Under the pieces are notes generated by a model that saw only the letters and a list, made by a program, of their open reading frames with translations, was not told the origin of the DNA and ran no database searches. Of a stretch of DNA of 64,000 nucleotides, positions 1 to 64,000 are shown one piece after another; positions within the stretch are counted from its first letter, which is position 1; every line of letters begins with the position of its first letter. The position numbers were made by a program, and so were the translations under genes. The DNA comes from Escherichia coli (GTDB lineage: Bacteria > Pseudomonadota > Gammaproteobacteria > Enterobacterales > Enterobacteriaceae). The stretch lies in assembly GCF_009931435.1 (NCBI RefSeq), contig NZ_CP043414.1. One strand, 5' to 3'.

Positions 1-9
1 AAACATCCC

Positions 10-1309
10 TTACACTGGTGTGTTCAGCAAATCGTTAACGGCATCAGATGCCGGGTTACCTGCAGCCAGCGGTGCCGGTGCCCCCTGCATCAGACGATCC
101 AGCGCAGTGTCACTGCGCGCCTGTGCACTCTGTGGTGCAGCTGCCAGAATGCGGCGGGCCGTTTCCACGGTCATACCGGGGGTTTCGGCCAGCACGCGTG
201 CCTGTTCTTCGCGTCCGTGAGCCTCCTCACAGTTGAGGATCCCCATAATGCGACTGTTTTCTGCCGCAACCGCTGCGGTGATCTGCGCGTTCACGTCCGG
301 CTGCGCCGCGCTGGCGTTCTCGCCCTCCGTCGCTTGCACCACGCCAGTAACGTCAGCCTGCGAAGCAGTGGCTGAAACAGTTGTTGATTGAGTCTCTTTG
401 GTCATTCGCCCTCCTGAGAGACGGGATTTACGTGCATCCAGTGCATCACGCATGACGGTGATCGCATCGGTACTGTTAACAAGTTCATCAGCCAGTCCGG
501 CATCAATGGCCTCCTGACCGCTGTACACTGCAGCCTCGGTATCCAGCACAGCCTGCACGGACAGGCCGGTATATGCCGACACCTTCTGTGCAAACATCCG
601 GCGGGTTGCATCCATCCGGGACTGCAGTGTTTCCCGGACATCATCCGGTAGATGGCTGTAGGGGTTGCCATCCACCTTATGGCTGCCGCTGTAAATCAGC
701 GTGATTTCCACGCCCTGTTTCTCCAGCGCAGCACCGTAATTACTGTGAGCCATCATGACGCCGATGGAGCCTGTCCGGGCGGTCTGCGTGACCAGACGTC
801 GGGAGGCGGCGCTGGCAAGCAACTGACCTGCACTGCAGTTCATGTCGTTGGCCAGCGCCCATACCGGCTTTATGTCACGCACACGGGCGATGATGTCAGC
901 GCAGTCAAATGCCCCTGCCACCATCCCGCCTGGCGTATCCATATCGAGCAGAATGCCGTCCACCATCGGGTCGCTGGCAGCCTGTTGCAGACGGGCGATA
1001 ATGCCGTTGTAACCGGTCATCCCCGAATACGGCTGCAGCGCCCGTGTCCGGCTGACCAGCGTGCCGGAAACCGGCAGCACGGCGATGCCGTTCATGACCT
1101 GATAACTGCGGGCCTGTCGTGGTCCGTCATCATCAACGGATAACGCCAGCGCCGCGGGTGCCTCTCCGGCAGTCAGGCTGTCGCCGGATACCGCATCCGT
1201 CAGGCGGCTGATCCCAAGCTGGCCTGCAAGCGCACAAAAGAAAACCCGCGCATAGGCGGGTTCAAGCATCAGCGGCTCATTAAAGGCCATACTGGCAATA
1301 TGCGGGAGA

Positions 1310-1329
<20 letters not shown>
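10..1329 (-). CDS. C: Head maturation protease / minor capsid protein C (S49 ClpP-like), with in-frame scaffold Nu3 region
   Basis: Translation matches lambda gpC N-terminus (MTAELRNLPHIASMAFNEPL...) from a GTG start at 1329; the ORF-track ORF extends upstream to 1464. Confidence 0.85.
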
Positions 1330-5010
<3,681 letters not shown>

Positions 5011-5036
<26 letters not shown>

Positions 5037-5556
5037 TCAGCAACCCCGGTATCAGTTCATCCAGCGCGGCTGCTTTGTTCATGGCTTTGATGATATCCCG
5101 TTTCAGGAAATCAACATGTCGGTTTTCCAGTTCCGGAAAACGCCGCTGCACCGACAGGGGGATCCCGTCGAGAATACTGGCAATTTCACCTGCGATCCGC
5201 GACAGCACGAAAGTACAGAATGCGGTTTCCACCACTTCAGCGGAGTCTCTGGCATTTTTCAGCTCCTGTGCGTCGGCCTGCGCACGCGTAAGTCGATGGC
5301 GTTCGTACTCAATAGTCCCTGGCTGGAGATCTGTCTCGCTGGCCTGCCGCAGTTCTTCAACTTCCCGGCGCAGCTTTTCGTTCTCAATTTCAGCATCCCT
5401 TTCGGCATACCATTTTATGACGGCGGCAGAGTCATAAAGCACCTCATTACCCTTGCCACCGCCTCGCAGAACGGGCATTCCCTGTTCCTGCCAGTTCTGA
5501 ATGGTACGGATACTCGCACCGAAAATGTCAGCCAGCTGCTTTTTGTTGACTTCCAT
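5011..5556 (-). CDS. nu1: Terminase small subunit (Nu1 homolog)
   Basis: 181 aa ORF starting MEVNKKQLADIFGASIRTIQNWQEQG (HTH), lambda Nu1-like; immediately downstream of cos. Confidence 0.9.
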
Positions 5557-5745
5557 TGCTCATTCCACGGACAAAAACAGAGAAAGGAAACGACAGAGGC
5601 CAAAAAGCTCGCTTTCAGCACCTGTCGTTTCCTTTCTTTTCAGGGGGTATTTTAAATAAATACATTAAGTTACGACGAAGAAGAACGGAAACACCTTAAA
5701 CCGGAAAATTTTCATAAATAGCGAAAACCCGCGAGGTCGCCGCCC
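5557..5745. other. cos site: cosB region plus cosN 12-nt cohesive-end sequence (aggtcgccgccc at 5734-5745, reverse complement of GGGCGGCGACCT)
   Basis: Sequence 5701-5745 is the reverse complement of the lambda left end; 5746-5766 matches the lambda right end. Confidence 0.85.
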
Positions 5746-5944
5746 CGTAACCTGTCGGATCGCCGGAAAGGACCCACAAAATGATAATAATTATCATCTA
5801 CATGTCACAACGTGCATCTACGCCATCAAACCACGTCAAATAATCAATTATGACGCAGGTATCGTATTAATTGATCTGCATCAACTTAACGTAAAAACAA
5901 CTTCAGACAATACAAATCAGCGACACTGAATACGGGGCAACCTC

Positions 5945-6139
5945 ATGTCAACGAAGAACAGAACCCGCAGAACAACAACCCGCAACATCCGCTTTCCTAA
6001 CCAAATGATTGAACAAATTAACATCGCTCTTGAGCAAAAAGGGTCCGGGAATTTCTCAGCCTGGGTCATTGAAGCCTGCCGTCGGAGGCTAACGTCAGAA
6101 AAGAGAGCATATACATCAATTAAAAGTGATGAAGAATGA
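5945..6139 (+). CDS. ylcI: Small RHH-like protein (YlcI / DUF3950 family), lambda right-end ORF
   Basis: 64 aa ORF adjacent to cos, basic N-terminus; resembles recalled YlcI. Confidence 0.6.
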   Translation: MSTKNRTRRTTTRNIRFPNQMIEQINIALEQKGSGNFSAWVIEACRRRLTSEKRAYTSIKSDEE

Positions 6140-6303
6140 ACATCCCGCGTTCTTCCCTCCGAACAGGACGATATTGTAAATTCACTTAATTACGAGGGCA
6201 TTGCAGTAATTGAGTTGCAGTTTTACCACTTTCCTGACAGTGACAGACTGCGTGTTGGCTCTGTCACAGGTTAAGTAGTTTGAATGATTAGCAGTTATGG
6301 TGA

Positions 6304-6510
6304 TCAGTCAACCACCAGGGAATAATCCTTCATATTATTATCGTGCTTCACCAACGCTGCCTCAATTGCCCTGAATGCTTCCAGAGACACCTTATGTTCT
6401 ATACATGCAATTACAACATCAGGGTAACTCATAGAAATGATGCTATTAAGCATATTTTTTACACGAATCAGATCCACGGAGGGATCATCAGCAGATTGTT
6501 CTTTATTCAT
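6304..6510 (-). CDS. ybcW: Hypothetical prophage protein (YbcW-like)
   Basis: 68 aa ORF, AT-rich, in the K-12 DLP12 ybcW position. Confidence 0.5.
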
Positions 6511-6795
6511 TTTGTCGCTCCATGCGCTTGCTCTTCATCTAGCGGTTAAAATATTACTTCAAATCTTTCTGTATGAAGGTTTGAGCACGTTGGCCTTACA
6601 TACATCTGTCGGTTGTATTTCCCTCCAGAATGCCAGCAGGACCGCACTTTGTTACGCAACCAATACTATTAATTGAAAACATTCCTAATATTTGACATAA
6701 ATCATCAACAAAACACAAAGAGGTCAGACCAGATTGAAGCGATAAAAACGATAATGCAAACTACGCGCCCTCGTATCACATGGAAGGTTTTACCA

Positions 6796-7206
6796 ATGGC
6801 TCAGGTTGCCATTTTTAAAGAAATATTCGATCAAGTGCGAAAAGATTTAAACTGTGAATTGTTTTATTCTGAACTAAAACGTCACAATGTCTCACATTAT
6901 ATTTACTATCTAGCCACAGATAATATTCACATTGTGTTAGAAAACGATAACACCGTGTTAATAAAAGGACTTAAAAAGGTTGTAAATGTTAAATTCTCAA
7001 GAAATACGCATCTTATAGAAACGTCCTATGATAGGTTGAAATCAAGAGAAATCACATTTCAGCAATACAGGGAAAATCTTGCTAAAGCAGGAGTTTTCCG
7101 ATGGATTACAAATATCCACGAACATAAAAGATATTACTATACCTTTGATAATTCATTACTATTTACTGAGAGCATTCAGAACACTACACAAATCTTTCCA
7201 CGCTAA
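6796..7206 (+). CDS. ybcV: DUF1398-family prophage protein (YbcV-like)
   Basis: 136 aa from the internal ATG preceded by GGAAGG; the track ORF starts at 6673. Confidence 0.55.
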
Positions 7207-7496
7207 ATCATAACGTCCGGTTTCTTCCGTGTCAGCACCGGGGTGTTGGCATAATACAATACATGTACGCGCTAAACCCTGTGTGCATCGTTTTTAATTA
7301 TTCCCGGACACTCCCGCAGAGAAGTTCCCCGTCAGGGCTGTGGACATAGTTAATCCGGGAATACAATGACGATTCATCGCACCTGGCATACATTAATAAA
7401 TATTAACAATATGAAATTTCAACTCATTGTTTAGGGTTTGTTTAATTTTCTACACATACGATTCTGCGAACTTCAAAAAGCATCGGGAATAACACC

Positions 7497-7790
7497 ATGA
7501 AAAAAATGCTACTCGCTACTGCGCTGGCCCTGCTTATTACAGGATGTGCTCAACAGACATTTACTGTTCAAAACAAACAGACAGCAGTAGCACCAAAGGA
7601 AACCATCACCCATCATTTCTTCGTTTCTGGAATTGGGCAGAAGAAAACTGTCGATGCAGCTAAAATTTGTGGCGGCGCAGAAAATGTTGTTAAAACAGAA
7701 ACCCAGCAAACATTCGTAAATGGATTGCTCGGTTTTATTACTTTAGGCATTTATACTCCGCTGGAAGCGCGTGTGTATTGCTCAAAATAA
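7497..7790 (+). CDS. bor: Bor lipoprotein (serum-resistance outer-membrane lipoprotein)
   Basis: 97 aa, MKKMLLATALALLITGCAQQ lipobox, near-identical to lambda Bor. Confidence 0.95.
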   Translation: MKKMLLATALALLITGCAQQTFTVQNKQTAVAPKETITHHFFVSGIGQKKTVDAAKICGGAENVVKTETQQTFVNGLLGFITLGIYTPLEARVYCSK

Positions 7791-7821
7791 TTGCATGAGT
7801 TGCCCATCGATATGGTCAGCT

Positions 7822-8295
7822 CTATCTGCACTGCTCATTAATATACTTCTGGGTTCCTTCCAGTTGTTTTTGCATAGTGATCAGCCTCTCTCTGAGGGTG
7901 AAATAATCCCGTTCAGCGGTGTCTGCCAGTCGGGGGGAGGCTGCATTATCCACGCCGGAGGCCGTGGTGGCTTCACGCACTGACTGACAGACTGCTTTGA
8001 TGTGCAACCGACGACGACCAGCGGCAACATCATCACGCAGAGCATCATTTTCAGCTTTCGCATCAGCTAACTCCTTCGTGTATTTTGCATCGAGCGCAGC
8101 AACATCACGCTGACGCATCTGCATGTCAGTAATTGCCGCGTTCGCTAGCTTCAGTTCTCTGGCATTTTTGTCGCGCTGGACTTTGTAGGCGATTGCGTTA
8201 TCACGGTAATGATTGACCGCCCATGACAGGCTGACGATGATGCAGATAATCAGAGCGGATATAATCGCGGTTACTCTGCTCACTGTTGCCCCCAC
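7822..8295 (-). CDS. rzpD: Spanin, inner-membrane subunit (Rz)
   Basis: 157 aa, matches lambda Rz over its length. Confidence 0.9.
7881..8063 (-). CDS. rzoD: Spanin, outer-membrane lipoprotein subunit (Rz1), embedded in the +1 frame of Rz
   Basis: 60 aa ORF wholly inside Rz; lipobox VVGCTS; proline-rich C-terminus. Confidence 0.85.
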
Positions 8296-8777
8296 AAACA
8301 GACTTCACGCTCAATCTCACGACGAGTCATCAGGCCTTTCCATTGCTTACCGCCAGCGTATGTCCAGCGACGCAGCTGATCACATGCGCCTTTGATATCG
8401 CCCTGGTTTATTTTGCGAAGAAGCGTCGATGTTCTAAAATTGCCAGCACCCACGTTGTAAACGAATGAGTAAAGAGCGCCGCGCGTTGTTTCCGGTATAT
8501 CGACTTTGATATACGGGTTAATTTGTCTGGCGACAGTGGCAAGGTCTTTATTCAAGAGTGCTTTGCATTCTGCTTTGGTATACGTTTTACCGAGCATGAT
8601 GTCTTTTCCGGTGTGTCCGTGACATACAGTCCATACACCAACAATATCTTTGTATGGTATGTAGCTGACACCTTCCAGACCATCGTTACCACTTGGGCCA
8701 GTGATTAACACTGATGCTATAGCAATTGCTCCGCCACCAATAGCAGCAGCAACGGCTTTTCGTAATGATGGAGGCAT
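8280..8777 (-). CDS. rrrD: SAR endolysin (T4-lysozyme-like, GH24) with N-terminal signal-anchor-release domain
   Basis: 165 aa; Gly/Ala-rich hydrophobic N-terminus followed by a lysozyme-like domain; phage 21 R / RrrD-like. Confidence 0.9.
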
Positions 8778-8992
8778 TATTCACCTCTCGCAGCCTTGCG
8801 CTTATCTTCTTTAATCTTGAAATAAAGGTTTGTCAGGTACGTCAGCAGGCCAAATACCAGGCTACCCAGCACACCTATTGCTGCCCACTGTGAGGGAGTG
8901 ACTTTATCTAGCAGCTGTAAAAACCAGTACCCGGCACTACCTGCTGAGGTGCCATAGGCGACACCCGTTGTTAACTTATCCATGGATTTCAT
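8777..8992 (-). CDS. essD: Pinholin (S21-type holin)
   Basis: 71 aa with two TMDs, immediately upstream of the SAR endolysin. Confidence 0.85.
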
Positions 8993-9115
8993 AACCCCAC
9001 CTCGCAGACAAAGCGGGTGTAAATTGAGGGAATACTACGAAACGTAACAGACTCGGAGTCAGTGAATAACTCAGGTATTGGGTTATCAGCTAATATCGAG
9101 ACTCAAAAAATGGAA

Positions 9116-9137
9116 AAACCCGCTCGACGGCGGGTTT
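9116..9137 (-). terminator. Candidate intrinsic terminator on the minus strand between the porin promoter region and the holin gene
   Basis: 8-bp GC-rich stem (aaacccgc / gcgggttt) followed by a U-rich tract on the minus strand. Confidence 0.3.
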
Positions 9138-9564
9138 AAGCTGTGTGACGAAGTAACCACTCTTAACAGCATAACCAATTTTTTACGTACGTAAACCACT
9201 AAATGATATTTGAGAGAATGCTACCGAGTATTGAAAACACCACTACAAATACATAAGCAAATCTCAACAAATAACCAAAAAATAATTTCCAGTGTTATTT
9301 TTAGCCGGTTTAAATTGAACCTTCAAATTATAGAACACTTATAAATAACAGCCGTTAATATAAATTGGCTAATAGATTTATTTTTATTCAGCCAAGAGCC
9401 ATGAATAGGATTCGATAGAAAAAAGTTCAGATAAAAATAGAGATCTACTTCACAAATCAAACGAGAAACCAAAACTTACATCTTGAAATAATCACATTGA
9501 TTAGATGAATATTTATCGCGCAGTGACATCATTTTTTAATAATAGTTCAAAAAAAGGGCTCACG

Positions 9565-10662
9565 ATGAAAAAATTAACAGTGGCAATTTCTGCTGTAGCT
9601 GCATCAGTACTGATGGCGATGTCTGCTCAGGCAGCTGAAATTTATAATAAAGACAGTAACAAGCTGGATCTGTACGGGAAAGTTAATGCTAAGCACTACT
9701 TCTCCTCTAATGATGCAGATGATGGTGATACTACTTATGCCCGTCTTGGCTTCAAAGGTGAAACCCAAATCAACGATCAACTGACTGGTTTCGGTCAGTG
9801 GGAATATGAATTCAAAGGCAACCGCGCTGAATCTCAAGGTTCCTCCAAAGATAAAACCCGTCTTGCCTTCGCTGGCCTGAAATTCGGTGACTACGGCTCC
9901 ATCGATTACGGCCGTAACTACGGTGTAGCATACGACATCGGTGCGTGGACTGACGTCCTGCCAGAATTCGGTGGTGACACTTGGACTCAAACCGACGTGT
10001 TCATGACTCAACGTGCAACTGGTGTTGCAACCTATCGTAACAACGACTTCTTTGGTCTGGTTGATGGTCTGAACTTTGCTGCTCAGTACCAAGGCAAAAA
10101 CGATCGTAGCGATTTCGATAACTACACTGAAGGTAACGGTGATGGCTTCGGTTTCTCTGCTACCTATGAATACGAAGGATTCGGTATCGGTGCAACTTAT
10201 GCGAAATCTGATCGTACCGACACTCAAGTTAATGCAGGGAAAGTTCTTCCTGAAGTATTTGCTTCCGGTAAAAATGCAGAAGTTTGGGCCGCAGGTCTGA
10301 AATATGACGCTAACAACATTTACCTGGCCACTACCTATTCTGAAACCCAGAATATGACTGTATTTGCTGATCACTTCGTTGCTAATAAAGCCCAAAACTT
10401 CGAAGCTGTTGCACAATATCAGTTCGATTTCGGTCTGCGTCCGTCCGTTGCTTACCTGCAATCTAAAGGTAAGGATCTTGGAGTATGGGGCGATCAGGAC
10501 TTAGTCAAATATGTTGATGTAGGTGCAACCTATTACTTCAACAAAAATATGTCTACTTTCGTTGATTACAAAATCAACCTGCTTGACAAAAATGACTTCA
10601 CTAAAGCACTCGGTGTAAGCACTGATGACATCGTTGCTGTAGGTCTGGTTTACCAGTTCTAA
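9565..10662 (+). CDS. nmpC: Phage-encoded OmpC/OmpF-family general porin (NmpC-like), intact
   Basis: Signal peptide [24 protein letters not shown]-terminal ...VGLVYQF; AGGG SD upstream; no IS interruption. Confidence 0.9.
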
Positions 10663-10800
10663 TCTGATTACGAAAAAGATATGTTGCGGGAGGCGTTGCC
10701 TCCCCAACATATAAGTGGCTCCCTCAAGCCACTTCCTTTAGAAGCACAACCTTGCTTCTAACTATATAAACCTTCTGTTATATATTACCCTTTATTTTTG

Positions 10801-10824
10801 GGGGCGTCTCAACGCCCCATTTTT
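10801..10824 (+). terminator. Rho-independent terminator downstream of the porin gene
   Basis: ggggcg / cgcccc stem followed by a U-rich run. Confidence 0.5.
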
Positions 10825-10851
10825 AATAATTTTTAGTAAACAATTGGCATA

Positions 10852-11235
10852 TTAATTAGAGTTATTAACAACGATATCCATCTCTAACCGGATATCTAAT
10901 GCCATTAACATCCCTTCAATTATGCCCTCAGCCTTCTGTAACCTTTTCCCGATATAACCATCAGAGCAGCAATGCTTACCTGCCAGTGACATGAATGTCA
11001 TACCGACTACATAATAATCTACTAATAAATCGTGCAAATCGCTGTTGTTCTTTTTCAGACGGGCCATGCACCCGCAAATGATCATCGCGTCATCGTCACA
11101 ACATTGCGGGCGAGATTTTACTTTTGAAGTAATTAATCCCTTAAAACCGGCGGCAATGGACGACCAGGTCACATCTTCATGATTATTAGCCGCCCACGCT
11201 CCCCAACGCTCAAGAACCATCTGAATATCACGCAT
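10852..11235 (-). CDS. quuD: Late-gene antiterminator Q (phage 82 / QuuD type)
   Basis: 127 aa from [14 protein letters not shown]; Cys-rich zinc-binding region. Confidence 0.8.
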
Positions 11236-11320
11236 CAACTTACTCCACAAAAATCAGACCAGAACGCCAATTACAAGCAAAAATCAACAAAACAGTATTA
11301 GTTGATTGTTATCTCTGACT

Positions 11321-11458
11321 TCATACTCCTGCTCCTGTCAGGGTTTTGGCGTAATTCTTCAGTATTCGGTAATCGGTCAAAACAGAACCGGGGAAACGAT
11401 ATAAGCGCAGACGCCCCCAGCGGTGGCGAAGAAGTTCTGCCATATTAAACTCAAACAT
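11321..11458 (-). CDS. ylcG: Small prophage protein YlcG-like
   Basis: 45 aa ORF ([22 protein letters not shown]...) not in the ORF track; start overlaps the rusA stop (TGATG). Confidence 0.55.
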   Translation of the reverse strand: MFEFNMAELLRHRWGRLRLYRFPGSVLTDYRILKNYAKTLTGAGV

Positions 11459-11820
11459 CATTCATTCCCCATTTCGGTGATGGTCAGTTCCAGCCTCCCA
11501 CCTTTGGTAACAGGCATCTTCACAACGCGGTAATCAACGACCTGAGCATCATCCAGCCAGAAACCTGCTTTAGTGAGTGCGTCAAAAGCGGCTTTTTGCA
11601 GATTATCCAGGTCACGGCGACGGCGATCCGGCATGTGGCACTCAATGCGGATTTTCACAGGCATAGCCAGGCCGATATCCAGCATTGCGTTTTTAATGAT
11701 TCGGGCGACGTTATCGCGGTATGCCTGCCCCTCTGCGCTGACGTGCGTGCGCCCGCGATTATGGCGGTAATAGCGATTATTGCTCGGAGGCCAGGGTAAT
11801 GTGATGCTGTAGGTATTCAC
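11458..11820 (-). CDS. rusA: Holliday junction resolvase RusA
   Basis: 120 aa, recalled RusA homology. Confidence 0.9.
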
Positions 11821-12107
11821 GCCTTAATAACCCCCTCTTTCAGCCAGATAACCTGTGTTCTCGCCATACCTTCCAGCGCGCATTCTTTTGCATATCCAGC
11901 GTCAACAAAATGCGTGCGGCGGTCGATTTCGTCGTGGCAGGCAGAACATGCAATGGTGGCAATCAGGTCTGGCGGTTTCGTACCGGTGCCGCACAATCCA
12001 GTCAGCCGGATATGTGCCAGTACAGACGTTTCAGGGTTGCCATTACATACGCCAGGGATTCTTACCTGGCATTCCCGACCACGCGCTGCTTTTCTCAAAT
12101 CAGCCAT
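11817..12107 (-). CDS. ybcO: DUF1364-family putative nuclease (YbcO-like)
   Basis: 96 aa from [23 protein letters not shown]; Cys-rich. Confidence 0.75.
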
Positions 12108-12270
12108 GACTCCTCCTTGCTGCCAGTCGCAACCATTTTTTATCAACCAAGCTGGCGGTATATCCGAGCAGTGTTGGTATTTCGGATGGCTTCAGCTCAG
12201 GTTTACGCTTACGACGATTTGGTACTCTGTAGATGTGTCCGTTCATGACACGAATAAGCGGTGTAGCCAT
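12100..12270 (-). CDS. ninE: NinE protein
   Basis: 56 aa from [27 protein letters not shown]. Confidence 0.75.
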   Translation of the reverse strand: MATPLIRVMNGHIYRVPNRRKRKPELKPSEIPTLLGYTASLVDKKWLRLAARRSHG

Positions 12271-12725
12271 TACGCCTCCTGCTTGTCGCGCAGCAGCTGG
12301 AACTCGCAGCTCTGTGGAATAGTCAGGTGGCAACCAATATTCATCGCCCAGGCTTCAACCTTACACAGGAAGACATACATCTCTCCGGTATCAAGATCGG
12401 AGGTATGGCGTAACGACTGGATAGTGGTGATATCACCGGTTACGACATCAACCAGGTCTTTGGTTTCATAACCGAGATATGTGTGTTTGAGAGCATCTTT
12501 TACCCAAGCTGGAGTGGCGAACGTTTTACCCCTGCTGATGAGGTATTCACTGATTTCGCTGTACCACATGTGGCTGAGTGCATTCTGGGAAAGACTGCGT
12601 TTCTCACGCCACGGTTTAAGCACCATGCGAAAGCATTTGCCCTCCTCCAGATAAGGCTGGATCTGCCGACCGATAGCGGTGAAGTTGCCGCGATGTAATT
12701 TGATGCCGTCTTGTGAGAGGTTCAC
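12270..12725 (-). CDS. ybcN: NinB/YbcN-family DNA-binding protein
   Basis: 151 aa, in the nin-region position. Confidence 0.7.
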
Positions 12726-12939
12726 GCTTCCCCTCCGCAGAGGTCAAACGCTAGATGCAAAGAATTGCAGGTGCATTTCTGCATCTGTGAAGGGAGAAGA
12801 GAGTTTGGATTGTATGTGCGCATAAACGTCCCCGTTTAGCGCAGAAGTCACCGGAGTTGTTCAGGCTCCGGTGACATAATTATGCCGTGTTGATTTCCCA
12901 AAATCAAAATCGATAGAATTGCTCCTTCTTAAAACACTT

Positions 12940-13737
12940 TTACTCTCTGGAAGCTTTTCTTATCTCTCTTGGTGTTATATTAAAACGATTATGAAATCTT
13001 TCAGTAAAACGAGAAGGACACTTATAACCATTTTCTCTGGCAATCTCGCTTATAGGTTTTACCGTCGTTTGTATAGCAGACAACGCATTATTTAACCTCA
13101 CATCGTCCAGTATACTTTGGAAACTTACCCCCTCGCTTGCTAGACGGCGATGTAATGTAGAAACAGAAATGTAGAGATATCGAGCAACCTTGTTTGCTGT
13201 CCATTTTGTGCCGGGTTCGGATAGCAGCAGGTTATAACAACGACTTATCAATGATTGTTTACTATATGATAAAAGTAAATGATTAACATGATTCACTCCT
13301 AACGAAAGTAGAACGCCCATTGCTAAGTGCTCCTGAATTTTAGTTGAGAAGCCTCGGGAAACAGATGTTTTTAGTTGCTCCCAACAATATATTAACTCAG
13401 GATTCTGAGGTAAAAAGAAACTTGTTTTGTTACGTATTTGATCAGTTACCGTATAAAGTTTTTGGAAACTCTCAATTAAATCAATGGGTAAGTAAAGCAT
13501 TTCTGCAAGATAAAGCCCTGCTTCAGGATAATTCTCAATATAAAATTCATAACCACAAGGAAATAATATTATTTGATTATTATCAACAGTTAAAGTATGC
13601 GTCTCCCAATTGATAACTTTCTTTCCCTGACGGATACGACACAAAGCTGGCATAAGAGGCTTAACCCTATGAATCTCATGATGTTTATGCATCCGTATTT
13701 CTTCGATCTTTAAGTTAGTCTTACCTCTTGCCAGCAT
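12940..13737 (-). CDS. ybcM: AraC-family transcriptional regulator (YbcM-like)
   Basis: 265 aa; C-terminal AraC HTH; AT-rich codon usage. Confidence 0.8.
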
Positions 13738-13746
13738 ACTCTCACC

Positions 13747-14298
13747 CTACTTTATCTCATAAACTGGTGTTATCTCAGCGGTTGCGATTTTATTAGCATT
13801 AAGCATATAACCAACTAACGCTCCGCTGGAGTTAGAATCTACAGGAATCTTTTCAGTTTTTAGAGCCCATACTTTAAACTGGTAATGATGTGGTTTATCT
13901 CCTTTAGGAGGACATGCGCCACCAAACCCAGCATAGCCAAAATCATTTCGGCCTTGAACAGCACCAGTCGGCAGTTTTGTTCCATCACGTCTCCCTGCAT
14001 CAACGGGCAAATATGTTACTGTTGCTGGAATATTAACAACAGTCCAATGCCACCAACCACTGCCTGTAGGTGCATCTGGATCATATACAGTTACGGCAAA
14101 GCTTTTGGTACCTTCAGGAACACCAGACCAGGTTAATGAGGGCGATGTATTACCACCTTCACACCCAAATCCAGAAAAGACATGAGACGTTGTAAGTTGC
14201 TCTCCTGTTTTTATTTCATTACTAGTGACCTGAAATGCTGCAGCCTGCGCAGAAAATGTTATGAATGCCAATACAGTTGAAACGATAAGTGTTTTCAT
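13747..14298 (-). CDS. ybcL: Periplasmic PEBP/YbhB-family protein (YbcL-like)
   Basis: 183 aa with signal peptide MKTLIVSTVLAFITFSAQAAA. Confidence 0.8.
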   Translation of the reverse strand: MKTLIVSTVLAFITFSAQAAAFQVTSNEIKTGEQLTTSHVFSGFGCEGGNTSPSLTWSGVPEGTKSFAVTVYDPDAPTGSGWWHWTVVNIPATVTYLPVDAGRRDGTKLPTGAVQGRNDFGYAGFGGACPPKGDKPHHYQFKVWALKTEKIPVDSNSSGALVGYMLNANKIATAEITPVYEIK

Positions 14299-14514
14299 AA
14301 AAACCTCTTTGTTATGACCTATCGTTATTTTATTTGATATTCCTTTATCTCATTATGCATAAAGGCGCAATGTTCATGCAAAAGCAATCACAATTGTACC
14401 CCCAACCCAATTATTTGCCACAATATACACAAAGCACATTGATACTATCTAAAAACTCTGCTTTATTATTAGTAACACCTACGAAAGTCGGTGTTATTTT
14501 TTAACCTACCATTC

Positions 14515-14564
14515 AAAATACGTGACATACACCATTTTGCTCATAATAATTTGTCACGTATTTT
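14515..14564. repeat. Perfect 13-bp inverted repeat (aaaatacgtgaca ... tgtcacgtatttt) with 24-bp spacer, between ybcK and ybcL
   Basis: Read directly from sequence. Confidence 0.8.
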
Positions 14565-14762
14565 CAGTATTTGAATCTGCGACCAAGAGTTCTCACCTAA
14601 CAAATGATTAAGATTGTATAGCTCATTTACTACCCCAATACAGCCGTACAAAACTCGCTTGTGGGAGCAAACAAAGTAATTACCCATTAAGTTTCGTCAA
14701 AGATAATTAATTCTGTCTTGCACTTTATCACCATAGCATAACTTAAAATCCGAGATCATTAT

Positions 14763-16289
14763 TTAGAAATAAATCTCACCATCAACCATATATTTGAGAG
14801 CACTTATCGCCTGCTGGGCGGATATTACTTTCATTAAAGGATAGTGTTTAAAAACAATGCCATTCATAAAATAGATATCACAGGTTTTATTATCCGTATT
14901 AATTATGATTTTTTCGAATGTTTTATAGGCAAGTGTACGGCATAACTCTCGTCCATTTTTACTGGTTAAGTCAATAGCATAAAAATCACTGAATGAATTT
15001 ACACCTTTACTCTTCAAAGTTTTCAATGATACCGAAGCCCTTCGTAATTCCTTATCTAATAGTCTTATTTTCTCTGCTATAGCGGTAACTTCAGGCGCGA
15101 CAGACAATGCAACGATTAAATTATTAATTTTCATCTGAAGCTCAATAATTTTTAACTCTAAAGTTTCATTAGCATCTTTCTTGTTTTCAACTGGTTGAAT
15201 TTTGCTACAATTAAAAAGCAATTCATTAATGATATTATAATCAACCAAATCTCTTTTTATTGATGGCCTGTCACATCGATGTAATCTTCTCATCGGACAA
15301 ACATAATAGCCATGCAAACTTCCAGATACCGCATGAACAATCATGGTATTACCACAAGCCTCACACTTCATAACTGTTCGAAGTAGATTTATTAGCATAG
15401 GATTCTTGCTACTATTGCTAATACCAAAAGGTGCCAACCGAATTTCCTGTACAGCGTAAAACAAATCATCTGATATGACTCTGGGATAATAGCCAGCGAT
15501 TTCACTTATCCCTTTCCCTCTTGCACGATATGAAGGTACGCAAATACCTATCAGAGCTTTATTCGCTAATAATTTTTCAATTACAGAAGGTCCCCATGCA
15601 CTTTCTTTTCCTGAGAAATTCTTTACAGCATGATCATTTAAATACTTGGCTATTGCATTCAATGAGCGCCTTTCCATCCTGAGTTTAAAAATTAGCTCAA
15701 TAGTTTTCACCCTGTCTGGGTCTGGAACAAAAGCCGTTCTTTTGTCATCTAAGGAGAGCCATCTCGGATAAGACGCCGTCATAATCGTACCTGATTCCAG
15801 TGCATCCTGCCGTTTTTTCTTCCATGATAATTTAACCCGACTTGACTTTATCTCGCTTTCTTCATTTGCCCTTTGTGCTATAAGTATGGCTTTTATTAAT
15901 GAATATGGCTCATTCAAAGAGTCAATATTATAGACTGTATTGTCGCAAAGAGTTATAACATCAATACCGTGATTCAAAATCAATTTCAGACGTTCAATCG
16001 CTTCACCGACTTTTTCTCTTGAAAGTCTGTCCAGACTTTCAACTAACAATGTAGTTCCTGGCAATATATAACCATGCTCTATAGCATCTAAAAATTCCGA
16101 AAAAGCTCCTGATTGTGCATGCTTTCCTTTGAATGCACTTAATCCTAAATCTTCATATGTTATGGTATCAAGATAATAATCACTATTTACCTTTAACCAT
16201 TCAGCAATAAGTCTTCTCTGTCGGTTTAATGAGTCGCCAGACATCTGACCTGGTGATGAAAATCGCATATATGCTATGGCTTTTTTCAT
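14763..16289 (-). CDS. ybcK: Large serine recombinase (resolvase/invertase N-terminal domain; YbcK-like)
   Basis: 508 aa; N-terminal catalytic serine motif (AIAYMRFSSPGQ); large C-terminal domain with Cys cluster. Confidence 0.85.
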   Translation of the reverse strand: MKKAIAYMRFSSPGQMSGDSLNRQRRLIAEWLKVNSDYYLDTITYEDLGLSAFKGKHAQSGAFSEFLDAIEHGYILPGTTLLVESLDRLSREKVGEAIERLKLILNHGIDVITLCDNTVYNIDSLNEPYSLIKAILIAQRANEESEIKSSRVKLSWKKKRQDALESGTIMTASYPRWLSLDDKRTAFVPDPDRVKTIELIFKLRMERRSLNAIAKYLNDHAVKNFSGKESAWGPSVIEKLLANKALIGICVPSYRARGKGISEIAGYYPRVISDDLFYAVQEIRLAPFGISNSSKNPMLINLLRTVMKCEACGNTMIVHAVSGSLHGYYVCPMRRLHRCDRPSIKRDLVDYNIINELLFNCSKIQPVENKKDANETLELKIIELQMKINNLIVALSVAPEVTAIAEKIRLLDKELRRASVSLKTLKSKGVNSFSDFYAIDLTSKNGRELCRTLAYKTFEKIIINTDNKTCDIYFMNGIVFKHYPLMKVISAQQAISALKYMVDGEIYF

Positions 16290-16543
16290 GGTGACACCTG
16301 CTAACGTATGCTTTTATAAACCTTAGTGGTGGGATATAATTTTTGTTTATTTTTTATTTAAAAAGACAATTAAGGTCACATTATCTTGAATATACAACAA
16401 TAATCGTATTGCAATTTTCTTACGCCATAATCTTGAAAGCACAAAAGAATACATAAAAAATAAAGACATTAACAAAAAGCATAAAACGAGGCTCATATAA
16501 ATATAAGAGCCTCCATATTTTAGTCGTTTAGAAACAAATTATT

Positions 16544-16876
16544 TTAATGTGGTGTGCTTCGTGACAATAAATTAATAATCAACACACCGGCACAAATCAA
16601 CATCATGCCTATAATGGCTGGCAGGTCCAGCCGTTGGCCGAAAAATCCCCATGACAGTAAGCTAATCAGGACAATACCGACTCCTGACCAGATAGCATAA
16701 GCAATCCCTGTAGGAATATAAGCCAGCGTCTGAGCTAATAACCAGAATGATGCACAATAACAAATAATTGTACCAACAGATGGCCATAACCGTGTAAAAC
16801 CTTCTGAAAACTTCATTAAGGTTGTACCAATGACCTCTGCAAGTATTGCACCACCAAGATAAATATAAGGGTTCAT
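16544..16876 (-). CDS. emrE: SMR-family multidrug efflux transporter EmrE
   Basis: 110 aa from MNPYIYLGGAILAEVIGTTLMKFSEGF, matches recalled EmrE. Confidence 0.95.
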   Translation of the reverse strand: MNPYIYLGGAILAEVIGTTLMKFSEGFTRLWPSVGTIICYCASFWLLAQTLAYIPTGIAYAIWSGVGIVLISLLSWGFFGQRLDLPAIIGMMLICAGVLIINLLSRSTPH

Positions 16877-16943
16877 AGCATATTCTTTCCTGTTCAAACT
16901 GGAGAGAATTGTACTACAGTTTGAACTCAACTCACCTGTTTCA

Positions 16944-17246
16944 TCATTGTGTTCCCATTGATGTTCTTTTATATACCCTCAATACCCGTTTCATCGCGGC
17001 ACTCTGGCGACACTCCTTAAAAATCAGATTCGTGCTCACCTTTCCTTCCCATTCTTCTCTGGTAGCGAACCGGTAATACACCGTTCGCCAGACCTTACCA
17101 TCAACGACCAGGATTCCTGCCCGCGCCATTTTAGCCGCAGCCTGATTTATGCTGGTTACGGTTGCGCCTGTTACCGCGGCAACGTCCTGTGCACAGAAGC
17201 TCTTATGCGTCCCCAGGTAATGAATAATTGCCTCTTTGCCCGTCAT
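16944..17246 (-). CDS. ren: Ren protein
   Basis: 100 aa, MTGKEAIIHYLGTH... matches lambda Ren. Confidence 0.85.
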   Translation of the reverse strand: MTGKEAIIHYLGTHKSFCAQDVAAVTGATVTSINQAAAKMARAGILVVDGKVWRTVYYRFATREEWEGKVSTNLIFKECRQSAAMKRVLRVYKRTSMGTQ

Positions 17247-17944
17247 ACACTTGCTCCTTTCAGTCCGAACTTAGCTTTAATTTCTGCGATCTTCGCCAGA
17301 GCCTGTGCACGATTTAGAGGTCTACCGCCCATAACAGGAAGTTGTTTTACTGGTTCAGGTATCGTCTCACCACGGTTAATTCGCGCTGTCATACAGGTCA
17401 GTTCATCGGCAGCCTTGCGCCGTAATTCCGCGTCAGCCAGCGCATTGGCCCGCATGTTCTGGTACAAGTTGGTAACCAACCAGTAATGCGCGTTCGATTT
17501 CCACGGATAAGACTCTGCATCCGGATACAGGCCACGCTTCCGGCAATACTCGTAAACCATATCAACCAGCTCGCTGACGTTTGGCAGCCCGGCGTTAACA
17601 GATGCTTCTTCCCGGCACCAGGCGACAAACTGCCCGGGTGATGGCAGGAATGGTCGATTCTGCCGACGGGCTACGCGCATTCCAGCGTTAACCTGTTCCA
17701 TTGTGGTGATCCCGTTTTCCCGGAAAGCCAGAACCCACTGGCGGCGGATTTCGTTCAGTTCATTCTGGTCACGGTTAGCCAGGCTAGCCGGGAAAGTTGC
17801 CAGTAACTGGCTGAACACACCGTTGATGATCTGCGCTACCTGCTGTACCTGCGGCTTTTCGTCGTACTGTTCCGGCATATTGTTGGCGATCCGGCGCATC
17901 TGCTCACGGTCAAAGTTAACCATCTGTGCGGCGATGTTTTTCAT
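17243..17944 (-). CDS. P: Replication protein P (DnaB helicase loader)
   Basis: 233 aa, lambda P-like. Confidence 0.9.
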   Translation of the reverse strand: MKNIAAQMVNFDREQMRRIANNMPEQYDEKPQVQQVAQIINGVFSQLLATFPASLANRDQNELNEIRRQWVLAFRENGITTMEQVNAGMRVARRQNRPFLPSPGQFVAWCREEASVNAGLPNVSELVDMVYEYCRKRGLYPDAESYPWKSNAHYWLVTNLYQNMRANALADAELRRKAADELTCMTARINRGETIPEPVKQLPVMGGRPLNRAQALAKIAEIKAKFGLKGASV

Positions 17945-18870
17945 AAATCCACCCCGTAAATCCAGTCAGTGTTCGTCAGGTCGAGTTTTGGTTTGCCGGC
18001 TGTCACGCCAGCCTGTTGCTTGTTTCGGTTGATTTCGAGCTGGGTCCACTTGTCGCGGAGTTTGGCCGGACTCAGCACGTTACCGGACCAGAAGTTGTCC
18101 TGGCATGCCCAGCGGAACAGCACGCACATGTCGCGGTGGTTACGTCCGTCACGTTCACGCATCAGGCGGATATCGTTAGCCCACCCTGCAAAATTCGGTT
18201 TTCTGGCTGATGGCGCGATGGTCTTCACCATGTCAAACATCCACTCTGCGGCGGTCAGGTCTTCTGCTGTCCCCCACTTGCTGCCACTCTGAATTGCAGC
18301 ATCCGGTTTCACCACAGGAAGGTCGTTTTCTGGCTGGTCAGAGGATTCGCCAGAATTCTCGGACGAAAAAGGTTTTATATTGTCTTTTGTTAGTTTGTCT
18401 TTTGTGTTTACCTGATTCGGGTAAACGCCTTTACCTGATTTGGGTAAACTTTTCTTACCTGATTCAGGTAAATTTACCTCTTTCAGGTAAACTTTATTTT
18501 TCTTACCTGATTCGGGTAATGTTGACCATTCACTGACCACATTATTAATGCCGATATTTCGCCCGCTCTGAATAAGAATCCCACGCTTTACCAGAACGCT
18601 TTTTGCAGCAGAACACTTGTGCGGCAATATCCCGGTCAATTCGGAAAGTTGCTCGTTGCTCACCCAATCCAGTCTTTTATTAAAGCCATATGTTTTGCGC
18701 ATGACAGCCAGGAAGACCAGAAGCTGGTGCTGTGTTAATCCGGCCAGCATCACAGCTTCCAGCAACTCATTTGCAATGCGCGTATAACCATCATCGAGAT
18801 CTGCCACGCGCGGCTCCTTTTGTGCCGCATCCGGCACTGGAAAATTGAATATCTCAGCAGTGTTTGCCAT
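17941..18870 (-). CDS. O: Replication initiator O (contains ori iterons)
   Basis: Lambda O-like N-terminus; start MANTAEIFNF preceded by GGGAGG SD (track ORF starts earlier at 18960); iterons inside the gene. Confidence 0.85.
   Translation of the reverse strand: MANTAEIFNFPVPDAAQKEPRVADLDDGYTRIANELLEAVMLAGLTQHQLLVFLAVMRKTYGFNKRLDWVSNEQLSELTGILPHKCSAAKSVLVKRGILIQSGRNIGINNVVSEWSTLPESGKKNKVYLKEVNLPESGKKSLPKSGKGVYPNQVNTKDKLTKDNIKPFSSENSGESSDQPENDLPVVKPDAAIQSGSKWGTAEDLTAAEWMFDMVKTIAPSARKPNFAGWANDIRLMRERDGRNHRDMCVLFRWACQDNFWSGNVLSPAKLRDKWTQLEINRNKQQAGVTAGKPKLDLTNTDWIYGVDL
18372..18520. repeat. Origin of replication: five 18-bp iterons (ttacctgattcgggtaaa and variants) plus adjacent AT-rich tract, inside O
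   Basis: Iterons at about 18408-18425, 18431-18448, 18455-18472, 18474-18491, 18503-18520; AT-rich 18372-18406. Confidence 0.85.
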
Positions 18871-18956
18871 AATTCCTCCCGCAATGAGTGTGTTACGATT
18901 TGCACCTGAAAGTCGGTTCTGTTCCCGCAGACCGACTTTCGCCATTTCTGAACCTA

Positions 18957-19496
18957 TCATATTGCCCCCAGCATGGTGGTCACCATCGCCATTAATGGAC
19001 CAGCCAGATCCGGGTCCACACGAAACATCGACACAATACCTTCACTCATTTCCTTCAGTTTCTGGTGGCGTGGTGCGTTGAGAATGACAGCCTGTTTTGC
19101 CTCACTGAGTTCCTTTTCCATTTCAGCCAACCGAGTCATGAAGCTATCCTGCTCAACCAGGTAACCGCGATATTCCAGCGGTAGTACCGCCAGAATTGCC
19201 GGGGTCAGTTCACGCACGTTATTTCGGTATTTTTCAGAATCGAATTTGTTATCGAGGAAGCGGAACAGCTTCTGGCGTGCACGGCTGACATCATCAGGGA
19301 AATCGATGGTGCCGTCGCCCTGCTCCCGATACTCATTCACAATGAGTGCGGCAACGACATCCTGATTATCTACAGCCGACCAGGCGCGGACGGCATCACG
19401 GATTTTTTCGTGGCCTGGAGCTTGTTTTGTTTGAGAACGATTTATCACCGCAGTCGGAATAAATCCGCTAGTCTGTTGGTATGTAAGTGGTTGCAT
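18957..19496 (-). CDS. Early regulatory protein in the cII position (YdaT-like)
   Basis: 179 aa ORF between the cro-like gene and O. Confidence 0.6.
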   Translation of the reverse strand: MQPLTYQQTSGFIPTAVINRSQTKQAPGHEKIRDAVRAWSAVDNQDVVAALIVNEYREQGDGTIDFPDDVSRARQKLFRFLDNKFDSEKYRNNVRELTPAILAVLPLEYRGYLVEQDSFMTRLAEMEKELSEAKQAVILNAPRHQKLKEMSEGIVSMFRVDPDLAGPLMAMVTTMLGAI

Positions 19497-19565
19497 AATT
19501 GACTCCTTTAGTTTGAATTGACTGTTAAGTTGATTGCTTATTGTTAAAGAGCGTGAAATGGAAAT

Positions 19566-19796
19566 TTAAGCTGCGTTCTTTTCGGTGTGTGGAAACAACT
19601 TCGGAAGATCCGGGCGAATCTGGTATGCCTTCACAACTCCACCAGTAGCCGTAACAATGCTGCCGACATGTTCAGGGGATACCTTTGCTTTGTTGTGAAG
19701 CCACTTATAGACGGCCTGCTGTGAAACTTCGCAGGCATCGCCTAGTTTCTTTTGTGAACCAACGATATTGATCGCTGTTTTGATTGCTGGGTTCAT
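19566..19796 (-). CDS. cro: Cro-like HTH regulator (YdaS/Cro family)
   Basis: 76 aa, divergent from the cI gene across the operator region. Confidence 0.7.
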   Translation of the reverse strand: MNPAIKTAINIVGSQKKLGDACEVSQQAVYKWLHNKAKVSPEHVGSIVTATGGVVKAYQIRPDLPKLFPHTEKNAA

Positions 19797-19900
19797 AACA
19801 ACCTCCGTGGTTAATCCGAATCAAGATTAAAACTATGGTTGTTTTTAGTCAACAACCATTTTCGTTTGATGAAATAAAACCTTGGTTGTACATTTGATCT
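19797..19900. promoter_or_regulatory. Immunity-region divergent promoter/operator (OR-like); 9-bp-arm palindrome atggttgtt-N7-aacaaccat at 19835-19859
   Basis: Palindrome and repeated ACAACC/GGTTGT half-sites between divergent cro-like and cI genes. Confidence 0.6.
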
Positions 19901-20590
19901 ATGAAAACAACACTCTCAGAAAGACTTAAAGAAGCCAGATTAGCGCGAGGCCTTACACAAAAGGCGCTTGGGGATTTGGTCGGGGTTAGCCAGGCTGCTA
20001 TTCAGAAAATCGAAACAGGGAAAGCTAACCAAACAACTAAAATCGTGGAGATCGCGAACGCTTTGGGTGTACGCGCAGAATGGTTATCTTCTGGCGTTGG
20101 AAATATGTCAGACAGTACAGTGCAACCAATACAATCAACTGTCAGCCATTCCAAATACTTCAAAATTGACGTTCTTGATATAGAAGTCAGTGCCGGGCCA
20201 GGTGTAATCAACCGTGAGTTTGTAGAAGTTCTACGCTCGGTTGAGTACTCGTTTGACGATGCTCGTCACATGTTCGATGGCAGGAAGGCGGAAAATATCC
20301 GCATCATTAACGTGCGAGGTGACAGCATGTCAGGGACGATCGAACCAGGTGACCTGCTGTTCGTTGATATCACTGTTAAATCTTTCGACGGTGATGGCAT
20401 CTATGCGTTTCTGTACGACGACACTGCCCATGTAAAACGTCTTCAAATGATGAAGGATAAGCTGCTGGTTATCTCTGATAACAAGAGCTACTCGCCGTGG
20501 GACCCGATCGAGAAAGACGAGATGAACCGGGTGTTCATATTCGGTAAGGTCATTGGAAGCATGCCGCAGACGTACAGGAAGCATGGTTAA
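19901..20590 (+). CDS. cI: CI-type prophage repressor (XRE HTH plus S24 LexA-like autopeptidase domain)
   Basis: 229 aa; N-terminal HTH; C-terminal GDSMSGTIEPGDLLFVD peptidase motif. Confidence 0.85.
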   Translation: MKTTLSERLKEARLARGLTQKALGDLVGVSQAAIQKIETGKANQTTKIVEIANALGVRAEWLSSGVGNMSDSTVQPIQSTVSHSKYFKIDVLDIEVSAGPGVINREFVEVLRSVEYSFDDARHMFDGRKAENIRIINVRGDSMSGTIEPGDLLFVDITVKSFDGDGIYAFLYDDTAHVKRLQMMKDKLLVISDNKSYSPWDPIEKDEMNRVFIFGKVIGSMPQTYRKHG

Positions 20591-20819
20591 TTTATCTACG
20601 ACTTAAGGGAGCGAAGGTTAAGGTTTATACCACTCGGATTAGATATTGCACTAAATTCTCTATAAGAACGCCAAATCTGTTTGCATATTTCAGTAAATAT
20701 TCTCGTTGTTAGCTGAGATTTGTTGCTACTGTCAGCAAAATGTCTCCCTATCTCGTAGCGGTTTTTATTTCGAATCATTATGTTAAGATGTTTCTGATTA
20801 TAATGAATGGAAACATAAA

Positions 20820-21200
20820 ATGAGAAAAATCCTAATCGCTGCCATGATGGCATCTGTATTGGCTGGGTGTGCTTCTTCAGGCAACCAGCAACTCAAAAAT
20901 GAAACTGAAATTAGTGTCCAGTCTAAACTTCAGGAAGGTAAAACAACCAAGAATGAGGTTAAATCTTACTTTGGTTCTCCTGATGCTGTTTCATATACTG
21001 ACAGTGGAAAGGAGATCTGGAAGTACGCCTTTGCAAAAGTAAAAGTTAATGGCACCACTTTTATTCCATTCTATGGATTATTCCATAACGGAACGAACGG
21101 TACGAAAAAAGAACTTACTATTCTTTTTAACGATGACACGATTAAGAAATACACAATGTCAGAAACCCAAATAAACTCGAAATCAGGTTGGGCTGACTGA
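20820..21200 (+). CDS. Lipoprotein of unknown function encoded downstream of cI (rexAB position)
   Basis: 126 aa; signal peptide with lipobox LAGC; followed by a terminator. Confidence 0.75.
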   Translation: MRKILIAAMMASVLAGCASSGNQQLKNETEISVQSKLQEGKTTKNEVKSYFGSPDAVSYTDSGKEIWKYAFAKVKVNGTTFIPFYGLFHNGTNGTKKELTILFNDDTIKKYTMSETQINSKSGWAD

Positions 21201-21207
21201 TAATCAT

Positions 21208-21236
21208 ACCCGGCAACCGCGCCGGGTTTTCTTTTC
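21208..21236 (+). terminator. Rho-independent terminator after the cI-lipoprotein unit
   Basis: acccggc / gccgggt stem followed by tttcttttcc. Confidence 0.7.
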
Positions 21237-21350
21237 CTCCCCCTCATAACTCATACCGTCCAAAAAACCACCACACCTCACTTCAGTTATCGCTATGCGA
21301 TGCAAGTCACAAAATAAATCCATCCTAAATACAACCAGTTATATTTAAAA

Positions 21351-21404
21351 CAACCGATAAAACAACTTTTGTTGTTGACGATAAAACAACTATAGTTTTA
21401 AATA
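21351..21404 (+). promoter_or_regulatory. Candidate early-left promoter/operator (pL/OL-like): palindrome aacaac-tttt-gttgtt overlapping a TTGACG -35 element
   Basis: Palindrome 21361-21376; TTGACG at 21375-21380; AT-rich -10 candidates about 17 bp downstream; shares the ACAAC half-site with the OR region. Confidence 0.45.
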
Positions 21405-21596
21405 AATTCATCGCAACGACACAACGATACGGTAACCACCTGTTTCACCGTTGCGATGACCGCTTAGATCCGCAGTTTGAATTTCAGCAGGCTTCGGGGA
21501 GTGCGAGGGGTGAAACGGACGCGTGAACGTCGGTGTGACCAGCTGAAATCAACACAACACTTTATACCTCAGTCGCTTCAACGAGGCGGCTTAGTT

Positions 21597-21887
21597 ATGA
21601 CAACCGGCGGCCATCCACCGCCTGAATACGCGCAGAAGTCTCTATATGTTCAGCAGCCCAGCTTACGGGCAGGAGTTTTTATGGTTCATCAACATTACGG
21701 AACGCAGACCGTTAATCGAGGTGCGGTCATGCCAGGAATGCTGGTCAAACACAAAGATGGTACCTGGACTGCATCAGCTAATTTACGCGGACGGCTTTAT
21801 CTGCATCGCGGCATCGAGCGCACTTATACCCGTGATTTGCTCGTGGAAGTTTTTCTCGACGGACGCGGTAACGGCCTGAATCGCTAA
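21597..21887 (+). CDS. Hypothetical early-left protein (96 aa from ATG with GAGG SD; possible 136-aa form from TTG at 21477)
   Basis: ORF between the pL-like region and gam; the longer form has an arginine-rich N-terminus. Confidence 0.4.
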
Positions 21888-21962
21888 TCCCCTTTCCTGT
21901 TTTCCTAATCAGCCTGGCATTTCGCGGGCGATATTTTCACAGCCATTTTCAGGAGTTCAGCC

Positions 21963-22259
21963 ATGAACGCTTATTACATTCAGGATCGTCTTGAGGCTCA
22001 GAGCTGGGCGCGTTACTACCAGCAGATCGCCCGTGAAGAGAAAGAGGCAGAACTGGCAGACGACATGGAAAAAGGCCTGCCCCAGCACCTGTTTGAATCG
22101 CTATGCATCGATCATTTGCAACGCCACGGGGCCAGCAAAAAAGCCATTACCCGTGCGTTTGATGACGATGTTGAGTTTCAGGAGCGCATGGCAGAACACA
22201 TCCGGTACATGGTTGAAACCATTGCTCACCACCAGGTTGATATTGATTCAGAGGTATAA
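21963..22259 (+). CDS. gam: Gam (RecBCD inhibitor), short GamS-length form
   Basis: 98 aa matches the C-terminal 98 residues of lambda Gam; AGGAG SD; in-frame stop upstream at 21906. Confidence 0.9.
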
Positions 22260-22264
22260 AACGG

Positions 22265-23050
22265 ATGAGTACAGCACTCGCAACGCTGGCAGGGAAGCTG
22301 GCTGAACGTGTCGGCATGGATTCTGTCGACCCACAGGAACTGATCACCACTCTTCGCCAGACGGCATTTAAAGGTGATGCCAGCGATGCGCAGTTCATCG
22401 CATTGCTGATCGTCGCCAACCAGTACGGCCTTAATCCGTGGACGAAAGAAATTTACGCCTTCCCTGATAAGCAGAACGGCATCGTTCCGGTGGTGGGCGT
22501 TGATGGCTGGTCCCGCATCATCAATGAAAACCAGCAGTTTGATGGCATGGACTTTGAGCAGGACAACGAATCCTGTACATGCCGGATTTACCGCAAGGAC
22601 CGTAATCATCCGATCTGCGTTACCGAATGGATGGATGAATGCCGCCGCGAACCATTCAAAACCCGCGAAGGCAGAGAAATCACGGGGCCGTGGCAGTCGC
22701 ATCCCAAACGGATGTTACGGCATAAAGCCATGATTCAGTGTGCCCGTCTGGCCTTCGGATTTGCTGGTATCTATGACAAGGATGAAGCCGAGCGCATTGT
22801 CGAAAATACTGCATACACTGCAGAACGTCAGCCAGAACGCGACATCACTCCGGTTAACGATGAAACCATGCAGGAGATTAACACTCTGCTGATCGCCCTG
22901 GATAAAACATGGGATGACGACTTATTGCCGCTCTGTTCCCAGATATTTCGCCGCGACATTCGCGCATCGTCAGAACTGACACAGGCCGAAGCAGTGAAAG
23001 CTCTTGGATTCCTGAAACAGAAAGCCACTGAGCAGAAGGTGGCAGCATGA
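22265..23050 (+). CDS. bet: Bet (Red-beta single-strand annealing protein)
   Basis: 261 aa, matches lambda Bet. Confidence 0.95.
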
Positions 23051-23727
23051 TACCGGACATTATCCTGCAGCGTACCGGGATCGACGTGAGAGCTGTCGAA
23101 CAGGGGGATGATGCATGGCACAAATTACGGCTCGGCGTCATCACCGCTTCAGAAGTTCACAACGTGATAGCAAAGCCCCGCTCAGGAAAGAAGTGGCCTG
23201 ACATGAAAATGTCCTACTTCCACACCCTGCTGGCTGAGGTTTGCACCGGTGTGGCTCCGGAAGTTAATGCTAAGGCGCTGGCCTGGGGAAAACAGTACGA
23301 GAACGACGCCAGAACCCTGTTTGAATTCACTTCCGGCGTGAATATTACTGAATCCCCGATCATCTATCGCGACGAAAGTATGCGCACCGCCTGCTCTCCC
23401 GATGGTTTATGCAGTGACGGCAACGGCCTTGAACTGAAATGCCCGTTTACCTCCCGGGATTTCATGAAATTCCGGCTCGGTGGTTTCGAGGCAATAAAAT
23501 CGGCTTACATGGCCCAGGTGCAGTACAGCATGTGGGTGACGCGAAAAGATGCCTGGTACTTTGCCAACTATGACCCGCGCATGAAGCGTGAAGGCCTGCA
23601 TTATGTCGTGATTGAGCGGAATGAAAAGTACATGGCGAGTTTTGACGAGATGGTGCCGGAGTTCATCGAAAAAATGGACGAGGCACTGGCTGAAATTGGT
23701 TTTGTATTTGGGGAGCAATGGCGATGA
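23047..23727 (+). CDS. exo: Exo (lambda exonuclease)
   Basis: 226 aa, near-identical to lambda Exo; full length. Confidence 0.95.
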
Positions 23728-23906
23728 CGCATCCTCACGATAATATCCGGGTAGGCGCGATCACTTTCGTCTACTCCGTTACAAAGCGAGGCTGGGTATT
23801 TCCCGGCCTTTCTGTTATCAGAAATCCACTGAAAGCACAGCGGCTGGCTGAGAAGATAAATAATAAACGGGAGGCGGTATGCACAAAGCATCTCCTGTTG
23901 AGTTAA
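23718..23906 (+). CDS. Lambda orf60a-like small protein
   Basis: 62 aa, matches recalled lambda orf60a. Confidence 0.6.
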
Positions 23907-24070
23907 GAACGAGTATTGAGATGGCACATAGCCTTGCTCAAATTGGAGTCAGGTTTGTGCCAATACCAGTAGAAACAGACGAAGAATTTCATACGTTAGC
24001 CACATCCCTTTCACAAAAGCTGGAAATGATGGTGGCGAAAGCAGAAGCAGATGAGAGAGACCAGGTATGA
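23879..24070 (+). CDS. Lambda orf63-like small protein
   Basis: 63 aa, matches recalled lambda orf63. Confidence 0.6.
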   Translation: MHKASPVELRTSIEMAHSLAQIGVRFVPIPVETDEEFHTLATSLSQKLEMMVAKAEADERDQV

Positions 24071-24150
24071 CAACCACTGAATGCATTTTTCTGGCAGCGG
24101 GCTTCATATTCTGTGTGCTTATGCTTGCCGACATGGGGCTTGTTCAATGA
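24067..24150 (+). CDS. Candidate 27-aa hydrophobic peptide (MTTTECIFLAAGFIFCVLMLADMGLVQ), translationally coupled to neighbours
   Basis: ATGA overlaps at both ends (24067 and 24147); not in the ORF track. Confidence 0.35.
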   Translation: MTTTECIFLAAGFIFCVLMLADMGLVQ

Positions 24151-24362
24151 CACCTCAGCAAGAAAACGCCCTTCGCAGCATTGCCCGTCAGGCTAATTCT
24201 GAAATCAAAAAAGCCAGACAGCATTTTCCGGATAAAAACGTCGATGACATTTGCCGTAGCGTACTAAAGAAGCACCGCGAAACGGTAACGCTGATGGGAT
24301 TCACACCGACTCATTTAAGCCTGGCGATCGGCATGTTGAACGGCGTCTTTAAGGAACGGTGA
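24147..24362 (+). CDS. Hypothetical small prophage protein
   Basis: 72 aa from MTPQQENALRSIARQ; the track ORF starts earlier at 24081. Confidence 0.5.
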   Translation: MTPQQENALRSIARQANSEIKKARQHFPDKNVDDICRSVLKKHRETVTLMGFTPTHLSLAIGMLNGVFKER

Positions 24363-24460
24363 ACATGAAAAGCAAAATCATCAGGGAGCTACAGGCTCCT
24401 TTTTTATTATTCGCATTTACCCTCAAGCGTATTAACCAACAATTCAGGGATTAATGAAAG

Positions 24461-24679
24461 ATGGCAGACATCATTGATTCAGCATCAGAAATCGAAGAAT
24501 TACAGCGCAATACAGCAATAAAAATGCGTCGTCTGAACTACCAGACTGTATCCGCAACTCATTGTTGTGAGTGTGGCGATCCGATAGATGAGCGAAGACG
24601 CCTGGCTGTTCAGGGTTGTCGGACTTGTGCGAGTTGCCAGGAGGAGATCGAACTTAAGAACAAACAATGGGGACTGTGA
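24461..24679 (+). CDS. TraR/DksA-family C4 zinc-finger protein
   Basis: 72 aa with CxxC-N17-CxxC (CCECGDP ... CRTCASC). Confidence 0.7.
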   Translation: MADIIDSASEIEELQRNTAIKMRRLNYQTVSATHCCECGDPIDERRRLAVQGCRTCASCQEEIELKNKQWGL

Positions 24680-24726
24680 TGGCCTCAAAGCAGCAAATTT
24701 CAACATCGTCCAACTGAGGTGTAAAA

Positions 24727-25005
24727 ATGTTCAGAATCATTTTTCCTAACACCTGGTACGTCGACCACCACGGCACTCCCTGCAAAATCCTGCGTTCTAC
24801 CCACAACAAAGTTCACTACATCCGAAAAGGCAGAACATGTATCGCCAGCATGTTCCGCTTTAATCATGACTTTGAACCTGTGAATAAAGCTGATGCAGAT
24901 CGGATAGCAGAAGAGATCGAAACGGCAGAACACATTAAGAAGTTACGTGACATGCGTTCAAAAAGCAGAGGTAACCATGGAATCATACAGCCTCACACTC
25001 GATGA
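24727..25005 (+). CDS. Hypothetical prophage protein
   Basis: 92 aa ORF upstream of xis. Confidence 0.4.
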   Translation: MFRIIFPNTWYVDHHGTPCKILRSTHNKVHYIRKGRTCIASMFRFNHDFEPVNKADADRIAEEIETAEHIKKLRDMRSKSRGNHGIIQPHTR

Positions 25006-25348
25006 GGCCTGTCAGTTTCTTAAGATATCCAGACCAACCGCCACCAACTGGATACGAACAGGCCGCCTACAGGCAACACGTAAAGATCCAACCAAGCCAA
25101 AATCTCCTTACCTCACAACACGGCAAGCCTGCATTGCGGCGCTTCAGTCTCCGCTGCATACTGTCCAGGTGAGCGCGGGTGATGGCATAACAGAGGAAAG
25201 AAAATGTCACTCTTCCGCAGAAATGAAATATGGTATGCCTCGTATTCGCTCCCGGGCGGGAAACGAATTAAGGAATCTCTTGGCACAAAGGACAAGCGGC
25301 AAGCTCAGGAGTTGCACGACAAGCGAAAAGCAGAACTCTGGCGAGTAG
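24977..25348 (+). CDS. xis: Putative excisionase; 3' end uncertain, ORF overlaps the int start
   Basis: ORF directly upstream of int with HTH-like N-terminus ([26 protein letters not shown]); possibly a pseudogene as in K-12 xisD. Confidence 0.45.
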
Positions 25349-26367
25349 AAAAGCTAGGGGATTTACCTGATGTCACTTTTGAAGAGGCCTGCCTAAGATG
25401 GCTTGAGGAAAAAGCTGATAAAAAATCTCTCGATTCAGATAAAAGCCGGATTGAGTTCTGGCTTGAACATTTTGAGGGTATAAGGCTTAAAGATATCTCG
25501 GAGGCAAAGATTTACTCTGCTGTAAGCAGAATGCATAACAGAAAGACGAAAGAAATATGGAAACAGAAAGTTCAGGCCGCCATCAGGAAAGGTAAAGAAC
25601 TGCCTGTTTATGAACCAAAGCCAGTATCAACTCAGACAAAGGCAAAGCATCTTGCCATGATAAAGGCCATTCTCCGTGCTGCAGAACGCGACTGGAAGTG
25701 GCTGGAAAAAGCGCCTGTCATCAAGATACCAGCGGTCAGAAACAAGCGAGTCAGATGGCTGGAAAAGGAGGAAGCAAAACGCCTTATTGATGAGTGCCCC
25801 GAACCACTGAAATCTGTCGTCAAGTTTGCGCTGGCAACTGGTCTGAGAAAGTCGAACATCATAAATCTGGAATGGCAACAAATCGACATGCAGCGACGAG
25901 TTGCCTGGGTGAATCCAGAAGAGAGCAAATCAAACCGCGCCATTGGTGTGGCGCTGAACGATACCGCCTGTAAAGTGTTGCGTGATCAAATAGGCAAGCA
26001 TCACAAATGGGTGTTTGTACATACCAAGGCGGCTAAGCGAGCAGATGGAACATCAACGCCTGCGGTCAGGAAGATGCGCATCGACAGCAAGACATCATGG
26101 CTATCAGCTTGTCGTCGTGCAGGAATTGAAGATTTCCGTTTCCATGACCTCAGACACACCTGGGCAAGCTGGCTGATTCAGTCAGGCGTCCCATTATCAG
26201 TGCTTCAGGAAATGGGCGGATGGGAGTCCATAGAAATGGTTCGTAGGTATGCTCACCTTGCGCCTAATCATTTGACAGAGCATGCGAGGAAAATAGACGA
26301 CATTTTTGGTGATAATGTCCCAAATATGTCCCACTCTGAAATTATGGAGGATATAAAGAAGGCGTAA
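25204..26367 (+). CDS. intD: Tyrosine integrase (DLP12 IntD-type)
   Basis: 387 aa; C-terminal R...HxxR...Y catalytic region; adjacent to tRNA-Arg. Confidence 0.95.
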
Positions 26368-26382
26368 CTGATTGAATTGTAA

Positions 26383-26459
26383 TGGCGCGCCCTGCAGGAT
26401 TCGAACCTGCGGCCCACGACTTAGAAGGTCGTTGCTCTATCCAACTGAGCTAAGGGCGC
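26383..26459 (-). tRNA. argU: tRNA-Arg (anticodon UCU), argU; phage attachment site at its 3' end
   Basis: 77-nt reverse complement gives acceptor stem GCGCCCU/AGGGCGC, anticodon loop CUUCUAA, T-arm GGTTCGAATCC, 3' CCA. Confidence 0.95.
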
Positions 26460-26701
26460 GTTGATACCGCAATGCGGTGTAATCGCGTGAATTATACGGT
26501 CAACCCTTGCTGAGTCAATGGCTTTTGATCTGGTTGCTGAACAAGTGAACGACCGCGTCTGATTTTCTGATTTATTTCGCTATAGCGGCAAACAAACGTA
26601 CACCGCTGCGCGTCTGAATCAAGAAAACCCGTATTTTCATGTATCAAAGTACAATTTCCCGCCCTAACGGAAAATTGTCCGATCCTATGAGACTGATAAC
26701 T

Positions 26702-27334
26702 ATGAAACCAACGTCGGTGATCATTATGGATACTCATCCTATCATCAGAATGTCTATTGAAGTTCTGTTGCAAAAAAACAGTGAATTGCAGATTGTCCTG
26801 AAAACGGATGATTACCGCATAACCATCGACTATCTCCGAACCCGTCCTGTTGATTTAATCATTATGGATATAGACTTGCCCGGTACAGACGGTTTTACCT
26901 TCCTGAAAAGGATCAAACAAATCCAGAGTACAGTGAAAGTATTATTTTTATCATCGAAATCAGAATGCTTTTATGCTGGCAGAGCGATACAAGCTGGTGC
27001 TAACGGTTTTGTCAGTAAATGCAATGATCAGAATGATATTTTTCATGCCGTTCAGATGATTCTCTCTGGATACACTTTTTTTCCCAGCGAAACGCTCAAC
27101 TATATAAAAAGCAATAAATGCAGTACGAATAGTTCAACGGTCACTGTGCTATCTAATCGTGAAGTGACCATATTACGTTATCTGGTTAGTGGATTATCTA
27201 ATAAAGAAATTGCCGATAAGTTATTACTTAGCAATAAAACAGTTAGTGCGCATAAATCTAATATTTATGGCAAGCTAGGTTTGCATTCAATTGTAGAGCT
27301 TATCGACTACGCCAAATTATATGAATTAATATAA
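26702..27334 (+). CDS. fimZ: LuxR-family response regulator FimZ
   Basis: 210 aa from MKPTSVIIMDTHPII; receiver domain plus C-terminal LuxR HTH. Confidence 0.9.
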   Translation: MKPTSVIIMDTHPIIRMSIEVLLQKNSELQIVLKTDDYRITIDYLRTRPVDLIIMDIDLPGTDGFTFLKRIKQIQSTVKVLFLSSKSECFYAGRAIQAGANGFVSKCNDQNDIFHAVQMILSGYTFFPSETLNYIKSNKCSTNSSTVTVLSNREVTILRYLVSGLSNKEIADKLLLSNKTVSAHKSNIYGKLGLHSIVELIDYAKLYELI

Positions 27335-27336
27335 TA

Positions 27337-27852
27337 TTAATTATAATTGATCATGAATATCGCATCCGCTTTCGCCACACCTGGTTGGACACCGCTGGCT
27401 AACGCTCGATAATTGGCAAAAAAGTTTAGCGTTACATTGCCATTTGCATCTACCTCCTCAGTCGGGCTCGCCTCGCCCAGCGCAAGCCGGGAGCGATCGC
27501 TCTTGCGTAATTCGATGGCGACGGTTTGTGCCATTGCGGGATCGTCCAGGGCCAGCAGGTTGGCATCGGATGCCGGCGTTCCCGTAAATAAAATCGCGAC
27601 TGATCCCGGAGGACATCCTTCCAGGCGCAGACTAAAAGGAACAAGTGCCGTGGTATCGCCAGCGGCCAGCAATTGTGTCGTGGGCCATCTGCCTAAATCT
27701 ACCGTCTTATCAACATCCGCTGTGTTTACGGTACAGGAGAAATCAACAACGTTACCGTGCAAATTGATATTAATCGTTCCTAAAGGGTCAGCTGCCCATC
27801 CACTGGAACTCCACAGTAGCCCGCAGAAACAGCTAAAGATTACTCTTCTCAT
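27337..27852 (-). CDS. sfmF: Fimbrial-like protein SfmF
   Basis: 171 aa from MRRVIFSCFCGLLW; fimbrial subunit features. Confidence 0.8.
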   Translation of the reverse strand: MRRVIFSCFCGLLWSSSGWAADPLGTININLHGNVVDFSCTVNTADVDKTVDLGRWPTTQLLAAGDTTALVPFSLRLEGCPPGSVAILFTGTPASDANLLALDDPAMAQTVAIELRKSDRSRLALGEASPTEEVDANGNVTLNFFANYRALASGVQPGVAKADAIFMINYN

Positions 27853-27862
27853 TCTCCGTACC

Positions 27863-28870
27863 TCATTGATAATCGACGCGTAAATACCCCAGCGCGCTAA
27901 ACGGTCCTTCGGCAGGTTTTTGACCAGTAATACTGATAGGCCAGGCGCGAAGTGTGACATTGGCTGCCGCAGCTGCATCCAGACGGAAAGGAATAACGCT
28001 ATTGAGATCGTTAGGCGTGATCGGCGTATCGTTCTGATCGGCGACAATAAAACCTAAATCCTGATTGTCCGACACCATCGCCTGACCAGAAACGGCACTG
28101 GCTTCCAGACGCATTGTTAAATAAGCCTGCGCAGCAACATTCGTACATTTGATCGCAATATTCTTGGTTTGTGGCATGACACCATTAGGTCGATTCCCCG
28201 GCCCTGCCGCACTAAATAACGATGCACCGATATCACCAAAATCAAATTCAACAATTTGCCCGGCATTTAATTCGCAGTTTTGCGGTACTTCAACCCGGCC
28301 ACCAAAACTAATGGTATAAACAGGTGTAACCAACGGATCGTAAGGCGTTGATGTCACATACACGGTAAACATCACCTGTCTGGGGATCTCCACCATGTTA
28401 ATAAAAGGACGAATAACCTTTAAACGAAATATCAAACGAGAATCCATCACCCCGAACGGAAGGTTTTGCGAAACGTTAGGATCTGTTCCCATACGGATAT
28501 AATTTTGCGGGGGAAACTGAATATCCATCACGCTATCAACCAGACTCATCGCACCTAATAGATAATCATTTAATTGCATATATTTATAATTATCGATAGT
28601 TTCCTGAACAACAAAGTTGGTGACATAACTACGGTATGTATAATTCACCAGCGTGCCGGGTGGGCAAATTGCTGACACACCTACCCAGCCGGATTTTTCC
28701 GGTAAAACAACAATCTGACCTGGCTGGTTATTGGTGCTATTAAAGACATTTGAGAGATCATAGTGTTCATCTTCTGCTACGCCAGTACTATTTGCACAAA
28801 CAGTAGCCCAGGATATGTTTGTTAACCACAAACATGCCATTGCCAATAATGACCTGCAGATTATCTTCAT
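27863..28870 (-). CDS. sfmH: Fimbrial adhesin-like protein SfmH (start codon uncertain)
   Basis: 335 aa ORF with signal peptide, after the usher gene. Confidence 0.8.
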   Translation of the reverse strand: MKIICRSLLAMACLWLTNISWATVCANSTGVAEDEHYDLSNVFNSTNNQPGQIVVLPEKSGWVGVSAICPPGTLVNYTYRSYVTNFVVQETIDNYKYMQLNDYLLGAMSLVDSVMDIQFPPQNYIRMGTDPNVSQNLPFGVMDSRLIFRLKVIRPFINMVEIPRQVMFTVYVTSTPYDPLVTPVYTISFGGRVEVPQNCELNAGQIVEFDFGDIGASLFSAAGPGNRPNGVMPQTKNIAIKCTNVAAQAYLTMRLEASAVSGQAMVSDNQDLGFIVADQNDTPITPNDLNSVIPFRLDAAAAANVTLRAWPISITGQKPAEGPFSALGYLRVDYQ

Positions 28871-28882
28871 TGATAATTTCCT

Positions 28883-31492
28883 TTATGAGCCAGGATGTGT
28901 GCAAACTGCCGAAATAACAGTGACGGCTTGCTGTAAGCTTTGCTTCGGCAATACATAGTGCGCAATGCAACGTGAGTTCGCGCCGTCTCCCCACTGAACC
29001 AGTAATTCACCAGACAATGGCGCACCACTTAAATAAACTTGCCCGTCATCACCCACCATACTGGTTATTCCGGTACTGTTTTCCCGTACCAGTGATCCAA
29101 ACGGCACCGGTTTTCCGCCCTGGGTAACGGTAATGAGCGCCCGCACGCCTATGCGGGTATCAAAATTGGCACGAACCAACGCGCCTTGCGTCGGCACAAC
29201 GCTGCTAATATTTTTTTCAACATCAATGGAATTCCCCATCGTATTGGTATCAAGCGCGATACGGTTATACCGATAAACCGTGGCATACGGCATCACCGCA
29301 TAGCCGCGCCAGTCGGTTAAAATTCCAGTTTGATTTTCAATGCGTACACCGCCTGCGCCAGGCGCTTTAATCAAAACATTGGTATCCCCTAAAGGCTGGC
29401 TCAGCGTTATACCATTTTCATGCCCGACCACACCGCCAGACAGCTGCCAGTTAACGTCATGTTGATCGCGGTCGTAGTTATACCCGACCCCCAGCGTACC
29501 GTAAGCGGCCTGCCAGTTTGCCGTGGCGCTGCCCGTGTACCCATTATTCGAGGTATCGCCCTGGCTTACGTGATAACTCAGGTTGTGGCCTTCCAGTAAG
29601 GTCCCTCCAACGCCTGCCAGCCAGCTATTTTGCCCGTTGCTGTTACGGTTGGCGTTAAAGGAGGCATAAGCGCGATCGAGCGCATTTTCCCGGGTGTAGC
29701 GACGTTTGGTCAGAACATTGAAAGGCACTGAAACATTAAGTCCGACAATACGTTCGTTATCGGGGATCCCTACAGATTCATTCCACGAAAATGAGAGTGA
29801 ATAACTGATGCCAACCCAGCTGCTGGTATACCCCACCTGATACCAGGTATCTGAATCCGAAGTATTCCAGTATTTTTGATGGGTACCAGAAATATAAAGC
29901 GAGCCAAAGTCATTAAGTGATTGTGAAATATTTAACTGCAAACGGTCTTTACGACTAAAGCGTAAATTGTGGTAATTCACGATTATCGGTTCATCGCGAT
30001 GCTCACCGTCATAATCGTAATCATATTCGTACCCCTCCATTCGACGATACGCAACATCATCAAGGGTATAAAAACCTTGTGTCGAATAGCGGTAACCCAT
30101 TAACTGAAAATTGGTGCCGAAAGTGTTCATTGATTTCGCATAGAGGAAGCGAATGGAATCCCCCTCATGACGACTGTCGTCGGCTAACTGACTGCGCGCA
30201 TGCGTTACATCCAGCGACACTGCGCCCCAGTTCCCGAGGTTGCGCCCCAGCCCTAACAAAAAGGCGGTGTAATTTGCAGATAATTGCGTCCCGCCGTAGG
30301 CAGTAAATTCCTGTGGTAAACCGCCGAGTGCCGTGCCCTGAAAAAAGAAAGGCGACGATTGCTGACTATTACCGCTACGAAAATCGCCCGCCGTCAGGTC
30401 AAATTTGAAACGCCCTTCGCGTTGTAAAATTGGCACTGTTGAATACGGAATAGTGTAATTCTGCTGATTACCATCGCGCTCATCGATGGTGACGTCCAGA
30501 TCGCCATTTGAAGATGTCGGGTGCAAATCTGTAATTTCGAAAGCGCCGGGGGAAACATAGCTTTGATAGATAATAAAACCATTTTGCCGAATCGTTAGCT
30601 GGGCCGCCGTACGGGCAATCCCACGTACCGTTGGGGCAAACCCTTGCTGGCTATCTGGATACATATTATCAGAAGAATAAAGCCGTACACCTCGAAATCC
30701 GACGCCATCGAAAATATCACTCCCTGTATTACCGTCTCCCATTACCAGTTCACTTTTCAGCGGAATAATGGCGCGCTGTACCCAGGTGCCAATATTATTC
30801 CACTGTTCTGAATGATATCCATTTCCGCGAAAATAGTTCCAGGAACCATTGTTGCGTAAACGCCACGGGCCAATATTAATCCCACTGAGTTCACTAAAAA
30901 AATAGCTATCGTTACCATTACCTCTGTTACCGGTAAAATTATAATTCAGGAGTAAAGCAGGAATACCTTCATCCCACTCTTCAGGCGGAATGTAACCGTG
31001 AGCGCTACTCAACAACGCTATCTGAGGAATAGTGATGTTCAGGCGCATCGCTGCAAAATCAAAGTTAATTGTGGCATCAGGTACAGCTTTCAGTAAATTA
31101 ATGCATTTATTATTTTGCTGCTGGGCTAACTCGGGGAATGCACTGCTATTAAGGCCAATTCGTTCAAGGAGTGCCTGGTTAAAACAAGGCATTAACCCAC
31201 CTGATTTATCACCTGTATTTACTGTCGTCGATTCAAATACGATATCCTGTGAACCAATGAACTCATCATTACGCCAGAGATCCACCCGATACACACCCGC
31301 AGGTTGATGATTACCTTTCTCAAAGCGCGATAAATCAGCAACGGATGTACCATTCTCTAATAAAAATGCCGGGTTGAAATAACTTTCCGCATAGCTTAAA
31401 AAGGAGGGTAAAATGGCAATAGATGAATAACAAATTCCGGCCAGACACCAGGTATACCTCTGCGGAATATCCGTAGTAGTGGGTATTTTCAT
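28883..31492 (-). CDS. sfmD: Fimbrial outer-membrane usher SfmD
   Basis: 869 aa usher-family ORF. Confidence 0.9.
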
Positions 31493-31522
31493 AATTAGCT
31501 CTGATATTGTCAGATGATTCGG

Positions 31523-32215
31523 TTAGTTTAAGTTCACTTCTCTGACCGGGGTTACTGAACCATAATCATTAACGGTCTGAAATTTCAGCTTTCCCTGTAC
31601 TCCTGAGGGTAAGGGAATTTGTGAATTAACTCTGGGTGCAGCCATAGCATTCCCCAACTTTTGGCTGCCCACTTGCAGGTTAACCAGGGTGACATAAAAA
31701 GGTGATGGATTATGAACATTGATATAGTTACCGGATCGCGAAAACTTGAGTGTGTCCGGCGCTTCTGCGGGTAATTCTTGTAGTTGAATTGGACGGAGAA
31801 ATAACTTCATGCGCGATAAAATCGCCAGTTGCAAAACATTCCTGCCGTTCAATGCATTTTTATCTACCGAAGGGATCGTCTTAACATTCATCCAGAACAA
31901 AGACTCACGATCTGCCGCCAGCGGTGGACCGGTGTAAATAATACGCAAGGTATTTTCGCTTTTGGGTTCACTAACAAACAGTGGCGGTGTAATGATGAAT
32001 GACTTTTCTTTTACACCGCTACTGTTTTCAATCCACGAATTGACCAGAAAGCGCTCATTGGTATGGCTATTTCTAATCCATACCGCAGTCTGTTTAGCAT
32101 CAGCGGGATAAATAATACGCGTGGCACCTAATGCGATCCCTCCGGCAGCATGGGCGCTGGCCGAAATGATTAAATAAAATATAATGGGCATCAATAACTT
32201 TATTTTAGTCATCAT
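31523..32215 (-). CDS. sfmC: Periplasmic fimbrial chaperone SfmC
   Basis: 230 aa PapD-like chaperone. Confidence 0.9.
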
Positions 32216-32434
32216 AGTTAATACGCCTTGTGTATTCCTGACGGCAAAAATAAGGAGTGTAAAGAAATGATTGCTTTGGTTTATTACAACACATCATTCC
32301 CTTTTCATTTAATAAAGCGGCATGATACAAAGTGAGCGTGATTTCGATTTACATTGCCACCATACCGCTTCAGACAACCGGTACATTACTTTGTTATAAG
32401 ACGTGATATATAATTCAAAACTACGTAGTTTTGA

Positions 32435-32977
32435 TTATTCGTATCTCATAATAAAAGTCGCGTCAGCATTTGCTTGCCCTGCTGATGCACTTGTACCGGT
32501 GCCTTTATAACGCGCAGAAAAATGAAGAACGTTGGTCCCGGGGATCAAGTTCTGGTTGGTTGAGAAGCTATTCCCATCAGGTTTGAGAATTGCGGATGTA
32601 TTATCAAGTATTTCAATACCGACACCCGTTGCTGTTGTTGTATTGGTACTGGATGCAATGGCCAATAAATTATCATTGATTGCATCCGCCTGACCAGAAA
32701 ATGCAACGGCAGCATTAGCGGCAACAACAGGATCGCAGTCGTTCAACTGTATAGTGAATGGAATTAATGCAGAGGTATTACCAACAGCATTGAAAATATC
32801 GGTACGATATTGACCGAGTGTGACAACCTGGTCTGCCGAGTCAGTATTCACTGAACAGGCAGCATTCACCAGTTCGCCTTCAAAGTGAATTGTACCGCCA
32901 TCTACAACGGCAGCATAACTACCCGTAGCGGCGAATAGTGCGGCAGCCAGCGCAGACGAAATAAATCTTAATTTCAT
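32435..32977 (-). CDS. sfmA: Type 1-like fimbrial major subunit SfmA
   Basis: 180 aa from [22 protein letters not shown]. Confidence 0.85.
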
Positions 32978-33448
32978 ATATATTCCTTCAATCTCATTTA
33001 TCGACTCCACATCCGTATATAACCGATTACTTTATTTAAGACACTGATAGTAGTAAAATTCCTTTTTATCCTCTAAGAATGTCTTAATTGAAAATATGCA
33101 CTCTATTCTAAAAAATAGAGAGCCCCGTTAGATGAATATTCCCGCGCAAAATATATTCAACACAAATATAGACCTGAAGCGGTAAATTACCAGGCTGAAA
33201 ATTCTTTTTATATTGTCAGGTATTTCTTAAATTATCTTAATCCTTAGACAAGGAAATAAATCAGTTCCAGATTTACAACGTCATCATGGACGAAAAATGA
33301 AGCTTTCAATCTCAGCGACGGTGCGCCTCACCTTCACAAGAGGTCGCTTCACGCGATAAATCTGAAACGAAAACTGACAGCGCGCCCCGCTTCTGACAAA
33401 ATAGGCGCATCCCCTTCGACCTACGTAACAGATGGAATCCTCTCTCTG

Positions 33449-34315
33449 ATGGCAGCAAAGATTATTGACGGTAAAACGATTGCGCAGCAGGTGCGCTCTG
33501 AAGTTGCTCAAAAAGTTCAGGCACGTATTGCAGCTGGACTGCGGGCACCAGGACTGGCCGTAGTACTGGTGGGTAGCAACCCTGCATCGCAAATTTATGT
33601 CGCAAGCAAACGCAAAGCTTGTGAAGAAGTCGGGTTCGTCTCCCGTTCTTATGACCTCCCGGAAACCACCAGCGAAGCGGAGCTGCTGGAGCTTATCGAT
33701 GCGCTGAATGCCGACAACACCATTGATGGCATTCTGGTCCAACTGCCGTTACCGGCGGGTATTGATAACGTCAAAGTGCTGGAACGAATTCACCCGGACA
33801 AAGACGTTGACGGTTTCCATCCTTATAACGTCGGTCGTCTGTGCCAGCGCGCGCCACGTCTGCGCCCCTGCACCCCGCGTGGTATCGTCACACTGCTTGA
33901 GCGATACAACATCGATACCTTCGGTCTCAACGCCGTGGTGATTGGCGCATCGAATATCGTCGGTCGCCCAATGAGTATGGAACTGCTGCTTGCAGGTTGC
34001 ACCACCACCGTGACTCACCGCTTCACTAAAAATCTGCGTCATCACGTAGAAAATGCCGATCTGTTGATCGTTGCCGTCGGTAAACCGGGCTTTATTCCTG
34101 GTGACTGGATCAAAGAAGGCGCGATTGTGATTGATGTTGGCATCAACCGTCTGGAAAATGGCAAAGTTGTGGGCGACGTGGTGTTTGAAGACGCGGCTAA
34201 ACGCGCCTCATACATTACGCCTGTTCCGGGCGGCGTTGGCCCGATGACGGTTGCCACGCTGATCGAAAACACGCTACAGGCGTGCGTTGAATATCATGAT
34301 CCACAGGGTGAGTAA
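33449..34315 (+). CDS. folD: Bifunctional methylenetetrahydrofolate dehydrogenase/cyclohydrolase
   Basis: 288 aa, [23 protein letters not shown]... Confidence 0.95.
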
Positions 34316-34316
34316 C

Positions 34317-34529
34317 ATGGCGACATTTTCTTTAGGTAAACATCCGCACGTTGAGCTGTGCGACTTGCTGAAACTGGAAGGCTGGAGCGAAAGCGGCGCG
34401 CAGGCGAAAATCGCGATTGCCGAAGGCCAGGTGAAAGTCGACGGCGCGGTTGAAACGCGCAAACGCTGCAAAATCGTCGCCGGTCAGACAGTGAGTTTTG
34501 CAGGTCACAGCGTACAGGTTGTTGCCTGA
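34317..34529 (+). CDS. ybcJ: S4-like RNA-binding protein YbcJ
   Basis: 70 aa from MATFSLGKHPHVEL. Confidence 0.85.
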   Translation: MATFSLGKHPHVELCDLLKLEGWSESGAQAKIAIAEGQVKVDGAVETRKRCKIVAGQTVSFAGHSVQVVA

Positions 34530-34636
34530 TCCCTTTCCCGGCCTGTATCAACAGGCCGGTTCTCTTTTCAGACTTTTGCCCTCTACGCCCCGTTCATCCA
34601 TGCTGATAGCATCGACATTTTGCCGAAGCGACCATC

Positions 34637-35158
34637 ATGCCAACCGTTATTACGCACGCCGCCGTTCCCCTTTGCATTGGTTTAGGGTTGGGTTCGAAAG
34701 TCATCCCTCCGCGCCTGTTATTTGCCGGAATCATCCTGGCGATGCTGCCCGATGCCGACGTATTGTCGTTTAAATTTGGCGTTGCTTACGGCAATGTTTT
34801 TGGTCATCGCGGGTTTACCCATTCGCTGGTGTTTGCGTTTGTTGTCCCGCTGTTATGTGTGCTGATTGGACGTCGATGGTTCAGGGCTGGGCTGATTCGC
34901 TGCTGGCTGTTTTTAACCGTTTCGTTGCTATCGCACAGCTTGCTGGATTCGGTAACCACTGGCGGTAAAGGCGTTGGCTGGCTGTGGCCGTGGTCAGATG
35001 AACGCTTTTTCGCTCCCTGGCAGGTGATTAAAGTCGCGCCGTTTGCATTGTCTCGTTACACCACGCCGTACGGGCATCAGGTGATTATTTCTGAATTGAT
35101 GTGGGTGTGGTTGCCGGGGATGCTACTGATGGGAATGTTGTGGTGGCGCAGACGATAA
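34637..35158 (+). CDS. ybcI: Inner-membrane metal-dependent hydrolase-like protein YbcI
   Basis: 173 aa multi-TMD ORF. Confidence 0.85.
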   Translation: MPTVITHAAVPLCIGLGLGSKVIPPRLLFAGIILAMLPDADVLSFKFGVAYGNVFGHRGFTHSLVFAFVVPLLCVLIGRRWFRAGLIRCWLFLTVSLLSHSLLDSVTTGGKGVGWLWPWSDERFFAPWQVIKVAPFALSRYTTPYGHQVIISELMWVWLPGMLLMGMLWWRRR

Positions 35159-35193
35159 CCGGATGCGAAAACTCGCATCCGGCAATAGCGCAA

Positions 35194-36579
35194 TTACTTA
35201 CGACGCCAGGTGGTCCCTTGCGGGCCATCTTCCAGCACGATCCCCATCTCGTTAAGACGGTCACGCGCCGCATCTGCCGCCGCCCAGTCTTTCGCTTTAC
35301 GGGCATCCAGACGCTGTTGAATTAAGGCTTCAATCTCAGCCACTTCGCTGTCGTCTGCCTGCGCGCCGCTTTGCAGGAATGCTTCTGGTTCTTGCTCCAG
35401 CAGGCCCAGCACGGCAGAAAGTTTACGCAGATGAGACGCCATTGCGTTCGCCGCTGCCATATCTTCTGCTTTCAGACGGTTCACTTCACGCGCCATATCA
35501 AACAGCACGGAATAGGCTTCCGGGGTGTTGAAATCGTCGTCCATCGCTTCAATAAAGCGCGCTTCAAACGCTTCGCCACCGGCAGGCGCAACGGTTTTAT
35601 CTGTGCCACGCAGCGCAGTGTAGAGGCGCTCCAGCGCCGCACGCGCCTGCTTCAGGTTCTCTTCGCTGTAGTTCAGCTGGCTGCGATAGTGGCCCGACAT
35701 CAGGAAGTAACGCACGGTTTCCGCGTCGTAGTATTTCAGCACATCACGCACGGTAAAGAAGTTACCCAGCGATTTGGACATCTTCTCTCGGTCAACCATT
35801 ACCATCCCCGAGTGCATCCAGTAGTTCACATACTGACCATCATGGGCACAGGTGGACTGAGCGATTTCGTTTTCGTGGTGTGGGAACATCAGGTCTGAAC
35901 CACCGCCGTGGATATCAAAGTGGTTACCCAACTGCTTGCAGTTCATTGCCGAACATTCAATGTGCCAGCCTGGACGGCCCGCGCCCCACGGAGACGGCCA
36001 GCTCGGTTCGCCCTCTTTCGACATCTTCCACAGAACGAAGTCCATCGGGTTGCGTTTGTCGTCGACCACGTCAACGCGCGCGCCTGCCTGCAGCTGGTCG
36101 AGATCCTGACGCGACAGCACGCCATAGGTCGGATCGGTCGGTACGTCGAACATCACGTCGCCATTGTCCGCCACATAAGCGTGACCTTTGGCGATCAGTT
36201 GTTCAGTGAGTTCAATAATTTCTGCGATATGGTGCGTCGCACGCGGTTCCATATCCGGGCGCAGAATATTCAAAGCATCAAAATCTTTGTGCATTTCGGC
36301 GATCATGCGATCCACCAGCGCTACAAAGCTTTCGCCATTTTCATTGGCGCGTTTGATGATTTTGTCGTCGATATCAGTAATGTTGCGCACATACTTCAGC
36401 TTATAGCCGAGGAAACGCAGATAGCGCGCAACCACGTCAAAGGCAACAAAGGTACGCCCGTGACCGATATGACAGAGATCGTAAACGGTGATTCCACACA
36501 CGTACATGCCGACTTCCCCGGCGTGAATAGGCTTAAATTCCTCTTTTTGGCGTGTCAGAGTATTGAAGATTTTTAGCAT
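35194..36579 (-). CDS. cysS: Cysteinyl-tRNA synthetase
   Basis: 461 aa; HIGH motif ([16 protein letters not shown]), KMSKS. Confidence 0.95.
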
Positions 36580-36752
36580 CGAAGATTCCGTTTAGACATG
36601 TGTGGGTAATTGAGTTGCGTATAATACCCATATTTCCCGCGCGAATCAGCATACATTGCGTGATGATCCGATCGTGCGGTTATGCTATAACACCACCCTA
36701 TATATGACCCGAATCGGGTTGAAGCACCAATCAAACGGAACAGGATGCAAAA

Positions 36753-37247
36753 ATGGTTACTTTCCACACCAATCACGGCGATATTGTCATCAAAACTTTT
36801 GACGATAAAGCACCTGAAACAGTTAAAAACTTCCTGGACTACTGCCGCGAAGGTTTTTACAACAACACCATTTTCCACCGTGTTATCAACGGCTTTATGA
36901 TTCAGGGCGGCGGTTTTGAGCCAGGCATGAAGCAAAAAGCCACCAAAGAACCGATCAAAAACGAAGCCAACAACGGTCTGAAAAACACCCGCGGTACGCT
37001 GGCAATGGCCCGTACTCAGGCACCGCACTCTGCAACTGCACAGTTCTTCATCAACGTGGTTGATAACGACTTCCTGAACTTCTCTGGCGAAAGCCTGCAA
37101 GGTTGGGGTTACTGCGTGTTTGCTGAAGTGGTTGAAGGCATGGACGTGGTAGACAAAATCAAAGGTGTTGCAACCGGTCGTAGCGGTATGCACCAGGACG
37201 TGCCAAAAGAAGACGTTATCATTGAAAGCGTGACCGTTAGCGAGTAA
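36753..37247 (+). CDS. ppiB: Peptidyl-prolyl cis-trans isomerase B
   Basis: 164 aa cyclophilin. Confidence 0.95.
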
Positions 37248-37249
37248 TC

Positions 37250-37972
37250 GTGGCGACACTCTTTATTGCAGATCTTCATCTCTGCGCGGAAGAACCGGCG
37301 ATCACCGCCGGTTTTCTGCGTTTTTTAGCGGGGGAAGCCCGCAAGGCCGACGCACTGTATATTCTTGGCGATCTGTTTGAAGCATGGATTGGCGATGACG
37401 ATCCCAACCCACTCCATCGCCAGATGGCCGCAGCGATCAAAGCGGTATCCGATTCCGGCGTTCCCTGCTATTTCATTCATGGCAACCGTGATTTTCTGCT
37501 CGGCAAACGCTTTGCCCGTGAGAGTGGCATGACGTTATTGCCGGAAGAAAAAGTGCTCGAACTTTATGGTCGTCGGGTGTTGATTATGCATGGCGACACG
37601 CTGTGCACCGATGACATCGGTTATCAGGCATTTCGCGCCAAAGTCCACAAGCCGTGGCTGCAAACGCTATTCCTCGCCCTGCCGTTGTTTGTGCGCAAAC
37701 GCATTGCTGCGCGAATGCGAGCGAACAGCAAAGAAGCAAACAGCAGTAAATCGCTGGCGATCATGGACGTTAACCAAAACGCGGTGGTTAGTACGATGGA
37801 AAAACATCAGGTGCAATGGTTGATTCACGGGCATACCCATCGCCCGGCGGTCCATGAACTTATCGCCAATCAGCAACCTGCTTTTCGCGTGGTACTCGGT
37901 GCCTGGCATACAGAAGGGTCGATGGTGAAAGTCACGGCGGATGACGTTGAGCTGATCCATTTTCCATTTTAA
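37250..37972 (+). CDS. lpxH: UDP-2,3-diacylglucosamine hydrolase
   Basis: 240 aa metallophosphoesterase, [11 protein letters not shown]. Confidence 0.95.
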
Positions 37973-38088
37973 AAACCCGCAACCTTGCTGATTTCATAGC
38001 CACGCAACCGTTTTCCTTGCTCTCTTTCCGTGCTATTCTCTGTGCCCTCTAAAGCCGAGAGTTGTGCACCACAGGAGTTTTAAGACGC

Positions 38089-38598
38089 ATGTCTTCCCGC
38101 AATAATCCGGCGCGTGTCGCCATCGTGATGGGGTCCAAAAGCGACTGGGCTACCATGCAGTTCGCCGCCGAAATCTTCGAAATCCTGAATGTCCCGCACC
38201 ACGTTGAAGTGGTTTCTGCTCACCGCACCCCCGATAAACTGTTCAGCTTCGCCGAAAGTGCCGAAGAGAACGGTTATCAGGTGATTATTGCGGGCGCAGG
38301 CGGCGCAGCGCACCTGCCGGGCATGATTGCCGCCAAAACGCTGGTGCCAGTGCTGGGTGTGCCAGTACAGAGCGCCGCACTGAGCGGTGTCGATAGCCTC
38401 TACTCCATCGTACAAATGCCGCGCGGCATTCCGGTGGGTACGCTGGCGATTGGTAAAGCTGGCGCGGCAAACGCGGCGTTACTGGCAGCACAAATTCTTG
38501 CGACTCATGATAAAGAACTGCACCAGCGTCTGAATGACTGGCGCAAAGCACAAACTGATGAAGTGCTGGAAAACCCGGACCCGCGAGGTGCGGCATGA
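38089..38598 (+). CDS. purE: N5-carboxyaminoimidazole ribonucleotide mutase
   Basis: 169 aa from [20 protein letters not shown]. Confidence 0.95.
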
Positions 38599-39662
38599 AA
38601 CAGGTTTGCGTCCTCGGTAACGGGCAGTTAGGCCGTATGTTGCGCCAGGCAGGCGAACCGTTAGGCATTGCTGTCTGGCCGGTCGGGCTGGACGCTGAAC
38701 CGGCGGCGGTGCCCTTTCAACAAAGCGTGATTACCGCTGAGATCGAACGCTGGCCGGAAACCGCATTAACGCGCGAGTTGGCACGCCATCCAGCCTTTGT
38801 GAACCGCGATGTGTTCCCAATTATTGCCGACCGTCTGACTCAGAAGCAGCTTTTCGACAAGCTTCACCTGCCGACTGCACCGTGGCAGTTACTTGCCGAT
38901 CGCAGTGAGTGGCCTGCGGTGTTTGATCGTTTAGGTGAACTGGCGATTGTTAAGCGTCGTACTGGTGGCTATGACGGTCGCGGTCAATGGCGTTTACGCG
39001 CCGATGAAACCGCACAGTTACCGACTGAATGCTACGGCGAATGTATTGTCGAGCAGGGCATTAACTTCTCTGGCGAAGTATCGCTGGTTGGCGCGCGCGG
39101 CTTTGATGGCAGCACTGTGTTTTATCCGCTGACGCATAACCTGCATCAGGACGGTATTTTGCGCACCAGCGTCGCTTTCCCGCAGGCCAACGCACAGCAG
39201 CAGGCGCAGGCCGAAGAGATGCTGTCGGCGATTATGCAGGATCTGGGCTATGTGGGCGTGATGGCGATGGAGTGTTTTATCACTCCGCAAGGTCTGCTGA
39301 TCAACGAACTGGCTCCGCGTGTGCATAACAGTGGTCACTGGACACAAAACGGTGCCAGCATCAGCCAGTTTGAGCTGCATCTGCGGGCGATTACCGATCT
39401 GCCGTTACCGCAACCGGTGGTAAATAGCCCGTCAGTGATGATCAACCTGATTGGTAGCGATGTGAACTATGACTGGCTGAAACTGCCGCTGGTGCATCTG
39501 CACTGGTACGACAAAGAAGTGCGTCCGGGCCGTAAGGTGGGGCATCTGAATTTGACCGACAGCGACACATCGCGTCTGACCGCAACGCTGGAAGCCTTAA
39601 TCCCGCTGCTGCCGCCAGAGTATGCCAGCGGCGTGATGTGGGCGCAGAATAAGTTCAGTTAA
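38595..39662 (+). CDS. purK: N5-carboxyaminoimidazole ribonucleotide synthase
   Basis: 355 aa ATP-grasp protein, overlaps purE stop. Confidence 0.95.
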
Positions 39663-39679
39663 CCTGGTGCTCATATTCT

Positions 39680-39980
39680 TGCCGGATGCAGCGTGAACGC
39701 CTTATCCGGCCTACTAATCCGGTACCCATTGTAGGCCTGATAAGACGCGTCAAGCATCGCATCAGGCATGGTGCGCCGATTACCGGATGCGGCGTGAACG
39801 CCTTATCCGGCCTACTAATCCGGTACCCATTGTAGGCCTGATAAGACGCGTCAAGCGTCGCATCAGGCATGGTGCGCCGATTACCGGATGCGGCGTGAAC
39901 GCCTTATCCTACTACCAATCCGGTACCCATTGTAGGCCTGATAAGACGCGTCAAGCGTCGCATCAGGCATGGTGCGCCAT
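39680..39980. repeat. BIME cluster: three tandem copies of a roughly 100-bp unit made of REP palindromes
   Basis: Repeated gccggatgcggcgtgaacgccttatccggcctac and tgtaggcctgataagacgcgtcaagcgtcgcatcaggc units between purK and ybcF. Confidence 0.9.
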
Positions 39981-39996
39981 ATGCTGGATGCTCCCA

Positions 39997-40893
39997 TCAC
40001 GACAGCGAAATACAGGTCCCCGCTTCGCCCGCCAGCGTCTCTTCAATCCGCGATAACGCCCCAATCCACGCAGGTTTACCACGGCTTCTGACATAGCCAC
40101 TCACCGCCGTTACCTTCGGTCCCATCGCCCCATCGGCTTTGGCAAATGGCGCTAACTCATCCGGTGTGGCATGGCGAATGGCGCGTTGCTGCGGCGTTCC
40201 CCAGTTTTCATAAACCGCGTCAGCATCGGTGAGGATCACCAGTCCATCGGCATTAATCTGCTCGGCAAGCAACGCCGCGGCGAGATCTTTATCAATCACC
40301 GCTTCACTCCCTGCTCCGTTATCCATCACCGGAACACCGCCGCCGCCACTGCAAATCACCACATGCCCCTCTTTGAGCAACAACTCGATGGCTTCGCTGT
40401 CGAGAATTTTACGAGGCTGGGGAGATGCCACCACCCGGCGTAAATATTTGCCATCACGCTTCATTTTCCAGCCGTAAGCCGTTTCCAGTGCCTCTTGTTC
40501 TTCTGGCTGATAAACCGGGCCGATAAACTTCTCTGGCTGCAAAAACGCCGGATCATCAGACGAAACCTCAATGCGCGTCAGCACCGTCGTGACAGGCGGC
40601 ATCTGCGGCTGTGCGCTCAAGCTCTGCGCCAGCATATAGCCAATCATCCCCTGGCTTTCCGCCACCAGCACATCCAGTGGATACGGTTCGACCTCTTTCC
40701 ACGCCAGATTCTGTAACGCCAACAATCCCACCTGCGGCCCGTTGCCGTGAACAATCGCCAGCCGATAAGTACGCGCCAGGCGCGCCAGCGCGGGAACAGC
40801 ACTGGCAATGTTGCGATATTGATTTTCTGCCGTCAGCGCCTCACCGCGCTGGAGTAAGGCATTGCCCCCAAGAGCTACAACCAGTGTTTTCAT
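39997..40893 (-). CDS. ybcF: Carbamate kinase-like protein
   Basis: 298 aa, carbamate kinase family. Confidence 0.85.
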
Positions 40894-41705
40894 GGTGTTC
40901 CTTGTAATAATTGTTGACCAAGCCAGAACCCCAGCAGCGTATCAGCCCCTGACGTATGCCCCAGCGCCAGCAGCGAATCAATCGCCACAGCGGTACGTTT
41001 CGGGCAACTCAGAGCATGAACAAAGTGCAGGAGTGGCGAGGCGAAATATCCTTGCGCGGCATAACGTAAATAATTAACGCTCACCGCTGTGGTAACGAGT
41101 TGAAGATTGTCGGAACAGGCAAAAAACGGGCGACCGGAGCGCGCATCTAAAGCGCCATAATACCAGGCTGCCAGCAGCATTCCCGTTAGCGTGTCATCAT
41201 GACTCGGCGTTAATCCCGGCCCTTTACCCAGCCAGTGCCGCCAGTCGGTCTTAACGCCATTGAGCGCGGCCTGAAAACAGTGACGAAACTGGCGTAATTC
41301 AGCGGGAAGCGGATCGCCTGCCGCCAACGCCAGCGGCCCGAAAAGCCCGGTTTCCTCCGCGCGTTGCATCCATGCCGCTGCAAGCGGTTGGGGATGCGCA
41401 GGCGGCGTAATACGCAGCAAACAATAACGCTGTGGCTGTTTAACCGTGAAACGCCCGAGGCGAATCCCTTGAGCCACAACCTGTGGTCGTTCATTGCCGC
41501 ATAATCCACCGCATAACGCATCGAATTGTGCGCGGCGAAGCACCCATCCTCCGGGACCGAAACCACTACCCTGACGATGCAGCGTTAACAATTCACCGCT
41601 TTCCGTCATCAGGTTAATCGCCCGCCGCCACACGCCCGCTAACCGCCAGGGCTGGCGATAATTCGGTGAACTACGGCTGGCAAGCAGAGGATGGATGATC
41701 GTCAT
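40890..41705 (-). CDS. ylbF: Putative allantoin-catabolism protein YlbF
   Basis: 271 aa from [16 protein letters not shown]. Confidence 0.75.
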
Positions 41706-41715
41706 TGCGCGTTCC

Positions 41716-42975
41716 TCAACCAATACCCATGCTTTCAGCCAGTGCTTCCAGCGCCTGTTCAAAGCACGCCAGCGGTGCCCGCACAGTGCCTGCACCAATC
41801 TGCCCGATCCCCGCTTCTTTATGGGCGATACCGGTATTGATGAGCGGCGTAATGCCGGTTTCTACCACGCGACGAATATCCAGCCCCAGACACGCGCCCT
41901 GGAAATCCCAGCCAGGGATCTGCAACTGCATATTGCGCTCAAGGAAGATTTCTGCCATCTCTTCAGATACTGCTCTGGCTGCTTCCATACCACCCGCACC
42001 GACAAAGCGTGTTACGCCAGGGGCGGCGATCATTGCCGCACCACCGATACCAAAGGTTTCGGTAATCGCGCTATCGCCCATATCCGGGTTCGCCTGCTCC
42101 TGCGAGAAGCCGGTGAAAAATAGACCTTGGGGAGTGTTTACAGGCGCAGTAAACCAGCGTTCGCCCAGCCCGCTGACCCGAATCCCGAACATATTGCCGT
42201 TGCGGGTCATAGCCGTGACGATGCTGCCTGCGCGGATCATCGCACCAGCATCCATCGCCGCCTTGCAGTAAGCCATCGCGAGGTTAAGGAAGAACTGATC
42301 GGTCACGCTGAGGAAATCCATCACTTCCGCGATGTGTTGTTTATCATGATCGAGGCGAGCAATTTGTGGGGCCAGCGCACGCATTAACAGTGCTGAGGAA
42401 GCAATATTGCGCTGATGGAACTCATCGCCCATGGTAATGCCCTGCGCCATCATCGCGGTGAGATCGATACCGCGCTCCATGCGCCCCAGCGCCGCGCTTA
42501 ATACTGGCATTAACACATCGCGCATCCAGCGATGGCGAGTCAGGACATCTTCGCCGTAAGCGCCAAAACGCATCACTTTGCCGATACCTTCGTTGAGGTT
42601 GCAGTACGCCCGATTGCCGTCGGTCACGTTCTCGACCACCAGCATCGGCATACTGGCAGAAGTAATGCCGCCCATTGGCCCGACAGCATTCACATGGTGA
42701 CAAGGAATGAAGTTCACTTCCCCCTGCTCCAGCATTGCCAGTGCCTGCGCTTCATCTTTCGCCCAGCCTTCAAACAGACATGCGCCCACACATGCCCCTT
42801 TCATGGGTCCGGTCATCTCCTGCCAGCGCATCGGCGGCCCGGCGTGAAGCAGTGTTTTACCCTGATTTAATTCATTAATGAGTGAAGAAGCCGGTTGCAC
42901 ATCCAGCCAGTGTGGACGAGCGCGACGAATTTGTTCGATAACCGCAGCATTGGCTTGCGCCACTGATGTAAACAT
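41716..42975 (-). CDS. ylbE: DUF1116-family protein YlbE (intact)
   Basis: 419 aa uninterrupted ORF. Confidence 0.8.
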
Positions 42976-42984
42976 GGGAACCCC

Positions 42985-44651
42985 TTATTGCAAACGTTCT
43001 AATAAACGAGCCAGTTTTTTATTGCCGCCAGCGACTGGCGACCATTGGTAATGCACAACCGGTTTGTTGGCGCTTTGTAGCTCCAGCGCAAAGCTGCGTA
43101 ATCCGATGTTAATCACGGCGACGTTTTCCAGTAATGACGGTGTATGTTGCTGTGCGGCAGGCGAGAGCGGATGAATTAACGCCGCCGCCAGCAAGGTGGC
43201 TTCCGGTAGCGAACTCACTACCGCGATCCCCGCATCTTCCAGCGTGGCGATTTGCTGCGAGCGGCATTGCGGTCACGTTCAGTGCCTGTCACCGTGGCAA
43301 TGGCATACAGTGGTTGATTGTCTGGACGCGCGGCACAGGCTTTTTGCCAGGCGCTTACCAGCGGGGCAGCAGGATCGGTGGTCGCACCGAAGCCAATCAC
43401 CACATCAAGCAGCAATACGCGCACTTGCGGTTTAGCGCCGAGATCGGCAATTAACTGGTTGCGTAAGGTTGGGTCAATCATCGGATGGGGACGCCCGACG
43501 GTGTAGAAATCATCGCCGAGGTCAATAATCTGGTGACCATCGGCGTCGAGCATCATGCCGTGATGATGGGTATCGTCGGCTACCACGCCAAGATGCGCGG
43601 CAAGTAATCCCGCCGCTTCGGCGGCTAACGTACCGCCGGTATACAAGCCGCAAATAAATCCGCTGCTGGCAGGCGCTATCGCGTTACGTCGCGCCGTAAC
43701 GCGTGAAAGCAGGCAAGCCAGGCGCGCAGCCTCATCCAGCGAGGAGGCAAACCAGACATTCTCGTCGCGGGCCACCGCCGGGATATAACCTAAAAACAGC
43801 GCCACCGTCGGTTTGCCGGTTGCTTTCATGGCATTAACAATTTTCAGACGCACAGCTTCGGCAGGCGGTTTTGAAACAAACGCCAGCACTTCGCTTTTCT
43901 CGTCTACACTGAGCATTTCCAGCGCCGTTAGCGCACTGATGCCGCCCACTTCACGGCTGAGATCGCGCCCGCCAAGACCAATCGCGTGAGTAATTCCCTC
44001 ACCTGCCAGCGCAATCTGTGAGCACAGCTCCTGAATCCCGGTACCGGAAGCGCCAATGACGCCAATGTTGCCTTCCGGCATCACGTTAGCAAAAGCCAGC
44101 GGCGTGGCGGCAATCATCGATGTACCGCAGTCCGGCCCCATCACCAGCAAACCTTTTTCCCGCGCGCGGGTTTTAAGTTGGATTTCATCTTCCAGCGTGA
44201 CGTTATCGGAGAACATCATCACGTTGAGGTTGCGATCCAGCGCCTGGTTCGCCAGTTCCGCCGCATACTCGCCAGCCACTGAAATCAGCGCCAGATTGGC
44301 ATTGGGTAATTTCTGACTGGCACTGTCCCAGCGACGTACCTGCGTCAACGCCTGGCTGCTGCCCGTTCCCTGCGCCAGTTGCTTTAGCGCCTCTTCAAGC
44401 TGCTGCATAATCGCCTGCGCGATCCCCGCATCCGCAGCTTCGCTACGAATTGCCACGCAAATATCGTTCGGCGTGGCGTGATTAAAATCGTCATGCCAGA
44501 AACCTGTAGTCTCTAGTAACGCTTTATTGGCGGGCGTACCCATCATTACGGAAACATCATCAACATTTTCTGATTCGCTGAGTTTTCGTGAAATAATCAT
44601 TAAACTGACTGAATCCTGAAAACACCCTTTTTTAATAAAGGCGTGGATCAT
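42985..44651 (-). pseudogene. fdrA: fdrA (acyl-CoA synthetase-like protein) split by a -1 frameshift near 43271
   Basis: ORFs 43218-44651 and 42985-43218 are consecutive frames; adding one G in the GG run at 43271-43272 restores a 555-aa protein. Confidence 0.75.
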
Positions 44652-44967
44652 AACAACTCCTTAAAAATTGCACCCATGGCAATTGCACGAGCAGTGTTAA
44701 TGTGGCGATTACGGTATCGATGACAACGAGTAAATAAGGTGATGAATATCACACAGACATTATTAACAAAAGAATTCAAATAACCGCCAGACTATTACAC
44801 GTTATTTTTTAATAAGCATAGTTGTTTTAAAAACCAGGTTAAAAGCGAGCGGATTATCAAATAAATTCTAACTATATTTTTTTGCCTGTCTGGATCACAT
44901 AATCCAGATATTTTCCCTGTATGTTAATTGCAGTCATGCTTCACACCATCGTTAAAAAGGAAGACAG

Positions 44968-46017
44968 ATGAAAATCAGTCGGGAAACACTCCACCAGTTA
45001 ATTGAGAATAAACTCTGTCAGGCTGGGTTAAAACGTGAGCACGCTGCAACCGTGGCTGAAGTATTGGTTTACGCCGATGCCAGAGGGATCCACTCTCATG
45101 GCGCGGTGCGCGTTGAATACTACGCAGAGCGCATATCAAAAGGCGGCACCAACCGCGAACCAGAGTTTCGTCTTGAAGAAACCGGACCGTGCTCGGCAAT
45201 TTTACATGCCGACAATGCCGCCGGACAGGTCGCGGCAAAAATGGGTATGGAACATGCCATTAAAACAGCACAACAACATGGCGTGGCGGTGGTTGGCATC
45301 AGCCGAATGGGTCACAGCGGCGCAATCTCTTATTTTGTGCAGCAGGCAGCCCGCGCCGGATTGATTGGCATTTCGATGTGCCAGTCCGATCCAATGGTGG
45401 TGCCGTTTGGCGGCGCGGAAATTTACTACGGCACTAACCCACTGGCCTTTGCCGCGCCGGGAGAAGGCGACGAGATTCTTACTTTTGATATGGCGACTAC
45501 CGTACAGGCATGGGGAAAAGTGCTCGACGCCCGCTCGCGCAATATGTCTATCCCGGATACCTGGGCGGTCGATAAAAACGGTGCACCAACAACCGATCCC
45601 TTCGCGGTTAACGCCCTGCTCCCGGCTGCCGGACCGAAAGGTTATGGCCTGATGATGATGATTGACGTCCTCTCAGGCGTCTTACTCGGCTTACCGTTCG
45701 GGCGTCAGGTCAGTTCGATGTATGACGATTTACACGCCGGACGTAATTTGGGGCAATTACATGTAGTTATTAATCCGAACTTTTTCTCCTCCAGCGAATT
45801 ATTCCGTCAACATCTTAGCCAGACCATGCGCGAATTAAATGCCATTACCCCCGCGCCCGGTTTTAACCAGGTTTATTATCCCGGACAGGATCAGGATATT
45901 AAACAACACAAAACCGCCGTCGAAGGCATCGAAATTGTTGATGATATTTACCAGTATTTAATTTCCGACGCGCTTTATAACACGTCATACGAAACGAAAA
46001 ATCCCTTTGCGCAATAA
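44968..46017 (+). CDS. allD: Ureidoglycolate dehydrogenase
   Basis: 349 aa, Ldh_2 family. Confidence 0.9.
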   Translation: MKISRETLHQLIENKLCQAGLKREHAATVAEVLVYADARGIHSHGAVRVEYYAERISKGGTNREPEFRLEETGPCSAILHADNAAGQVAAKMGMEHAIKTAQQHGVAVVGISRMGHSGAISYFVQQAARAGLIGISMCQSDPMVVPFGGAEIYYGTNPLAFAAPGEGDEILTFDMATTVQAWGKVLDARSRNMSIPDTWAVDKNGAPTTDPFAVNALLPAAGPKGYGLMMMIDVLSGVLLGLPFGRQVSSMYDDLHAGRNLGQLHVVINPNFFSSSELFRQHLSQTMRELNAITPAPGFNQVYYPGQDQDIKQHKTAVEGIEIVDDIYQYLISDALYNTSYETKNPFAQ

Positions 46018-46038
46018 TTGTTGAGACAGGACTTTCTT

Positions 46039-47274
46039 ATGATTACACATTTCCGTCAAGCTATAGAAGAAACGCTGCCCTGGCTTTCCTCTTTTGGCGC
46101 TGACCCAGCGGGTGGGATGACCCGTTTACTTTATTCGCCGGAGTGGCTGGAAACCCAGCAGCAATTTAAAAAAAGAATGGCAGCAAGTGGGCTGGAAACA
46201 CGTTTCGATGAAGTGGGGAATTTATACGGCCGCCTGAACGGCAGCGAATACCCTCAGGAAGTGATTCTGAGCGGTTCGCATATTGATACCGTGGTTAACG
46301 GCGGTAACCTCGACGGACAATTCGGCGCACTGGCGGCGTGGCTGGCGATTGACTGGCTGAAAACGCAATACGGCGCGCCGCTGCGAACGGTCGAAGTGGT
46401 GGCAATGGCGGAAGAAGAAGGCAGCCGCTTCCCGTATGTCTTCTGGGGCAGTAAAAATATCTTTGGGCTGGCGAATCCTGACGACGTGCGGAATATCTGT
46501 GATGCCAAAGGAAATAGTTTTGTCGATGCAATGAAGGCTTGCGGATTTACTCTGCCGAACGCCCCACTAACTCCGCGCCTGGACATCAAAGCCTTTGTCG
46601 AACTGCATATCGAACAGGGTTGTGTGCTGGAAAGTAATGGTCAGTCAATTGGCGTGGTGAATGCGATTGTCGGGCAACGTCGCTACACGGTGACGCTGAA
46701 CGGCGAATCAAACCATGCAGGCACCACGCCGATGGGTTATCGTCGTGATACGGTTTACGCTTTCAGTCGCATTTGCCATCAGTCAGTTGAGAAAGCGAAA
46801 AAGATGGGCGATCCGCTGGTGCTGACCTTTGGCAAGGTGGAGCCGCGCCCGAATACGGTGAATGTAGTGCCGGGTAAAACCACGTTCACTATTGATTGTC
46901 GTCATACCGACACTGCCGTGTTGCGCGATTTTACCCAACAGTTAGAAAACGACATGCGGGCGATTTGCGATGAAATGGACATTGGTATTGATATCGATTT
47001 ATGGATGGACGAAGAACCCGTGCCGATGAACAAGGAGCTTGTCGTCACCCTGACAGAATTGTGTGAAAGCGAAAAACTGAATTACCGGGTAATGCACAGT
47101 GGTGCCGGGCACGACGCACAAATTTTCGCGCCTCGCGTGCCGACCTGCATGATTTTCATTCCCAGCATCAACGGGATCAGCCATAACCCGGCGGAACGCA
47201 CTAATATTAACGACCTTGCCGAAGGGGTCAAAACGTTGGCACTCATGCTTTATCAACTTGCCTGGCAGAAATAA
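46039..47274 (+). CDS. allC: Allantoate amidohydrolase
   Basis: 411 aa M20 peptidase family, from MITHFRQAIEETL. Confidence 0.9.
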   Translation: MITHFRQAIEETLPWLSSFGADPAGGMTRLLYSPEWLETQQQFKKRMAASGLETRFDEVGNLYGRLNGSEYPQEVILSGSHIDTVVNGGNLDGQFGALAAWLAIDWLKTQYGAPLRTVEVVAMAEEEGSRFPYVFWGSKNIFGLANPDDVRNICDAKGNSFVDAMKACGFTLPNAPLTPRLDIKAFVELHIEQGCVLESNGQSIGVVNAIVGQRRYTVTLNGESNHAGTTPMGYRRDTVYAFSRICHQSVEKAKKMGDPLVLTFGKVEPRPNTVNVVPGKTTFTIDCRHTDTAVLRDFTQQLENDMRAICDEMDIGIDIDLWMDEEPVPMNKELVVTLTELCESEKLNYRVMHSGAGHDAQIFAPRVPTCMIFIPSINGISHNPAERTNINDLAEGVKTLALMLYQLAWQK

Positions 47275-47284
47275 GGAGTCATAA

Positions 47285-48070
47285 ATGGGATATTTAAATA
47301 ACGTCACCGGTTACCGCGATGATTTACTGGCTAACCGTGCGATTGTTAAACACGGTAATTTCGCGCTGCTAACCCCGGACGGTCTGGTAAAAAATATTAT
47401 TCCGGGCTTTGAAAATTGTGACGCGACAATCCTCTCCACGCCAAAGCTGGGGGCCTCTTTTGTTGATTATCTGGTCACACTGCATCAAAACGGCGGCAAC
47501 CAACAGGGCTTCGGTGGTGAAGGAATTGAAACGTTCCTGTATGTGATCTCTGGAAATATCACTGCCAAAGCCGAAGGGAAAACATTTACCTTAAGCGAAG
47601 GTGGTTATCTTTATTGCCCGCCAGGCTCCTTAATGACTTTTGTTAACGCCCAGGCCGAAGACAGCCAAATCTTTTTATATAAGCGTCGCTATGTTCCGGT
47701 AGAAGGTCATGCGCCGTGGCTGGTTTCTGGCAATGCCAGCGAACTGGAACGCATTCATTATGAAGGCATGGACGATGTTATTCTGCTGGATTTTCTGCCC
47801 AAAGAGTTAGGTTTTGATATGAACATGCATATCCTCTCTTTTGCGCCAGGTGCCAGCCACGGTTATATCGAAACTCACGTCCAGGAACACGGTGCCTATA
47901 TTCTTTCCGGTCAGGGGGTTTATAACCTCGACAATAACTGGATCCCGGTGAAAAAAGGCGATTACATCTTTATGGGCGCTTATTCCTTACAGGCCGGTTA
48001 TGGCGTAGGGCGTGGTGAAGCGTTTAGTTATATTTACTCGAAAGATTGTAACCGCGACGTTGAGATTTAA
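47285..48070 (+). CDS. allE: Ureidoglycine aminohydrolase (cupin)
   Basis: 261 aa bicupin ORF. Confidence 0.85.
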   Translation: MGYLNNVTGYRDDLLANRAIVKHGNFALLTPDGLVKNIIPGFENCDATILSTPKLGASFVDYLVTLHQNGGNQQGFGGEGIETFLYVISGNITAKAEGKTFTLSEGGYLYCPPGSLMTFVNAQAEDSQIFLYKRRYVPVEGHAPWLVSGNASELERIHYEGMDDVILLDFLPKELGFDMNMHILSFAPGASHGYIETHVQEHGAYILSGQGVYNLDNNWIPVKKGDYIFMGAYSLQAGYGVGRGEAFSYIYSKDCNRDVEI

Positions 48071-48199
48071 GTCATACCACACGCCTGATTATTTTTAGCT
48101 ATGTTGGATTTTGCCACGGTTTATACCGTGGCTTTTTTTGTAGTCAATTCAGGTAAAAAAAAGATGCGATATAAATCGCATCCGCTTTAAAGGTAAGAG

Positions 48200-49345
48200 T
48201 CAGTTTTTAATTCCCTGACCTATTTTAATGGCGCAGGCAATATTTCGCGCACAGTTGAAGAGATTGGTTTCACCGCTTGCGAGCACTTCGGCTAAAGGTG
48301 CCAGACGTGGCAAAATGCTGAATACCGCGTCAATGCCGTACTGGTGCACCACTTCCACGCCATCACCCAATACGCCAGCAATCCCAATCACCGGTACATT
48401 AAACTGCTTCGCCACCGATGCCACACCCAGCGGCGCTTTACCGCCTGCCGTTTGCGAGTCGATGCGCCCTTCCCCGGTGATCACCAGTGCTGCACCCTGC
48501 ACCGCCTGCGCAAGATTGACCGCATTCAACACAATCTCAATACCCGGTTTAATATCCGCATTGAGGAATACCGCCGCCGCAATGCCCATGCCTCCGGCAG
48601 CACCGCCGCCCGCCATCTGGCAGACGTTGATTTCAGTTAGCTGTTGTAAAACACGGGCGTAATTTTGCAGCCCCTGTTCCAGCTCTTCGACCATTTCTGG
48701 CGTTGCCCCTTTTTGCGGGCCAAACACCGCCGCCGCGCCGCGTGCCCCTACTAACGGATTATCTACATCGCACGCTACTTCAATATGGCAGTTCGCCAGG
48801 CGCGGATCGCACTCCTCCATCTCAATGCTTGCCACGCGCGCTAAATTGCCACCGTTAGCCGCCAGCGCCTGACCGTCGGCATCAAGGAAACTCGCACCAA
48901 GCGCCTGCGCCATGCCCATACCGCCGTCGACCGTCGCGCTACCACCAATGCCGAGAATAATATGGCGAATACCGTTATCCAGCGCATGACGAATCAGCTC
49001 GCCAGTGCCATAACTTGACGCCAGCAACGGATTACGCTTCTCAGGCGCGACCAGCATCAGGCCACTTGCCGCCGCCATCTCAATCACCGCCGTTTTCCCG
49101 TCGCCGGTAAGGCCATAAAAAGCATTCACTTTTTCGCCCATCGGTCCACAGACTTCAAGTGTTACGATTTTGCCGCCCGTCGCTGCGACCATCGCCTCCA
49201 CCGTCCCTTCGCCGCCATCCGCTATCGGCAAACAGATATAGTGCGCATCGGGAAAGAGGGTCGAAAACCCGGCTTTAATTGCCTGACAACATTTTTCTGC
49301 ACTTAAGCTCTCTTTAAACGAGTCTGGCGCAATGACAATCTTCAT
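48200..49345 (-). CDS. glxK: Glycerate 2-kinase
   Basis: 381 aa from [14 protein letters not shown]. Confidence 0.9.
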
Positions 49346-49366
49346 TATCAATCCTTTTTCAAAAAA

Positions 49367-50668
49367 TTATTCGATACGTTCCCACGGAATAAGATTATCC
49401 ATAAGAACAGCCAGTAAAATTCCGACCAGTAAGCCGTTACTGAGCAGAGGGCGAAGCGTTAATGGAAGGTCTTGCAGATACACAGGCGGTAATGCCATTA
49501 AAAATATGCCGACAAATAACGGCAATGCGAGTCGATAAATATTGCGAGCAGTAAATGTTATTTGTTGGCTAAATACCAGCGCGGAAAAGAGTAAAGGCAG
49601 ATAAGAAACTAGCATGACCGCGCTACTCACCGGTAAGGGGATACTACAAAACAGTCGCGTGAGTGCCGGAACCAGTGCCACCAGCAGGCAAATAACGCTG
49701 CCATAAATAAACGAACGCCGCGTGTAATCGCCAGTCTGGGTTAATAAACCAATGGATGAAACAAACGGTGAAAATGGAATTACCGCCAGCGGCACGGTTA
49801 TCAGCGTCATAAATCCGGTCGCCACAAAGCTGCGACGATAACGCGTATTCCCCGCGCCCTGTTGCGGATAAAAAACATCCGTGCCACGAATCGCACCGTA
49901 GGTATTGCTGATATTTACCAGACCTGTAATCACCGCCGTCAGAATAATCCCCGGCAACAAAGCACCGCCACTGCCGAGCGGGAACCACTGCCAGTGCAAC
50001 TCACCGGAAAGCGAGTGCGAAGAAGGAAAGCAAAAGTACCACAACAACCAGCCGGTTATCGTACCGACCAGCAGGCCATAACGGGCAAAACGTTGCGGCA
50101 GGAAGATAATCATCGCCAGTACCAGGCACATCACCGCCACCGAGAGCGCGAACGGCGGTAACTGAATTTTAAAATTTGGGTCGGCTATGCCAAACGGCAG
50201 GCCGAGCATACCTTTGAAAAAGATAGTGGTCAGCTGCGCGCCCAGCATCAACATAAACAAGACCATCACAGACGGCGTAAATAACCGCGCCAGGCGATGA
50301 CCTAATCCGCTAAAACCAATCAACATCGTCAGCACGCCAGAAATCGCAATCCCTACCGCCAGACTGGTAGCGATATCGTTGATCGGGGTCCCGCGCGATG
50401 CTTCGCCAAGGGTAATAGTAAGGATGGTTCCCCACCACAGGCCGCCCGGACCTTCCATAATAGCGCGACGATGGCCGCAGAACGCCTGAGCGAAACAGGC
50501 TAGCGCGGTAGCAAGAAAAGCATATTGCGTGAGCGTAAGCAGGCTACTTTGCGGCAACTGAAAAGCCGAAAGTAGCGTAGGAGGAACCACAACCGTGTTA
50601 CAAAAAATAAAGAAAAACCACTGAAATCCTGATAACAGGCTTTCACGGCTCACTGCAAAATTGAACAT
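49367..50668 (-). CDS. ybbY: NCS2-family putative purine permease YbbY
   Basis: About 433 aa polytopic membrane protein. Confidence 0.8.
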   Translation of the reverse strand: MFNFAVSRESLLSGFQWFFFIFCNTVVVPPTLLSAFQLPQSSLLTLTQYAFLATALACFAQAFCGHRRAIMEGPGGLWWGTILTITLGEASRGTPINDIATSLAVGIAISGVLTMLIGFSGLGHRLARLFTPSVMVLFMLMLGAQLTTIFFKGMLGLPFGIADPNFKIQLPPFALSVAVMCLVLAMIIFLPQRFARYGLLVGTITGWLLWYFCFPSSHSLSGELHWQWFPLGSGGALLPGIILTAVITGLVNISNTYGAIRGTDVFYPQQGAGNTRYRRSFVATGFMTLITVPLAVIPFSPFVSSIGLLTQTGDYTRRSFIYGSVICLLVALVPALTRLFCSIPLPVSSAVMLVSYLPLLFSALVFSQQITFTARNIYRLALPLFVGIFLMALPPVYLQDLPLTLRPLLSNGLLVGILLAVLMDNLIPWERIE

Positions 50669-50724
50669 AAACACACCTTAACCGGAGAATGCCCGCCGCA
50701 AGGACGGGCATTGCAGGGGCCAGA

Positions 50725-52086
50725 TTACTGCTGATGTTTAAGGATAAATTGACCTTTCGGCGCAACAGGGAAACCCTGTTCGATGTCGTAAATCACATCA
50801 CCACGTAAGAGGGTTTTCGTGATACGCGCGCCAATGGTACGGCCAACATACGGGCTGACTTTGTGGCGATATTCCAGATCGTCATTGGTAAGAACATAGC
50901 TGCTATTCGGCTGAATGAAGACGAAGTCGGCATCTTTTCCTGGGGCGATCCGGCCTTTTTGCTGCAAACCGAAAATATCTGCTGCGTTAGTTGCCATTAA
51001 TTTGCCGAACATCGGCAGAGACATACCACGTTTCTGTACTGCTTCATCGAACATCACGTCCATGCAGCTTTGCAGACCGGCGATACCGCCCCATGCTTTC
51101 ATGATGTTGCCTGCTTTCATTTCCGGCGGGCATGGAGAGTGGTCGGAAACCAGGCAGTCGATTTCACCGTTAAACAGTTTTTCCCACATGCCTTTCTGGT
51201 TTTCCAGATCGCGGATCGGCGGTGAACACTTCGCCAGAGTACCGATTTCTTCGAACTGATCGGTATCCAGTACAAAGTAATGCGGGCAGGATTCACAGGT
51301 AACGTCCTGGCCTTCCTGACGCGCACGAGTCACCTCTTCAACACCTTCCGGGCTGCTGATGTGGCAAACGTGCAGACGGCAACCGGCGACTTTCGCCAGG
51401 TACAGTACGCGGCGAATCGCTTCCACTTCGGTAAACACCGGACGCGAAGCCACATAGTCATGAGCGGTTACGCGACCTTCGCGCTTCGCTTCTTCTCCCA
51501 GTTCGTCACAGATCAGCGCATTTTCGCAGTGCACCAGCACTGGCTGACCCAGTTCGCCCAGCTTCTGCGCACCTTTGAAGAACTGCCAGTCATTGACGTC
51601 ACGGAAGTCGTTGTCGATACCGCGATCGCCACAGGTCGCAACGAAGCATTTGAAGCCGACAACGCCCACTTCATCCAGCTCATGCAGACGGTCGATGTTG
51701 TAAGACACCAGGCCACCGAGTTGCGCCGCATCGATAGTCAGCTTGCCTTTAGCGGCATCAAACTTCAGTTCAATCGATGCGCGGTCAACCGTTGCAGGCA
51801 GCTGGTTGAGCGGCATTTCGATCATGGTGGTGATACCCCCTTTTGCCGCTGCGCGAGTACCCGTTTCATAACCTTCCCAGTGGCTACGACCCGGTTCAGA
51901 AATATGGGTGTGCGCATCAACCATGCCTGGCGAAACCACCAGACCAGACGCATCCATAACTTCTTTTGCATCGCCCAGATCCTGACCGATAGCAGCAATT
52001 TTTCCGCCTTTAACGGCGATATCTACAACGCGAGCTTCGTTTTCTAAAATAACGGTGCCGTTTTTAATGATTAAATCAAAAGACAT
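50725..52086 (-). CDS. allB: Allantoinase
   Basis: 453 aa from [14 protein letters not shown]; amidohydrolase motifs. Confidence 0.95.
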
Positions 52087-52146
52087 AACAAACTCCTTGT
52101 AAAATACAGATTGGTTTTTTAACTCAATGTTCAATATCGGGATTAA

Positions 52147-53601
52147 TTAACCTGTGACTTTTTGTTCTCCTGTTTTTTCTGCTGCAGTACGTTTCTTTAA
52201 TAAGGCGTAGGCCGCAAAGGCGACAATAACGCCGACAAACCATGAAACGCGTGATAAAGGCTCCATGAACGGAATAAATTTACCACCGAGAGATAAAATA
52301 ACGGCGACCAAAGTTACTGAGAACGCGGTAAGGTTAAAGCCGTTATCGTAATATTTGAAATCCCCTGCTGCGGTATACAGTTCATCAAGATTAATTTGTC
52401 CGCGCATCACCACAAAATAATGCGCCATCATCACACCAATTACTGGACCCAGCATTCCGCCGATAATATCGAGGAACAGATAAATGCTGTCCTGATTTTC
52501 CATTAATTTCCACGGACAGATCAGCAAACTGATAATACTGGCAATCAGTACGCCGTTTTTATAGGTCAGTTTCGTCGGTGCAATAGCGGCTATCTGATAA
52601 CCAGCCGGAATAATATTACCGGTGGCGTTAGTGGAGATAGTCGTCATCAGAATAACCAGTACCGCAAAGAACGAGGCAAACAGGCTATCCCAACGCTGAA
52701 CAATATCCAGCACGTTCCAGGTGTCAGCGCCGTAGTGAATACTGGCTCCGGCAATAATACATACCCCGGCGACCGCAAACAGAATATAGGCCACAACTAA
52801 ACCCAGCGTTTGCCCCAGCGCCTGCTCACGAAACGAGTGGGCGTTTTGCGTAAAGTCGGATGCGCTCACCGCCGGTGCCGCCCAGACCGCAACTACCGCG
52901 TTAATCACCACCAGGAACAGGAAGCCACCGTTTTCTGCTTTCTGAATACCGCTCGGAATGTAGTCAAAGATTGGACCGATCCCGACCAGCGAAATCGCCC
53001 AAATCGCCATACCGCCGAAGACAACATAGATACACGGGTTAAGAATGGCGGTGAATTTATTTAAAACTTTGCCACCACCGAAACCGATTCCGACGTTCAC
53101 CAGCCAGAAGAGTAAGAAAGTGATTAAGCCCGGTAGAGAAAGCCCTAACAGGGTAAAATCACCACCGAGAGTTAAAAATCCCGGCCAGATTTTGCCAATC
53201 AGGATCAAGCAGGCCAGCGATCCGGCGTAACATTGCAGGCCAAACCACATAATGGCAGCAATCCCGCCTCTTAATAATCCGGGAAACAGTGCACCACGTA
53301 CGCCATAAGAAGCACGCAGGATCATGGCAAATGGTACGCCGTATTTACTGCCCGCAGCACCGTTCAATACCATTACCGCAGCAATAAAAAAGGCGCTAAG
53401 AATAATGGCCAGCATAATACTAAAGGTAGACAAGCCGAGAATAAAAAAGCCGCCGACCATCACATAATTGGGAACGTTATGAACCGAACCCATCCATAAG
53501 GTAAAATAGTTAAATGTTTTCCAGGTCCGCTGGCTTTGCGTTTTCGGCAATAGATCTTCGCTATAGCCGCGTTGCTGGAATAGTTTTCTCTGATGTTCCA
53601 T
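52147..53601 (-). CDS. ybbW: Allantoin permease (NCS1 family)
   Basis: 484 aa polytopic transporter. Confidence 0.9.
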   Translation of the reverse strand: MEHQRKLFQQRGYSEDLLPKTQSQRTWKTFNYFTLWMGSVHNVPNYVMVGGFFILGLSTFSIMLAIILSAFFIAAVMVLNGAAGSKYGVPFAMILRASYGVRGALFPGLLRGGIAAIMWFGLQCYAGSLACLILIGKIWPGFLTLGGDFTLLGLSLPGLITFLLFWLVNVGIGFGGGKVLNKFTAILNPCIYVVFGGMAIWAISLVGIGPIFDYIPSGIQKAENGGFLFLVVINAVVAVWAAPAVSASDFTQNAHSFREQALGQTLGLVVAYILFAVAGVCIIAGASIHYGADTWNVLDIVQRWDSLFASFFAVLVILMTTISTNATGNIIPAGYQIAAIAPTKLTYKNGVLIASIISLLICPWKLMENQDSIYLFLDIIGGMLGPVIGVMMAHYFVVMRGQINLDELYTAAGDFKYYDNGFNLTAFSVTLVAVILSLGGKFIPFMEPLSRVSWFVGVIVAFAAYALLKKRTAAEKTGEQKVTG

Positions 53602-53770
53602 AAATCCCTCTTAATTTCACGTATCGAATAACGCTGTTTTTAATCTAGCTATGAGGAACAAATAAAATAAAAATATTATTTTTAATACTGAAGCAACATC
53701 TTTGGCTGCTTTCTTTTTTAATATTGCTGGCCGATTCATTTTCTGATATCGGCCATTTTTATTGCGGGTA

Positions 53771-54649
53771 TCAGGCCAGTTTATGGTTAGCCATTAATTC
53801 CAGCGCCTGCACTAACGCAGAGTGATCCAACTGGCTGCCACCGTTTGCCGCACAGGTATTAAATAACTCCTGGCAGGTCGCGGTGTTTGGCAGGTTCAGC
53901 GCCAGTGCTTTCGCACTTTGCAGTGCCAGGTTGAGATCTTTCTGGTGCAGCGCAATTTTAAAACCTGGATTAAAGGTGCGTTTAATCATGCGCTCACCGT
54001 GAACTTCCAGAATACGTGAGGAAGCAAAGCCGCCCATCAGCGCCTGCCGCACCCGTACCGGATCCGCTCCGGCTTTTGAAGCAAACAGCAGGGCTTCAGA
54101 AACCGCTTCAATATTGAGCGCCACGATAATCTGATTTGCCACTTTGCAGGTCTGGCCGTCGCCGTTACCGCCCACGAGGGTGATATTTTTACCGAGCAAT
54201 TCAAACAGCGGTTTAACACGTTCAAATACCGCTTCGTCGCCGCCAACCATAATCGACAACGTCCCTTCACGCGCGCCGATTTCACCGCCGGAGACGGGCG
54301 CATCGAGATAATCGCCGCCCAGTTCATTCACCTGACGAGCGAAACGCTTAGTTTCAATCGGGGAAATGGAGCTCATATCAACAATGGTTTTGCCCTTCAG
54401 TGAGGCTTTGGTACAACCATTTTCACCAAACAGAACTTCTTCAACCTGTGGCGTATCCGGCACCATAATAAAAATGATGTCCGATGCTTCCGTTACCTGG
54501 CGCGCAGTTTCAACACTGACGGCACCCAGTGACAGTAATTCATCAACAACCGGACCAATGGTTGTGACATGCAGTTGATGACCGGCACGCGCCAGATTAA
54601 TGGCCATCGGTGTACCCATAATGCCTAAGCCAATAAATCCCAGTTTCAT
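53771..54649 (-). CDS. glxR: Tartronate semialdehyde reductase
   Basis: 292 aa, MKLGFIGLGIMG NAD-binding motif. Confidence 0.95.
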   Translation of the reverse strand: MKLGFIGLGIMGTPMAINLARAGHQLHVTTIGPVVDELLSLGAVSVETARQVTEASDIIFIMVPDTPQVEEVLFGENGCTKASLKGKTIVDMSSISPIETKRFARQVNELGGDYLDAPVSGGEIGAREGTLSIMVGGDEAVFERVKPLFELLGKNITLVGGNGDGQTCKVANQIIVALNIEAVSEALLFASKAGADPVRVRQALMGGFASSRILEVHGERMIKRTFNPGFKIALHQKDLNLALQSAKALALNLPNTATCQELFNTCAANGGSQLDHSALVQALELMANHKLA

Positions 54650-54748
54650 AATTAACCTCTTTTAAATTTCGCTTTTCCTGAATTCAGACAACACGATCCC
54701 CTGCCAACTTAGCGGCCTAAAAAAGCATTGCCTGAACAGCGTTACGTT

Positions 54749-55525
54749 TTAACGGTACGGATCCATCCAGTGTAAACCGGCTTCCGTGGTGGTTTGGGGT
54801 TTATATTCACACCCAACCCAACCGTTGTAGTCAGAATTTTCAATTACCGTAAAGAGATACTCATAATTAATTTCTCCGGTTCCCGGTTCGCCGCGATGCG
54901 GATTATCGGCAATTTGCAGGTGACCAATTTTATCGGCCCATTGAGTCATAGTGTTGGTTAATTCACCTTCCATCCGCTGCATATGATAAATGTCATACTG
55001 AATTTTCAAATTGCAGCAACCAACATCATCAATCAATTTCAGCGCCTGTTGAGTTCCGGTGAGATAGAAACCAGGAATATCAAAATGGTTAATAGGTTCA
55101 ATCAGTAATAAAATATCTTCTTTCATCAGCATATTCGCGGCATAACGCAGGTTTTCTACAAGCGTTGCGTGAATCTGTTCACTGCTGAAACCAGCCGGCG
55201 TTTTACCGACCAGACAGTTAATTTTTTTATTACCCAGCGCACGAGCATAACGAATCGCTGCTGCTACGCCATCCCGAAACTCTTCTTCACGGCCAGGAAT
55301 ACAAGCAATACCGCGCTCCCCCGCCGCCCAGTCACCCGCCGGTAAATTGTGCAGAGTATGTTCGAGTTTATTACTCGCCAGCACCTGTTTTAATTCTTCA
55401 ATGTCGTAGTCATAAGGAAACATAAATTCAACGCCGCGAAAACCACACTGCGCTGCTTTCTCAAAACGGGCGAGAAAATCATATTCACCAAATAACATCG
55501 ATAAATTCGCAGAGAAACGTAACAT
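54749..55525 (-). CDS. hyi: Hydroxypyruvate isomerase
   Basis: 258 aa TIM-barrel ORF. Confidence 0.95.
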   Translation of the reverse strand: MLRFSANLSMLFGEYDFLARFEKAAQCGFRGVEFMFPYDYDIEELKQVLASNKLEHTLHNLPAGDWAAGERGIACIPGREEEFRDGVAAAIRYARALGNKKINCLVGKTPAGFSSEQIHATLVENLRYAANMLMKEDILLLIEPINHFDIPGFYLTGTQQALKLIDDVGCCNLKIQYDIYHMQRMEGELTNTMTQWADKIGHLQIADNPHRGEPGTGEINYEYLFTVIENSDYNGWVGCEYKPQTTTEAGLHWMDPYR

Positions 55526-55537
55526 TATTTATCTCCC

Positions 55538-57319
55538 TTATTCATAGTGCATGAAGCAGGTTTCAGTCGGTGCGTCCGCTGCGTTATCGGCGATATCTTC
55601 AAATTCCATCACATTATCGAGTTCGCTGCCCATTGAAATATTGGTTACGCGCTCGAGAATGATTTCCACTACCACAGGTACACGGTATTGATTCATTAAT
55701 GCTTTCGCCTGTTCAAATGCCGGTGCAATATCTTCCGGTTTGAAGACCCGAATAGCTTTACAACCTAAACCTTCCGCTACTTTTACGTGGTCGACGCCGT
55801 AACCGTTCACTTCGCTGGAGTTAATATTTTCGAATGCGAGCTGTACGCAGTAATCCATATCAAACGCGCGCTGCGACTGGCGAATCAGACCCAGATAGGC
55901 GTTATTGACCAGTACATGGATGTACGGAATGTTGAACTGTGCGCCAACGGCTAATTCTTCAATCAGGAACTGGAAGTCGAAGTCACCGGAAATCGCCACC
56001 ACATTGCGCTCTGGATCAGCGGCACACACGCCCAGCGCCGCCGGAATGGTCCAGCCCAACGGGCCTGCCTGCCCACAGTTGATCCAGTGGCGGTCTTTAA
56101 AGACATGCAGCATTTGTGCCGCAGCGATTTGTGACAGACCAATGGTGGTGACATAACAAACATCGCGACCAAAGGCTTTGTTCATCTCTTCATACACGCG
56201 CTGCGGTTTCACCGGCACATTGTCGAAGTGGGTTTTGCGCAGCAAAGTGCGTTTGCGCTGCTGGCAGTCGGCGACCCATTCTTTACGACACGGCAGACGA
56301 CCCGCTTTTTGCATCTCCTGCGCCACTTCAACCAGTAAAGTCAGGGCAGCTTTAGCATCAGAGACAATCCCCAGATCCGGGCACAGCACGCGGCCAATTT
56401 GCGTCGGCTCAATATCGATATGGACGATTTTGCGCCCTTCGGTGTATTTCTCTACCGAACCGGTATGACGATTGGCGAAACGGTTACCGATACCAAACAC
56501 CATATCGGACGCCAGCAGCGTTGCATTACCGTAACGATGTGCGGTTTGCAGCCCCACCATCCCGGCCATCAGTTCGTGGTCATCCGGAATACAGCCCCAG
56601 CCCATCAGCGTTGGGATCACCGGAACGCTGGTCAGTTCAGCAAACTGTTGTAACAGTGCAGCTGCGTCAGCATTGATGACTCCGCCCCCGGCAACAATTA
56701 CCGGACGTTCAGCCTGGATTAACATTTCGACCGCTTTTTCAATCTGCATACGGCTGGCCGCTGGTTTGTAGACCGGCAACGGTTCGTACATGTCAGGATC
56801 AAACTCGATTTCCGCCACCTGAACGTCGAACGGTAAATCCACCAGTACCGGACCCGGACGACCAGAACGCATCAGGTGAAATGCCTGTTGCAGCACACGA
56901 GGCACGAGCGCCGCTTCACGTACTGTAACCGCCATTTTACTTACCGGCTTGGCGATAGCTTCGATATCAACAGCCTGGAAATCTTCTTTATGCAGACGAG
57001 CACGCGGTGCCTGACCAGTGATGCACAAAATAGGAATGGAATCAGCAGAAGCGGAATAGAGCGCGGTGATCATGTCCGTGCCCGCAGGACCGGAAGTCCC
57101 CAGACATACGCCGATATTCCCTGCCGTTGCGCGGGTATAACCTTCCGCCATGTGCGAAGCACCTTCCACATGACGCGCCAGAATGTGACGAATACCGCCG
57201 TGCTTACGCATCGCTGAGTAGAACGGATTGATTGCAGCTCCCGGAACGCCGAAGGCGGTGGTGATACCTTCTTTCTCCAGCACATACATTGCCGCGTCAA
57301 CGGCTCTCATTTTTGCCAT
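55538..57319 (-). CDS. gcl: Glyoxylate carboligase
   Basis: 593 aa from [18 protein letters not shown]; TPP enzyme. Confidence 0.95.
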
Positions 57320-57408
57320 TTTATTCCTACCTCTATTAATTGGAAAAATTTTCCAACTTTCAAATTTTGTCAAAAAAACCCGCTCCGCAGAGCGGGATGC
57401 GACAGACA

Positions 57409-58224
57409 CTATGGATGTGCTTTCAGTCCCAACGCCGTGCTGATATCGCGGGCGGTGTCTCTGACCAGCTCACCCTGACTGACAAAACGATCTTCTGTCA
57501 GTCTTGAAGAAGGCCCGGAGATGGAGATAGCGGCAACAACGCTACCTACATCATCGTAAATTGCTGAAGCTATGCAATTCAGACCTACAACATGCTCTTC
57601 TTTATCTACGGTATAGCCCAGTTCACGCGCTTGTTCCAGGTCCTTCAGCAAGGTGGGCATATCCACAAGCGTAGTTGGCGTAAACTGCTGCAAACCGGTT
57701 TGCAGAATGATGCTCATCAACTCCTCTTCCGCCAGCGGATAAAGCAGCGCTTTGCCCGCACCGGAAGCATGCAGCGGCAGACGACTGCCCAGCGGCGCAC
57801 ACATCCTGACCATCGATTTACATTCTAACTGACCAATTAATACTGCTTCATTGCCGTTACGAATCGCGACATTGACCGTTTCGCCGGAAAGTAACATCAG
57901 GCGGCGCATAAATGGCCCAGCGACGGAGAGGACATCGCGGTTATGGATGTACGCCGCACCGACGTTAAAGACACCTAATCCTATATGCCACCAGCCTAAC
58001 TGACTGTCCTGATAGACAAAATCCGCTGCCTGTAAAACCTTCAGCAAGCGAAAGGTCGTGGAGAGCGGCAAATCCAGATTGAGAGAAATATCGCTAACCG
58101 ACGAACTTCCCCCACTTTTTTCCAGATATTGCAGAATCGCAATTCCCCGCTCTAACGCCTGTGCGCCCTTTTGTGCCACAGGCTCCGCCTGTCCTGGCCT
58201 GCCGCGCCGTCTAACTTCCGTCAT
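57409..58224 (-). CDS. allR: IclR-family repressor of the allantoin regulon
   Basis: 271 aa IclR-type ORF. Confidence 0.95.
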
Positions 58225-58301
58225 ACCTACGTTAACTCCGACCTACAAGTGAGCATAAACAATGAACAATTAGTTTATCTTATGCAAGTCGGTTGCAGGC
58301 G

Positions 58302-58784
58302 TCACGCAAAACAGAGTTCCTGTTCAGGAATACTTTCAACATCACAGTTGTCACTGCCGCCGCGATCGATGGTCAGAAAATCGGTGACGCGCTGCCAGGC
58401 GAAAAGTGGGTGATGCCAGACGTTACGATGGTAATTCACTCCCTGTTCACCGTTGGTAATAAACGCCCGCAGGGTTGACAGGTCTGGTTTGTCGTCACCT
58501 AAGGCCACGACCACCACAAACACTTCCCCTTTCATCGGAATAAAGGCCTGAGTGCCCAGCGGATGACGTTCGAGTTCGTGAATGGTCAGCGGCAGATTCG
58601 CCGGTTGCGCGCGGTTAATGCTGATAAGCGTACGGTCTTGCTCAAGAATCTCAACCAGCGCCAAATCGTGGTAACGCTCCACCAGGCCATTGTTAATATG
58701 GAAAAAATCCCGTTGCTGCGTTTCGATTACGTCGCCATAAGCACTAAAGGCTTCCTGACTTAACGGTAATACCTGAAGTTTCAT
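58302..58784 (-). CDS. allA: Ureidoglycolate lyase
   Basis: 160 aa ORF divergent from allS. Confidence 0.95.
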
Positions 58785-59012
58785 CTTTTTGTCCTTGTAA
58801 CATAATTCCGTTCAACCACCGCCGACCGGTCAATGTGGTTCAATAACAGGCAATCTAAAACCTTAAGAGAACAACATCAACACAAAAGTTGGAATATTTT
58901 TCCAAAACTAGATTTAGTCCACAAATCACACAGGGTTATCATGTAAAAATACTGATAAATCAGAGGATAAGAAAATCACGCAACTTGCGGATTTAAAAGG
59001 GGATACCTGAAG

Positions 59013-59939
59013 ATGTTCGATCCAGAAACCTTGCGGACTTTCATTGCGGTTGCTGAAACAGGAAGTTTTTCAAAAGCGGCAGAACGATTATGTAAAACCA
59101 CGGCGACGATCAGTTATCGCATTAAACTTCTGGAAGAGAATACCGGAGTGGCGCTGTTTTTCCGCACGACTCGCAGCGTGACGTTGACAGCGGCTGGCGA
59201 GCATCTACTTTCTCAGGCCAGAGACTGGCTGAGCTGGCTGGAAAGTATGCCCAGCGAGCTGCAACAGGTGAATGATGGCGTGGAACGCCAGGTGAATATT
59301 GTCATCAACAACCTGCTCTACAACCCCCAGGCCGTCGCCCAGCTGCTGGCGTGGCTGAATGAACGTTACCCCTTTACCCAGTTTCACATCTCCCGACAAA
59401 TCTATATGGGCGTCTGGGACTCGCTATTGTACGAAGGTTTTTCACTGGCTATCGGCGTCACGGGAACCGAAGCTCTGGCAAATACTTTTAGCCTTGATCC
59501 CTTAGGTTCGGTGCAATGGCGCTTTGTCATGGCGGCGGATCACCCGCTGGCGAAAGTTGAAGAGCCACTCACAGAAGCGCAGTTACGGCGCTTTCCGGCG
59601 GTTAATATTGAAGACAGCGCCCGCACCTTAACCAAGCGCGTCGCCTGGCGTTTGCCGGGGCAAAAAGAGATTATTGTTCCCGATATGGAAACGAAAATCG
59701 CCGCCCATCTGGCGGGCGTTGGCATTGGTTTTTTGCCAAAATCACTTTGCCAGTCAATGATCGATAATCAACAATTGATCTGCCGGGTAATCCCAACGAT
59801 GCGCCCTCCTTCGCCATTGAGTCTGGCATGGCGCAAATTTGGCAGTGGCAAAGCGGTAGAAGATATTGTGACCTTGTTTACTCAGCGCAGGCCGGAAATC
59901 AGCGGATTTTTAGAAATTTTCGGCAACCCACGCAGTTAA
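59013..59939 (+). CDS. allS: LysR-family activator of allD
   Basis: 308 aa LysR-type ORF. Confidence 0.95.
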
Positions 59940-59992
59940 AAATCAAGTTTCCTTGCGCGTTGGCGCGTAAAATAGCGTGCAAGCTGATTTGA

Positions 59993-61102
<1,110 letters not shown>

Positions 61103-61162
61103 TGGGCGATATTCTGAAACGGCGATTGTCGTGAGAACAGAATGGTTGCATCAGAATACAGA

Positions 61163-61254
61163 TATAAAAAAACCGACATGACAGTCGGTTTTTTTATTTT
61201 TTCCGCCCAAGACTTGGTGGTTCCGGGCAGAAATGAAACAGTCCTCATCTAGCA
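61163..61254 (-). ncRNA. Candidate antitoxin small RNA (type I TA), about 90 nt
   Basis: Minus-strand promoter TTGAAT-17bp-TATAAT (plus-strand 61283-61288 and 61260-61265); predicted 5' end is complementary to the 16-nt toxin leader motif; ends at the bidirectional terminator. Confidence 0.5.
61166..61200. terminator. Bidirectional intrinsic terminator (mnmH terminator; also positioned to terminate the candidate minus-strand sRNA)
   Basis: aaccgac / gtcggtt stem flanked by an A-run upstream and a T-run downstream. Confidence 0.7.
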
Positions 61255-61513
61255 AGTGAATTATAAGTCAGGATGCCTACATATTCAAACAGCTATGTTG
61301 GCGATACAATCCCGACGCTAGTAGTGATACTGCCTCAAGGGATTACCGCAGTGCGGAAAAGTACTTTTAAGTCCTGGTCAGGATACAGGTGGTGCTGATT
61401 CTGGTGCTCTAATTTGGAGAGAGGCAGTCCTCATCTAGCACATGAAGAAAATCATAGTTACAGGCAACGTAAGGGTAAGCTGTGATTGTCTTTCTCCCTT
61501 AAGGGAGCAACGG

Positions 61514-61597
61514 ATGAAAACTTTTCTCGATAAAGTTCTCATCGTTCTTAAGGCGCTAATCGCGCTGCTGGAACTGATCCGTCAGTTTATTGAATAA
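61514..61597 (+). CDS. Candidate type I toxin: 27-aa amphipathic/hydrophobic peptide MKTFLDKVLIVLKALIALLELIRQFIE
   Basis: ATG with AAGGGAG SD 7 nt upstream; intrinsic terminator follows (61614-61643); resembles DinQ-type toxins. Confidence 0.55.
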   Translation: MKTFLDKVLIVLKALIALLELIRQFIE

Positions 61598-61700
61598 CTG
61601 AGGAAACGTAGCTAAGGCCGAAGGTTTACCACCTTCGGCCTTTAAAAAAACCGACATGACAGTTGGTTTCAGATTTATTGCCAAAATGCACACTGTTCAT

Positions 61701-61786
61701 GCCGGATGCGGCGTGAACGCCTTATCCGGCCTACGGTTAAGTGCAGTTTTGTAGGCCTGATAAGACGCGCCAGCGTCGCATCAGGC
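61701..61786. repeat. REP element pair between the small-peptide module and ybbP
   Basis: gccggatgcggcgtgaacgccttatccggcctac ... gtaggcctgataagacgcgccagcgtcgcatcaggc. Confidence 0.85.
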
Positions 61787-61802
61787 AATCTAACGCCTGT
61801 CA

Positions 61803-64000
61803 TCACCCCGCAAACTGCCTGAACAGCGCCTTACCCTTAACCAGTCGCGCGCCCAGCCAGCCGCCGAAAAGTGACAGCAGCAGCGCACCGCTACACGGCA
61901 ACACAATCCACAATCGCCAGTCTGGCTCCCACGGGAAATCAAACACTTTCGCCTGCAGTACCGCCAGCGCCGTTTCCGCACCAATTGCGGCCACCAGGCC
62001 GGATACAAACCCGAGCATGGCGAACTCACACCATAATGTCGTGCGCAGCAGCTTTTTCCCCGCACCGAGTGTGCGCCACACCACCAGCTCCTGATGACGC
62101 TGACGCATTCCCACCTGCACCTGTGCCAGCAACAGCAACATACCGCAGGCGGTGACCAGCACCACCATCACTTCCAGCGCCCGACTTACCTGCTCCAGCA
62201 CCTGACCGACCTGTTTTAAAATCGCGCCAATGTCTAACAGGCTAATGGTCGGGAACTGGCGGTTGAGTTGCGTCAACATGCCGTTGCCATTCTCCCAGCG
62301 GAAACTGGTAAGCCAGCTCTGCGGTTGCCCGTCTAATGCCCCTTCCGGGAAAATAAAATAGAAATTAGGCCGCAGACTTTCCCAGTCCACTTTGCGCAGG
62401 CTGGTCACTTTAGCGCGGAACTCCTGGGTATCGCCCATAAAAGTCACGGTATCGCCGAGGGCAACGTTTAAGCGTTTCGCCAGCCCCTCTTCCATCGATA
62501 CTTCATCGGCTTTTGGCGGCCAGTTACCGGCGACAATTGGATTATGATCGGGCCGCGTATTTTGCCAGGTGAGATTGAGTTCGCGATTGAGCGCCTCATC
62601 TTCATTGCCTTCTGTCGGCTTATCGTTAATCGCCGTCAACCGCGCCCGCACTACCGGATAAAACGATTCCGGGACTATTTGATGTTCCGCGAGGAACGCT
62701 TTTAGCGGCGTAACCTGTTCTGTGGCGATGTTGATTAAAAAGTAGTTCGGGCTTTCTGGCGGTAGCTGCTGTTGCCAGCGGTCGAGCAGATCGCCACGCA
62801 ACACCAGCAACAGTGCCAGCAGCATAAAGGAGAGCGAAAATGCCGAAAGCTGGCTTAACGTTGACCACGGCTGACGTAACAGGCGGCTAACCGCCAGGCG
62901 CAGAGGTAGCGATTTCAGCGTCATGCGGCGAAGTACATTCAGCAGCATCCAGCCCAGGACACCGCACAGCAAAGCCAGTACTACCGCGCCCGCCAGCACC
63001 GCCCAGAGCAGCATACTGCCGCCCATCAGTCCGGCGAGCAGTAGCACAACCACCACACTGACAATCGGCAGATAAAACTTCAGCGGCCAGACGTTTGCAA
63101 CCACATCATTACGTAACACGCGTAAAGGCTGCGTTGCCAACAACAGGCGGTATGGTCGCAGCCCCACCAGCAGCGAGATGACCGTCATGGTGCCAAGCGC
63201 CCACAGCCATGGCCAGAGGCTGGCAGGCGGTAGTGCGGCAGGCAGAACGGGCTTGAGCAGCACCATCAACACGTTTTCGAACAACAGGCCTATCGCCCCG
63301 CCGGTAACGGCTGAAAGCGCCAGCACCATCAGCCACTGACCGACGATTAGCTTACGCAGTTGCGCTCGCCCAGCCCCCAGCGTTTTGAGGATCGCCACCA
63401 GATCGTAGCGACTACGACAGTAATGATTCATCGCCACCGCCACCGCCGCCACCGCCAGCAGCAAGGTCAGAAGCGCCGAAAGCAGCAGAAACTGTTGCGA
63501 GCGTTCCATCGATCGCCCCAGCGCGCCTTCGTCCTGTTCCAGACCGTACCAGCGTTGTTCGGGTTTAAGCTGAGGTAACAACCATTTCTCATAGCCGTCG
63601 AGCTGGTTCTCGTTGCCGCCGAATTTATAACGCCAGGTGACCCGACTCCCCGGCTGCACGGCTCCGGTTTTATCGACATCCGCCAGATTCATCATCAGAC
63701 GCGGGGCCATCTGGAAGGGGTTAAAACCGGAATCCGGTTCCTGAATCACTTCTCCGGCAATCCGCAAGGTGGTATCGCCCACGTCAATGGTGTCGCCCGT
63801 TTTCAGGTTAAGCAGTGCCATCAAGCGTGGGGCCAGCAATACGCTGCCCGCCTGCGGTTTCAGGCCTGGAGGATTGGTTTGCAGATCGCCATACATCGGG
63901 TAGATATCATCCACCGCTTTGACGTTCGCCAGCTGCGGTGTGTCGCCCGCAAAAGTCATCGTGGCGAAAGTCAGCTGCTTGCCGACTTTCAGGCCGCGCT
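61803..64000 (-). CDS. ybbP: ABC transporter permease YbbP (FtsX-like), 3' portion; N-terminus beyond window end
   Basis: 718-aa ORF fragment running to the window edge; multi-TMD. Confidence 0.85.
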   Translation of the reverse strand, partial: RGLKVGKQLTFATMTFAGDTPQLANVKAVDDIYPMYGDLQTNPPGLKPQAGSVLLAPRLMALLNLKTGDTIDVGDTTLRIAGEVIQEPDSGFNPFQMAPRLMMNLADVDKTGAVQPGSRVTWRYKFGGNENQLDGYEKWLLPQLKPEQRWYGLEQDEGALGRSMERSQQFLLLSALLTLLLAVAAVAVAMNHYCRSRYDLVAILKTLGAGRAQLRKLIVGQWLMVLALSAVTGGAIGLLFENVLMVLLKPVLPAALPPASLWPWLWALGTMTVISLLVGLRPYRLLLATQPLRVLRNDVVANVWPLKFYLPIVSVVVVLLLAGLMGGSMLLWAVLAGAVVLALLCGVLGWMLLNVLRRMTLKSLPLRLAVSRLLRQPWSTLSQLSAFSLSFMLLALLLVLRGDLLDRWQQQLPPESPNYFLINIATEQVTPLKAFLAEHQIVPESFYPVVRARLTAINDKPTEGNEDEALNRELNLTWQNTRPDHNPIVAGNWPPKADEVSMEEGLAKRLNVALGDTVTFMGDTQEFRAKVTSLRKVDWESLRPNFYFIFPEGALDGQPQSWLTSFRWENGNGMLTQLNRQFPTISLLDIGAILKQVGQVLEQVSRALEVMVVLVTACGMLLLLAQVQVGMRQRHQELVVWRTLGAGKKLLRTTLWCEFAMLGFVSGLVAAIGAETALAVLQAKVFDFPWEPDWRLWIVLPCSGALLLSLFGGWLGARLVKGKALFRQFAG

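Follow-up and report, generated by a model that had tools for sequence, protein, structure and literature searches.

An N-less early-left operon with a composite leader and a covarying two-hairpin RNA ahead of kil in a probable DLP12-like prophage of Escherichia coli

Results and discussion

The early-left control region of a lambdoid prophage of Escherichia coli was found to consist of operators (OL), a predicted promoter (pL) and a leader ahead of the gene kil, in an operon that carries no N gene. We consider it probable that these are the OL/pL region, the 270-nt untranslated leader and the kil gene of an N-less DLP12-like prophage, that no antiterminator is needed, and that the leader RNA acts in cis on the mRNA. 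Transcripts from pL would then run straight into kil, gam, bet and exo with neither a phage-encoded nor a known RNA antiterminator. The leader is composite, and three parts can be told apart: a 5′-terminal stem-loop, a lineage-specific middle, and a portable two-hairpin cassette. From its form and position, the stem-loop may protect the 5′ end of the mRNA, a role that terminal hairpins have in other bacterial mRNAs; the middle part of about 100 nt is lineage-specific, with no detectable function; and the two-hairpin cassette, together with a small hairpin adjacent to the Shine-Dalgarno sequence (SD) of kil, would control in cis the processing, stability or translation of the toxic kil segment, and would not act on RNA polymerase. 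The ompA 5′ hairpin and the early RNase III sites of T7 are examples of stabilising or processing hairpins; the leader resembles them in form and position only, with a stable hairpin where the mRNA begins and a long imperfect intercistronic hairpin.

The features on which the description is based are listed below. Coordinates are those of the window, the whole 64-kb stretch of DNA that was analysed, and the plus strand of the prophage in the window corresponds to the leftward direction of lambda.

19541–19553, minus strand: consensus boxA CGCTCTTTAACAA at the nutR position, located 12 nt beyond the cro stop; no other site in the window matches with zero mismatches
19901–20590: cI
20820–21200: lipoprotein moron
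21208–21227, plus strand: intrinsic terminator with a 7-pair stem (6 G-C) and then TTTCTTTT, at which the cI-lipoprotein (moron) transcript ends, upstream of OL/pL
21348–21390, no strand: OL operators, three AAACAAC half-sites (21348, 21360, 21384) and an AACAAC-TTTT-GTTGTT palindrome (21361–21376), from repeat and palindrome searches
21375–21403, plus strand: predicted pL promoter, −35 TTGACG (21375–21380), 17-nt spacer and −10 TTAAAT (21398–21403), read from the sequence and from alignment to relatives
21408–21459, plus strand: 5′-terminal stem-loop of the predicted pL transcript, stem of 9–11 bp and loop of 30 nt, from inverted-repeat search and folding
21460–21556, plus strand: middle leader, specific to the Bievrevirus/DLP12 type and found only in this prophage type (π = 0.031)
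21557–21626, plus strand: conserved two-hairpin RNA element (covariance model R1, 85 bits; single copy in the window)
21656–21675, plus strand: small hairpin GCCC-AGCUUAC-GGGC directly before the kil SD AGGAG (21671–21675), read from the sequence
21681–21887, plus strand: kil, encoding a 68-aa protein of the FtsZ/cell-division inhibitor family (phrog_294, E = 1.7e-37; NF008465, E = 3.6e-17)
21963–22259, plus strand: gam, the next early-left gene, followed by bet and exo (phrog_259, E = 6.9e-60)
24383–24401: good intrinsic terminator (8-bp stem and T run) within the pL operon, ahead of the DksA-like gene, xis and int

The prophage and its early-left operon

Downstream of gam, bet and exo the operon continues with three lambda-like small ORFs, a DksA-like gene, xis and int, and int adjoins a tRNA-Arg(TCT) gene (26383–26459, minus strand) that is taken to be argU. 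Over positions 19400–22300 the prophage is 99.6% identical to phage PhiR26_1, and its relatives also include Perceval and 4A7, the type phage of the genus Bievrevirus. In the annotations of 4A7 and PhiR26_1 the right arm has the order ybcN, ninE, ybcO, rusA, ylcG, Q, porin and lysis genes, which is presumably also the order in the cryptic K-12 prophage DLP12; from gene order, DLP12 of K-12 appears to be a decayed relative of the prophage studied here. The host element is probably an intact DLP12-like (Bievrevirus-type) lambdoid prophage at argU. An earlier note, made from the sequence alone, had read this stretch as the pL/OL region of a lambdoid prophage with a compact early-left operon, and this reading holds, with N and cIII missing; the distance of about 750 bp that it gave from the terminator to gam was measured as 735 bp, from the terminator at 21208–21227 to the gam ATG at 21963.

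The arrangement has much in common with pL-nutL-N-tL1 of phage lambda. It occupies the same position, downstream of cI and of an accessory gene with a terminator; it has multiple operators, with half-sites common to OR, over a sigma-70 promoter; and its operon runs on to kil, gam, bet, exo, xis and int, being lambda-like from the kil stop onward (gam, bet, exo, orf60a, orf63, orf61). Unlike lambda, the prophage has no N, no boxA/boxB in the leader and no cIII, its kil is of the HK225/phi80/Rac family and not of the lambda type, and the distance from the predicted transcription start to the first gene is only about 270 nt.

Operators and promoter

The arms of the OL palindrome, AACAAC (21361–21366) and GTTGTT (21371–21376), are separated by a 4-nt spacer and overlap the −35 element, just as the earlier note had described. 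Its statement that the half-sites are common to OR was confirmed as well, the AAACAAC half-site also being present near 19838 at OR/pR, inside a 9-nt palindrome (19835–19843 and 19851–19859). Six of the 17 copies of AAACAAC in the 64-kb window lie in or beside these two control regions. A predicted sigma-70 promoter overlapped by repeated half-sites common to OR is what would be expected of a lambdoid OL/pL region. The OL block is swapped as a unit, and relatives of other immunity types carry unrelated operators.

The pL promoter was absent from the output of a consensus promoter scan, because its −10 element TTAAAT has no A at position 2 and is weak; the assignment therefore rests on position and on alignment with the TTGATA-17-TATTAT promoter of relatives. 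In that alignment, TTAAAT shares its columns with the TATTAT of the 4A7-type promoter. The two immunity groups are unrelated across the operator block and about 97% identical from the predicted start onward, and the same break between variable and conserved sequence was seen in a third promoter/operator type (strain CT29, locus L129). We infer that pL transcription starts near A21410.

A covarying two-hairpin RNA element

The two-hairpin element is 63–70 nt long. Hairpin 1 (21563–21599), which has an AUG at 21597 within its base, is followed by the spacer ACAACC and by hairpin 2 (21606–21622, GGCGG-CCAUCCA-CCGCC). Among 41 distinct element sequences, from which model R1 was built, seven of the 15 base pairs of hairpin 1 vary on both sides, and 97% of the cells are paired, versus 30–51% in slid-partner controls; up to six pair types occur at a single position, and U-G pairs are conserved. 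In other loci R1 scores 67–97 bits on the sense strand versus 14–30 bits on the antisense strand. Judged by these alignments and scores, the element is an RNA structure that covaries strongly and is specific to one strand. Almost no variation is seen in hairpin 2 or in the spacer. A pairing of hairpin 2 with the 3′ region of 16S rRNA, examined by eye, was discarded on the ground that the rRNA stretch complementary to it is part of helix 45. At the SD-adjacent site, where the small hairpin precedes kil, other cassette variants were seen by eye to carry different stems, CGCG...CGCG and GCC...GGC.

A cmscan of positions 19000–24000 against Rfam 15 (E ≤ 10) gave no relevant match; two chance matches, to a Dictyostelium snoRNA and a Nitrosomonas sRNA, fell outside the leader. 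The prophage sRNAs Pas, AgvB and AsxR were rejected as candidates, being located in the late region or belonging to Rfam families without a match here. A full-text literature search for the element found no paper containing its sequence, and a similar search found no paper on the PhiR phage series. The two-hairpin RNA is apparently undescribed.

The element was found in phages phi80, HK639, HK225 and CobraSix, in at least 120 IMG/VR contigs matched by an exact 18-mer from the element, and in 2320 of 5426 complete E. coli genomes, where it is unannotated. In phi80 it lies directly after N and the annotated terminator tL1A, ahead of kil (R1, 77 bits); in HK639 it is found some 1.2 kb past pL and putL, and hairpin 2 is annotated there as a terminator; and in HK225 it is flanked by a terminator and by kil. 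In nearly all contexts outside the Bievrevirus type, a T run is present just upstream of it. The flanking genes vary on both sides, with more than 30 upstream ORF ends and more than 30 downstream ORF starts. In 103 of 129 loci (80%) the same strand carries a kil homologue 85–1212 nt downstream; in none of 132 loci does one lie upstream of the element. Phage phi80 shares with the prophage the element itself, the conserved block downstream of it, the SD cassette and the same order ahead of the kil homologue; it differs in that pL is separated from the element by nutL, N and tL1A, where the prophage has about 150 nt of unrelated leader instead. Since the element co-occurs with N, with put or with neither, it is not a substitute for either.

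A wider reading, which we hold as a tentative one, is that the element represents an undescribed class of cis-regulatory phage RNA, maybe with a mini-ORF encoding MTTGGHPPP, that, past the first early-left terminator, gates kil and the recombination genes in many enterobacterial lambdoid phages. The commonest lambdoid prophage type of E. coli would then either be without a phage antiterminator, or have in its leader an antiterminator RNA unrelated to put.

It is unlikely that the element acts as a translated leader ORF (MTTGGHPPP...), in which polyproline stalling, or translation through the conserved block, would bring about attenuation or translational coupling from kil onward. Such an ORF would be in keeping with the near invariance of AUG 21597 and of the GAG(G) 10 nt upstream of it while the middle of hairpin 1 covaries freely, with the retention of M-x-x-G-G-H-P-P-(P/T) in 97 of 103 distinct contexts, and with three insertion variants that stay in frame and reach the same UAA, some 35 nt ahead of the next start codon. 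However, indels of 1 or 2 nt in 6 of the 103 contexts, and in CobraSix, destroy the peptide and leave hairpin 2 intact; the tail, length and frame relative to the next gene vary, the ORF being fused to Kil here, 10 aa long in LR-50 and out of frame elsewhere; and both the AUG and its putative SD are base-paired within hairpin 1. Moreover, the third-codon (synonymous) base in hairpin 2 differs from C in only four IMG/VR contigs, three of which keep a G-U pair.

We regard as improbable a third reading, in which the cassette is a DNA-level linker without RNA function, used for the homologous recombination that shuffles early-left cassettes between lambdoid phages. The variety of flanking ORFs, the mosaic junctions at the cassette edges and the almost invariant hairpin 2 and spacer are consistent with a linker, but a linker needs identity and not pairing, whereas hairpin 1 varies and yet stays paired with as many as six pair types. 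The conserved U-G pairs would be A-C on the opposite strand, the orientation relative to kil is fixed, and the sense strand scores far above the antisense strand.

The 5′ stem-loop and the middle leader

The arms of the 5′-terminal stem-loop (21408–21418 and 21449–21459) are 11 nt long and 100% complementary, with 30 nt between them, so that the perfect 10-bp hairpin with a 30-nt loop reported in the earlier note (21409–21458) was recovered in slightly longer form. Its predicted energy is −18.5 kcal/mol (z = −4.8), and none of 200 shuffled sequences gave as stable a fold. It stands at the extreme 5′ end of the predicted pL transcript, as HK022 putL does, in agreement with the note's placing of the hairpin where nutL or putL would be. 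In LR-50 the stem is kept (9/9) with a loop 8 nt longer; in CT29 it is kept at 8/9 positions with the loop wholly replaced; and PhiR26_1, the closest relative, has one internal stem mismatch. Among the relatives aligned, no two-sided compensatory change was found in the stem. The first 20–25 nt or so of the pL transcript resemble the starts of the pL transcripts of phi80, HK639 and HK225; homology of the middle leader to the leaders of these phages or of Klebsiella phages was rejected, only the first 25 nt or so aligning.

The fold of positions 21411–21556 was no better than that of shuffled sequence (z = +0.2), and the TTG and GTG reading frames of the middle leader are interrupted in relatives. 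The leader, about 270 nt from the predicted pL start to kil, is probably untranslated. Its nucleotide diversity (π about 0.03–0.04) compares with 0.030 in the kil-gam spacer versus 0.054–0.071 at third codon positions; being like that of the spacer and about half the third-codon-position level, it suggests a constraint that is modest at most. Across the three promoter types there is hardly any variation in the middle leader or in the 3′ arm of the hairpin, which is compatible with an unrecognised function and to that extent counts against the explanation that we prefer. A Rho-utilisation signature was considered and set aside, the C-over-G skew being only −0.2 to −0.27, which is not diagnostic.

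The 5′ part of the leader is limited to Bievrevirus/DLP12-type prophages, and the leader was found in 2209 of 5426 complete E. coli genomes (about 41%). Given this frequency and its presence in phages whose records name laboratory E. coli hosts, the N-less layout is probably functional.

N, nut and put

Between pL and int no ORF of the N or cIII families was found, every ORF there being assigned to another PHROG, and tblastn searches with N sequences (lambda, phi21 and phi80) and cIII sequences gave nothing below E = 0.5; the lambda and phi21 N queries may be approximate. The annotations of 4A7 and PhiR26_1 contain a Q-type antiterminator only, and no N. No boxA within 3 mismatches was found in 21400–21700, and the predicted folds of the leader show no boxB-like hairpin, that is, a 5-bp stem with a GNRA-like pentaloop. 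A canonical N gene and nut site detectable by homology, which the earlier note had named as the finding that would speak against its reading, are both missing at pL. The consensus boxA on the opposite strand (19541–19553) is not followed by a hairpin and is missing from relatives of the 4A7-type immunity. Located in the pR transcript, it hints at recruitment of Nus factors even without N, a point against the explanation that dispenses with antitermination.

Antiterminator RNAs of the put type work in cis, and their target on RNA polymerase is the β′ zinc-binding domain. HK022 putL is an RNA of about 70 nt with two stems, formed from the 5′ end of the pL transcript (PMC9378689). A covariance model of put (R2) was built from HK022 putL, HK022 putR and HK639 putL, the last as annotated in its GenBank record, and recovers its own training RNAs at 70–96 bits. 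Run with filters off over 15000–27000, R2 gave no match in 21400–21700; its best match, of 14 bits at 18775–18841 on the minus strand, was rejected as chance because it has no put core and lies within coding sequence, inside the O gene. A blastn search of the leader against the 64-kb window returned the leader itself only, with no second copy or analogue of putR, and neither R1 in the window nor R2 in 15000–27000 found a second site. The prophage thus resembles HK022 and HK639 in having no N and a structured RNA at the extreme 5′ end of the pL transcript, and differs from them in that its leader has no put core (CGAACGGCNCG ... GUCGG ... GGCGGG-UCAGGA-GA ... CAAU) and its pR operon no second copy. 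HK639 carries both put and the two-hairpin element, and therefore these are two separate things.

On these data we think it improbable that the leader is a new cis-acting antiterminator RNA, put-like in function and unrelated in sequence, in which the 5′ hairpin, the middle leader or both replace N and let RNA polymerase pass terminators further down. The idea agrees with a phage that has no N, with a hairpin at the 5′ end of the transcript as in putL, and with a leader conserved across three immunity types from the transcription start; put is also what the authors on another N-less lambdoid phage, LLS, guessed at (PMC12315714). However, the put model matches nothing in the leader, a second copy in the pR operon is missing where HK022 has putL and putR, the stem has a mismatch in PhiR26_1 and shows no two-sided compensation, the 5′ leader overall folds no better than shuffles, and its diversity equals that of the kil-gam spacer. 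When the leader was compared with HK022 put and with nut boxA/boxB, as the earlier note had advised, its hairpin did fold, but none of the three was matched. An antiterminator RNA unrelated to put and nut would escape searches of this kind, which weighs against the preferred explanation. The intrinsic terminator at 24383–24401, ahead of xis and int, favours antitermination and likewise weighs against it; if xis and int are expressed from pL, a read-through mechanism is needed past this site.

The first early-left gene is kil

By family matches and start context, the first early-left gene is kil, with its predicted start at ATG 21681 after AGGAG. PHROG 294 is described as "Kil protein for bacterial septation inhibition", and was matched by the 96-aa form of the ORF (E = 1.6e-38) and, over residues 1–67, by the 68-aa form. 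In the NCBIfam model NF008465, "FtsZ inhibitor protein", residues 1–65 align with profile positions 1–67 of 73, position 1 falling on residue 1. The score against this model, that of Rac KilR, is 62 bits, under the curated cut-off of 92 bits, and Kil is therefore a relative of Rac KilR and not an equivalog. The two agree in sequence family (NF008465; PHROG 294), in size (68 aa versus 73 aa) and in their early-left place beside recombination genes; the role of the prophage Kil as an inhibitor is a prediction from sequence. Homologues aligning from residue 1 in tblastn were found in HK225 (85%), SEN34, Klebsiella phages, phi80 (40%) and HK639 (38%), and 4A7 and RefSeq genomes annotate the same 207-nt kil gene. 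The earlier note, which recognised neither N nor kil nor cIII, was right about N and cIII, as the family assignments and tblastn searches indicate, and mistaken about kil: the 96-aa ORF at 21597–21887 that it left unrecognised is kil. The HMM searches that it recommended identify the 96-aa form as Kil (phrog_294) and give no family match for residues 1–40 of the extended form.

The forms of 136 aa (from TTG 21477), 125 aa (from GTG 21510) and 96 aa (from 21597) were all rejected as gene starts. The CAG at 21570 is TAG in four of ten related phages (PhiR5_1, PhiR34_1, PhiR70_1 and PhiR68_2), PhiR30_1 is shifted by +1 through an extra T immediately ahead of the kil ATG, and in phage D2 a mosaic junction falls precisely on this ATG. 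In LR-50 a stop follows after ten codons of the 21597 frame, giving a 10-aa uORF, and in several contigs the distance from 21597 to the kil ATG is 2 nt less. From these variants it follows that the arginine-rich stretch is not part of a conserved protein. The idea of a divergent N-like protein with an arginine-rich RNA-binding motif, for which the earlier note had pointed to the TTG form and which would start at TTG 21477 or GTG 21510 and bind the leader hairpin in the manner of N and boxB, is hardly credible and, as a conserved protein, already refuted at the level of sequence comparison: the frame does contain RLRGVRGVKRTRERR, and the PhiR26_1 record annotates a 125-aa "Kil" from the position equivalent to the GTG, but besides the stop, frameshift and junction just described, its substitutions, read by hand, are mostly non-synonymous (R>W, G>E, V>M, S>L and others), and no SD precedes the TTG.

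Implications

Early control in lambdoid phages is, in textbooks, a matter of N and nut, with put of HK022 as the known exception. The earlier proposal of an RNA-based or divergent N-like antitermination mechanism is largely unsupported by our results, and a real conserved RNA came to light instead. The N-less layout is already present in published genomes and, as far as the literature searched shows, no analysis of it has appeared. About 41% of complete E. coli genomes contain the leader of this prophage type, which has neither N/nut nor put; its passage of the terminator before xis and int and the timing of the toxic kil therefore become a directly testable question. The covarying RNA, absent from Rfam, unannotated in RefSeq, and common to phi80, HK639, HK225 and many prophages, offers a concrete target for RNA biology in model phages.

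The cI-pL interval and the start of the pL transcript

Comparison of the window with related loci (L003-L010, L136 and L137) revealed that the interval between cI and pL (window 20600-21230) is a variable site for accessory genes. This slot carries a lipoprotein gene in the window, and HipA/HipD, GevT/GevA, a SIR2-family protein, an ASCH-domain protein and others in the relatives; the same pL leader was found downstream of every insert. The first 20-25 or so transcribed bases from pL (CATCG-AACGA-ACA-CGA) were alike in the window prophage and in phages phi80, HK639 and HK225, at the following positions:

Window, 21410-21434
phi80 (L142), about 2762-2781
HK639 (L135), about 4876-4885, minus strand
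HK225 (L012), about 1244-1263

The operators of all four differ, however, and beyond this short stretch their leaders are unrelated. At the downstream end of the leader, the sequence of phage D2 (L011, about 1940-1990) switches immediately after the kil ATG to the internal part of an apparent lambda-cIII-like ORF (MRKLRDGWK...), with 2-3 nt of microhomology at the junction; the D2 record contains runs of N and is of uncertain quality.

Variants of the two-hairpin element

In some variants of the two-hairpin element, the conserved RNA structure of the leader, hairpin 2 is followed by a U run (HK639, L135 3605-3633; L029, L107 and similar loci), and in the HK639 record this hairpin is annotated as a terminator. 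Neither the window copy nor the majority of variants has such a U run. The element was single-copy in all examined loci except one viral contig, L069, which has a second, diverged copy (7250-7313, minus strand, 51 bits) with a shortened hairpin 2 (CGG-CUAUCCAA-CCG).

Candidate antitermination signals and a terminator elsewhere in the prophage

Three further features were located in the window:

18775-18841, minus (pR-transcribed) strand, top match to the put covariance model (14 bits, rough E = 0.04), within the O replication gene
19541-19553, minus strand, perfect consensus boxA (CGCTCTTTAACAA), 12 nt past the cro stop codon
24383-24401, plus strand, strong intrinsic terminator (8-bp stem and T run) internal to the pL operon, downstream of the orf61-like gene and ahead of the DksA-like gene, xis and int

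The put-model match was judged to be due to chance, since it has no put core motif and lies inside O. No boxB-like hairpin was found downstream of the boxA; the prophage has no N gene, and relatives with an immunity region of the type of phage 4A7 lack this boxA. As the prophage is without N, a terminator ahead of xis and int raises the question of how these two genes are expressed after induction.

Prophage boundary

The prophage adjoins a tRNA-Arg(TCT) gene and a LuxR-type response regulator gene resembling fimZ (window 26383-27334), and its right arm has the gene order of DLP12, a cryptic prophage of K-12. On these grounds, it appears to be an intact equivalent of DLP12.

Follow-up and report, generated by a model that had tools for sequence, protein, structure and literature searches.

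The gam gene of a lambdoid prophage in Escherichia coli encodes the 98-residue GamS-length protein as its sole canonical product

In phage lambda, the ATG of the short Gam protein (GamS) is internal to a 138-aa open reading frame (ORF) that encodes a longer form (GamL). The E. coli DNA analysed here (the window, 64,000 nucleotides of contig NZ_CP043414.1, assembly GCF_009931435.1) carries a gam gene in which the same ATG is the sole start. The question raised by this locus is whether the gene is intact and simply short, whether a longer gene is hidden by a sequencing error or by unusual translation, or whether it is the remnant of a longer ancestor. The evidence favours the first reading, to which we assign a probability of about 95%: gam is a normal, intact lambdoid prophage gene, started at ATG 21963 to give the counterpart of the 98-residue lambda GamS, and GamL is not made.

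The gam gene and its prophage neighbourhood

The following features define the locus and its surroundings.

21681–21887, + strand: kil-like cell-division inhibitor gene (phrog_294 Kil; RefSeq equivalent of 68 aa)
21906–21908, + strand: TAA in the gam frame; the same bases in lambda are part of ..CTA ATC.. (L I)
21951–21955, + strand: Shine-Dalgarno (SD) motif AGGAG, 7 nt 5' of the gam ATG
21963–22259, + strand: gam, GamS-length RecBCD inhibitor of 98 aa (ORF, Pfam match and identity to PDB chains)
22265–23050, + strand: bet, RecT-family annealase (PF03837, E 2.7e-33), beginning 5 nt past the gam stop
23047–23727, + strand: exo, YqaJ-type exonuclease (PF09588, E 2.6e-29)
25204–26367, + strand: prophage integrase gene, abutting tRNA-Arg(tct)
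26383–26459, − strand: tRNA-Arg(tct), adjoining the integrase gene

A sequence-only reading of this DNA had proposed that gam is encoded only in the short form, that its frame is closed upstream by a stop at 21906 and that the 98-aa form has an AGGAG SD. All three points held. The ORF translation gives ATG 21963 as the first start codon past the in-frame TAA, a script scan of the gam frame from 21909 to 21962 found no ATG, GTG or TTG, and the SD is strong and well spaced. The 98-aa protein is thus supported as the sole product of canonical initiation at gam. The protein is complete by every comparison made: its residues 1–98 match positions 1–98 of the 98-position Pfam profile PF06064 (Gam) with 214.2 bits (curated cut-off 25; E 2.3e-64), phrog_259 is matched over the full length (E 6.9e-60), and 94 of the 98 residues are identical to those of the GamS chains 5MBV_A and 2UUZ_A (E 1.4e-60). 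The likeness to lambda GamS (PDB 2UUZ, 2UV1, 5MBV) extends to the SD and ATG and to the position before bet-exo. The four substitutions with respect to the PDB protein are Y18 for H, I22 for L, L39 for I and A61 for S.

The order of the early-left operon is kil-like gene, gam, bet, exo, with gam directly 5' of bet-exo. The window contains a lambdoid prophage inserted at a tRNA-Arg site, since the integrase gene abuts tRNA-Arg(tct); this junction marks the attachment site and the boundary between prophage and host. The kil-like gene is preceded by a lipoprotein gene and a cI-type repressor gene. The lipoprotein (126 aa, region 20820–21227), which lies between cI and the putative pL, the position of rexAB in lambda, belongs to phrog_3135 and has a weak BamE-domain match below the Pfam cut-off. 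A strong intrinsic-terminator hairpin (21208–21227) is present 3' of its gene, which is probably a moron expressed in the lysogen.

In the early-left control region between the repressor and the kil-like gene (21230–21520), an N-like gene is absent. Direct repeats CGATAAAACAAC (21355 and 21379) and palindromes flank a promoter-like site, TTGACG..TTAAAT. A perfect 11-bp inverted repeat (21408–21418 and 21449–21459, arms 30 nt apart; z −2.33 for the RNA fold) follows, and homology with phages of other immunity (Perceval, 4A7, Lambda_4C10) starts at about 21410, at this repeat. Given this homology edge, the leader therefore appears to travel with the kil-like gene and gam. The region might contain a put-like element for antitermination or processing, although it has no Rfam match. 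An identity with the put sites of HK022 was considered for the hairpin 21408–21459 and rejected, as no DNA similarity to HK022 was found.

The extent of the kil-like gene is annotated in different ways. The mechanical ORF extends back to 21477 and the PhiR26_1 annotation covers 21510–21887 (125 aa), while the phrog_294 Kil match (E 2.3e-38) covers only aa 49–124 of this 125-aa ORF, that is, its C-terminal 76 residues. The RefSeq equivalent is a 207-nt gene for a 68-aa 'phage encoded cell division inhibitor protein'. Labels in public records vary accordingly: 125 aa 'Kil', 139 aa (420 nt) in Perceval, 'membrane carboxypeptidase', 'hypothetical', and the 68-aa RefSeq form. The best-supported start is ATG 21681, behind AGGAG 21670–21674, giving 68 aa. 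The gene is annotated in Perceval as 'phi80 Kil homolog', and its alignment with lambda kil shows the two to be non-homologous.

The same arrangement is present in known phages. PhiR26_1, Turner, 4A7, Lambda_4C10 and Perceval, with a Bievrevirus-like early-left region, carry the same block of kil-like gene, 98-aa gam, bet and exo at 96.6–99.4% DNA identity. PhiR26_1 is 99.4% identical over 21400–22300 and has cI, lipoprotein, Kil, Gam (98 aa), Bet and Exo in the same order as the window; the Kil-Gam-Bet block of Perceval is also the same. At the gam locus there is essentially no difference between these phages and the window, whereas the immunity regions differ among the phages.

The kil-gam spacer and the loss of the long form

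The region was aligned with lambda, 933W, Stx2-converting phage 86 (Stx2-86) and PhiR26_1. Four further features are required to follow the comparison.

21885–21887, + strand: TAA stop of the kil-like gene, left edge of the lambda/933W homology, aligned with the lambda kil stop codon
21888–21962, + strand: kil-gam spacer of 75 nt, homologous to lambda GamL codons 16–40 by alignment, non-coding here
21912–21929, + strand: weak terminator-like hairpin of 5 pairs followed by GATATTTTCA (hairpin scan)
21944–21949, + strand: polymorphic site CATTTT (lambda TA-TTT), the additional T putting the upstream sequence out of frame with gamS

The spacer differs from lambda by only 3 substitutions and 1 indel. 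The indel is the extra base of a T-run, TTTT at 21946–21949 in the window against TTT in lambda, in the context AGCCATTTTCAGG against AGCTA-TTTCAGG. Because of this 1-nt indel, the lambda bases ..CTA ATC.. are read out of frame and become the TAA at 21906, and the remnant of the lambda extension lies in another frame. The earlier suggestion that the frame upstream of gam still resembles the lambda extension is right, with a refinement. The resemblance is true homology and not chance, but in the gam frame only FRSSA (21948–21962) is colinear with the extension, the remaining homology being in the frame of 21875.

The second difference lies further upstream. In lambda, kil (33187–33330) and gam (32816–33232) overlap, so that the GamL ATG is 46 nt inside kil. 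In the window, homology with lambda and the Stx phages starts at about 21884/21885 (the Stx-phage matches from 21884), and non-homologous DNA stands in place of the part of kil in which the GamL ATG lies. The GamL ATG is missing because the lambda homology begins only at the kil-like stop codon. Moreover, the lambda-extension frame contains no start codon and is closed by TAA 21869–21871.

A dual-isoform gam of the lambda type, producing GamL (138 aa) and GamS (98 aa) by alternative initiation, has an in-frame ATG 120 nt 5' of the GamS ATG, within a lambda-type kil, and a frame that is open through the kil-gam spacer (TTT allele). The window lacks the upstream ATG, and the frame through its spacer is broken (TTTT 21946–21949, TAA 21906). 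Judged from the sequence, two independent causes, the TTTT allele and the replacement of the kil segment, would each bar the 138-residue GamL, and undoing one of these differences alone would not restore it. This cause, an indel together with a module replacement at the kil stop codon, goes beyond the sequence-only reading. The Stx phages 933W and Stx2-86 share the TTTT allele with the window and have gam annotated as 98 aa but, unlike the window with its other kil-like gene, they retain the lambda-type cIII/kil and the GamL ATG, which now opens an orphan 50-aa ORF (annotated 'gam alternate' in Stx2-86). The alignment with these phages and PhiR26_1, which had been recommended as a check, thus confirmed that only the 98-aa form is encoded and that the lambda extension is broken.

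A longer Gam could still be produced by non-canonical initiation or by ribosomal frameshifting at the T-run. The near-cognate codons found in frame upstream of the gam ATG are two ATT (21933 and 21945), which might serve as starts but have no preceding SD, and the slippery-looking TTTT lies just 5' of the gam SD, but the alternative frame lacks a start codon in the window and hence offers nothing to shift from. In loci of the 933W type, the 0-frame codon after TTT would be CAG, which is neither rare nor a stop. Besides, what the family conserves is the strong SD with its ATG. We consider a longer product of this kind to be exceedingly improbable, and retain the 98-aa protein started at ATG 21963.

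The spacer itself shows little sign of another function. A functional RNA in its 75 nt was considered and rejected, since the fold z-score (−0.77) indicates no significant structure, and no Rfam match at E ≤ 1 was found over 19000–24500. In the scanned region, 4 terminator-like hairpins were present against 2.0 ± 1.3 expected, so the hairpin at 21912–21929 is not above chance. Part of the lambda tL2 terminator cluster presumably falls in the area of the kil-gam spacer.

Distribution of the alleles and the conserved unit of the family

The difference from lambda is one T in a T-run, a typical site of error, and the frame break could accordingly be a homopolymer error of sequencing or assembly in what is really a GamL-type gene of 138 aa. 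The two alleles were counted with allele-specific 44/45-mers that have no 28-mer in common and hence give no cross-hits in megablast. The TTTT allele was found in 2,589 of 5,426 complete E. coli genomes and the lambda TTT allele in 900; among GenBank phage records the numbers were 90 and 90, lambda laboratory derivatives being included in the TTT set. The TTTT allele is moreover accompanied by a linked C/T substitution two bases 5' of it, and it occurs at 84 IMG/VR loci among the matches listed. Restoring the lambda frame would still leave the long form without a start, given TAA 21869–21871 and the non-homologous DNA in place of the lambda ATG region. An in-frame start that might appear after sequence correction, the finding that would have changed the picture, was looked for and is absent. 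The population counts and the missing ATG rule out a sequencing error, whose probability is practically nil.

With the frame break taken as real, the IMG/VR loci show how the two differences are combined. They were collected with the conserved SD-ATG 30-mer as the query (at least 120 loci). Among the 120 matches listed, 87 lack any upstream start in frame and about 31 carry the ORF of 138 aa. By allele and kil type, the matches listed comprise 62 loci with TTTT and the kil-like gene (the window itself counted), 22 with TTTT and lambda kil, 32 with TTT and lambda kil, and 4 with TTT and the kil-like gene.

Protein records agree with this distribution. The exact Gam protein of the window is present on at least 1,000 contigs under the name 'host-nuclease inhibitor Gam family protein', and nearly all Gam protein clusters in the protein database are of 97–99 aa, those of 138 aa being restricted to a few small clusters. 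One RefSeq prophage with the TTT allele, in which the long ORF is expected to be open, is annotated by the NCBI pipeline with a Gam of 98 aa, and a RefSeq prophage with TTTT and the kil-like gene has the same layout as the window, with the 68-aa 'phage encoded cell division inhibitor' upstream. Therefore, a gam that encodes 98 residues only is the usual, already annotated state, common beyond what the sequence-only reading had noticed, and the longer form of lambda is in the minority; the organisation of gam in the window is routine and already known. In the literature searched, to which the primary GamS/GamL papers do not belong, no published statement that other lambdoid phages encode GamS only was found.

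Kil-Gam fusion ORFs of 171 aa (Pfam Lambda_Kil and Gam; clusters P0002, P0009 and P0010) occur on a few public contigs. In P0002, kil reads through into the GamL extension, presumably via a frameshift in the kil/GamL overlap. These fusions may be sequencing errors or rare variants.

The short gene could also be seen as a degenerate remnant, long Gam being ancestral and part of a functional N-terminal domain having been lost. The spacer is still recognisably like the lambda extension, in another frame, and GamL is active when expressed, as GamS alone is in vivo (PMC5218532). In disc assays with Klebsiella pneumoniae, the effect of GamL equalled or exceeded that of GamS in some strains (PMC5218532), and the long form may therefore have a function in lambda. 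However, the Pfam model has 98 positions, nearly all family members are of 97–99 aa, and what distant homologues conserve is the short form's SD and ATG, with nothing upstream. The breakpoint of homology coincides precisely with the kil stop codon, which is where it should fall if the gene units are kil and gamS with an intergenic spacer between them. Phages arranged in this way are also known to form plaques (PhiR26_1, Perceval, 933W). A degenerate origin is thus very improbable, and an intact short gene is preferred.

The distant loci include a Salmonella type, whose Gam is 73% identical, and a type from E. coli in which gam (82% protein identity) is preceded by a RecE-like gene. In the Salmonella loci the SD region TTCAGGAGTTCAGCCATGAACGC is kept exactly, whereas the DNA 5' of it bears no relation to the lambda extension; in the RecE-type locus only the 98-aa start is retained. 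The gene upstream of gam varies among distant loci (Lambda_Kil, KilR or the RecE-like Exonuc_VIII). Since these loci keep the 98-aa protein and its SD but not the upstream sequence, protein and SD together would be the conserved translational unit of the family.

The GamL extension consists of the kil-gam spacer and 15 codons inside kil, and it is open in one allele combination only. It is an accident of the reading frame in phages with TTT and lambda-type kil, reading through the spacer between kil and gam. The sequence 5' of the lambda GamL ATG, TTATAAAAA, is without an SD-like motif. In loci having the extension, GamL codons 16–40 show 4 synonymous and 6 nonsynonymous changes against 24% synonymous expected, a ratio based on few sites; in gamS, 47 synonymous and 54 nonsynonymous changes against 20% expected are a clear synonymous excess. 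It could be proposed that the T-run polymorphism and the kil type form a natural on/off switch for GamL, both states being maintained in lambdoid populations because the 40-residue extension alters the interaction of Gam with RecBCD or with defence systems that sense Gam or are blocked by it. About one in four loci among the IMG/VR matches listed is able to make GamL, and all four allele combinations are present; nevertheless, we regard such a switch as very unlikely, as nothing in the data supports it.

Predicted function and meaning for the Gam family

The lambda GamS dimer mimics a DNA end and blocks the DNA site of RecBCD, occupying the duplex-binding arm of RecB, and one of its N-terminal helices enters the RecB channel for 3' single-stranded DNA, so that all RecBCD activities are blocked (PMC5218532). 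The Gam of the window is 96% identical to the one in the cryo-EM complex, and on this basis it would likewise be expected to be expressed, to dimerise, to bind RecBCD and to block the binding of DNA ends. After induction, an early-left transcript would allow Gam to be translated from ATG 21963 behind AGGAG; the dimer, mimicking a DNA end as in lambda, would block RecBCD; and linear and rolling-circle phage DNA would be protected, making Bet/Exo (Red) recombination and rolling-circle replication possible. Other anti-RecBCD proteins, namely phi80 'GamL', P22 Abc2 and Mu Gam, have RecBCD or DNA ends as their functional target, the 'GamL' of that report being the phi80 protein and not the long lambda isoform (PMC12315714). 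All three are unrelated in sequence to the Gam of the window.

These results correct an expectation centred on lambda: what is conserved in Gam is the 98-aa protein, and the lambda ORF of 138 aa reflects a combination of alleles that is in the minority. For annotation, Gam should be called at the ATG preceded by the SD. Natural plaque-forming phages do with GamS alone.

Follow-up and report, generated by a model that had tools for sequence, protein, structure and literature searches.

Is the 27-codon reading frame lying between orf63 and orf61 in an Escherichia coli prophage a gene in its own right, and does its hydrophobic product act on its own account or does its translation only carry ribosomes from one neighbour to the next? 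The starting point was a first-pass annotation of a 64,000-nucleotide stretch of E. coli DNA (the window), in which orf63, a 27-aa hydrophobic peptide and a "72-aa ORF" were described as chained by ATGA overlaps and followed by a TraR/DksA-family zinc-finger protein. All of these reading frames are present as described (Table 1), although the third encodes 71 aa, the figure of 72 having been reached because the stop codon was counted in.

Table 1. Features of the exo-xis interval and its downstream neighbours (positions in the window)
Feature	Position	Strand	Basis and remarks
orf60a homolog, 60 aa, DUF1317	23724..23906	+	Pfam PF07026 E=2.5e-38; translation; lambda synteny
orf63 homolog, 63 aa, DUF1382	23879..24070	+	Pfam PF07131 E=7.7e-31
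27-aa hydrophobic ORF, MTTTECIFLAAGFIFCVLMLADMGLVQ	24067..24150	+	translation; joins orf63 stop to orf61 start
orf61, 71 aa, predicted three-helix bundle	24147..24362	+	phrog_303 E=1.7e-35, match beginning at profile position 23
31-aa ORF	24359..24454	+	GTG 24359 overlaps orf61 stop; alternative 29 aa from ATG 24365
Intrinsic-terminator-like hairpin, AGGGAGC-TAC-AGGCTCCTT then T-run	24383..24411	+	sequence scan; inside 31-aa ORF
7-codon ORF, MKDGRHH	24454..24477	+	TAATG to 31-aa stop; runs across zinc-finger start codon
orf73-like TraR/DksA C4 zinc-finger protein, 72 aa	24461..24679	+	Pfam PF01258; 87% identity to lambda Orf73
DUF4222 ORF, 92 aa, downstream neighbour	24727..25005	+	Pfam PF13973 E=1.9e-19
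xis, 123 aa	24977..25348	+	phrog_2907 E=5.9e-46, residues 1-116 on profile 2-117 of 117
Integrase, 387 aa	25204..26367	+	phrog_10426 E=1.3e-114

The interval belongs to a lambda-like prophage, of whose early-left (pL) exo-xis operon segment it forms the conserved core. The genes orf60a (DUF1317), orf63 (DUF1382), orf61 and orf73 lie in this order on the pL strand, flanked by exo and xis; the gene order is that of lambda, with approximately 97% DNA identity over positions 24030-24370. The ATG of orf60a overlaps the exo stop codon as ATGA and the xis and int genes overlap by 145 nt. That the block is the lambda exo-xis region, and the "72-aa ORF" orf61, had been missed by the first-pass annotation. 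The module was found in 3,320 of 5,426 complete E. coli genomes (approximately 61%), is at least 93% identical in DNA throughout and is limited to E. coli phages. Loci were gathered by a scan anchored on the flanking sequence, and 175 loci gave 108 unique haplotypes. No RNA families besides tRNA were found in the region, and PADLOC gave no above-threshold match to a defence system. The exo-xis block and the TraR-like gene are already known biology; the 27-aa ORF is the part which is new to the descriptions.

From orf63 onwards five reading frames follow each other through conserved overlapping or abutting stop and start codons, and the TraR-type gene comes after them. The junction between orf63 and the 27-aa ORF (ATGA, 24067-24070) is invariant in all 108 haplotypes, and that between the 27-aa ORF and orf61 (24147-24150) reads ATGA in 89 and GTGA in 19 of them; the chaining proposed at first pass is thus real and conserved. 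The chain goes on beyond the part noticed then, the gap ahead of the zinc-finger gene being taken up by two more tiny ORFs and a terminator hairpin. The orf61/31-aa junction is (G/A)TGA at 24359-24362 in 105 haplotypes, and the 31-aa/7-codon junction is TAATG at 24452-24456 in 107. With a pN/pS of 0.17, the 31-aa ORF is found identical in lambda and matches lambda "orf2313", which is translated according to ribosome profiling as related in a review (PMC8614690). The 7-codon ORF, present in 107 of the 108 haplotypes with a peptide that varies freely, is probably lambda "orf2311", to go by what that review says of the region (PMC8614690) and by a numbering in which Orf2310 is Orf73. The stem of the hairpin is invariant in the 108 haplotypes, and a terminator between orf61 and orf73 has been predicted before (PMC4195576).

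The sole strong Shine-Dalgarno site of the chain is the GGGAGG of orf63, with an anti-SD duplex of -10.3 kcal/mol that lies beyond the 1st percentile of the background. The corresponding energies are -5.6 kcal/mol for the 27-aa ORF, -4.7 for orf61 and -4.9 for the orf73-like gene, against a background 10th percentile of -6.0; the downstream starts of the 27-aa ORF and orf61 are thus without a strong site. Coupling by the unmasking of a hairpin was ruled out, the RNA of positions 24040-24190 having less structure than its shuffled controls (z=+1.95). Judging from these sequence features, it seems likely that the chain is coupled by termination-reinitiation. Ribosomes would load at the strong site of orf63, be handed over at AUGA to the 27-aa ORF and at (A/G)UGA to orf61, and continue at (G/A)UGA to the 31-aa ORF and at UAAUG to the 7-aa ORF, finishing atop the start of the orf73-like gene. 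Coupling of this kind would give gapless translation of the entire 800 nt, including the terminator hairpin, and the genes with weak sites would be expressed in proportion to orf63.

The zinc-finger gene at the end of the chain is, by sequence comparison, the ortholog of lambda Orf73, and its assignment to the TraR/DksA family stands. Pfam PF01258 scored 37.3 bits against a cut-off of 24.9. The zinc ligands C35, C38, C56 and C59 do not vary across the alignment and match the TraR cysteines as a C4 site, and in the DxxDxA motif at residues 3-8 (D3-I-I-D6-S-A8) conservation is complete at D6 and A8 and at least 90% at D3. The AlphaFold model (helices 5-27 and 57-70, mean pLDDT 77) predicts the size and fold of the family, approximately 70-75 aa with an N-helix, a zinc globule and a C-helix. 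Its top Foldseek match was RNA-polymerase-bound TraR 6N57_M (E=9.6e-4, 71 columns), 5W1S_M being also found, and a PDB sequence search matched TraR 5W1S/6N57 too. NCBIfam TIGR02419 (C4_traR_proteo) scored 53.9 bits, below its cut-off of 59.7, which is a near miss of a subfamily model and leaves the Pfam membership and the Orf73 identity unaffected. The binding to RNA polymerase that had been expected of a TraR-like protein has been experimentally shown for lambda Orf73, which takes the DksA site in the secondary channel, competes with DksA and inhibits rrnB P1 (IC50 ~50 nM). Orf73 needs no ppGpp to inhibit the promoters of rRNA and ribosomal proteins, and it increases burst size 3-4 fold; the DxxDxA motif is required for function in both TraR and Orf73 (PMC9239242). 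For the TraR-like part the analysis only confirms known biology.

The 27-aa ORF is open in 108 of 108 haplotypes and its peptide is identical in 91. The peptide is the same in lambda, 933W and Φ24B, and is 100% identical in 138 of 176 phage records despite DNA identity falling to 93%. As the module occurs only in E. coli phages and shows no more than about 7% variation, ~24 variant alleles underlie the selection tests; in them 13 variant sites were synonymous and 9 non-synonymous, where 27% synonymous is expected (p=0.0014), and the site-level test on the overlapping frame gave p=0.59. Nine of the ten common variants are synonymous. The substitution events, whose counts recombination leaves non-independent, fall on codon positions 1:2:3 as 11:6:47, and amount to 47 synonymous and 15 non-synonymous in the 27-aa frame against 6 and 38 in the overlapping one. 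Over the same bases pN/pS is 0.15 in the former and 0.97 in the latter, and the antisense frame with shared wobble positions showed a weak signal (p=0.027). This substitution pattern demonstrates purifying selection on the amino-acid sequence of the frame, and the 27-aa ORF is probably a genuine coding gene.

NCBI/UniRef lists the exact peptide under the name "hypothetical protein", with 981 contigs carrying it. None of the phage and RefSeq records inspected annotates the ORF, the published exo-xis descriptions examined do not include it and searching full texts for the peptide sequence gave no match. No family was found in Pfam, PHROGs or NCBIfam, the best matches (E=0.68 and E=0.034) being noise. 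Two 428-aa members of its protein cluster are an unrelated glycosyltransferase, a clustering artefact. Beside distant orf61 and orf63 homologs (Klebsiella, Vibrio, O157 typing phage) no small-ORF analogue was found; because those of Klebsiella and Vibrio are without an equivalent, the 27-aa ORF would be dispensable for orf61 and TraR function generally.

That the peptide is hydrophobic was borne out: its GRAVY of 1.62 is attained by 4 of the 266 short ORFs in the window (top 1.5%). The hydrophobic segment ECIFLAAGFIFCVLMLA comprises 17 residues, with a summed Hessa ΔG of -0.73 kcal/mol and a mean Kyte-Doolittle value of 2.44, and so has the length, at least 17 residues predicted to insert, of a small single-pass membrane protein. 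The peptide contains no Lys or Arg and its only charges are E5 and D22 (net charge -2); the flanking basic residues of the positive-inside rule are therefore absent, which is atypical for membrane peptides following that rule. By these predictions it is hydrophobic enough for membrane insertion, and we lean towards the view that the product does insert. It would then form a single helix in the inner membrane and might serve as a small membrane-active factor, much as the membrane effector suggested at first pass.

An open frame is in itself unremarkable here, as 52% of composition-matched random spacers remain open. A chance spacer ORF, conserved through the recent ancestry of a near-clonal module (at least 93% identical), would agree with this. 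It would agree also with the ribosome-profiling study of lambda, for which the account in the review gives only a 7-aa and a 31-aa frame as extra ORFs in this region and, as far as that account goes, not the 27-aa one (PMC8614690), and with a length that is under the minimum of many gene callers and unannotated in the inspected records. Shared ancestry, however, would not pile substitutions on the third positions of one frame, nor can it give so different a pN/pS to two frames over the same bases, and nucleotide diversity at the ORF is no lower than in the adjacent genes. The coding status of the ORF goes beyond chance because of the substitution pattern, the evolutionary evidence being decisive where the open frame alone is not, and we regard the absence of a gene as very improbable. 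It is also unlikely that the ORF serves only as a relay, its translation carrying ribosomes from orf63 to the weak-SD orf61 and covering the mRNA while the peptide is functionless and degraded. The stop/start overlaps at both ends in every haplotype and the weak Shine-Dalgarno site of orf61 are consistent with such a role; behind other genes orf61 is directly coupled or has its own site, with no small ORF, and the 7-aa ORF of the chain is clearly unconstrained in sequence. Yet a relay needs merely an open frame of the right length, which fits poorly with the low pN/pS, the synonymous nature of the common variants and the identical peptide in most haplotypes, and it leaves the strong hydrophobicity unexplained.

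The literature gives orf61 a length of 93 aa (61 aa in lambda), with a start at ATG 24081 (or 24051) and the N-terminal MHFSGSGLHILCAYACRHG, and the 27-aa frame would be merely an out-of-frame overlap. The GenBank entries of Φ24B, 933W and Turner follow this model, as has structural modelling, and ATG 24081 and its open frame are found in all haplotypes. The extension is nevertheless neutral (pN/pS 0.97, 6 synonymous and 17 non-synonymous), there is no Shine-Dalgarno site ahead of 24081 and the lambda-type start at 24051 meets an in-frame TGA in most haplotypes. Moreover, the published structural models rate residues 1-23 as unreliable, the long forms are insoluble on over-expression, and the homologs of other genera and the PhiR5_1 mosaic do not have the extension. 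In PhiR5_1 orf61 begins at the same Met with its own GAGG Shine-Dalgarno site; the Klebsiella homolog "MTPEEKKNALRSIARRAN" has the same Met start and an ATGA junction to a different upstream gene, and 18 divergent homologs (68-78 aa) align from residue 1. Because the mosaic and the Klebsiella and Vibrio homologs begin there, the real start of orf61 is, on this comparative evidence, 24147. The resulting 71-aa protein agrees with the phrog_303 family in profile match, length and start, and its AlphaFold model has a pLDDT of 89. We hold the literature model to be extremely unlikely: the 93-aa ORF from ATG 24081 is an annotation artefact, and the models published for Stx phage (93 aa) and lambda (61 aa), both of which overlap the 27-aa ORF, carry a spurious N-terminus.

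The names given to the 71-aa protein were also considered. ZapA, its RefSeq name, is unsupported (Pfam ZapA 14.7 bits, where the cut-off is 23.8), with no NCBIfam match and no ZapA among the Foldseek hits. A homeodomain-like DNA-binding fold has been suggested for Orf61 (PMC8614690); structural comparison of the predicted three-helix model gave this label no clear support.

The published Δorf61 deletions also take out the 27-aa ORF, and for this reason part of the published pro-lytic Δorf61 phenotype may be the peptide's. A contribution of the peptide to that phenotype is possible, though short of probable. The full reading, in which lambda and Stx phages possess a 27-aa transmembrane-peptide gene that forms one link of a five-ORF relay and explains part of the Δorf61 phenotypes, is tentative and rather doubtful. 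Ribosomes loaded at a single strong start would be brought by the relay to orf61 and, across the terminator hairpin, to the TraR-like gene, and the peptide rather than Orf61 would underlie at least some of the effects of "Δorf61" on the lysis-lysogeny decision and on prophage induction. A reading based on the peptide is likelier in lambda because lambda orf61 is frameshifted. Should the 27-aa ORF prove to be a real gene, the orf61 deletion phenotypes in the literature would need reassignment and lambda, the best-studied phage, would gain one gene. In addition, constructs and structural models derived from the 93-aa and 61-aa forms would need redoing with the 71-aa protein, and the wrong forms may also account for the insolubility of Orf61. 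The block also occurs in Shiga-toxin phages, whose exo-xis genes modulate prophage induction and therefore toxin release.

Compared with the lambda exo-xis region (orf60a-orf63-orf61-orf73) studied by the Węgrzyn and Donaldson laboratories, the block has the same genes in the same order, and the terminator between orf61 and orf73 is common to both. It differs in that orf61 is intact (71 aa), whereas the lambda gene has a +1 frameshift (A7 in place of A6), and in that a DUF4222 gene and a P22/DLP12-type xis-int follow downstream, where lambda has ea22, ea8.5, xis and int. The 27-aa ORF does not figure in the published description of the lambda region. The zinc-finger protein is 87% identical to lambda Orf73 and 31-32% identical over its full length to TraR of the F plasmid. 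All three are 72-73 aa long, with a helix at either end, an N-terminal DxxDxA and a C4 zinc site. It has six cysteines like Orf73, whereas TraR has four, and its last ~12 residues (…EEIELKNKQWGL) differ from those of Orf73 (…EDLELISKQRGSK).

Termination-reinitiation systems (AUGA/UGAUG) have the four-base ATGA/GTGA overlaps and weak downstream Shine-Dalgarno sites seen here, and the same type of overlap is found at the bet/exo and exo/orf60a junctions of the operon. Many phage and bacterial operons have such junctions, but a chain with five of them in succession within 800 nt is unusually long, and three of its links are ORFs of 27, 31 and 7 codons. Small membrane proteins of less than 50 aa such as AcrZ, YohP and the type I toxins TisB and Ibs likewise possess one hydrophobic stretch of membrane-spanning length, and TisB and ShoB have a GRAVY similar to that of the 27-aa peptide. 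The peptide differs from proteins of the AcrZ, YohP, TisB and Ibs type in having neither basic residues nor similarity to any family, and no antisense RNA partner is evident for its ORF. Moreover, in contrast to the stand-alone genes of small membrane proteins, the 27-aa ORF is embedded in an operon through what is likely translational coupling.

Translation of the window reproduces the ORFs and the ATGA overlaps that the first-pass annotation had described between orf63, a 27-aa ORF and a third ORF. The third ORF, given there as 72 aa, is present but has 71 residues plus the stop codon, which is the sole correction. Among 108 unique haplotypes obtained from 175 loci, the junction of orf63 with the 27-aa ORF is ATGA without variation, and that of the 27-aa with the 71-aa ORF is ATGA in 89 and GTGA in 19. 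The chain extends further than had been described, as a GTG or ATG overlapping the stop of the 71-aa ORF opens a 31-aa ORF, whose own stop overlaps the start of a 7-codon ORF. This last ORF is present in 107 of the haplotypes and is probably the 'orf2311' of lambda ribosome profiling. Every base of 23879-24679 is covered by some forward reading frame.

Features of the orf63-int segment (window coordinates)
Feature	Position	Strand	Remarks
orf63	23879-24070	+	
27-aa ORF	24067-24150	+	
71-aa ORF (orf61)	24147-24362	+	
31-aa ORF	24359-24454	+	
Intrinsic-terminator-like hairpin with T-run	24383-24411		inside 31-aa ORF; stem invariant in 108 haplotypes
7-codon ORF (MKDGRHH)	24454-24477	+	TAATG link to 31-aa stop; covers orf73-like (zinc-finger) start codon
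Zinc-finger ORF (orf73-like)	24461-24679	+	
xis	24977-25348	+	123-aa excisionase ORF; PHROG excisionase profile matched end to end
int	25204-26367	+	first 145 nt overlapped by xis in another frame

The 27-aa ORF encodes MTTTECIFLAAGFIFCVLMLADMGLVQ, a peptide that lambda, 933W, Φ24B and 138 of 176 phage records share without any change, the DNA differing by at most 7%, and the ORF is intact in all 108 haplotypes (one codon shorter in two). A site-level test divided the variant alleles into 13 synonymous and 9 non-synonymous, against an expectation of 27% synonymous (p=0.0014). In the frame of the 93-aa extension, which belongs to a published longer model of orf61, these bases gave 6 and 17 (p=0.59), and the accepted orf61 gene, for comparison, 20 and 19 (p=0.0012). 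Ten variants occur in at least four haplotypes, nine being synonymous and one F→L. Parsimony events at codon positions 1:2:3 are 11:6:47; recombination inflates these counts, so the site-level test is the more cautious of the two. By pairwise pN/pS the 27-aa ORF (0.15) lies between orf61 (0.08) and the orf73-like gene (0.23), and orf63 has a value of 0.34. A DNA or RNA element fails to explain this pattern because nucleotide diversity within the 27-aa ORF is not lowered. These comparisons, made among E. coli phages only and at shallow divergence, provide evidence for a genuine gene; no relatives of the peptide were found outside E. coli lambdoid phages. Within the block, purifying selection in this sample is weakest on orf63 (23879-24066), a gene with a solved protein structure (16 synonymous and 33 non-synonymous at site level, p=0.17); the unannotated 27-aa ORF gives a stronger signal.

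The simplest reading of the chain is termination-reinitiation. In this segment only orf63 is preceded by a strong Shine-Dalgarno site (GGGAGG, -10.3 kcal/mol), and those of the 27-aa ORF (-5.6), orf61 (-4.7) and the orf73-like gene (-4.9) are weak and within the random-window background. Around the junctions the mRNA has, if anything, less structure than usual. Ribosomes ending orf63 would restart on the AUG that overlaps its stop, that of the 27-aa ORF, and proceed likewise along the chain. A terminator between orf61 and orf73 has been predicted in the literature (PMC4195576), and, as the hairpin sits within the 31-aa ORF, ribosomes crossing that ORF could, speculatively, affect its read-through before the TraR-like gene. 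The 27-aa ORF might serve as a mere relay element under reinitiation; from such an element it is distinguished by its amino-acid conservation, whereas the 7-aa peptide of the same chain varies freely. This difference favours the reading of its product as a small inner-membrane peptide, which would be made early from pL.

The peptide was correctly annotated as hydrophobic at first pass. It has a GRAVY of 1.62, zero basic residues and a 17-residue stretch predicted to insert in the membrane, and only 4 of 266 short ORFs of the window are equally hydrophobic. No family match was obtained in Pfam, PHROGs, NCBIfam or PADLOC and a full-text literature search for the peptide gave no result. In a review of the region, the extra ORFs from ribosome profiling are those of 7 and 31 aa only (PMC8614690). 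The sequence is not wholly unseen before: it exists in NCBI/UniRef as 'hypothetical protein', called on 981 contigs. What is new here is the evidence for the 27-aa ORF, absent from the phage and RefSeq annotations inspected, as a genuine gene, and also a corrected gene model of orf61.

The 71-aa gene is orf61, and the N-terminus of its published models is wrong. A 93-aa ORF from ATG 24081 is called in GenBank for Turner, Φ24B (vb_24B_7c) and Lambda_2E9, and the 71-aa form in RefSeq and phage 21; lambda orf61 is a 61-aa ORF starting 96 nt further upstream. Lambda NC_001416 (locus L003, 3340-3525, equivalent to window 24051-24240) reads GGA against the in-frame TGA of the window at 24078, and has an additional A in the A-run 24206-24211 (A7 versus A6), a +1 frameshift which breaks orf61. 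On this alignment the reference lambda 'orf61' is the product of the frameshift and the TGA/GGA difference relative to the intact 71-aa gene. The lambda-derived records DE3, imm434 and HK630 have the same two changes, and most relatives have the intact gene.

That 24147 is the true start follows from four lines of evidence. PhiR5_1 is a mosaic phage with another gene upstream, and its orf61 begins at the equivalent ATG, preceded by a GAGG Shine-Dalgarno site belonging to it. The homolog in a Klebsiella phage (47% identical, N-terminus MTPEEKKNALRSIARRAN) shares an ATGA junction with the 255-aa gene upstream, which is unrelated, and has a TraR-like gene 1 nt downstream. The divergent full-length relatives from an exhaustive HMMER search are all of 68-78 aa and aligned from residue 1, and the 22-codon extension of the 93-aa model evolves neutrally (pN/pS 0.97) and lacks a Shine-Dalgarno site. 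Residues 1-23 were unreliable in published modelling of the 93-aa form (PMC8614690). Orf61 was insoluble on over-expression (PMC6213356). Our model of the 71-aa protein has three confidently predicted helices (pLDDT 89). Nothing in the PDB matches it significantly in structure, and this search lent no support to the 'homeodomain-like' proposal. The RefSeq name 'cell division protein ZapA' (e.g. NC_000924, NC_004914) looks like a propagated misannotation; the Pfam score is 14.7 bits against a cut-off of 23.8, with no NCBIfam or fold support.

In the published Δorf61 mutants 'the nucleotide sequence of orf61' was replaced (PMC6213356). This interval contains the whole 27-aa ORF (30925-31008) in lambda (orf61, 30839-31024) and its codons 6-27 in Φ24B (vb_24B_7c), and because of this the pro-lytic phenotypes credited to orf61 cannot be told apart from an effect of losing the small ORF. 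Lambda's orf61 is frameshifted in any case.

The plus-strand order over 22265-26367 is bet, exo, orf60a (DUF1317), orf63 (DUF1382), the 27-, 71- and 31-aa ORFs, the 72-aa zinc-finger ORF (zf-dksA_traR), an ORF with DUF4222, xis and int, the domains being Pfam assignments. Beyond int lie a minus-strand tRNA-Arg(UCU) and a fimZ-like gene. Several temperate E. coli phages match a 1.55-kb stretch at 98-100% identity, and lambda itself is 97% identical across the 341 nt of 24030-24370. The module was found in 3,320 of 5,426 complete E. coli genomes, in up to five copies per genome; the conserved arrangement is real and lies within a region known before. The prophage adjoins the tRNA, then a response regulator resembling fimZ and a fimbrial usher/chaperone cluster (26383-27334, 27863-32215); in E. 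coli K-12 this is the argU/DLP12 attachment site.

At xis RefSeq has only a 66-nt HTH pseudogene fragment and phage Turner (PP925837, locus L001) an ORF in the wrong frame; Turner also has an overlapping wrong-frame ORF at 2389-2550 in place of the missed TraR-like ORF, and its tRNA beside int (4184-4267) is labelled tRNA-Pro, while ARAGORN gives tRNA-Arg(tct) at the equivalent window site (26383-26459). MW057783.1, 'Campylobacter phage CJLB-4' (matches H44 and H147; 48,361 bp, labelled a Campylobacter jejuni phage), agrees at 97% with the lambda exo-xis segment, the lambda-specific orf61 frameshift included; by its sequence it looks like lambda DNA under a wrong name.

The first-pass assignment of the zinc-finger protein to the TraR/DksA family stands. 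It has the DxxDxA motif at D3, D6 and A8, four cysteines invariant as far as F-plasmid TraR, and end-to-end alignment with TraR chains 5W1S_M and 6N57_M; the best PDB match of its AlphaFold model (pLDDT 77) is TraR bound to RNA polymerase. One NCBIfam subfamily cut-off was barely missed (53.9 versus 59.7 bits). In the Klebsiella phages KpnBHU6 (L209, 901-1336) and ST405-OXA48phi1.2 (L210, 901-1307), a TraR-like gene again accompanies orf61 (1-nt gap) and orf63 (4-nt overlap), at only ~47-59% identity. Such recurring pairings hint at a functional link of the orf61 and orf63 proteins with an RNA-polymerase regulator. The first-pass reading of this gene was right, and binding to RNA polymerase had already been proven for the ortholog Orf73, encoded by a 73-aa ORF unannotated in lambda (87% identity). 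In the work of Gourse and colleagues, Orf73 was shown to compete with DksA for RNA polymerase, to inhibit rrnB P1 without ppGpp (IC50 ~50 nM), to require D3 and D6, and to raise phage yield after induction 3-4 fold (PMC9239242). The TraR-like interpretation of this gene is thus already known from lambda.

Follow-up and report, generated by a model that had tools for sequence, protein, structure and literature searches.

The Xis protein of phage lambda, a recombination directionality factor of the winged-helix class, is 72 amino acids long, and its gene lies upstream of int and overlaps it by about 20 nt. The C-terminal tail of lambda Xis is implicated in Int cooperativity in PMC2951348, which cites Numrych 1992 for the requirement of the Xis C-terminus in Xis-Int cooperativity. 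For phages P22 and ES18, the requirement for xis in Int-mediated excision was shown genetically (PMC8575938): delta-xis and delta-int prophages of P22 do not excise and instead replicate in situ, and an int-xis plasmid complements the double mutant. Purified P22 Xis binds att sites and bends DNA, and at high concentration it may block re-integration (Mattis 2008, as summarised in PMC7498355). The xis gene of the P22 reference genome is 351 nt long (NP_059585.1, 116 aa) and lies directly upstream of the gene for a 387-aa tyrosine integrase, which it overlaps by 124 nt; we found no published statement of this overlap in the searchable literature. In E. coli K-12, the argU locus is occupied by the cryptic prophage DLP12 with the gene order argU-intD-xisD (intD, b0537; xisD, b4633), in which xisD is a genuine pseudogene that has lost ~132 nt from its 5' end and with them the start codon and the region encoding the helix-turn-helix.

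We analyzed the corresponding locus in a 64,000-nt stretch of an E. coli genome (NZ_CP043414.1), referred to here as the window. An earlier note on this DNA had described an ORF at 24977-25348 that overlaps the integrase gene by about 145 bp in another frame, and these coordinates proved to be exact. From the raw sequence and the list of open reading frames, xis occupies 24977..25348 on the plus strand and encodes 123 aa followed by a TAG stop, while int, named intD in RefSeq, occupies 25204..26367 on the same strand and encodes a tyrosine integrase of the IntD/P22 Int type with 387 aa and an ATG start (Pfam Phage_integrase, E 5e-47). The two genes share 145 nt (25204..25348) in different frames, such that position 1 of an int codon is position 3 of a xis codon and int position 3 is xis position 2; the relative frame is the same as in P22. 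The argU locus and int are also the same as in DLP12, and K-12 xisD matches nucleotides 133-372 of the window xis at 99.6% identity, but the window gene is complete.

Both start sites are supported by comparison with homologs. The mechanical ORF list begins xis at a GTG at 24947; the start of the homologs aligns with the ATG at 24977, and a Shine-Dalgarno-like AGAGGT, read from the sequence, is located 4-5 nt before this ATG (24967..24972, plus strand). A second Shine-Dalgarno-like element, AGAGGA (25192..25197, plus strand), lies within xis codons 6-7 nt before the int ATG and is kept as GAGGA or GGAG in the nucleotide alignment with P22, SfI, POCJ13, HK446 and HK639. In an AlphaFold2 (AF2) model of Xis fused to part of Int, Int residues 2-25 form a three-stranded sheet followed by a helix, which fits an N-domain of the arm-binding type, and this predicted fold supports 25204 as the true int start.

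The reading of the ORF as an excisionase gene was borne out by profile and homology searches. Xis residues 1-116 match positions 2-117 of the 117-position profile PHROG 2907 ('excisionase') with an E value of 5.9e-46, thus covering the whole profile. The HTH-like N-terminus that had been noted is real, with Pfam HTH_17 matching residues 6-36 above its gathering score (E 1.2e-8; 35.5 bits against a cutoff of 27), and TIGR01764 ('excise') scores 27.7 bits, just under its cutoff of 28.8. P22 Xis has the same HTH_17 winged helix, and its identity to the window protein over all 116 residues is 76% by tblastn and 78% by alignment. A tblastn search with the window Xis returned 162 phage records, 161 of them at a query coverage of at least 80%, the E value being 9e-54 for P22 xis and 4e-78 for the identical copies in phages; by these values, the ORF is far beyond a chance ORF. 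Matches annotated as xis or excisionase include those in P22, ST64T, SfI, SfV, SfX, HK446, ES18, Cronobacter ENT47670 and APSE. The Xis proteins of SfI, SfV, SfX, HK446, ENT47670 and Hamiltonella APSE, annotated as excisionases or DNA-binding proteins, are 115-126 aa long, overlap int by 124 or 145 nt and are 40-86% identical to the window Xis, and their phages use other att sites (thrW and others).

Lambda Xis, in contrast, is much shorter and has no detectable sequence similarity to the window protein. The Pfam family of lambda Xis was absent from the Pfam matches at E values up to 1, and a PDB sequence search with the window Xis found no meaningful relative. Judged from its sequence, the window Xis is of the same functional class as lambda Xis but belongs to a separate sequence family. 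The gene lies directly upstream of int, co-oriented with it and overlapping it, beside the att site, and 233 of 235 related loci are arranged in this way. We estimate a probability of about 0.88 that the ORF represents an intact P22-type excisionase gene in an argU-integrated lambdoid prophage and that its overlap with int is conserved. The P22-type layout of xis and int is in itself already known biology.

The integration target is the tRNA-Arg(UCU) gene argU (26383..26459, minus strand; ARAGORN and Rfam tRNA), which lies 16 nt past the int stop with its 3' end facing it, and fimZ comes after argU. P22, in contrast, integrates at thrW, and the phage backbone in the window is lambda-like (PhiR34_1-like) rather than P22-like. 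Positions 1-25000 match Escherichia phage PhiR34_1 at 97.7% identity over 92% of the length, with terminase, portal, replication and recombination genes, and the window therefore holds the int-proximal ~26 kb of a lambda-like prophage. A search for a second att copy found no repeat of the argU-proximal sequence within the 64-kb window; the far att site and the P arm to which Xis would bind lie beyond it, and excision of the prophage depends also on that end. The genes upstream of xis on the same strand are a DUF4222 ORF (24727..25005, plus strand; Pfam DUF4222 E 1.9e-19; PHROG 285, function unknown), which overlaps the start of xis by 29 nt, a TraR/DksA gene, exo and bet-like genes. Phage SfI has the identical order and overlap of the DUF4222 ORF and xis.

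Two further features of this region were observed. A sigma-70 promoter-like site on the minus strand at 26491-26518 (TTGACT-16-TATAAT, near-consensus at 11 of 12 positions) immediately precedes argU and presumably serves as the promoter of the tRNA gene. Within the prophage, a 385-aa ORF at 9505-10662 (plus strand) corresponds to an OmpD/porin gene in related PhiR phages, which, going by the annotation of these neighbours only, suggests an NmpC-like lysogenic-conversion porin as in DLP12.

In order to place the 145-nt overlap in the context of the family, we assembled a set of 250 loci, drawn from phage records and from three IMG/VR scans; 235 of the loci have a complete int. The first IMG/VR scan gave only copies that were 98-100% identical, and the diversity of the set comes from the scans that used HK639 and HK446 Xis as queries. 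Of the 235 loci, 151 have an overlap of 124 nt and 82 one of 145 nt, leaving two aberrant cases. In one of these (L055), the int ORF is shortened to 278 aa. In the other (L080, IMGVR_UViG_2778261172_000009), a G-to-T change at xis nucleotide 244 creates E82* within the region shared with int, and this copy is truly decayed. Among the named phages, the P22-type 124-nt overlap recurs in SfI, ENT47670 and HK446, and the 145-nt overlap in APSE-7 and Shigella phage POCJ13. In public-database protein clusters, 115/116-aa and 122/123-aa homologs are each spread over many genera, and the genera with homologs include Salmonella, Citrobacter, Cronobacter, Serratia, Pantoea, Rahnella, Yersinia, Xenorhabdus, Edwardsiella, Erwinia and Mangrovibacter.

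These data bear directly on the length of the ORF, which the earlier note had considered much greater than that of a typical Xis and for which it had suggested either a real long overlap or a decayed xis. The protein is long only when set against lambda Xis, as 116 aa is the norm for the P22 type and the PHROG 2907 profile itself has 117 positions. Once aligned, the related xis genes show the same lengths and overlaps, which by the reasoning of that note marks the gene as functional and not unusual. Of the two explanations offered, the real long overlap holds, with 124 or 145 nt in 233 of 235 loci, whereas neither the decayed gene nor the implied unusualness does.

The difference between the two overlap classes can be traced to a single Int codon. 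Relative to P22, the window Xis has seven extra C-terminal residues and the overlap is 145 rather than 124 nt, with Arg in place of Leu at Int position 42. We derived the underlying stop rule, which is strict, from the nucleotide alignment and from Int residues 31-50 tabulated against the Xis C-termini. Where Int reads D-[KRSQ]-L-K, the Leu42 codon (CTG or CTA) together with the A of Lys43 forms TGA or TAA in the xis frame, and Xis ends in ...TTS or ...TIV; in the alignment, P22, HK639 and HK446 have CTG+A and hence TGA, and SfI has CTA+A and hence TAA. In the window, POCJ13 and APSE-7, Int reads D-K-R-K with Arg42 encoded by CGA and there is no stop at codon 42. As this codon removes the embedded stop, xis runs on for seven codons (21 nt) to the next stop, a TAG formed by GTA of Int Val48 and the G of the Glu49 codon. 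The resulting C-terminal extension, EKQNSGE followed by TAG, is found at 25325..25348 (plus strand; nucleotide alignment) and only in the 145-nt class.

Given the Int protein and random synonymous codons, the chance of an open xis frame is 0.398 over Int codons 1-48 and 0.401 over codons 1-41, and because these values are the same, the extension is essentially dictated by Int. It could nevertheless be supposed that EKQNSGE is an adaptive feature of argU-type modules that, for example, tunes Xis stability or a contact between Xis and Int, since it always accompanies Int 'DKRKAELWR' in 40 unique loci and in APSE-7 and ends at a fixed position. We consider this quite improbable, as both the presence and the end point of the extension are set entirely by Int codons 42 and 48-49, and its residues vary radically among homologs (Q/L/P and S/Y/C) through third-position changes that are silent in int. 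Moreover, synonymous diversity of int at codons 42-48 is 0.46 and thus not depressed, albeit measured over six columns only. The seven-residue tail is most likely a neutral by-product of the Int sequence.

The alternative that xis is decayed, i.e., a pseudogene that has lost its original stop so that the long overlap is a read-through artefact, draws on the seven additional codons relative to P22, on the truncated xisD of DLP12 and on the annotation, as the NCBI annotation pipeline (PGAP) marks a pseudogene stub at the position of xis. However, the window Xis is colinear with the Xis proteins of P22, SfI, POCJ13 and APSE, and the 116 residues equivalent to P22 Xis are wholly intact, free of frameshifts and internal stops when compared with P22 Xis. 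Distant lineages (APSE of Hamiltonella, Salmonella, Citrobacter, Serratia and Rahnella) carry the 123-aa form as well, whereas the truly decayed copy with E82* accounts for one of 235 loci. The phages ev243 and PhiR30_1 (the latter with propagation host E. coli C), whose genomes have been deposited, encode the identical 123-aa protein, the xis products of PhiR49_1 and PhiR29_1 are 99.2% identical to it, and 2129 of 5426 complete E. coli genomes contain at least 80% of the xis gene, 1396 of the 5426 having a copy at 99% identity or more. On these grounds we rejected the decayed-gene reading, to which we would assign almost no weight.

The pseudogene stub itself appears to be an annotation artefact. 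RefSeq/PGAP represents the 123-aa allele only as a 66-bp pseudogene at 24977-25042 ('helix-turn-helix domain-containing protein; incomplete; missing C-terminus'), with equivalent stubs at 3578-3643 in a second locus (L001) and at 601-666 in a third (L251), and the phage records PhiR30_1 and POCJ13 leave xis unannotated. The same pipeline calls the 116-aa allele of E. coli intact (L252, NZ_CP025920.1); in that case it passes over the conserved ATG with its Shine-Dalgarno element and begins int at a TTG 45 nt further downstream (828 vs 873), a choice that drops 15 residues from the Int arm-binding domain. Neither choice seems to have a biological basis; a penalty on long overlaps would account for both. 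Since a very common xis allele appears only as a pseudogene stub, automated assessments of prophage integrity that rely on PGAP annotations will wrongly score such prophages as having no excisionase.

The intactness of the reading frame still leaves the question of whether both frames of the overlap are used for coding. The segment common to the whole family, 25204..25327 on the plus strand, makes up nucleotides 1-124 of the overlap in the 82 loci of the longer class, and covers xis codons 77-116 plus the P22-type stop position and int codons 1-41; the same 124 nt of int are dual-coded in P22 and in the window. We measured diversity at int synonymous sites, which are second codon positions of xis. 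For 155 distinct int sequences, pairwise diversity at synonymous sites is 0.25 over codons 2-41 and 0.38 over codons 49-387 (Mann-Whitney U test, p=1e-4). The difference persists in 43 representatives below 97% nucleotide identity, with values of 0.275 over codons 2-41 and 0.437 elsewhere (p=6.8e-6), and the window of 40 codons that begins at int codon 2 has the lowest synonymous diversity of all 346 such windows. Diversity rises from 0.278 at int codons 21-40 to 0.473 at codons 41-60, a step that falls exactly at the end of the P22-type xis. An effect of translation initiation is a less likely cause, as its signal should die away over the initial 10-15 int codons and not last to codon 41 and then stop.

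Low synonymous diversity was also seen at the 3' end of int, at approximately 26284-26343 (codons 361-380), with 0.21-0.23 against about 0.44; this may reflect how near the att core and argU are, or C-termini so divergent that only a few columns can be compared.

Two other lines of evidence were considered and rejected. The maintenance of an open frame does not by itself demonstrate coding, as simulation gives a chance of 0.16-0.50 per lineage that the xis frame over Int codons 1-41 is open, and the conservation of Xis C-terminal residues (C77, G86, L98, L102 and T106) is not independent evidence, as it is confounded by constraints on Int. For example, Cys77 (TGT) is near-invariant because it is forced by ATG-TCN of Int.

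Both points would fit a situation in which only the N-terminal ~76 residues of Xis matter and the overlapped tail is functionless, kept because the Int sequence seldom makes a stop there, as would the low AF2 confidence over most of Xis 62-123 and the radical variation of the last seven residues. We regard such a passive tail as unlikely, as it does not account for int synonymous sites that are less variable over codons 2-41, with a signal that ends at the P22-type stop instead of fading over 10-15 codons. Each of the 43 diverged representatives has an open xis frame and a closed third frame. The predicted helix at Xis residues 88-103, which is present in both AF2 runs, and the reported need for the C-terminus of lambda Xis in Int cooperativity (Numrych 1992, as cited in PMC2951348) also speak against it. 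From the pattern of synonymous variation we deduce, at a moderate to good level of confidence, that selection acts in its own right on the C-terminal part of Xis as far as residue ~116.

In the AF2 model of Xis, which was built on an alignment of 46 sequences, residues 1-60 (24977..25156, plus strand) form an N-terminal winged-helix DNA-binding domain with the element order beta-alpha-alpha-beta-beta-alpha and pLDDT values of 80-93. Foldseek matches this domain to Xis of mycobacteriophage Pukovnik (4j2n), BldC, P2 Cox (4lhf) and RacA, with target-normalised TM scores of 0.54-0.81 and rmsd values of 2.1-3.1 Å over 55-59 columns; the E values are only 0.01-0.04, as expected for a domain of 55 residues. 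Confidence is low at residues 62-86, a linker, and at residues 108-123, a disordered basic tail, and the helix at residues 88-103 has a pLDDT of about 70. An AF2 model of Xis fused through a Gly-Ser linker to Int residues 1-75, built to see if the C-terminal helix of Xis docks on the arm-binding domain of Int, gave a pTM of 0.29 and yielded no information on contacts; any such signal would also be confounded, as the two segments share nucleotides and therefore co-vary trivially.

It is tempting to speculate that the C-terminal ~40 residues of Xis are a case of conserved overprinting, maintained by their own purifying selection across phages of the Enterobacterales, and that helix 88-103 may contact the very arm-binding domain of Int with which it shares its DNA; we rate this combined proposal at somewhat less than even odds. 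The contact between the C-terminal helix and Int is suggested by analogy with lambda. If the proposal is correct, the overlap would physically link the coding sequences of two interacting surfaces. We found no explicit evolutionary analysis of the P22-type xis/int overlap in the searchable literature, and the gene pair, which is well sampled, provides a clean natural case of two genes that overlap at length in different frames, with a signature at synonymous sites that can be measured.

By analogy with P22 Xis, the winged helix formed by the ~60 N-terminal residues would bind repeated sites in the P arm of att and bend the DNA, and Xis would cooperate with Int in the excisive intasome, steering Int towards excision and disfavouring re-integration. 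The C-terminal ~47 residues, consisting of the flexible linker, the predicted helix 88-103 and the basic tail, are read from the same stretch of DNA as the arm-binding domain at the N-terminus of Int. As xis and int lie on the strand of exo, bet and the early-left genes, they are presumably co-transcribed after induction, and translation of Int would initiate at its own Shine-Dalgarno element inside xis. The dual-coding layout is ancestral to the P22-type family and conserved within it, and the 145-nt overlap represents the 124 nt of the family plus 21 nt that arise from Int Arg42 (CGA) where P22 has Leu42 (CTG). The prophage in the window may itself be competent for excision.

Outside the prophage, the window contains several repeat and RNA elements. 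A 101-nt tandem repeat is present in three copies, with a distant copy at 65% identity (39679-39980 and 61699-61799), and contains two matches to Rfam naRNA4, a nucleoid-associated RNA of the REP325 type (39734-39913, minus strand). Matches above the Rfam gathering score were also obtained for the sRNA STnc480 (48077-48143, minus strand) and for AgrB, an antisense RNA of a dinQ-type locus (61164-61252, minus strand), the latter sitting among short direct repeats at 61165-61669.

Follow-up and report, generated by a model that had tools for sequence, protein, structure and literature searches.

Among the elements built from REP palindromes, REPINs, which Bertels and Rainey reportedly described in 2011, are dispersed REP doublets that are non-autonomous mobile elements, and they are said to be linked to a single-copy Y1 transposase (RAYT), for which the GTAG foot and the mismatch in the stem are the recognition features. 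BIMEs are of two kinds: BIME-1 has z1 and y REPs with a long IHF-binding linker, and BIME-2 is formed by z2 and y REPs in inverse orientation with short linkers, in many tandem copies which are conserved within a locus and whose number at that locus differs between strains (PMC3333891). REP325 consists of six repeats of Y and Z2 palindromes with a linker (PMC4550694), and in the K-12 genome we find it between yjdM and yjdN with a period of 100 bp and 5.8 copies.

Here we surveyed an array of such palindromes in one window, that is the whole stretch of 64,000 nucleotides of Escherichia coli DNA that was analysed. With a probability of about 0.9 the array is a non-coding BIME-2 of three tandem 101-bp units, each holding a Y and an inverted Z2 REP, in the 3′ intergenic region where the genes purK and ybcF of a divergent E. 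coli lineage converge. Tandem Repeats Finder reported a single tandem repeat at 39682-39978 (period 101, 3.0 copies, 96% matches, 0% indels, score 552), and an independent repeat search returned three in-register copies at 39679-39779, 39780-39880 and 39880-39980, with pairwise identities of 97.0% for units 1 and 2, 94.1% for units 2 and 3 and 91.2% for units 1 and 3. The full extent of the array is 39681-39991, including an extra linker and a 9-nt Y stub beyond the third unit. The REP census of the 64-kb window counted 8 REPs in total, and six of them fall in this array, which is therefore far beyond chance.

The upstream convergent gene is purK (38595-39662, plus strand, 355 aa, stop TAA at 39660-39662), a 5-(carboxyamino)imidazole ribonucleotide synthase whose product matches the Pfam families ATP-grasp (3.4e-62) and PurK_C. 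The downstream convergent gene is the carbamate kinase-like ybcF (39997-40893, minus strand, 298 aa, stop TGA given by the reverse complement of 39997-39999), whose product matches AA_kinase (4.8e-26), and in every E. coli record fetched the homologues are annotated as purK and ybcF (carbamate kinase). The gap between the plus-strand and the minus-strand gene is 334 bp, most of which is taken up by the array, and the array is wholly extragenic. A spacer of 18 nt (39663-39680), the same as the left flank in strains 2020CK-00188 and R32_14_1F, separates the purK stop from the first REP. At 39997-40002 the usual TAG stop of ybcF has become TCG (Ser) and the following codon, TGA, terminates the frame 5 nt from the Y stub; the protein has 298 aa in the window and in the strains with the two-unit allele, against 297 aa in K-12 and most others.

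Each unit is made of a 34-nt Y that ends in CTAC on the plus strand, a 16-nt linker, a 37-nt Z2 that starts with GTAG and a 14-nt linker, with the third Y shortened to 33 nt. The array opens with Y1 (39681-39714, minus strand), whose CTAC at 39711-39714 on the plus strand is the GTAG foot on the minus strand; it is 94.1% identical to the REP325 Y, carries the variant GCAGCG (39690 G>A) and has hairpin energies of -16.8/-17.9 kcal/mol. It is followed by the 16-nt linker TAATCCGGTACCCATT between the CTAC and GTAG feet (39715-39730), which is found again at 39816-39831 and as a CAAT variant at 39916-39931. Z2-1 (39731-39767, plus strand, GTAG at 39731-39734) is 94.6% identical to the REP325 Z2 and folds with -14.6/-19.5 kcal/mol; its variant GCATCG (39756 G>A) puts a C.A mismatch in the inner stem. 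The 14-nt linker ATGGTGCGCCGATT then joins the distal ends of the REPs (39768-39781), with a second copy at 39869-39882 and the variant ATGGTGCGCCATAT at 39969-39982.

In the second unit, Y2 (39782-39815, minus strand) is canonical (94.1% to the REP325 Y, -18.2/-18.5 kcal/mol), and so is Z2-2 (39832-39868, plus strand, 97.3% to the REP325 Z2, -20.4/-21.3 kcal/mol). In the third, Y3 (39883-39915, minus strand, CCTTATCC-TACTAC) is damaged: its outer stem is shortened by a 1-nt deletion and substitutions, its foot is partly deleted, its identity to the REP325 Y falls to 85.3% and its hairpin energies are -12.8/-11.8 kcal/mol, while Z2-3 (39932-39968, plus strand) is canonical in folding and in comparison with REP325. 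The array terminates 5 nt before the ybcF stop in the 9-nt stub of a fourth Y, GCTGGATGC, at 39983-39991, a position which reads GCCGGATGC in one-unit alleles. The REPs thus alternate in inverted orientation, with plus-strand CTAC feet at 39711, 39812 and 39909 and GTAG feet at 39731, 39832 and 39932.

All six palindromes form interrupted hairpins on either strand, in which an internal loop separates the outer and inner stems, with energies of -12 to -21 kcal/mol (-14.6 to -21.3 when Y3 is set aside) and z values of -2.3 to -7.3 against shuffles. The whole region as RNA folds with -158 kcal/mol (z -7.9) on the plus strand and -158.7 kcal/mol (z -6.1) on the minus strand. An intrinsic terminator was searched on both strands over 39300-40300 and none was found. 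Among 11 distinct Z2 copies from this locus and REP325, 93% of the cells in the stem alignment are paired and a single pair varies (U:A in 3, C:G in 2, unpaired in 6), and the covariation scores of the stem were equalled by shuffles. Two ORFs of 89 aa and 71 aa that run through the repeats were considered for coding potential and rejected: they match no Pfam family and are translated repeats.

The palindromes were typed against the fetched sequence of K-12 REP325, which is published as Y plus Z2. Y1 to Y3 are 94.1, 94.1 and 85.3% identical to the REP325 Y against 67-78% to its Z2, and Z2-1 to Z2-3 are 94.6-97.3% identical to the REP325 Z2 against 76-78% to its Y. At the level of sequence the array is a BIME-2 in every respect by which that class is defined: it is composed of y and z2 REPs which alternate in inverted orientation with GTAG at the palindrome foot, each of the six is an imperfect palindrome with a mismatch or bulge in the stem, the linkers are short (16 and 14 nt) with no long L linker carrying an IHF site, the tandem copies are conserved within the locus (3.0 copies, 91-97% pairwise identity), the location is extragenic within the 334-bp purK-ybcF region, and the number of units varies between strains, from 0 to 5 in complete E. 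coli genomes.

With the BIME-2 family as a whole the array shares the alternating inverted Y and Z2 REPs, the short linkers, the head-to-tail amplification, the extragenic place and the strain-variable copy number, and no substantial difference separates them; the linkers have sequences particular to this locus, a common trait of BIME-2, and damage is seen in one REP out of six. It also has inverted REP pairs in common with REPINs, but those are dispersed single doublets whereas this array is amplified locally in tandem. The class BIME-1 (RIP/RIB, IHF-binding) was tried and rejected, as the array has no Z1 REP with up to 4 errors, no long linker and no IHF consensus; the search for that consensus, WATCAANNNNTTR, covered both strands of 39640-40010 and gave no match.

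A preliminary description had placed three tandem, near-identical 100-bp BIME units, built from REP palindromes, at 39680-39980 between purK and ybcF. The number and near-identity of the units (3.0 copies with 96% matches, 91-97% pairwise) are borne out, as are the palindromes (Y 85-94% and Z2 95-97% identical to the REP325 motifs, in inverted alternation) and the flanking genes, on which ORFs, Pfam and the annotation of homologues agree, and the assignment to BIMEs can be narrowed to BIME-2 under the published definition (PMC3333891). The repeat is near-identical as described, but its exact period is 101 bp; the location is likewise right, but the true extent is 39681-39991 once the last linker and the Y stub are counted.

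The distribution of the array in the species was surveyed by BLAST against 5,426 complete E. coli genomes, with a query in which the last 150 bp of purK were joined to the last 150 bp of ybcF; flanks alone were used because hundreds of REPs elsewhere would interfere. Sixty records were listed at even steps down the ranking, 59 genomes were typed, and the intergenic length was taken as the span minus 300. One unit (about 123-135 bp intergenic) was found in 23 of the 59 genomes, and the K-12 type of about 1.6 units, in which the second Y is internally deleted (about 191-201 bp), in 21; two units (228-233 bp) were present in 7, five units (530 bp) in 5, no REP (149 bp) in 2 and three units (329 bp) in 1. 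A four-unit allele was found separately, outside this sample, so that the states of the locus among complete E. coli genomes are 0, 1, about 1.6, 2, 3, 4 and 5 units. The REP-free allele is carried by 238 of the 5,426 genomes (4.4%), which agrees with 2 of the 59 sampled, and the sample is therefore reasonably representative.

The units at this locus are of two sequence types, which occur in different lineages. The type of the window and of K-12 has a 37-nt Z2 with the loop GTCAA and a linker ending in CCGGTACCCATT; the second type has a 36-nt Z2 (GCGCCAGCATCGC) and the linker CGTTCCGACACCGCCT, and builds the alleles with three units (MS1657), four units (377323_2f) and five units (SaT040). 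In the five-unit array the linker variants CCAACACC and CCGACACC alternate, which suggests duplication as two-unit blocks.

The K-12 MG1655 allele reads Y, Z2, internally deleted Y (GCCGGATGCGGC joined to ACCGGTTGTAGG) and Z2 within a 194-bp intergenic region. It shares the locus, the flanks and the unit type of Y plus 37-nt Z2 with the window, and it differs in having no complete Y/Z2 head-to-head junction and in its right junction; the RefSeq K-12 record has no repeat_region feature at purK-ybcF. In the REP-free allele of AH21G053 (NZ_CP196247.1, 451-604 of the extracted locus) a sequence of 154 bp stands in place of the REPs, with a G/C-rich palindrome, CCCCTCACCCTAACCCTCTCCCCACAGGGGCGAGGGGAC, which we take to resemble the Box C repeat. 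The central part of this allele, about 50 bp, also matches single sites elsewhere in other genomes. A terminator scan of the AH21G053 allele gave one weak match that was no better than shuffles, with a fold z of -1.9, and in the one sequence scanned of the degenerate-remnant allele (2020CK-00188/R32_14_1F type) none was found. The earlier proposal that copy number varies between strains, with a comparison of this locus across E. coli genomes as the check, is upheld by the range of 0-5 units, and the opinion that the array is ordinary for E. coli also stands, as it is an ordinary BIME-2 and the orthologous K-12 locus holds a BIME too.

For the allele of the window itself, the whole array with 60-bp flanks (454 bp) was used as a query against the complete E. 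coli genomes. All the seven top-ranked genomes (N96, 2013C-4282, WL297, 2017-02-2CC, MFDS1022581, MFDS1019527 and RMDEC465) span 353 bp against the 454 bp of the query, which is exactly one unit fewer, and in none of the 5,426 genomes does the unit type of the window occur in three copies. Since that type reaches at most two copies elsewhere, in seven genomes, the third unit is specific to this lineage. The two-unit alleles that were read (RMDEC465, 2013C-4282 and 2017-02-2CC) begin with a canonical unit, and their second unit has a damaged Y almost identical to Y3, the distal Y being CCGACTAC in all three against CCTACTAC in the window, and units 2 and 3 of the window correspond to units 1 and 2 of these strains. 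The three-copy state would thus be explained by one in-register duplication of 101 bp in the two-unit allele. Y2 starts like the distal Y, with A and not G after the linker, and finishes like the proximal one (CCGGCCTAC), as a single in-register exchange or slippage would give.

The first unit has a different affinity. Its substitutions 39690 G>A and 39756 G>A recur in a degenerate remnant of 121 bp in 2020CK-00188 and R32_14_1F, and these two strains match the last 510 bp of purK without a difference, whereas 17 sites over 39242-39649 are different in 2013C-4282. On the right side the first 318 bp after the array are identical to 2013C-4282 (9 differences in 962), and 2020CK-00188 differs on that side at 38 of 1,079 sites. 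Over the region compared, 39153-40319, each matching strain is 96-97% identical on the opposite side of the array. The array therefore sits at a haplotype switch, with the switch point between units 1 and 2.

In RMDEC465 (1784-2016 of the extracted locus) both Z2 copies carry the same private C>G change (AAGAGGCG), which gives a G.G mismatch, and 2013C-4282 and 2017-02-2CC have C in both copies; the shared change looks like homogenisation (gene conversion) between units. These patterns of flanks and units are in line with recombination inside one array and from array to array; one locus is not enough to show a preferred site of crossing over. That the array is such a preferred crossover point between diverged E. 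coli haplotypes, and that its unit number works as a strain-specific dial on 3′-end formation and stability of purEK and ybcF (fdrA-ylbEF-ybcF), is a speculative reading which we hold to be improbable.

No complete E. coli genome exceeds 98.3% identity to the lpxH-purE-purK segment (37250-39662). Over 42000-62000 of the window the identity is 96.4% with typical E. coli and 97.5-98.1% with four strains; by sequence identity the window comes from a lineage that diverges from mainstream E. coli and belongs to this species in the broad sense. The best matches, with at most 98.1-98.3% identity, are a few strains labelled E. coli (2020CK-00188, R32_14_1F, 2013C-4282 and WL297). The junction of the damaged Y3 had no exact match among the species-representative genomes.

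As for the mechanism, we propose that the array is one locus of the genome-wide REP/BIME family, whose copy number would shift when the 101-bp direct repeats recombine or slip in register, and the allele of the window would be the product of one unequal exchange between units of the two-unit allele of its closest relatives. TnpA-REP (RAYT) may assist such changes, as it cleaves and recombines BIMEs in vitro (PMC3333891). Transcripts from either gene would fold into a run of stable hairpins, which may block 3′-to-5′ exonucleases and so protect the 3′ ends of both mRNAs, and may attenuate read-through, partly via Rho. The array would then act as a bidirectional 3′-UTR stabiliser and partial terminator at a locus with no intrinsic terminator, and at the DNA level its Y REPs would be candidate gyrase sites.

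The local role as 3′-UTR stabiliser and terminator is argued by analogy with other REPs, and we consider it on balance probable, by a modest degree. REP325 is a partly Rho-dependent terminator and mRNA stabiliser, about 30% of the gene pairs that converge have a REP, both genes of such pairs are more highly expressed, and 78 REPs lie in known bidirectional terminators; across the genome, REPs showed a large variance and no general lengthening of mRNA half-life (bioRxiv 10.64898/2026.03.23.713779). In the supplements of the same study purK and ybcF appear only in the differential-expression tables. Alleles of the locus run from no REP (238 genomes) to five units and include a damaged REP and degenerate remnants; this argues against a role that is strongly selected and dosage-sensitive. 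Liang, Rudd and Deutscher reportedly described in 2015 that ribosomes stall where a REP lies no more than about 15 nt from a stop codon. Here the first hairpins lie 18 nt past the purK stop and 28 nt past the ybcF stop, and translation-coupled regulation by REPs was set aside for this reason.

A serious alternative, possible though less than probable, is that the array is largely a neutral passenger, a selfish or neutral repeat with no locally selected role whose copy number drifts by recombination and slippage. In favour of it, the locus is extremely polymorphic: units of two types number from 0 to 5, some arrays are degenerate or have internal deletions, and 4.4% of the genomes have an allele with no REP at all. 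The damaged REP in the array of the window and the lack of a covariation signal (11 Z2 copies, one variable pair) can be added. However, a hairpin-forming element is kept in almost every allele, even the degenerate ones, and the published genome-wide data tie REPs of convergent genes to higher expression of both genes; drift would also be compatible with incidental effects on the mRNA.

It is unlikely, though conceivable from what is known of other BIME-2 elements, that the array is a strong gyrase site, which would recruit gyrase for cleavage at the Y REPs and so relieve positive supercoils between the convergent purEK and ybcF. BIME-2 elements contain a significant excess of gyrase cleavage sites, with a preference for y REPs (PMC6379681), and the array holds three Y REPs between convergent genes. 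However, only a subset of BIME-2 elements is cleaved, the signal rises when transcription is blocked and is hence not driven by convergent transcription, and purK and ybcF go unmentioned in the supplementary text of that Topo-seq paper (PMC6379681).

The comparison with REP325 also raises the question of a nucleoid-associated RNA. The likeness is close, with the same alternation of Y and Z2, a period of about 100 bp, REPs that are 94-97% identical (85% for Y3) and Y-linker-Z2 modules that also pass the Rfam gathering score, which for RF02564 (naRNA4) is 59.5 bits. Both complete junctions exceed this score on the minus (ybcF-sense) strand: the module of Y2, linker and Z2-1 at 39734-39812 reaches 75.2 bits (E 4e-13, full model 1-77), and that of Y3, linker and Z2-2 at 39835-39913 reaches 66.4 bits; plus-strand and partial matches in the array stay below threshold. 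The array differs from REP325 in having three units against six, in scoring 66-75 bits against 95-111 bits, in both linkers (42-67% identity) and in its setting, since REP325 lies inside an operon and this array lies between convergent genes, so that either strand can be transcribed into it. The constant linker of REP325 is not shared, the 14-nt linker being 60-67% identical and the 16-nt linker, at 42%, unrelated.

Read-through from ybcF could in principle yield naRNA4-like RNAs of two hairpins, which would bind HU, bridge cruciform DNA and condense the chromosome, as in the original model, whose REP325 architecture the array shares (PMC4550694). We consider this very unlikely here, although two ybcF-sense modules score above the gathering score (75.2 and 66.4 against 59.5 bits), as RF02564 recognises any complete Y/Z2 junction of a BIME-2 and the linker of the array differs from that of REP325 (60-67% identity). 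The senior author of the nucleoid-RNA model is among those who now dispute it (bioRxiv 10.64898/2026.03.23.713779). The same family matches REP325 units with 95-111 bits and the five-unit purK-ybcF allele of SaT040 with 76-82 bits, therefore these matches denote a BIME-2 with at least two units and not a dedicated RNA gene. The K-12 purK-ybcF allele gave nothing at threshold, because it has no complete Y/Z2 head-to-head junction. The naRNA4-like modules at purK-ybcF number 0 to 4 depending on the strain.

It is highly improbable that an assembly error added the third unit to a locus of two. Its unit type is found in three copies in no complete E. coli genome, and each of the seven closest holds two, but unit 1 does not replicate unit 2, its substitutions at 39690 and 39756 are common to the independent 2020CK-00188/R32_14_1F haplotype and continue the haplotype of the left flank, alleles of 3, 4 and 5 units are present in finished genomes, and a repeat of 101 bp is shorter than typical reads.

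As a discovery the array is of little importance, as the K-12 locus holds a BIME too; the BIME-2 class, the Y/Z2 anatomy and the variation of copy number between strains are already known from descriptions that go back to the 1990s, and three copies of this unit type would be a trivial one-step derivative of the two-copy allele of the nearest relatives. The provided data are useful in two ways. In annotation, repeat_region (BIME-2, three units) is the proper feature for this stretch, in place of small ORFs, and the two Rfam naRNA4 matches should be taken as generic BIME-2 junctions, which lend no support to a nucleoid-associated RNA gene. For further studies, the locus offers a natural allelic series (0, 1, 1.6, 2, 3, 4 and 5 units) beside the same convergent gene pair, which can be used for testing the recently proposed dual role of REPs as terminators and stabilisers.

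The only other REP cluster of the 64-kb window, at 61701-61786, comprises one Y/Z2 unit whose 16-nt linker, GGTTAAGTGCAGTTTT, is its own; the stop end of a minus-strand ORF of 718 aa (61803-63959) comes shortly after it.

Follow-up and report, generated by a model that had tools for sequence, protein, structure and literature searches.

A one-base deletion truncates allF (fdrA) beside an intact allG (ylbE) in a non-K-12 Escherichia coli

The allFGHK genes and the integrity of allG

The window, by which we mean the whole stretch of 64,000 nucleotides of Escherichia coli DNA that was analysed (contig NZ_CP043414.1, assembly GCF_009931435.1), carries on its minus strand the genes fdrA, ylbE, ylbF and ybcF. 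The first three have been renamed allF, allG and allH; they jointly encode the oxamic transcarbamylase (OXTCase), an enzyme that turns oxalurate into oxamate and carbamoyl phosphate, and they form an operon with allK (PMC11326118). The fourth gene, allK (ybcF), encodes a catabolic carbamate kinase, through which ATP and ammonia are obtained from carbamoyl phosphate (PMC9843812). The features of the region are the following.

39997..40893, minus strand: ybcF/allK, intact, 298 aa, catabolic carbamate kinase (tblastn, Pfam)
40890..41705, minus strand: ylbF/allH, intact, 271 aa, OXTCase subunit AllH (tblastn, Pfam)
41716..42975, minus strand: ylbE/allG, intact, 419 aa plus stop, ATG start, OXTCase subunit AllG (ORF list, tblastn, Pfam)
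42985..43272, minus strand: 3' remnant of fdrA/allF in the original frame, K-12 residues 461-555, 98.9% identical, with the natural TAA
43271..43272, minus strand: lesion of fdrA/allF at codon 461, where 1 bp of the CCC found in K-12, strain MFDS1022581 and E. whittamii is deleted and CC remains
43218..44651, minus strand: 5' part of fdrA/allF, 460 native codons plus 17 out of frame, stop TAG at 43218-43220, called product of 477 aa
44652..44967, no strand: divergent allD-fdrA intergenic region, 316 bp, of the same length in K-12
44968..48070, plus strand: allD (349 aa), allC (411 aa) and allE (261 aa), all intact, encoding steps that feed oxalurate to OXTCase

By its position, the allD-fdrA intergenic region would hold the promoter of the allF operon (putative; PMC12535856).

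The original prediction stated that ylbE is a single intact reading frame of 419 aa, and this was confirmed, as residues 1-419/419 of K-12 YlbE align in one frame at 98.8% identity (tblastn against the window). Alignment with reference genomes likewise revealed no disruption of the gene, which keeps a GGGGG run where W3110 has GGGG. Concerning its family, the window YlbE covers positions 1-215/215 of the Pfam family AllG (PF06545, formerly DUF1116; E=7.9e-98, 326.7 bits, cut-off 27), its K-12 orthologue is collinear and the order allF-allG-allH-allK is found beside allDCE. From its sequence, AllG is predicted to take part in OXTCase together with AllF and AllH, of which AllF is the partner truncated in the window. 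A Shine-Dalgarno-like GGGG lies 5 nt before the allG ATG. Compared with K-12, the codons of ylbE show 46 synonymous and 5 non-synonymous differences and, because this divergence is mostly synonymous, the strand of ylbE is the coding one; antisense ORFs inside the gene (for example 41705-42271, plus strand, 188 aa) were therefore discarded. A near-full-length ylbE match was found in 5,417 of the 5,420 matching complete E. coli genomes, a count that refers to match length only. The intact ylbE would be the ancestral and near-universal state.

The rest of the pathway is also preserved. AllH, like AllG, matches its Pfam family fully, and the remaining K-12 homologues identified in the window, about 40 in total, are all of full length, including every other all, gcl and glx gene (allW, allB, allC, allE, allD, allA, gcl, hyi, glxR, glxK, allR and allS). 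In AllK we noted a private substitution, T190M (codon 190, window position 40325), where K-12 and both related assemblies described below have Thr. This change, located beside the GGGGVPV motif, was considered as a second hit in the pathway and rejected, the solved carbamate kinase structure 8CRV having Met at this position and others Val; it is probably harmless, judging from these homologues.

As a separate observation, the annotation of strain MFDS1022581 (NZ_CP169399.1), otherwise a close match, treats allD (locus L001 8369-9418), which has an internal stop, as a pseudogene. The gene encodes ureidoglycolate dehydrogenase, the step before OXTCase, and its stop is an independent lesion in the oxamate branch.

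A single-base deletion in allF

It had also been proposed that fdrA, next to ylbE, is frameshifted. Our analysis bears this out and places the broken gene at 42985-44651, beside the ylbE coordinates given above. By tblastn, K-12 FdrA falls into two parts, residues 1-460 matching in frame -3 (44651..43272) and residues 461-555, at 43272..42988, in frame -2, and the global nucleotide alignments of the window fdrA with K-12 and with MFDS1022581 each contain a single gap. What is missing is one C, intact orthologues having GTGACCCGC and the window GTGACCGC, and when this base is re-inserted 555 codons are recovered with no internal stop.

The deletion truncates AllF within its second CoA-ligase-type domain, and the last 95 residues are lost. 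The truncated protein is still recognized by the NCBIfam FdrA model NF004760 (871 bits, cut-off 433), with a match ending at 463/555. The CoA_binding domain is retained, while Pfam Ligase_CoA is covered at 1-98/128 by the truncated AllF and at 1-127 by the K-12 protein. The crystallised FdrA construct 3DMY comprises residues 82-555, and the lost segment falls inside it.

The sequence downstream of the lesion raises the question of whether AllF could be made as two polypeptides that still form an active enzyme. A 77-aa ORF (42985..43218, minus strand) opens at a GTG at 43218 that overlaps the premature TAG (TAGTG), an arrangement of stop and start of the type used in translational coupling, so that ribosomes stopping at TAG 43218-43220 might reinitiate there and produce the C-terminal 77 residues; moreover, the frame of the remnant is open, with 98.9% identity to K-12. 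However, native residues 461-477 would be replaced by 17 unrelated ones midway through the Ligase_CoA domain, a good Shine-Dalgarno was not found at the usual distance from the GTG, and the GTG itself simply encodes a Val inside the normal gene. The preservation of the remnant is explained by a recent lesion. We regard a split but active AllF as very improbable, and simple truncation as the preferred reading. Taking domain truncation together with the phenotype reported for deletion of allF (see below), we infer that the function of AllF would be lost.

Distribution and age of the deletion

Since the lesion affects one base only, and this base lies in a run of C, it could be asked whether a sequencing or assembly error in a short homopolymer produced the frameshift, fdrA being in fact intact. 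The run, however, is just 3 bases long, and an exact-sequence look-up found the exact 477-aa product encoded on 8 contigs of public assemblies; these contigs come from separate samples, and at least 2 of them carry SNPs elsewhere with respect to the window. Two of the 8 were examined, namely GCA_037230235.1 (NCBI) and SRR11949428 (Logan assembly). Over about 10 kb their identity to the window is 99.92% and 99.99%, respectively; they have the 477-aa plus 77-aa gene calls and possess an fdrA identical to that of the window, from which they differ by 1-2 coding SNPs outside fdrA and by differences in an intergenic repeat. These SNPs and repeat differences show that we are dealing with separate assemblies of a single, tight clone. 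An artefact is, in our opinion, very unlikely.

The deletion was then searched for outside this clone. In the complete E. coli genomes that matched it was not found: a 71-nt query built around the site gave matches in 4,836 of them (megablast; another 590 gave no match), in no case without a gap, the best identity of this query being 98.6%, which corresponds to 71 query bases on 72 record bases. The deletion allele is also absent from species-representative genomes (one genome per species, exact pattern CC or CCC), among which only E. whittamii matched, with the wild-type CCC. Three related contigs (L007-L009) encode a YlbE protein identical to that of the window, with DNA about 98% identical, and their fdrA has 555 aa. 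Taken together, these comparisons of sequences indicate that the deletion is a real, recent and clone-specific mutation.

We also evaluated whether fdrA has been decaying for a long time. Its ratio of non-synonymous to synonymous differences is above that of ylbE, but the same is true between the intact genes of K-12 and contig L008 (20:50 for fdrA and 5:45 for ylbE), and long-term decay was therefore rejected; the higher ratio belongs to the gene as such and gives no evidence of relaxed selection in this clone. Moreover, the three clone members examined share an identical fdrA, and further decay was not seen. The integrity of allG, allH and allK would be due to the young age of the lesion. 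With one indel whose repair restores the reading frame, and with the same lesion in separate assemblies, fdrA has the features of a frameshift pseudogene, young and of the ordinary kind, and both the gene and its operon were known already. The 1-bp deletion could mark this small clone.

The intergenic repeat mentioned above lies between ybcF and purK (39679-39980) and is made up of a unit of about 101 nt repeated three times in tandem (its copies being 100%, 97% and 72% identical to the reference copy); in related strains this intergenic region is about 100 nt shorter. A query including the repeat had a median of 21 matching places per E. coli genome, and most of the SNPs between the window and clone-mate L005 are located in it. 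From these matches it is a dispersed repeat of REP/BIME type with a variable copy number.

Strain background

Along its chromosomal backbone, the window has an identity of 95.1-97.2% to K-12. When 38 kb are compared in steps of 1 kb, the mean identity is 98.1% to strain 2013C-4282 and 96.4% to K-12, values that describe one mosaic locus and are not a genome-wide ANI. Strain 2013C-4282 has been assigned to Escherichia cryptic clade I, within which identity is above 98.3%, while identity to E. coli sensu stricto is about 96% (at least 95.9%) (PMC10100065); the means obtained for the window lie near these values. The strain is not K-12, and on the basis of these locus identities it probably belongs to clade I or near it. 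An E. whittamii (clade II) background was considered and rejected, since the locus of that species and the window share just 92.9% identity.

Among complete E. coli genomes, identity does not go beyond 98.7% in the cysS-purK block and 98.0% across fdrA, and strain 2013C-4282 is one of the best matches. Within the allantoin cluster, allC and allE (in 44968-48070) are 100% identical to L008, a human gut metagenome contig, and the adjoining allD, fdrA, ylbE, ylbF and ybcF (the last four at 39997-44651) differ from the same contig by 2-3%. This mosaic pattern points to recombination, which explains why no complete genome is above 98% over the whole block.

Other parts of the window were also inspected. 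Positions 1-26459 contain a DLP12-like prophage adjoining tRNA-Arg(tct) (26383-26459). Its segments are 99.8-99.95% identical to K-12 DLP12, it is uninterrupted at the points where K-12 has IS5 (nmpC) and IS3 (renD), and emrE and intD are separated by an extra segment of about 8 kb. Over the first 25 kb, identity to prophages of GPEC1446 and Res13-Lact-PER13-34 is 99.7-99.8%, far above the match of the backbone to any complete genome. At 61100-61805, between selU and ybbP, the K-12 block rhsD-ybbC-ylbH-ybbD-ylbG is missing and about 700 bp are found in its place; 2013C-4282 likewise has no rhsD beside ybbP, and its annotation places a small dinQ-like toxin gene within this gap.

ylbE alleles in K-12 references

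The non-MG1655 background had originally been deduced from the belief that ylbE is the interrupted gene of this cluster in MG1655. This premise holds for older K-12 records: W3110 NC_007779.1 still flags ylbE as 'frameshifted' (locus L012 2582-3840), and compared with MG1655 NC_000913.3 its ylbE has GGGG instead of GGGGG at codon 84, giving a stop at codon 87, and a G-to-A SNP at nt 114. It does not hold for the current MG1655 reference NC_000913.3, in which ylbE (b4572, YP_009029994.1) is intact with 419 aa, and fdrA has 555 aa. At the codon-84 run the window has GGGGG. Two papers based on the older MG1655 reference considered the intact ylbE allele as a restored ancestral gene, and according to one of them a ylbE+ allele is also present in the MG1655 stock ATCC 47076, differing from the reference by a SNP and a single-nucleotide insertion.

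Since ylbE is intact in NC_000913.3, an intact ylbE does not exclude MG1655, and a belief that has become stale should be corrected: the integrity of this gene is no strain marker. The deduction of a non-MG1655 background nevertheless stands by another route, namely the fdrA frameshift and a backbone divergence of about 3.5%.

As a side observation, the complete genome of strain ECA64 gave a match of 1,259 nt to the 1,260-nt ylbE query.

Predicted consequences for allantoin utilization

The consequences of the truncation can be hypothesized from previous work. OXTCase activity was shown for purified AllF-AllG-AllH (Kim & Kim 2024, PMC11326118). In the same study oxamate was 0 in ΔallF, 0 in ΔallG and 1.2 mM in ΔallH, compared with 17.7 mM in the wild type, and oxalate was several-fold up in all three mutants; plasmid-borne allGH without allF gave back 16% of wild-type oxamate (PMC11326118). 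A paper on DGF-298 mentions these genes just within one large deletion. By analogy with ΔallF, truncation of AllF would leave OXTCase inactive or strongly impaired, with no oxamate formed, and what the carbamoyl group yields in ATP and nitrogen (ammonia via AllK) would be forgone. Loss of AllF may nonetheless leave some activity, given the oxamate obtained from allGH alone.

As the other pathway genes listed above are of full length, allantoin uptake and breakdown to ureidoglycolate should persist, and so should the glyoxylate branch. Ureidoglycolate would be diverted to this intact glyoxylate/glycerate branch (allA, gcl, hyi, glxR, glxK). Regarding the genes downstream of allF, ribosomes would stop 243 nt upstream of the allG start and, speculatively, polarity might reduce the expression of allG, allH and allK; allG is probably still translated owing to its own GGGG ribosome-binding motif. 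By the same analogy, the oxamate/ATP branch is probably no longer available to the clone for anaerobic use of allantoin, and the phenotype predicted for anaerobic growth on allantoin is a lack of oxamate together with increased oxalate or glyoxylate flux.

It is possible to ask whether such a loss of OXTCase was adaptive, that is, selected because it redirects ureidoglycolate to the glyoxylate branch or spares a costly pathway in the niche of the clone. Flux is rerouted in ΔallF (PMC11326118), an experimentally evolved fdrA variant alters carbon flow through the allantoin pathway (PMC8550087), and the allD stop of MFDS1022581 hits the step before OXTCase. On the other hand, the evolved variant, D296Y, speeds oxamate production and does not abolish it (PMC8550087), the lesion is confined to one small clone, parallel allF lesions were not seen at this site among matching complete genomes, and a lone frameshift without further decay is what drift leads one to expect. 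We consider adaptive loss unlikely. Two wider ideas are very improbable: that AllF works as two chains with some OXTCase activity, which would make it a natural split-subunit form of a three-gene transcarbamylase discovered recently, or that selection has repeatedly removed the oxamate branch in particular E. coli lineages and the lesion is one of many such losses. The account that we propose with good confidence is that of a non-K-12 allFGHK operon with a young 1-bp deletion in allF, in which OXTCase would be inactive and the neighbouring genes are intact.

Comparison with known systems

The closest backbones found are those of 2013C-4282 (98.1%) and contigs L007-L009 (97.9-98.4%), and all of them, unlike the window, have an intact 555-aa fdrA. 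With the K-12 allFGHK operon (fdrA-ylbE-ylbF-ybcF) the window shares gene order, orientation and spacing, the divergent position beside allDCE and the Pfam families, and the identity of its proteins to those of K-12 is 96.5-98.9% for the parts of FdrA, 98.8% for YlbE, 97.4% for YlbF and 97.3% for YbcF. It differs from that operon in the 1-bp deletion at codon 461 of allF, in a nucleotide divergence of about 4-5% in the block, and in the length of YbcF (298 aa, compared with 297 in K-12). The frameshift allele of ylbE in K-12 resembles the allF lesion of the window in that both lie in the same operon and both consist of the loss of 1 bp in a short homopolymer, while the gene and the site are different.

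Follow-up and report, generated by a model that had tools for sequence, protein, structure and literature searches.

A probable second DinQ/AgrB-type toxin-antitoxin locus in the mnmH-ybbP spacer of Escherichia coli

DinQ and the antitoxin RNA AgrB have been characterized in Escherichia coli K-12, where DinQ toxicity and depolarization were demonstrated (Weel-Sneve 2013, PMC3567139). A later paper (Kristiansen 2016, PMC5066626) defined the family of dinQ-like (dql) genes, located both on plasmids and on chromosomes in the Enterobacteriaceae and represented there by 14 Dql peptides, a DqlA set among them; in some strains these genes accompany dinQ, and they have sigma-70 promoters, terminators, Shine-Dalgarno (SD) sequences, and four leader elements. 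For K-12 dinQ, the same paper sets out a four-element model of the leader with mutually exclusive structures, 1:2 plus 3:4 versus 2:3. The DqlB/agrB addiction module of pOXA-48 has been validated experimentally, compensatory base-pair mutants included (PMC12365149). A common layout is found in zorO/orzO, tisB/istR-1, and shoB/ohsC, where a small hydrophobic toxin is preceded by a long structured 5' untranslated region (UTR) and where, as predicted for the locus described here, a divergent small RNA (sRNA) base-pairs within the UTR at a distance from the ribosome-binding site. In a 64-kb stretch of E. coli DNA (hereafter, the window, at its full length), the segment 61164-61669 is judged, with a probability of about 0.85, to be a complete DinQ/AgrB type I toxin-antitoxin paralogue lying in the spacer between mnmH and ybbP. 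An initial annotation of this DNA had proposed a trans-encoded type I module resembling dinQ/agrB, a view that profile matches, locus alignment, and predicted pairing all support; the locus proved to be known and annotated, with the function that had been proposed and not a different one. The general description of dql genes in PMC5066626 suits the locus. The family is thus already known, and this copy, itself uncharacterized, has already been picked up by annotation pipelines; the locus-specific details (missing LexA box, private pairing sequence, and repeat-mediated loss) are incremental.

The window contains allS, mnmH (60008-61102, plus strand), a 700-bp spacer, and ybbP (61803-63959, minus strand). 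The spacer is a fixed chromosomal one, mobility genes are absent from its surroundings, and the module itself was found to contain neither a transposase nor an integrase nor terminal inverted repeats. The K-12 sequence bears out the earlier statement that an rhsD element occupies this junction: the rhsD island lies at the ybbP-selU/mnmH junction, and divergence from the window begins straight after the ybbP stop. O157 has 61103-61149 after mnmH in common with the window and, beyond that, an Rhs island. In a pairwise alignment, 61135-61645 is collinear with, and ~67% identical in DNA to, the agrA-dinQ half of the arsR-gor region of K-12; because the chromosomal site is a different one, the mnmH-ybbP locus is a paralogue, not an orthologue, of the dinQ at arsR-gor. 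A four-way alignment of the mnmH-ybbP locus, K-12 agrA-dinQ, and two Salmonella mobile-element loci (L007 and L008, whose AgrB matches score 62.7 and 73.3 bits) revealed the same order throughout: sRNA terminator, sRNA, both promoters, leader, ORF, and terminator. K-12 dinQ at arsR-gor is accompanied by two sRNA genes, whereas the mnmH-ybbP locus has one.

The toxin ORF (61514-61597, plus strand) runs from an ATG to a TAA stop and encodes the 27-residue peptide MKTFLDKVLIVLKALIALLELIRQFIE, with a GRAVY of 1.23. Its SD, GGGAG, lies at 61503-61507 with the ATG 6 nt downstream, in keeping with the ORF and SD recognized at the outset. The resemblance to DinQ noted at that stage was upheld by the NCBIfam profile NF041472 (toxin_DinQ), on which the peptide scores 40.9 bits (cut-off 30), and by BLASTP 15 of 19 core residues are identical to K-12 DinQ. 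Family membership of the toxin gene is therefore directly established. As at K-12 dinQ/agrA/agrB, the peptide has 27 residues and the core D-K-x-[IL]-I-V-L-x-A-L-I-A-L-L-E-L-I-R; its termini differ from those of K-12 DinQ (MKTFLD.../...RQFIE versus MID.../...RFLLQLLN), and it starts with ATG where K-12 dinQ uses GTG. The RefSeq CDS for the ORF is WP_349808740.1, named 'damage-inducible type I toxin DinQ'. Homologues were sought with an in-frame 51-aa extension of the ORF, a search device and not a proposed product, which is without an SD and whose N-terminal part varies in length among homologues; the homologues bear Pfam PF28061. On the DqlB profile (NCBIfam NF041473), the peptide reaches 24.5 bits, under the cut-off of 35. 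A distant DNA search matched the leader and ORF, at ~70% identity, to copies labelled dinQ or dqlB in 1,669 records of the plasmid database PLSDB; three of these records are E. coli sequences of megabase size and probably chromosomes. A tblastn search of plasmids with the 27-aa peptide gave no match, probably because the query is short and of low complexity. The closest peptides (...KALIALLELIRQFID) belong to Salmonella loci adjoining conjugation or integrase genes, and peptides of this type are seen in Serratia and Photorhabdus too. A pattern scan of genome contigs with GCGCTNCTGGARCTGATYCG gave about ten relevant loci among the matches listed, which were mostly chance matches in GC-rich genomes.

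The putative toxin promoter (61282-61317, plus strand) combines a -10 TACAAT (61305-61310) with a weak -35 TATTCA (61282-61287). It matches the consensus at 8 of 12 positions and falls under the threshold of the promoter scan. In the four-way alignment, TACAAT lines up with the K-12 TATGAT and with the TATAAT of both Salmonella loci, followed in each case by 6 nt and G-YTAG; we infer from this that the mRNA starts at G61317, 6 nt past the -10. An earlier pairwise alignment with K-12 had set the LexA box and -10 opposite 61317-61331, a placement that was discarded when the four-way alignment gave TACAAT at 61305-61310 as the -10 equivalent. From the predicted start, a 5' UTR of ~197 nt (61317-61513) would carry four switch elements: element 1 (61317-61336), element 2 (61416-61440, the predicted sRNA target), element 3 (61485-61498), and element 4, the SD itself at 61503-61507. 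Downstream of the ORF, an inverted repeat forms a hairpin at 61614-61642 (12-bp GC-rich stem, 5-nt loop) followed by TTTAAAAAAA. The claim that the ORF has its own terminator was thus borne out as to the hairpin but not by the terminator scan, which made no call there because the T-run is short, with only TTT after the stem. Toxin 3' hairpins of the K-12 and Salmonella homologues are likewise trailed by short T-runs, and K-12, L007, and L008 each have a stem of other sequence at the equivalent position of the alignment.

The antitoxin gene (61166-61253, minus strand) would yield an sRNA of ~85-88 nt whose 3' end lies in a terminator U-run. Rfam RF02891 (AgrB) matches the minus strand at 61164-61252 with 53.6 bits (gathering score 40), full-length over model positions 1-84, and this is the only AgrB match above threshold in the window; membership of this second gene in its family is directly established as well. 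The sRNA aligns with both K-12 agrA and agrB and has a predicted fold of three hairpins (-31.4 kcal/mol). Among antitoxin families other than AgrB, none reached the Rfam threshold. A match to OrzO-P (25.1 bits, gathering score 60) lies on the plus strand and covers the terminator only, and it was rejected as grounds for zorO/orzO membership; the likeness to zorO/orzO, tisB/istR-1, and shoB/ohsC is one of layout, with no sequence or profile membership in them. The minus-strand TTGAAT-17-TATAAT promoter described by the initial annotation is the sole site called by the promoter scan in 61000-61900: its -35 (61288..61283) and -10 (61265..61260) match the consensus at 10 of 12 positions, and the -35 stands back to back with that of the toxin promoter (61282-61288). 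Promoters at the equivalent position are TTGCAA-17-TAGCAT for K-12 agrA and TTGAAC-17-TATACT for L008. The predicted start is G61253, 7 nt past TATAAT and directly ahead of YTAGAT. This G is kept in K-12, L007, and L008, and it agrees with the start near 61253 that had been anticipated. A perfect 14-bp hairpin between an A-run and a T-run (61164-61197) is called by the terminator scan on both strands, matching the bidirectional terminator foreseen, and is the predicted terminator of both the sRNA (minus strand) and mnmH (plus strand). Its stem, TAAAAAAACCGAC...GTCGGTTTTTT, is shared with K-12 agrA, agrB, and Salmonella L008 and occurs in variant form in L007. The locus thus resembles K-12 dinQ/agrB in having a divergent AgrB-family sRNA with an identical terminator stem.

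Complementarity between the two genes is evident in the DNA. The initial annotation said that the 16-nt motif CAGTCCTCATCTAGCA recurs at the sRNA 5' end; the copies at 61239-61254 and 61425-61440 are indeed identical, and the match lengthens to 22 nt if two mismatches are allowed. The sRNA 5' end is predicted to form 19-20 contiguous base pairs with mRNA 61421-61440, comprising 15-16 Watson-Crick pairs, then two G-U, then two Watson-Crick, and the pairing extends to 61416 with one mismatch or gaps. The paired stretch of the leader includes GGAGAGAGG, the counterpart of K-12 'element 2'; here, as in K-12 dinQ/agrB, the element-2 segment is complementary to the 5' end of the sRNA, and a short hairpin is predicted to hold the SD. 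The uninterrupted Watson-Crick run is 15-16 nt compared with 23 for agrB/dinQ (31/32 overall), and the remainder needs G-U pairs. Duplex calculations for sRNA and toxin leader fit the proposed antisense relation, giving -47.7 kcal/mol and 20 contiguous bp for the cognate pair; calculated at full length, the duplex reached -78 kcal/mol, compared with -48 +/- 4 kcal/mol for shuffled sRNA 5' ends. Across the four loci, cognate sRNAs and targets form 20-24 contiguous bp (20 at mnmH-ybbP, 24 for agrB/dinQ) and non-cognate combinations 7-15, and the variable 5' part of the sRNA co-varies with its target (for example, GAGGACUG at mnmH-ybbP and AAGAACUC in agrB). The pairing sequence is accordingly locus-specific and unlike that of K-12, with little cross-pairing predicted. 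Foreign sRNAs reach -32 to -41 kcal/mol, and AgrB is predicted to pair poorly with the mnmH-ybbP leader (7 bp). In the other direction, the mnmH-ybbP sRNA forms 12 contiguous bp, two of them G-U, with K-12 dinQ (-36.2 kcal/mol), which by these models is probably too little. K-12 AgrA, with 9 contiguous bp predicted against dinQ, is experimentally inactive on dinQ despite partial complementarity, according to PMC5066626.

Folding of the leader in silico produced the same alternatives as described for K-12, namely 1:2 plus 3:4 (closed) versus 2:3 (hairpin open). In the minimum free energy (MFE) fold of the full-length RNA, 61420-61438 is taken up by element 1 (61317-61336), and a hairpin, CCC-UUAA-GGG, encloses the SD; in folds of RNAs truncated at the 5' end, 61416-61429 binds 61485-61498 and this hairpin is opened. 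MFE folds of ~300-nt RNAs are uncertain, and in several of the truncated folds the SD is paired with 61407-61410 and is not free. The SD hairpin pairing is retained with differing sequences (CTCCC/GGGAG versus CTCCAT/ATGGAG) in a comparison of four sequences only. By analogy with the experiments on K-12 dinQ/agrB and pOXA-48 dqlB/agrB, the locus would be transcribed, the mRNA processed at its 5' end, the peptide toxic, and its toxicity relieved by the sRNA. A toxin mRNA of ~330 nt would be made from near G61317 by the sigma-70 promoter with its TACAAT -10. While it is full-length, its 5' end (61317-61336) would occupy 61420-61438, keeping the GGGAG SD locked in the hairpin and the message untranslated. 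Removal of the 5' end would allow 61416-61429 to bind 61485-61498, opening the SD hairpin, and the 27-aa hydrophobic peptide would then be made and act at the inner membrane. The strong divergent TTGAAT-17-TATAAT promoter would supply the AgrB-type sRNA (~88 nt), whose first 19-20 nt would bind 61421-61440, occupy element 2, and let the SD hairpin close again; by analogy with K-12, the sRNA-leader duplex may be a substrate for RNase III.

No LexA operator was recognized in this copy. The LexA core CTG-N10-CAG does not occur in 61100-61700, and the best LexA-like 20-mer (61275-61294) has 9/20 mismatches, one of them in the core, compared with 5/20 and none in the core for the K-12 operator. K-12 dinQ thus differs from the mnmH-ybbP module in having a LexA operator, and the module differs further in carrying a partial terminator copy downstream. 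Because the operator is missing, the RefSeq label 'damage-inducible' is probably wrong for this copy.

The module was found in ~1,330 of 5,426 complete E. coli genomes, always chromosomal and in a single copy each. As the canonical arsR-gor dinQ locus is present in 5,422 of the 5,426, carriers have both dinQ-type loci. Over 61426-61650, 1323/1325 carriers are at least 99% identical. Five alleles were distinguished: the intact form, three partial deletions, and one precise excision. A 108-bp deletion (61426-61533), between imperfect repeats AGT(C/T)CTCATC, removes the target, SD, and start codon; a 70-bp deletion (61577-61646) removes the 3' end of the ORF and the terminator; and a 186-bp deletion, from the sRNA 5' region to the target repeat, removes both promoters. 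The precise loss of 478 bp, which leaves a single 27-nt repeat, the right-hand one of the pair described below, was seen in two isolates from baboons, and the flanking sequences of both agree with module-bearing strains. All four deletion alleles abolish the toxin or its expression, and no allele lacking the sRNA alone was seen among those of the carriers. The full-length sRNA gene and promoter are kept by 1319/1326 carriers and the toxin part by 1134/1325; deletions affect the toxin part in 14.4% of carriers (191/1325) and the sRNA part in 0.5%, these being counts of genomes, not events, as carriers of the 108-bp allele may all descend from one deletion. With the toxin part gone in ~14% of carriers, the module is dispensable, and the preferential loss of the toxin is as expected of an active toxin restrained by its sRNA.

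The repeats that flank the module bear on how it arrived and how it is lost. They had been described as 26-bp direct repeats with one mismatch; the repeats are real, but they are 27 nt long (61165-61191 and 61643-61669, one mismatch, 478 bp apart). Their supposed origin as duplicates of the mnmH terminator did not hold, since the left copy belongs to the sRNA as its terminator, is conserved across the family, and also serves mnmH. The right copy, peculiar to this chromosomal site, repeats part of that terminator, with a C-to-T change at 61664 and no T-run after it. The hairpin pattern of this terminator repeat has no further occurrence in the 64 kb, and it was matched in 0/100 shuffles. In K-12, L007, and L008, the sequence beyond the toxin terminator has no counterpart of the right copy, which contains the mnmH-ybbP locus's own loop sequence; both observations mark it as a partial duplicate made locally and not as the product of target-site duplication. 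The tandem agrA and agrB of K-12 show that such duplications do happen at these loci. We conjecture that the right copy arose in this way, the 27-nt repeat most likely being the remnant of a local tandem duplication, and the repeat most likely now permits precise deletion of the module. A mobile element inserting into a pre-existing mnmH terminator could also have left two repeats as a target-site duplication; they bracket the module exactly, 478 bp apart, and two genomes have a module-free site with one repeat. This is nevertheless very unlikely. The stem of the left copy is conserved in K-12 agrA/agrB and in Salmonella at unrelated sites, so a pre-existing target would have had to match the conserved sRNA terminator by coincidence. 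The module is also without transposase, integrase, or terminal inverted repeats, other loci of the family lack the downstream copy, and the single-repeat site has the flanking haplotype of module-bearing strains, which suits later loss. At 27 nt, the repeats far exceed known target duplications in length, which likewise counts against an insertion.

The deletion alleles might also be read as the decay of an inactive relic, recognizable by homology, no longer expressed or toxic, and drifting toward loss. The partial absence of the toxin region from 191/1325 carriers, the absence of the whole module from two genomes, and a toxin promoter that is weak by consensus would all fit such a history. 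We consider it very improbable: ~85% of carriers have the full-length toxin region, 1323/1325 are at least 99% identical over 61426-61650, and the SD, start codon, SD hairpin, sRNA promoter (10/12), and sRNA-target complementarity are all intact, while the asymmetry of loss, with the toxin part affected in 14.4% of carriers and the sRNA part in 0.5%, is unexpected for a neutral relic. The retention of the sRNA gene in toxin-less alleles raises the further question of whether the sRNA acts mainly in trans, for example on canonical dinQ, with the adjacent complementarity a leftover of duplication. Its 5' end does form the 12 contiguous bp with K-12 dinQ noted above, two of them G-U. This idea is extremely doubtful, given the energies of the cognate 20-bp duplex (-47.7 kcal/mol) and the 12-bp duplex with dinQ (-36.2 kcal/mol), and given that K-12 AgrA, whose complementarity to dinQ is comparably partial, gave no repression according to PMC5066626; moreover, an antitoxin that outlasts its toxin is expected in any toxin-antitoxin system. 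The reading of 61164-61669 as a DinQ/AgrB paralogue is preferred.

The significance of the locus is slight beyond annotation and housekeeping. The antitoxin sRNA, although detected by Rfam, is missing from the RefSeq records examined, and the product name 'damage-inducible' that they carry is doubtful for the mnmH-ybbP copy. Roughly one in four complete E. coli genomes, those of the laboratory strains HS and ATCC 8739 among them, has two DinQ-type toxins, and studies of dinQ knockouts or persistence in non-K-12 backgrounds must reckon with the second copy. The allele series is a small natural data set on the loss of a chromosomal type I system. A more tentative proposal, possible but held at well under even odds, is that a LexA-independent second DinQ/AgrB module works beside the SOS-controlled dinQ through its own pairing, and that its DNA repeats provide built-in routes of safe loss. 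The repeat shared by sRNA and target would give the 186-bp deletion of both promoters and the terminator repeat the precise 478-bp excision, and each repeat deletion would end expression of the toxin no later than that of the antitoxin. If true, this would explain the repeated toxin-first loss across E. coli, and the 'addictive' hold of trans-encoded type I systems on chromosomes would be weaker than is usually assumed.

Variants of the 27-aa DinQ-family peptide (ORF 61514-61597, plus strand) are known in E. coli and Shigella (homologous proteins P0012, P0019, P0020, P0023, and P0025). Among them are a form in which loss of the stop codon yields a 33-aa product ending in ...QFIEQLRKRS, one with an altered C-terminus (...RQLLNN), and one in which the residues VL are duplicated in frame. 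In E. coli GF43, a 70-bp deletion joins the dinQ-like frame to downstream sequence (3866-4159 of the GF43 locus, L006), and part of this fused frame (3938-4159) is annotated in RefSeq as a "hypothetical protein"; that annotation is an artefact of the deletion.

The toxin-antitoxin module was also found at >99% identity in three PLSDB "plasmid" records (CP061270.1, NZ_CP141089.1, and NZ_CP134663.1). Because these records are 1.2-4.9 Mb each, they are probably chromosomes or chromosome pieces filed as plasmids. One small E. coli contig (H67) carries an exact match to 33 nt of agrA/agrB terminator sequence, corresponding to the K-12 agrA terminator (2083-2115 of the K-12 dinQ/agrA/agrB locus, L004). 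When the K-12 dinQ locus was used to query 5426 complete E. coli genomes, most contained a second "place" (median 2 per genome) and 127 places were located on plasmids; these may be additional dinQ-like loci or matches to the terminator alone.

Between the right 27-nt repeat of the module and ybbP, the window contains REP/BIME-type palindromic units (61695-61790), which gave sub-threshold Rfam matches to naRNA4, two of them on the minus strand (61695-61731 and 61754-61807) and one on the plus strand (61700-61787). The arrangement of these units is strain-variable: the window lacks a block of ~19 nt that is present in strains R32_14_1F, eco-241, and GF43, and its second unit is unlike that of the same three strains. 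Elsewhere in the window, above-threshold Rfam matches, all on the minus strand, identified two naRNA4/REP units in tandem (39734-39913), the sRNA STnc480 (48077-48143; 85.5 bits), and one tRNA gene (26386-26459). The LexA operator core CTG-N10-CAG occurs 22 times in the whole window, versus 12.5 ± 3 in shuffled sequences, and no shuffle reached 22. None of the 22 sites lies inside the module, and the excess possibly reflects codon or repeat composition.

The 5' end of the toxin mRNA (GCUAGUAGUGAUACUG) is similar to that of the AgrB-family sRNA (GCUAGAUGAGGACUG). Outside its 5' end, the body of the sRNA is loosely complementary to the toxin leader (61166-61254 versus 61338-61441), as exemplified by CCACCAA and GGUGGUG, and the same loose complementarity is seen in K-12 dinQ/agrA/agrB. 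The sRNA gene thus appears to be a degenerate leader copy that is transcribed from the opposite strand.
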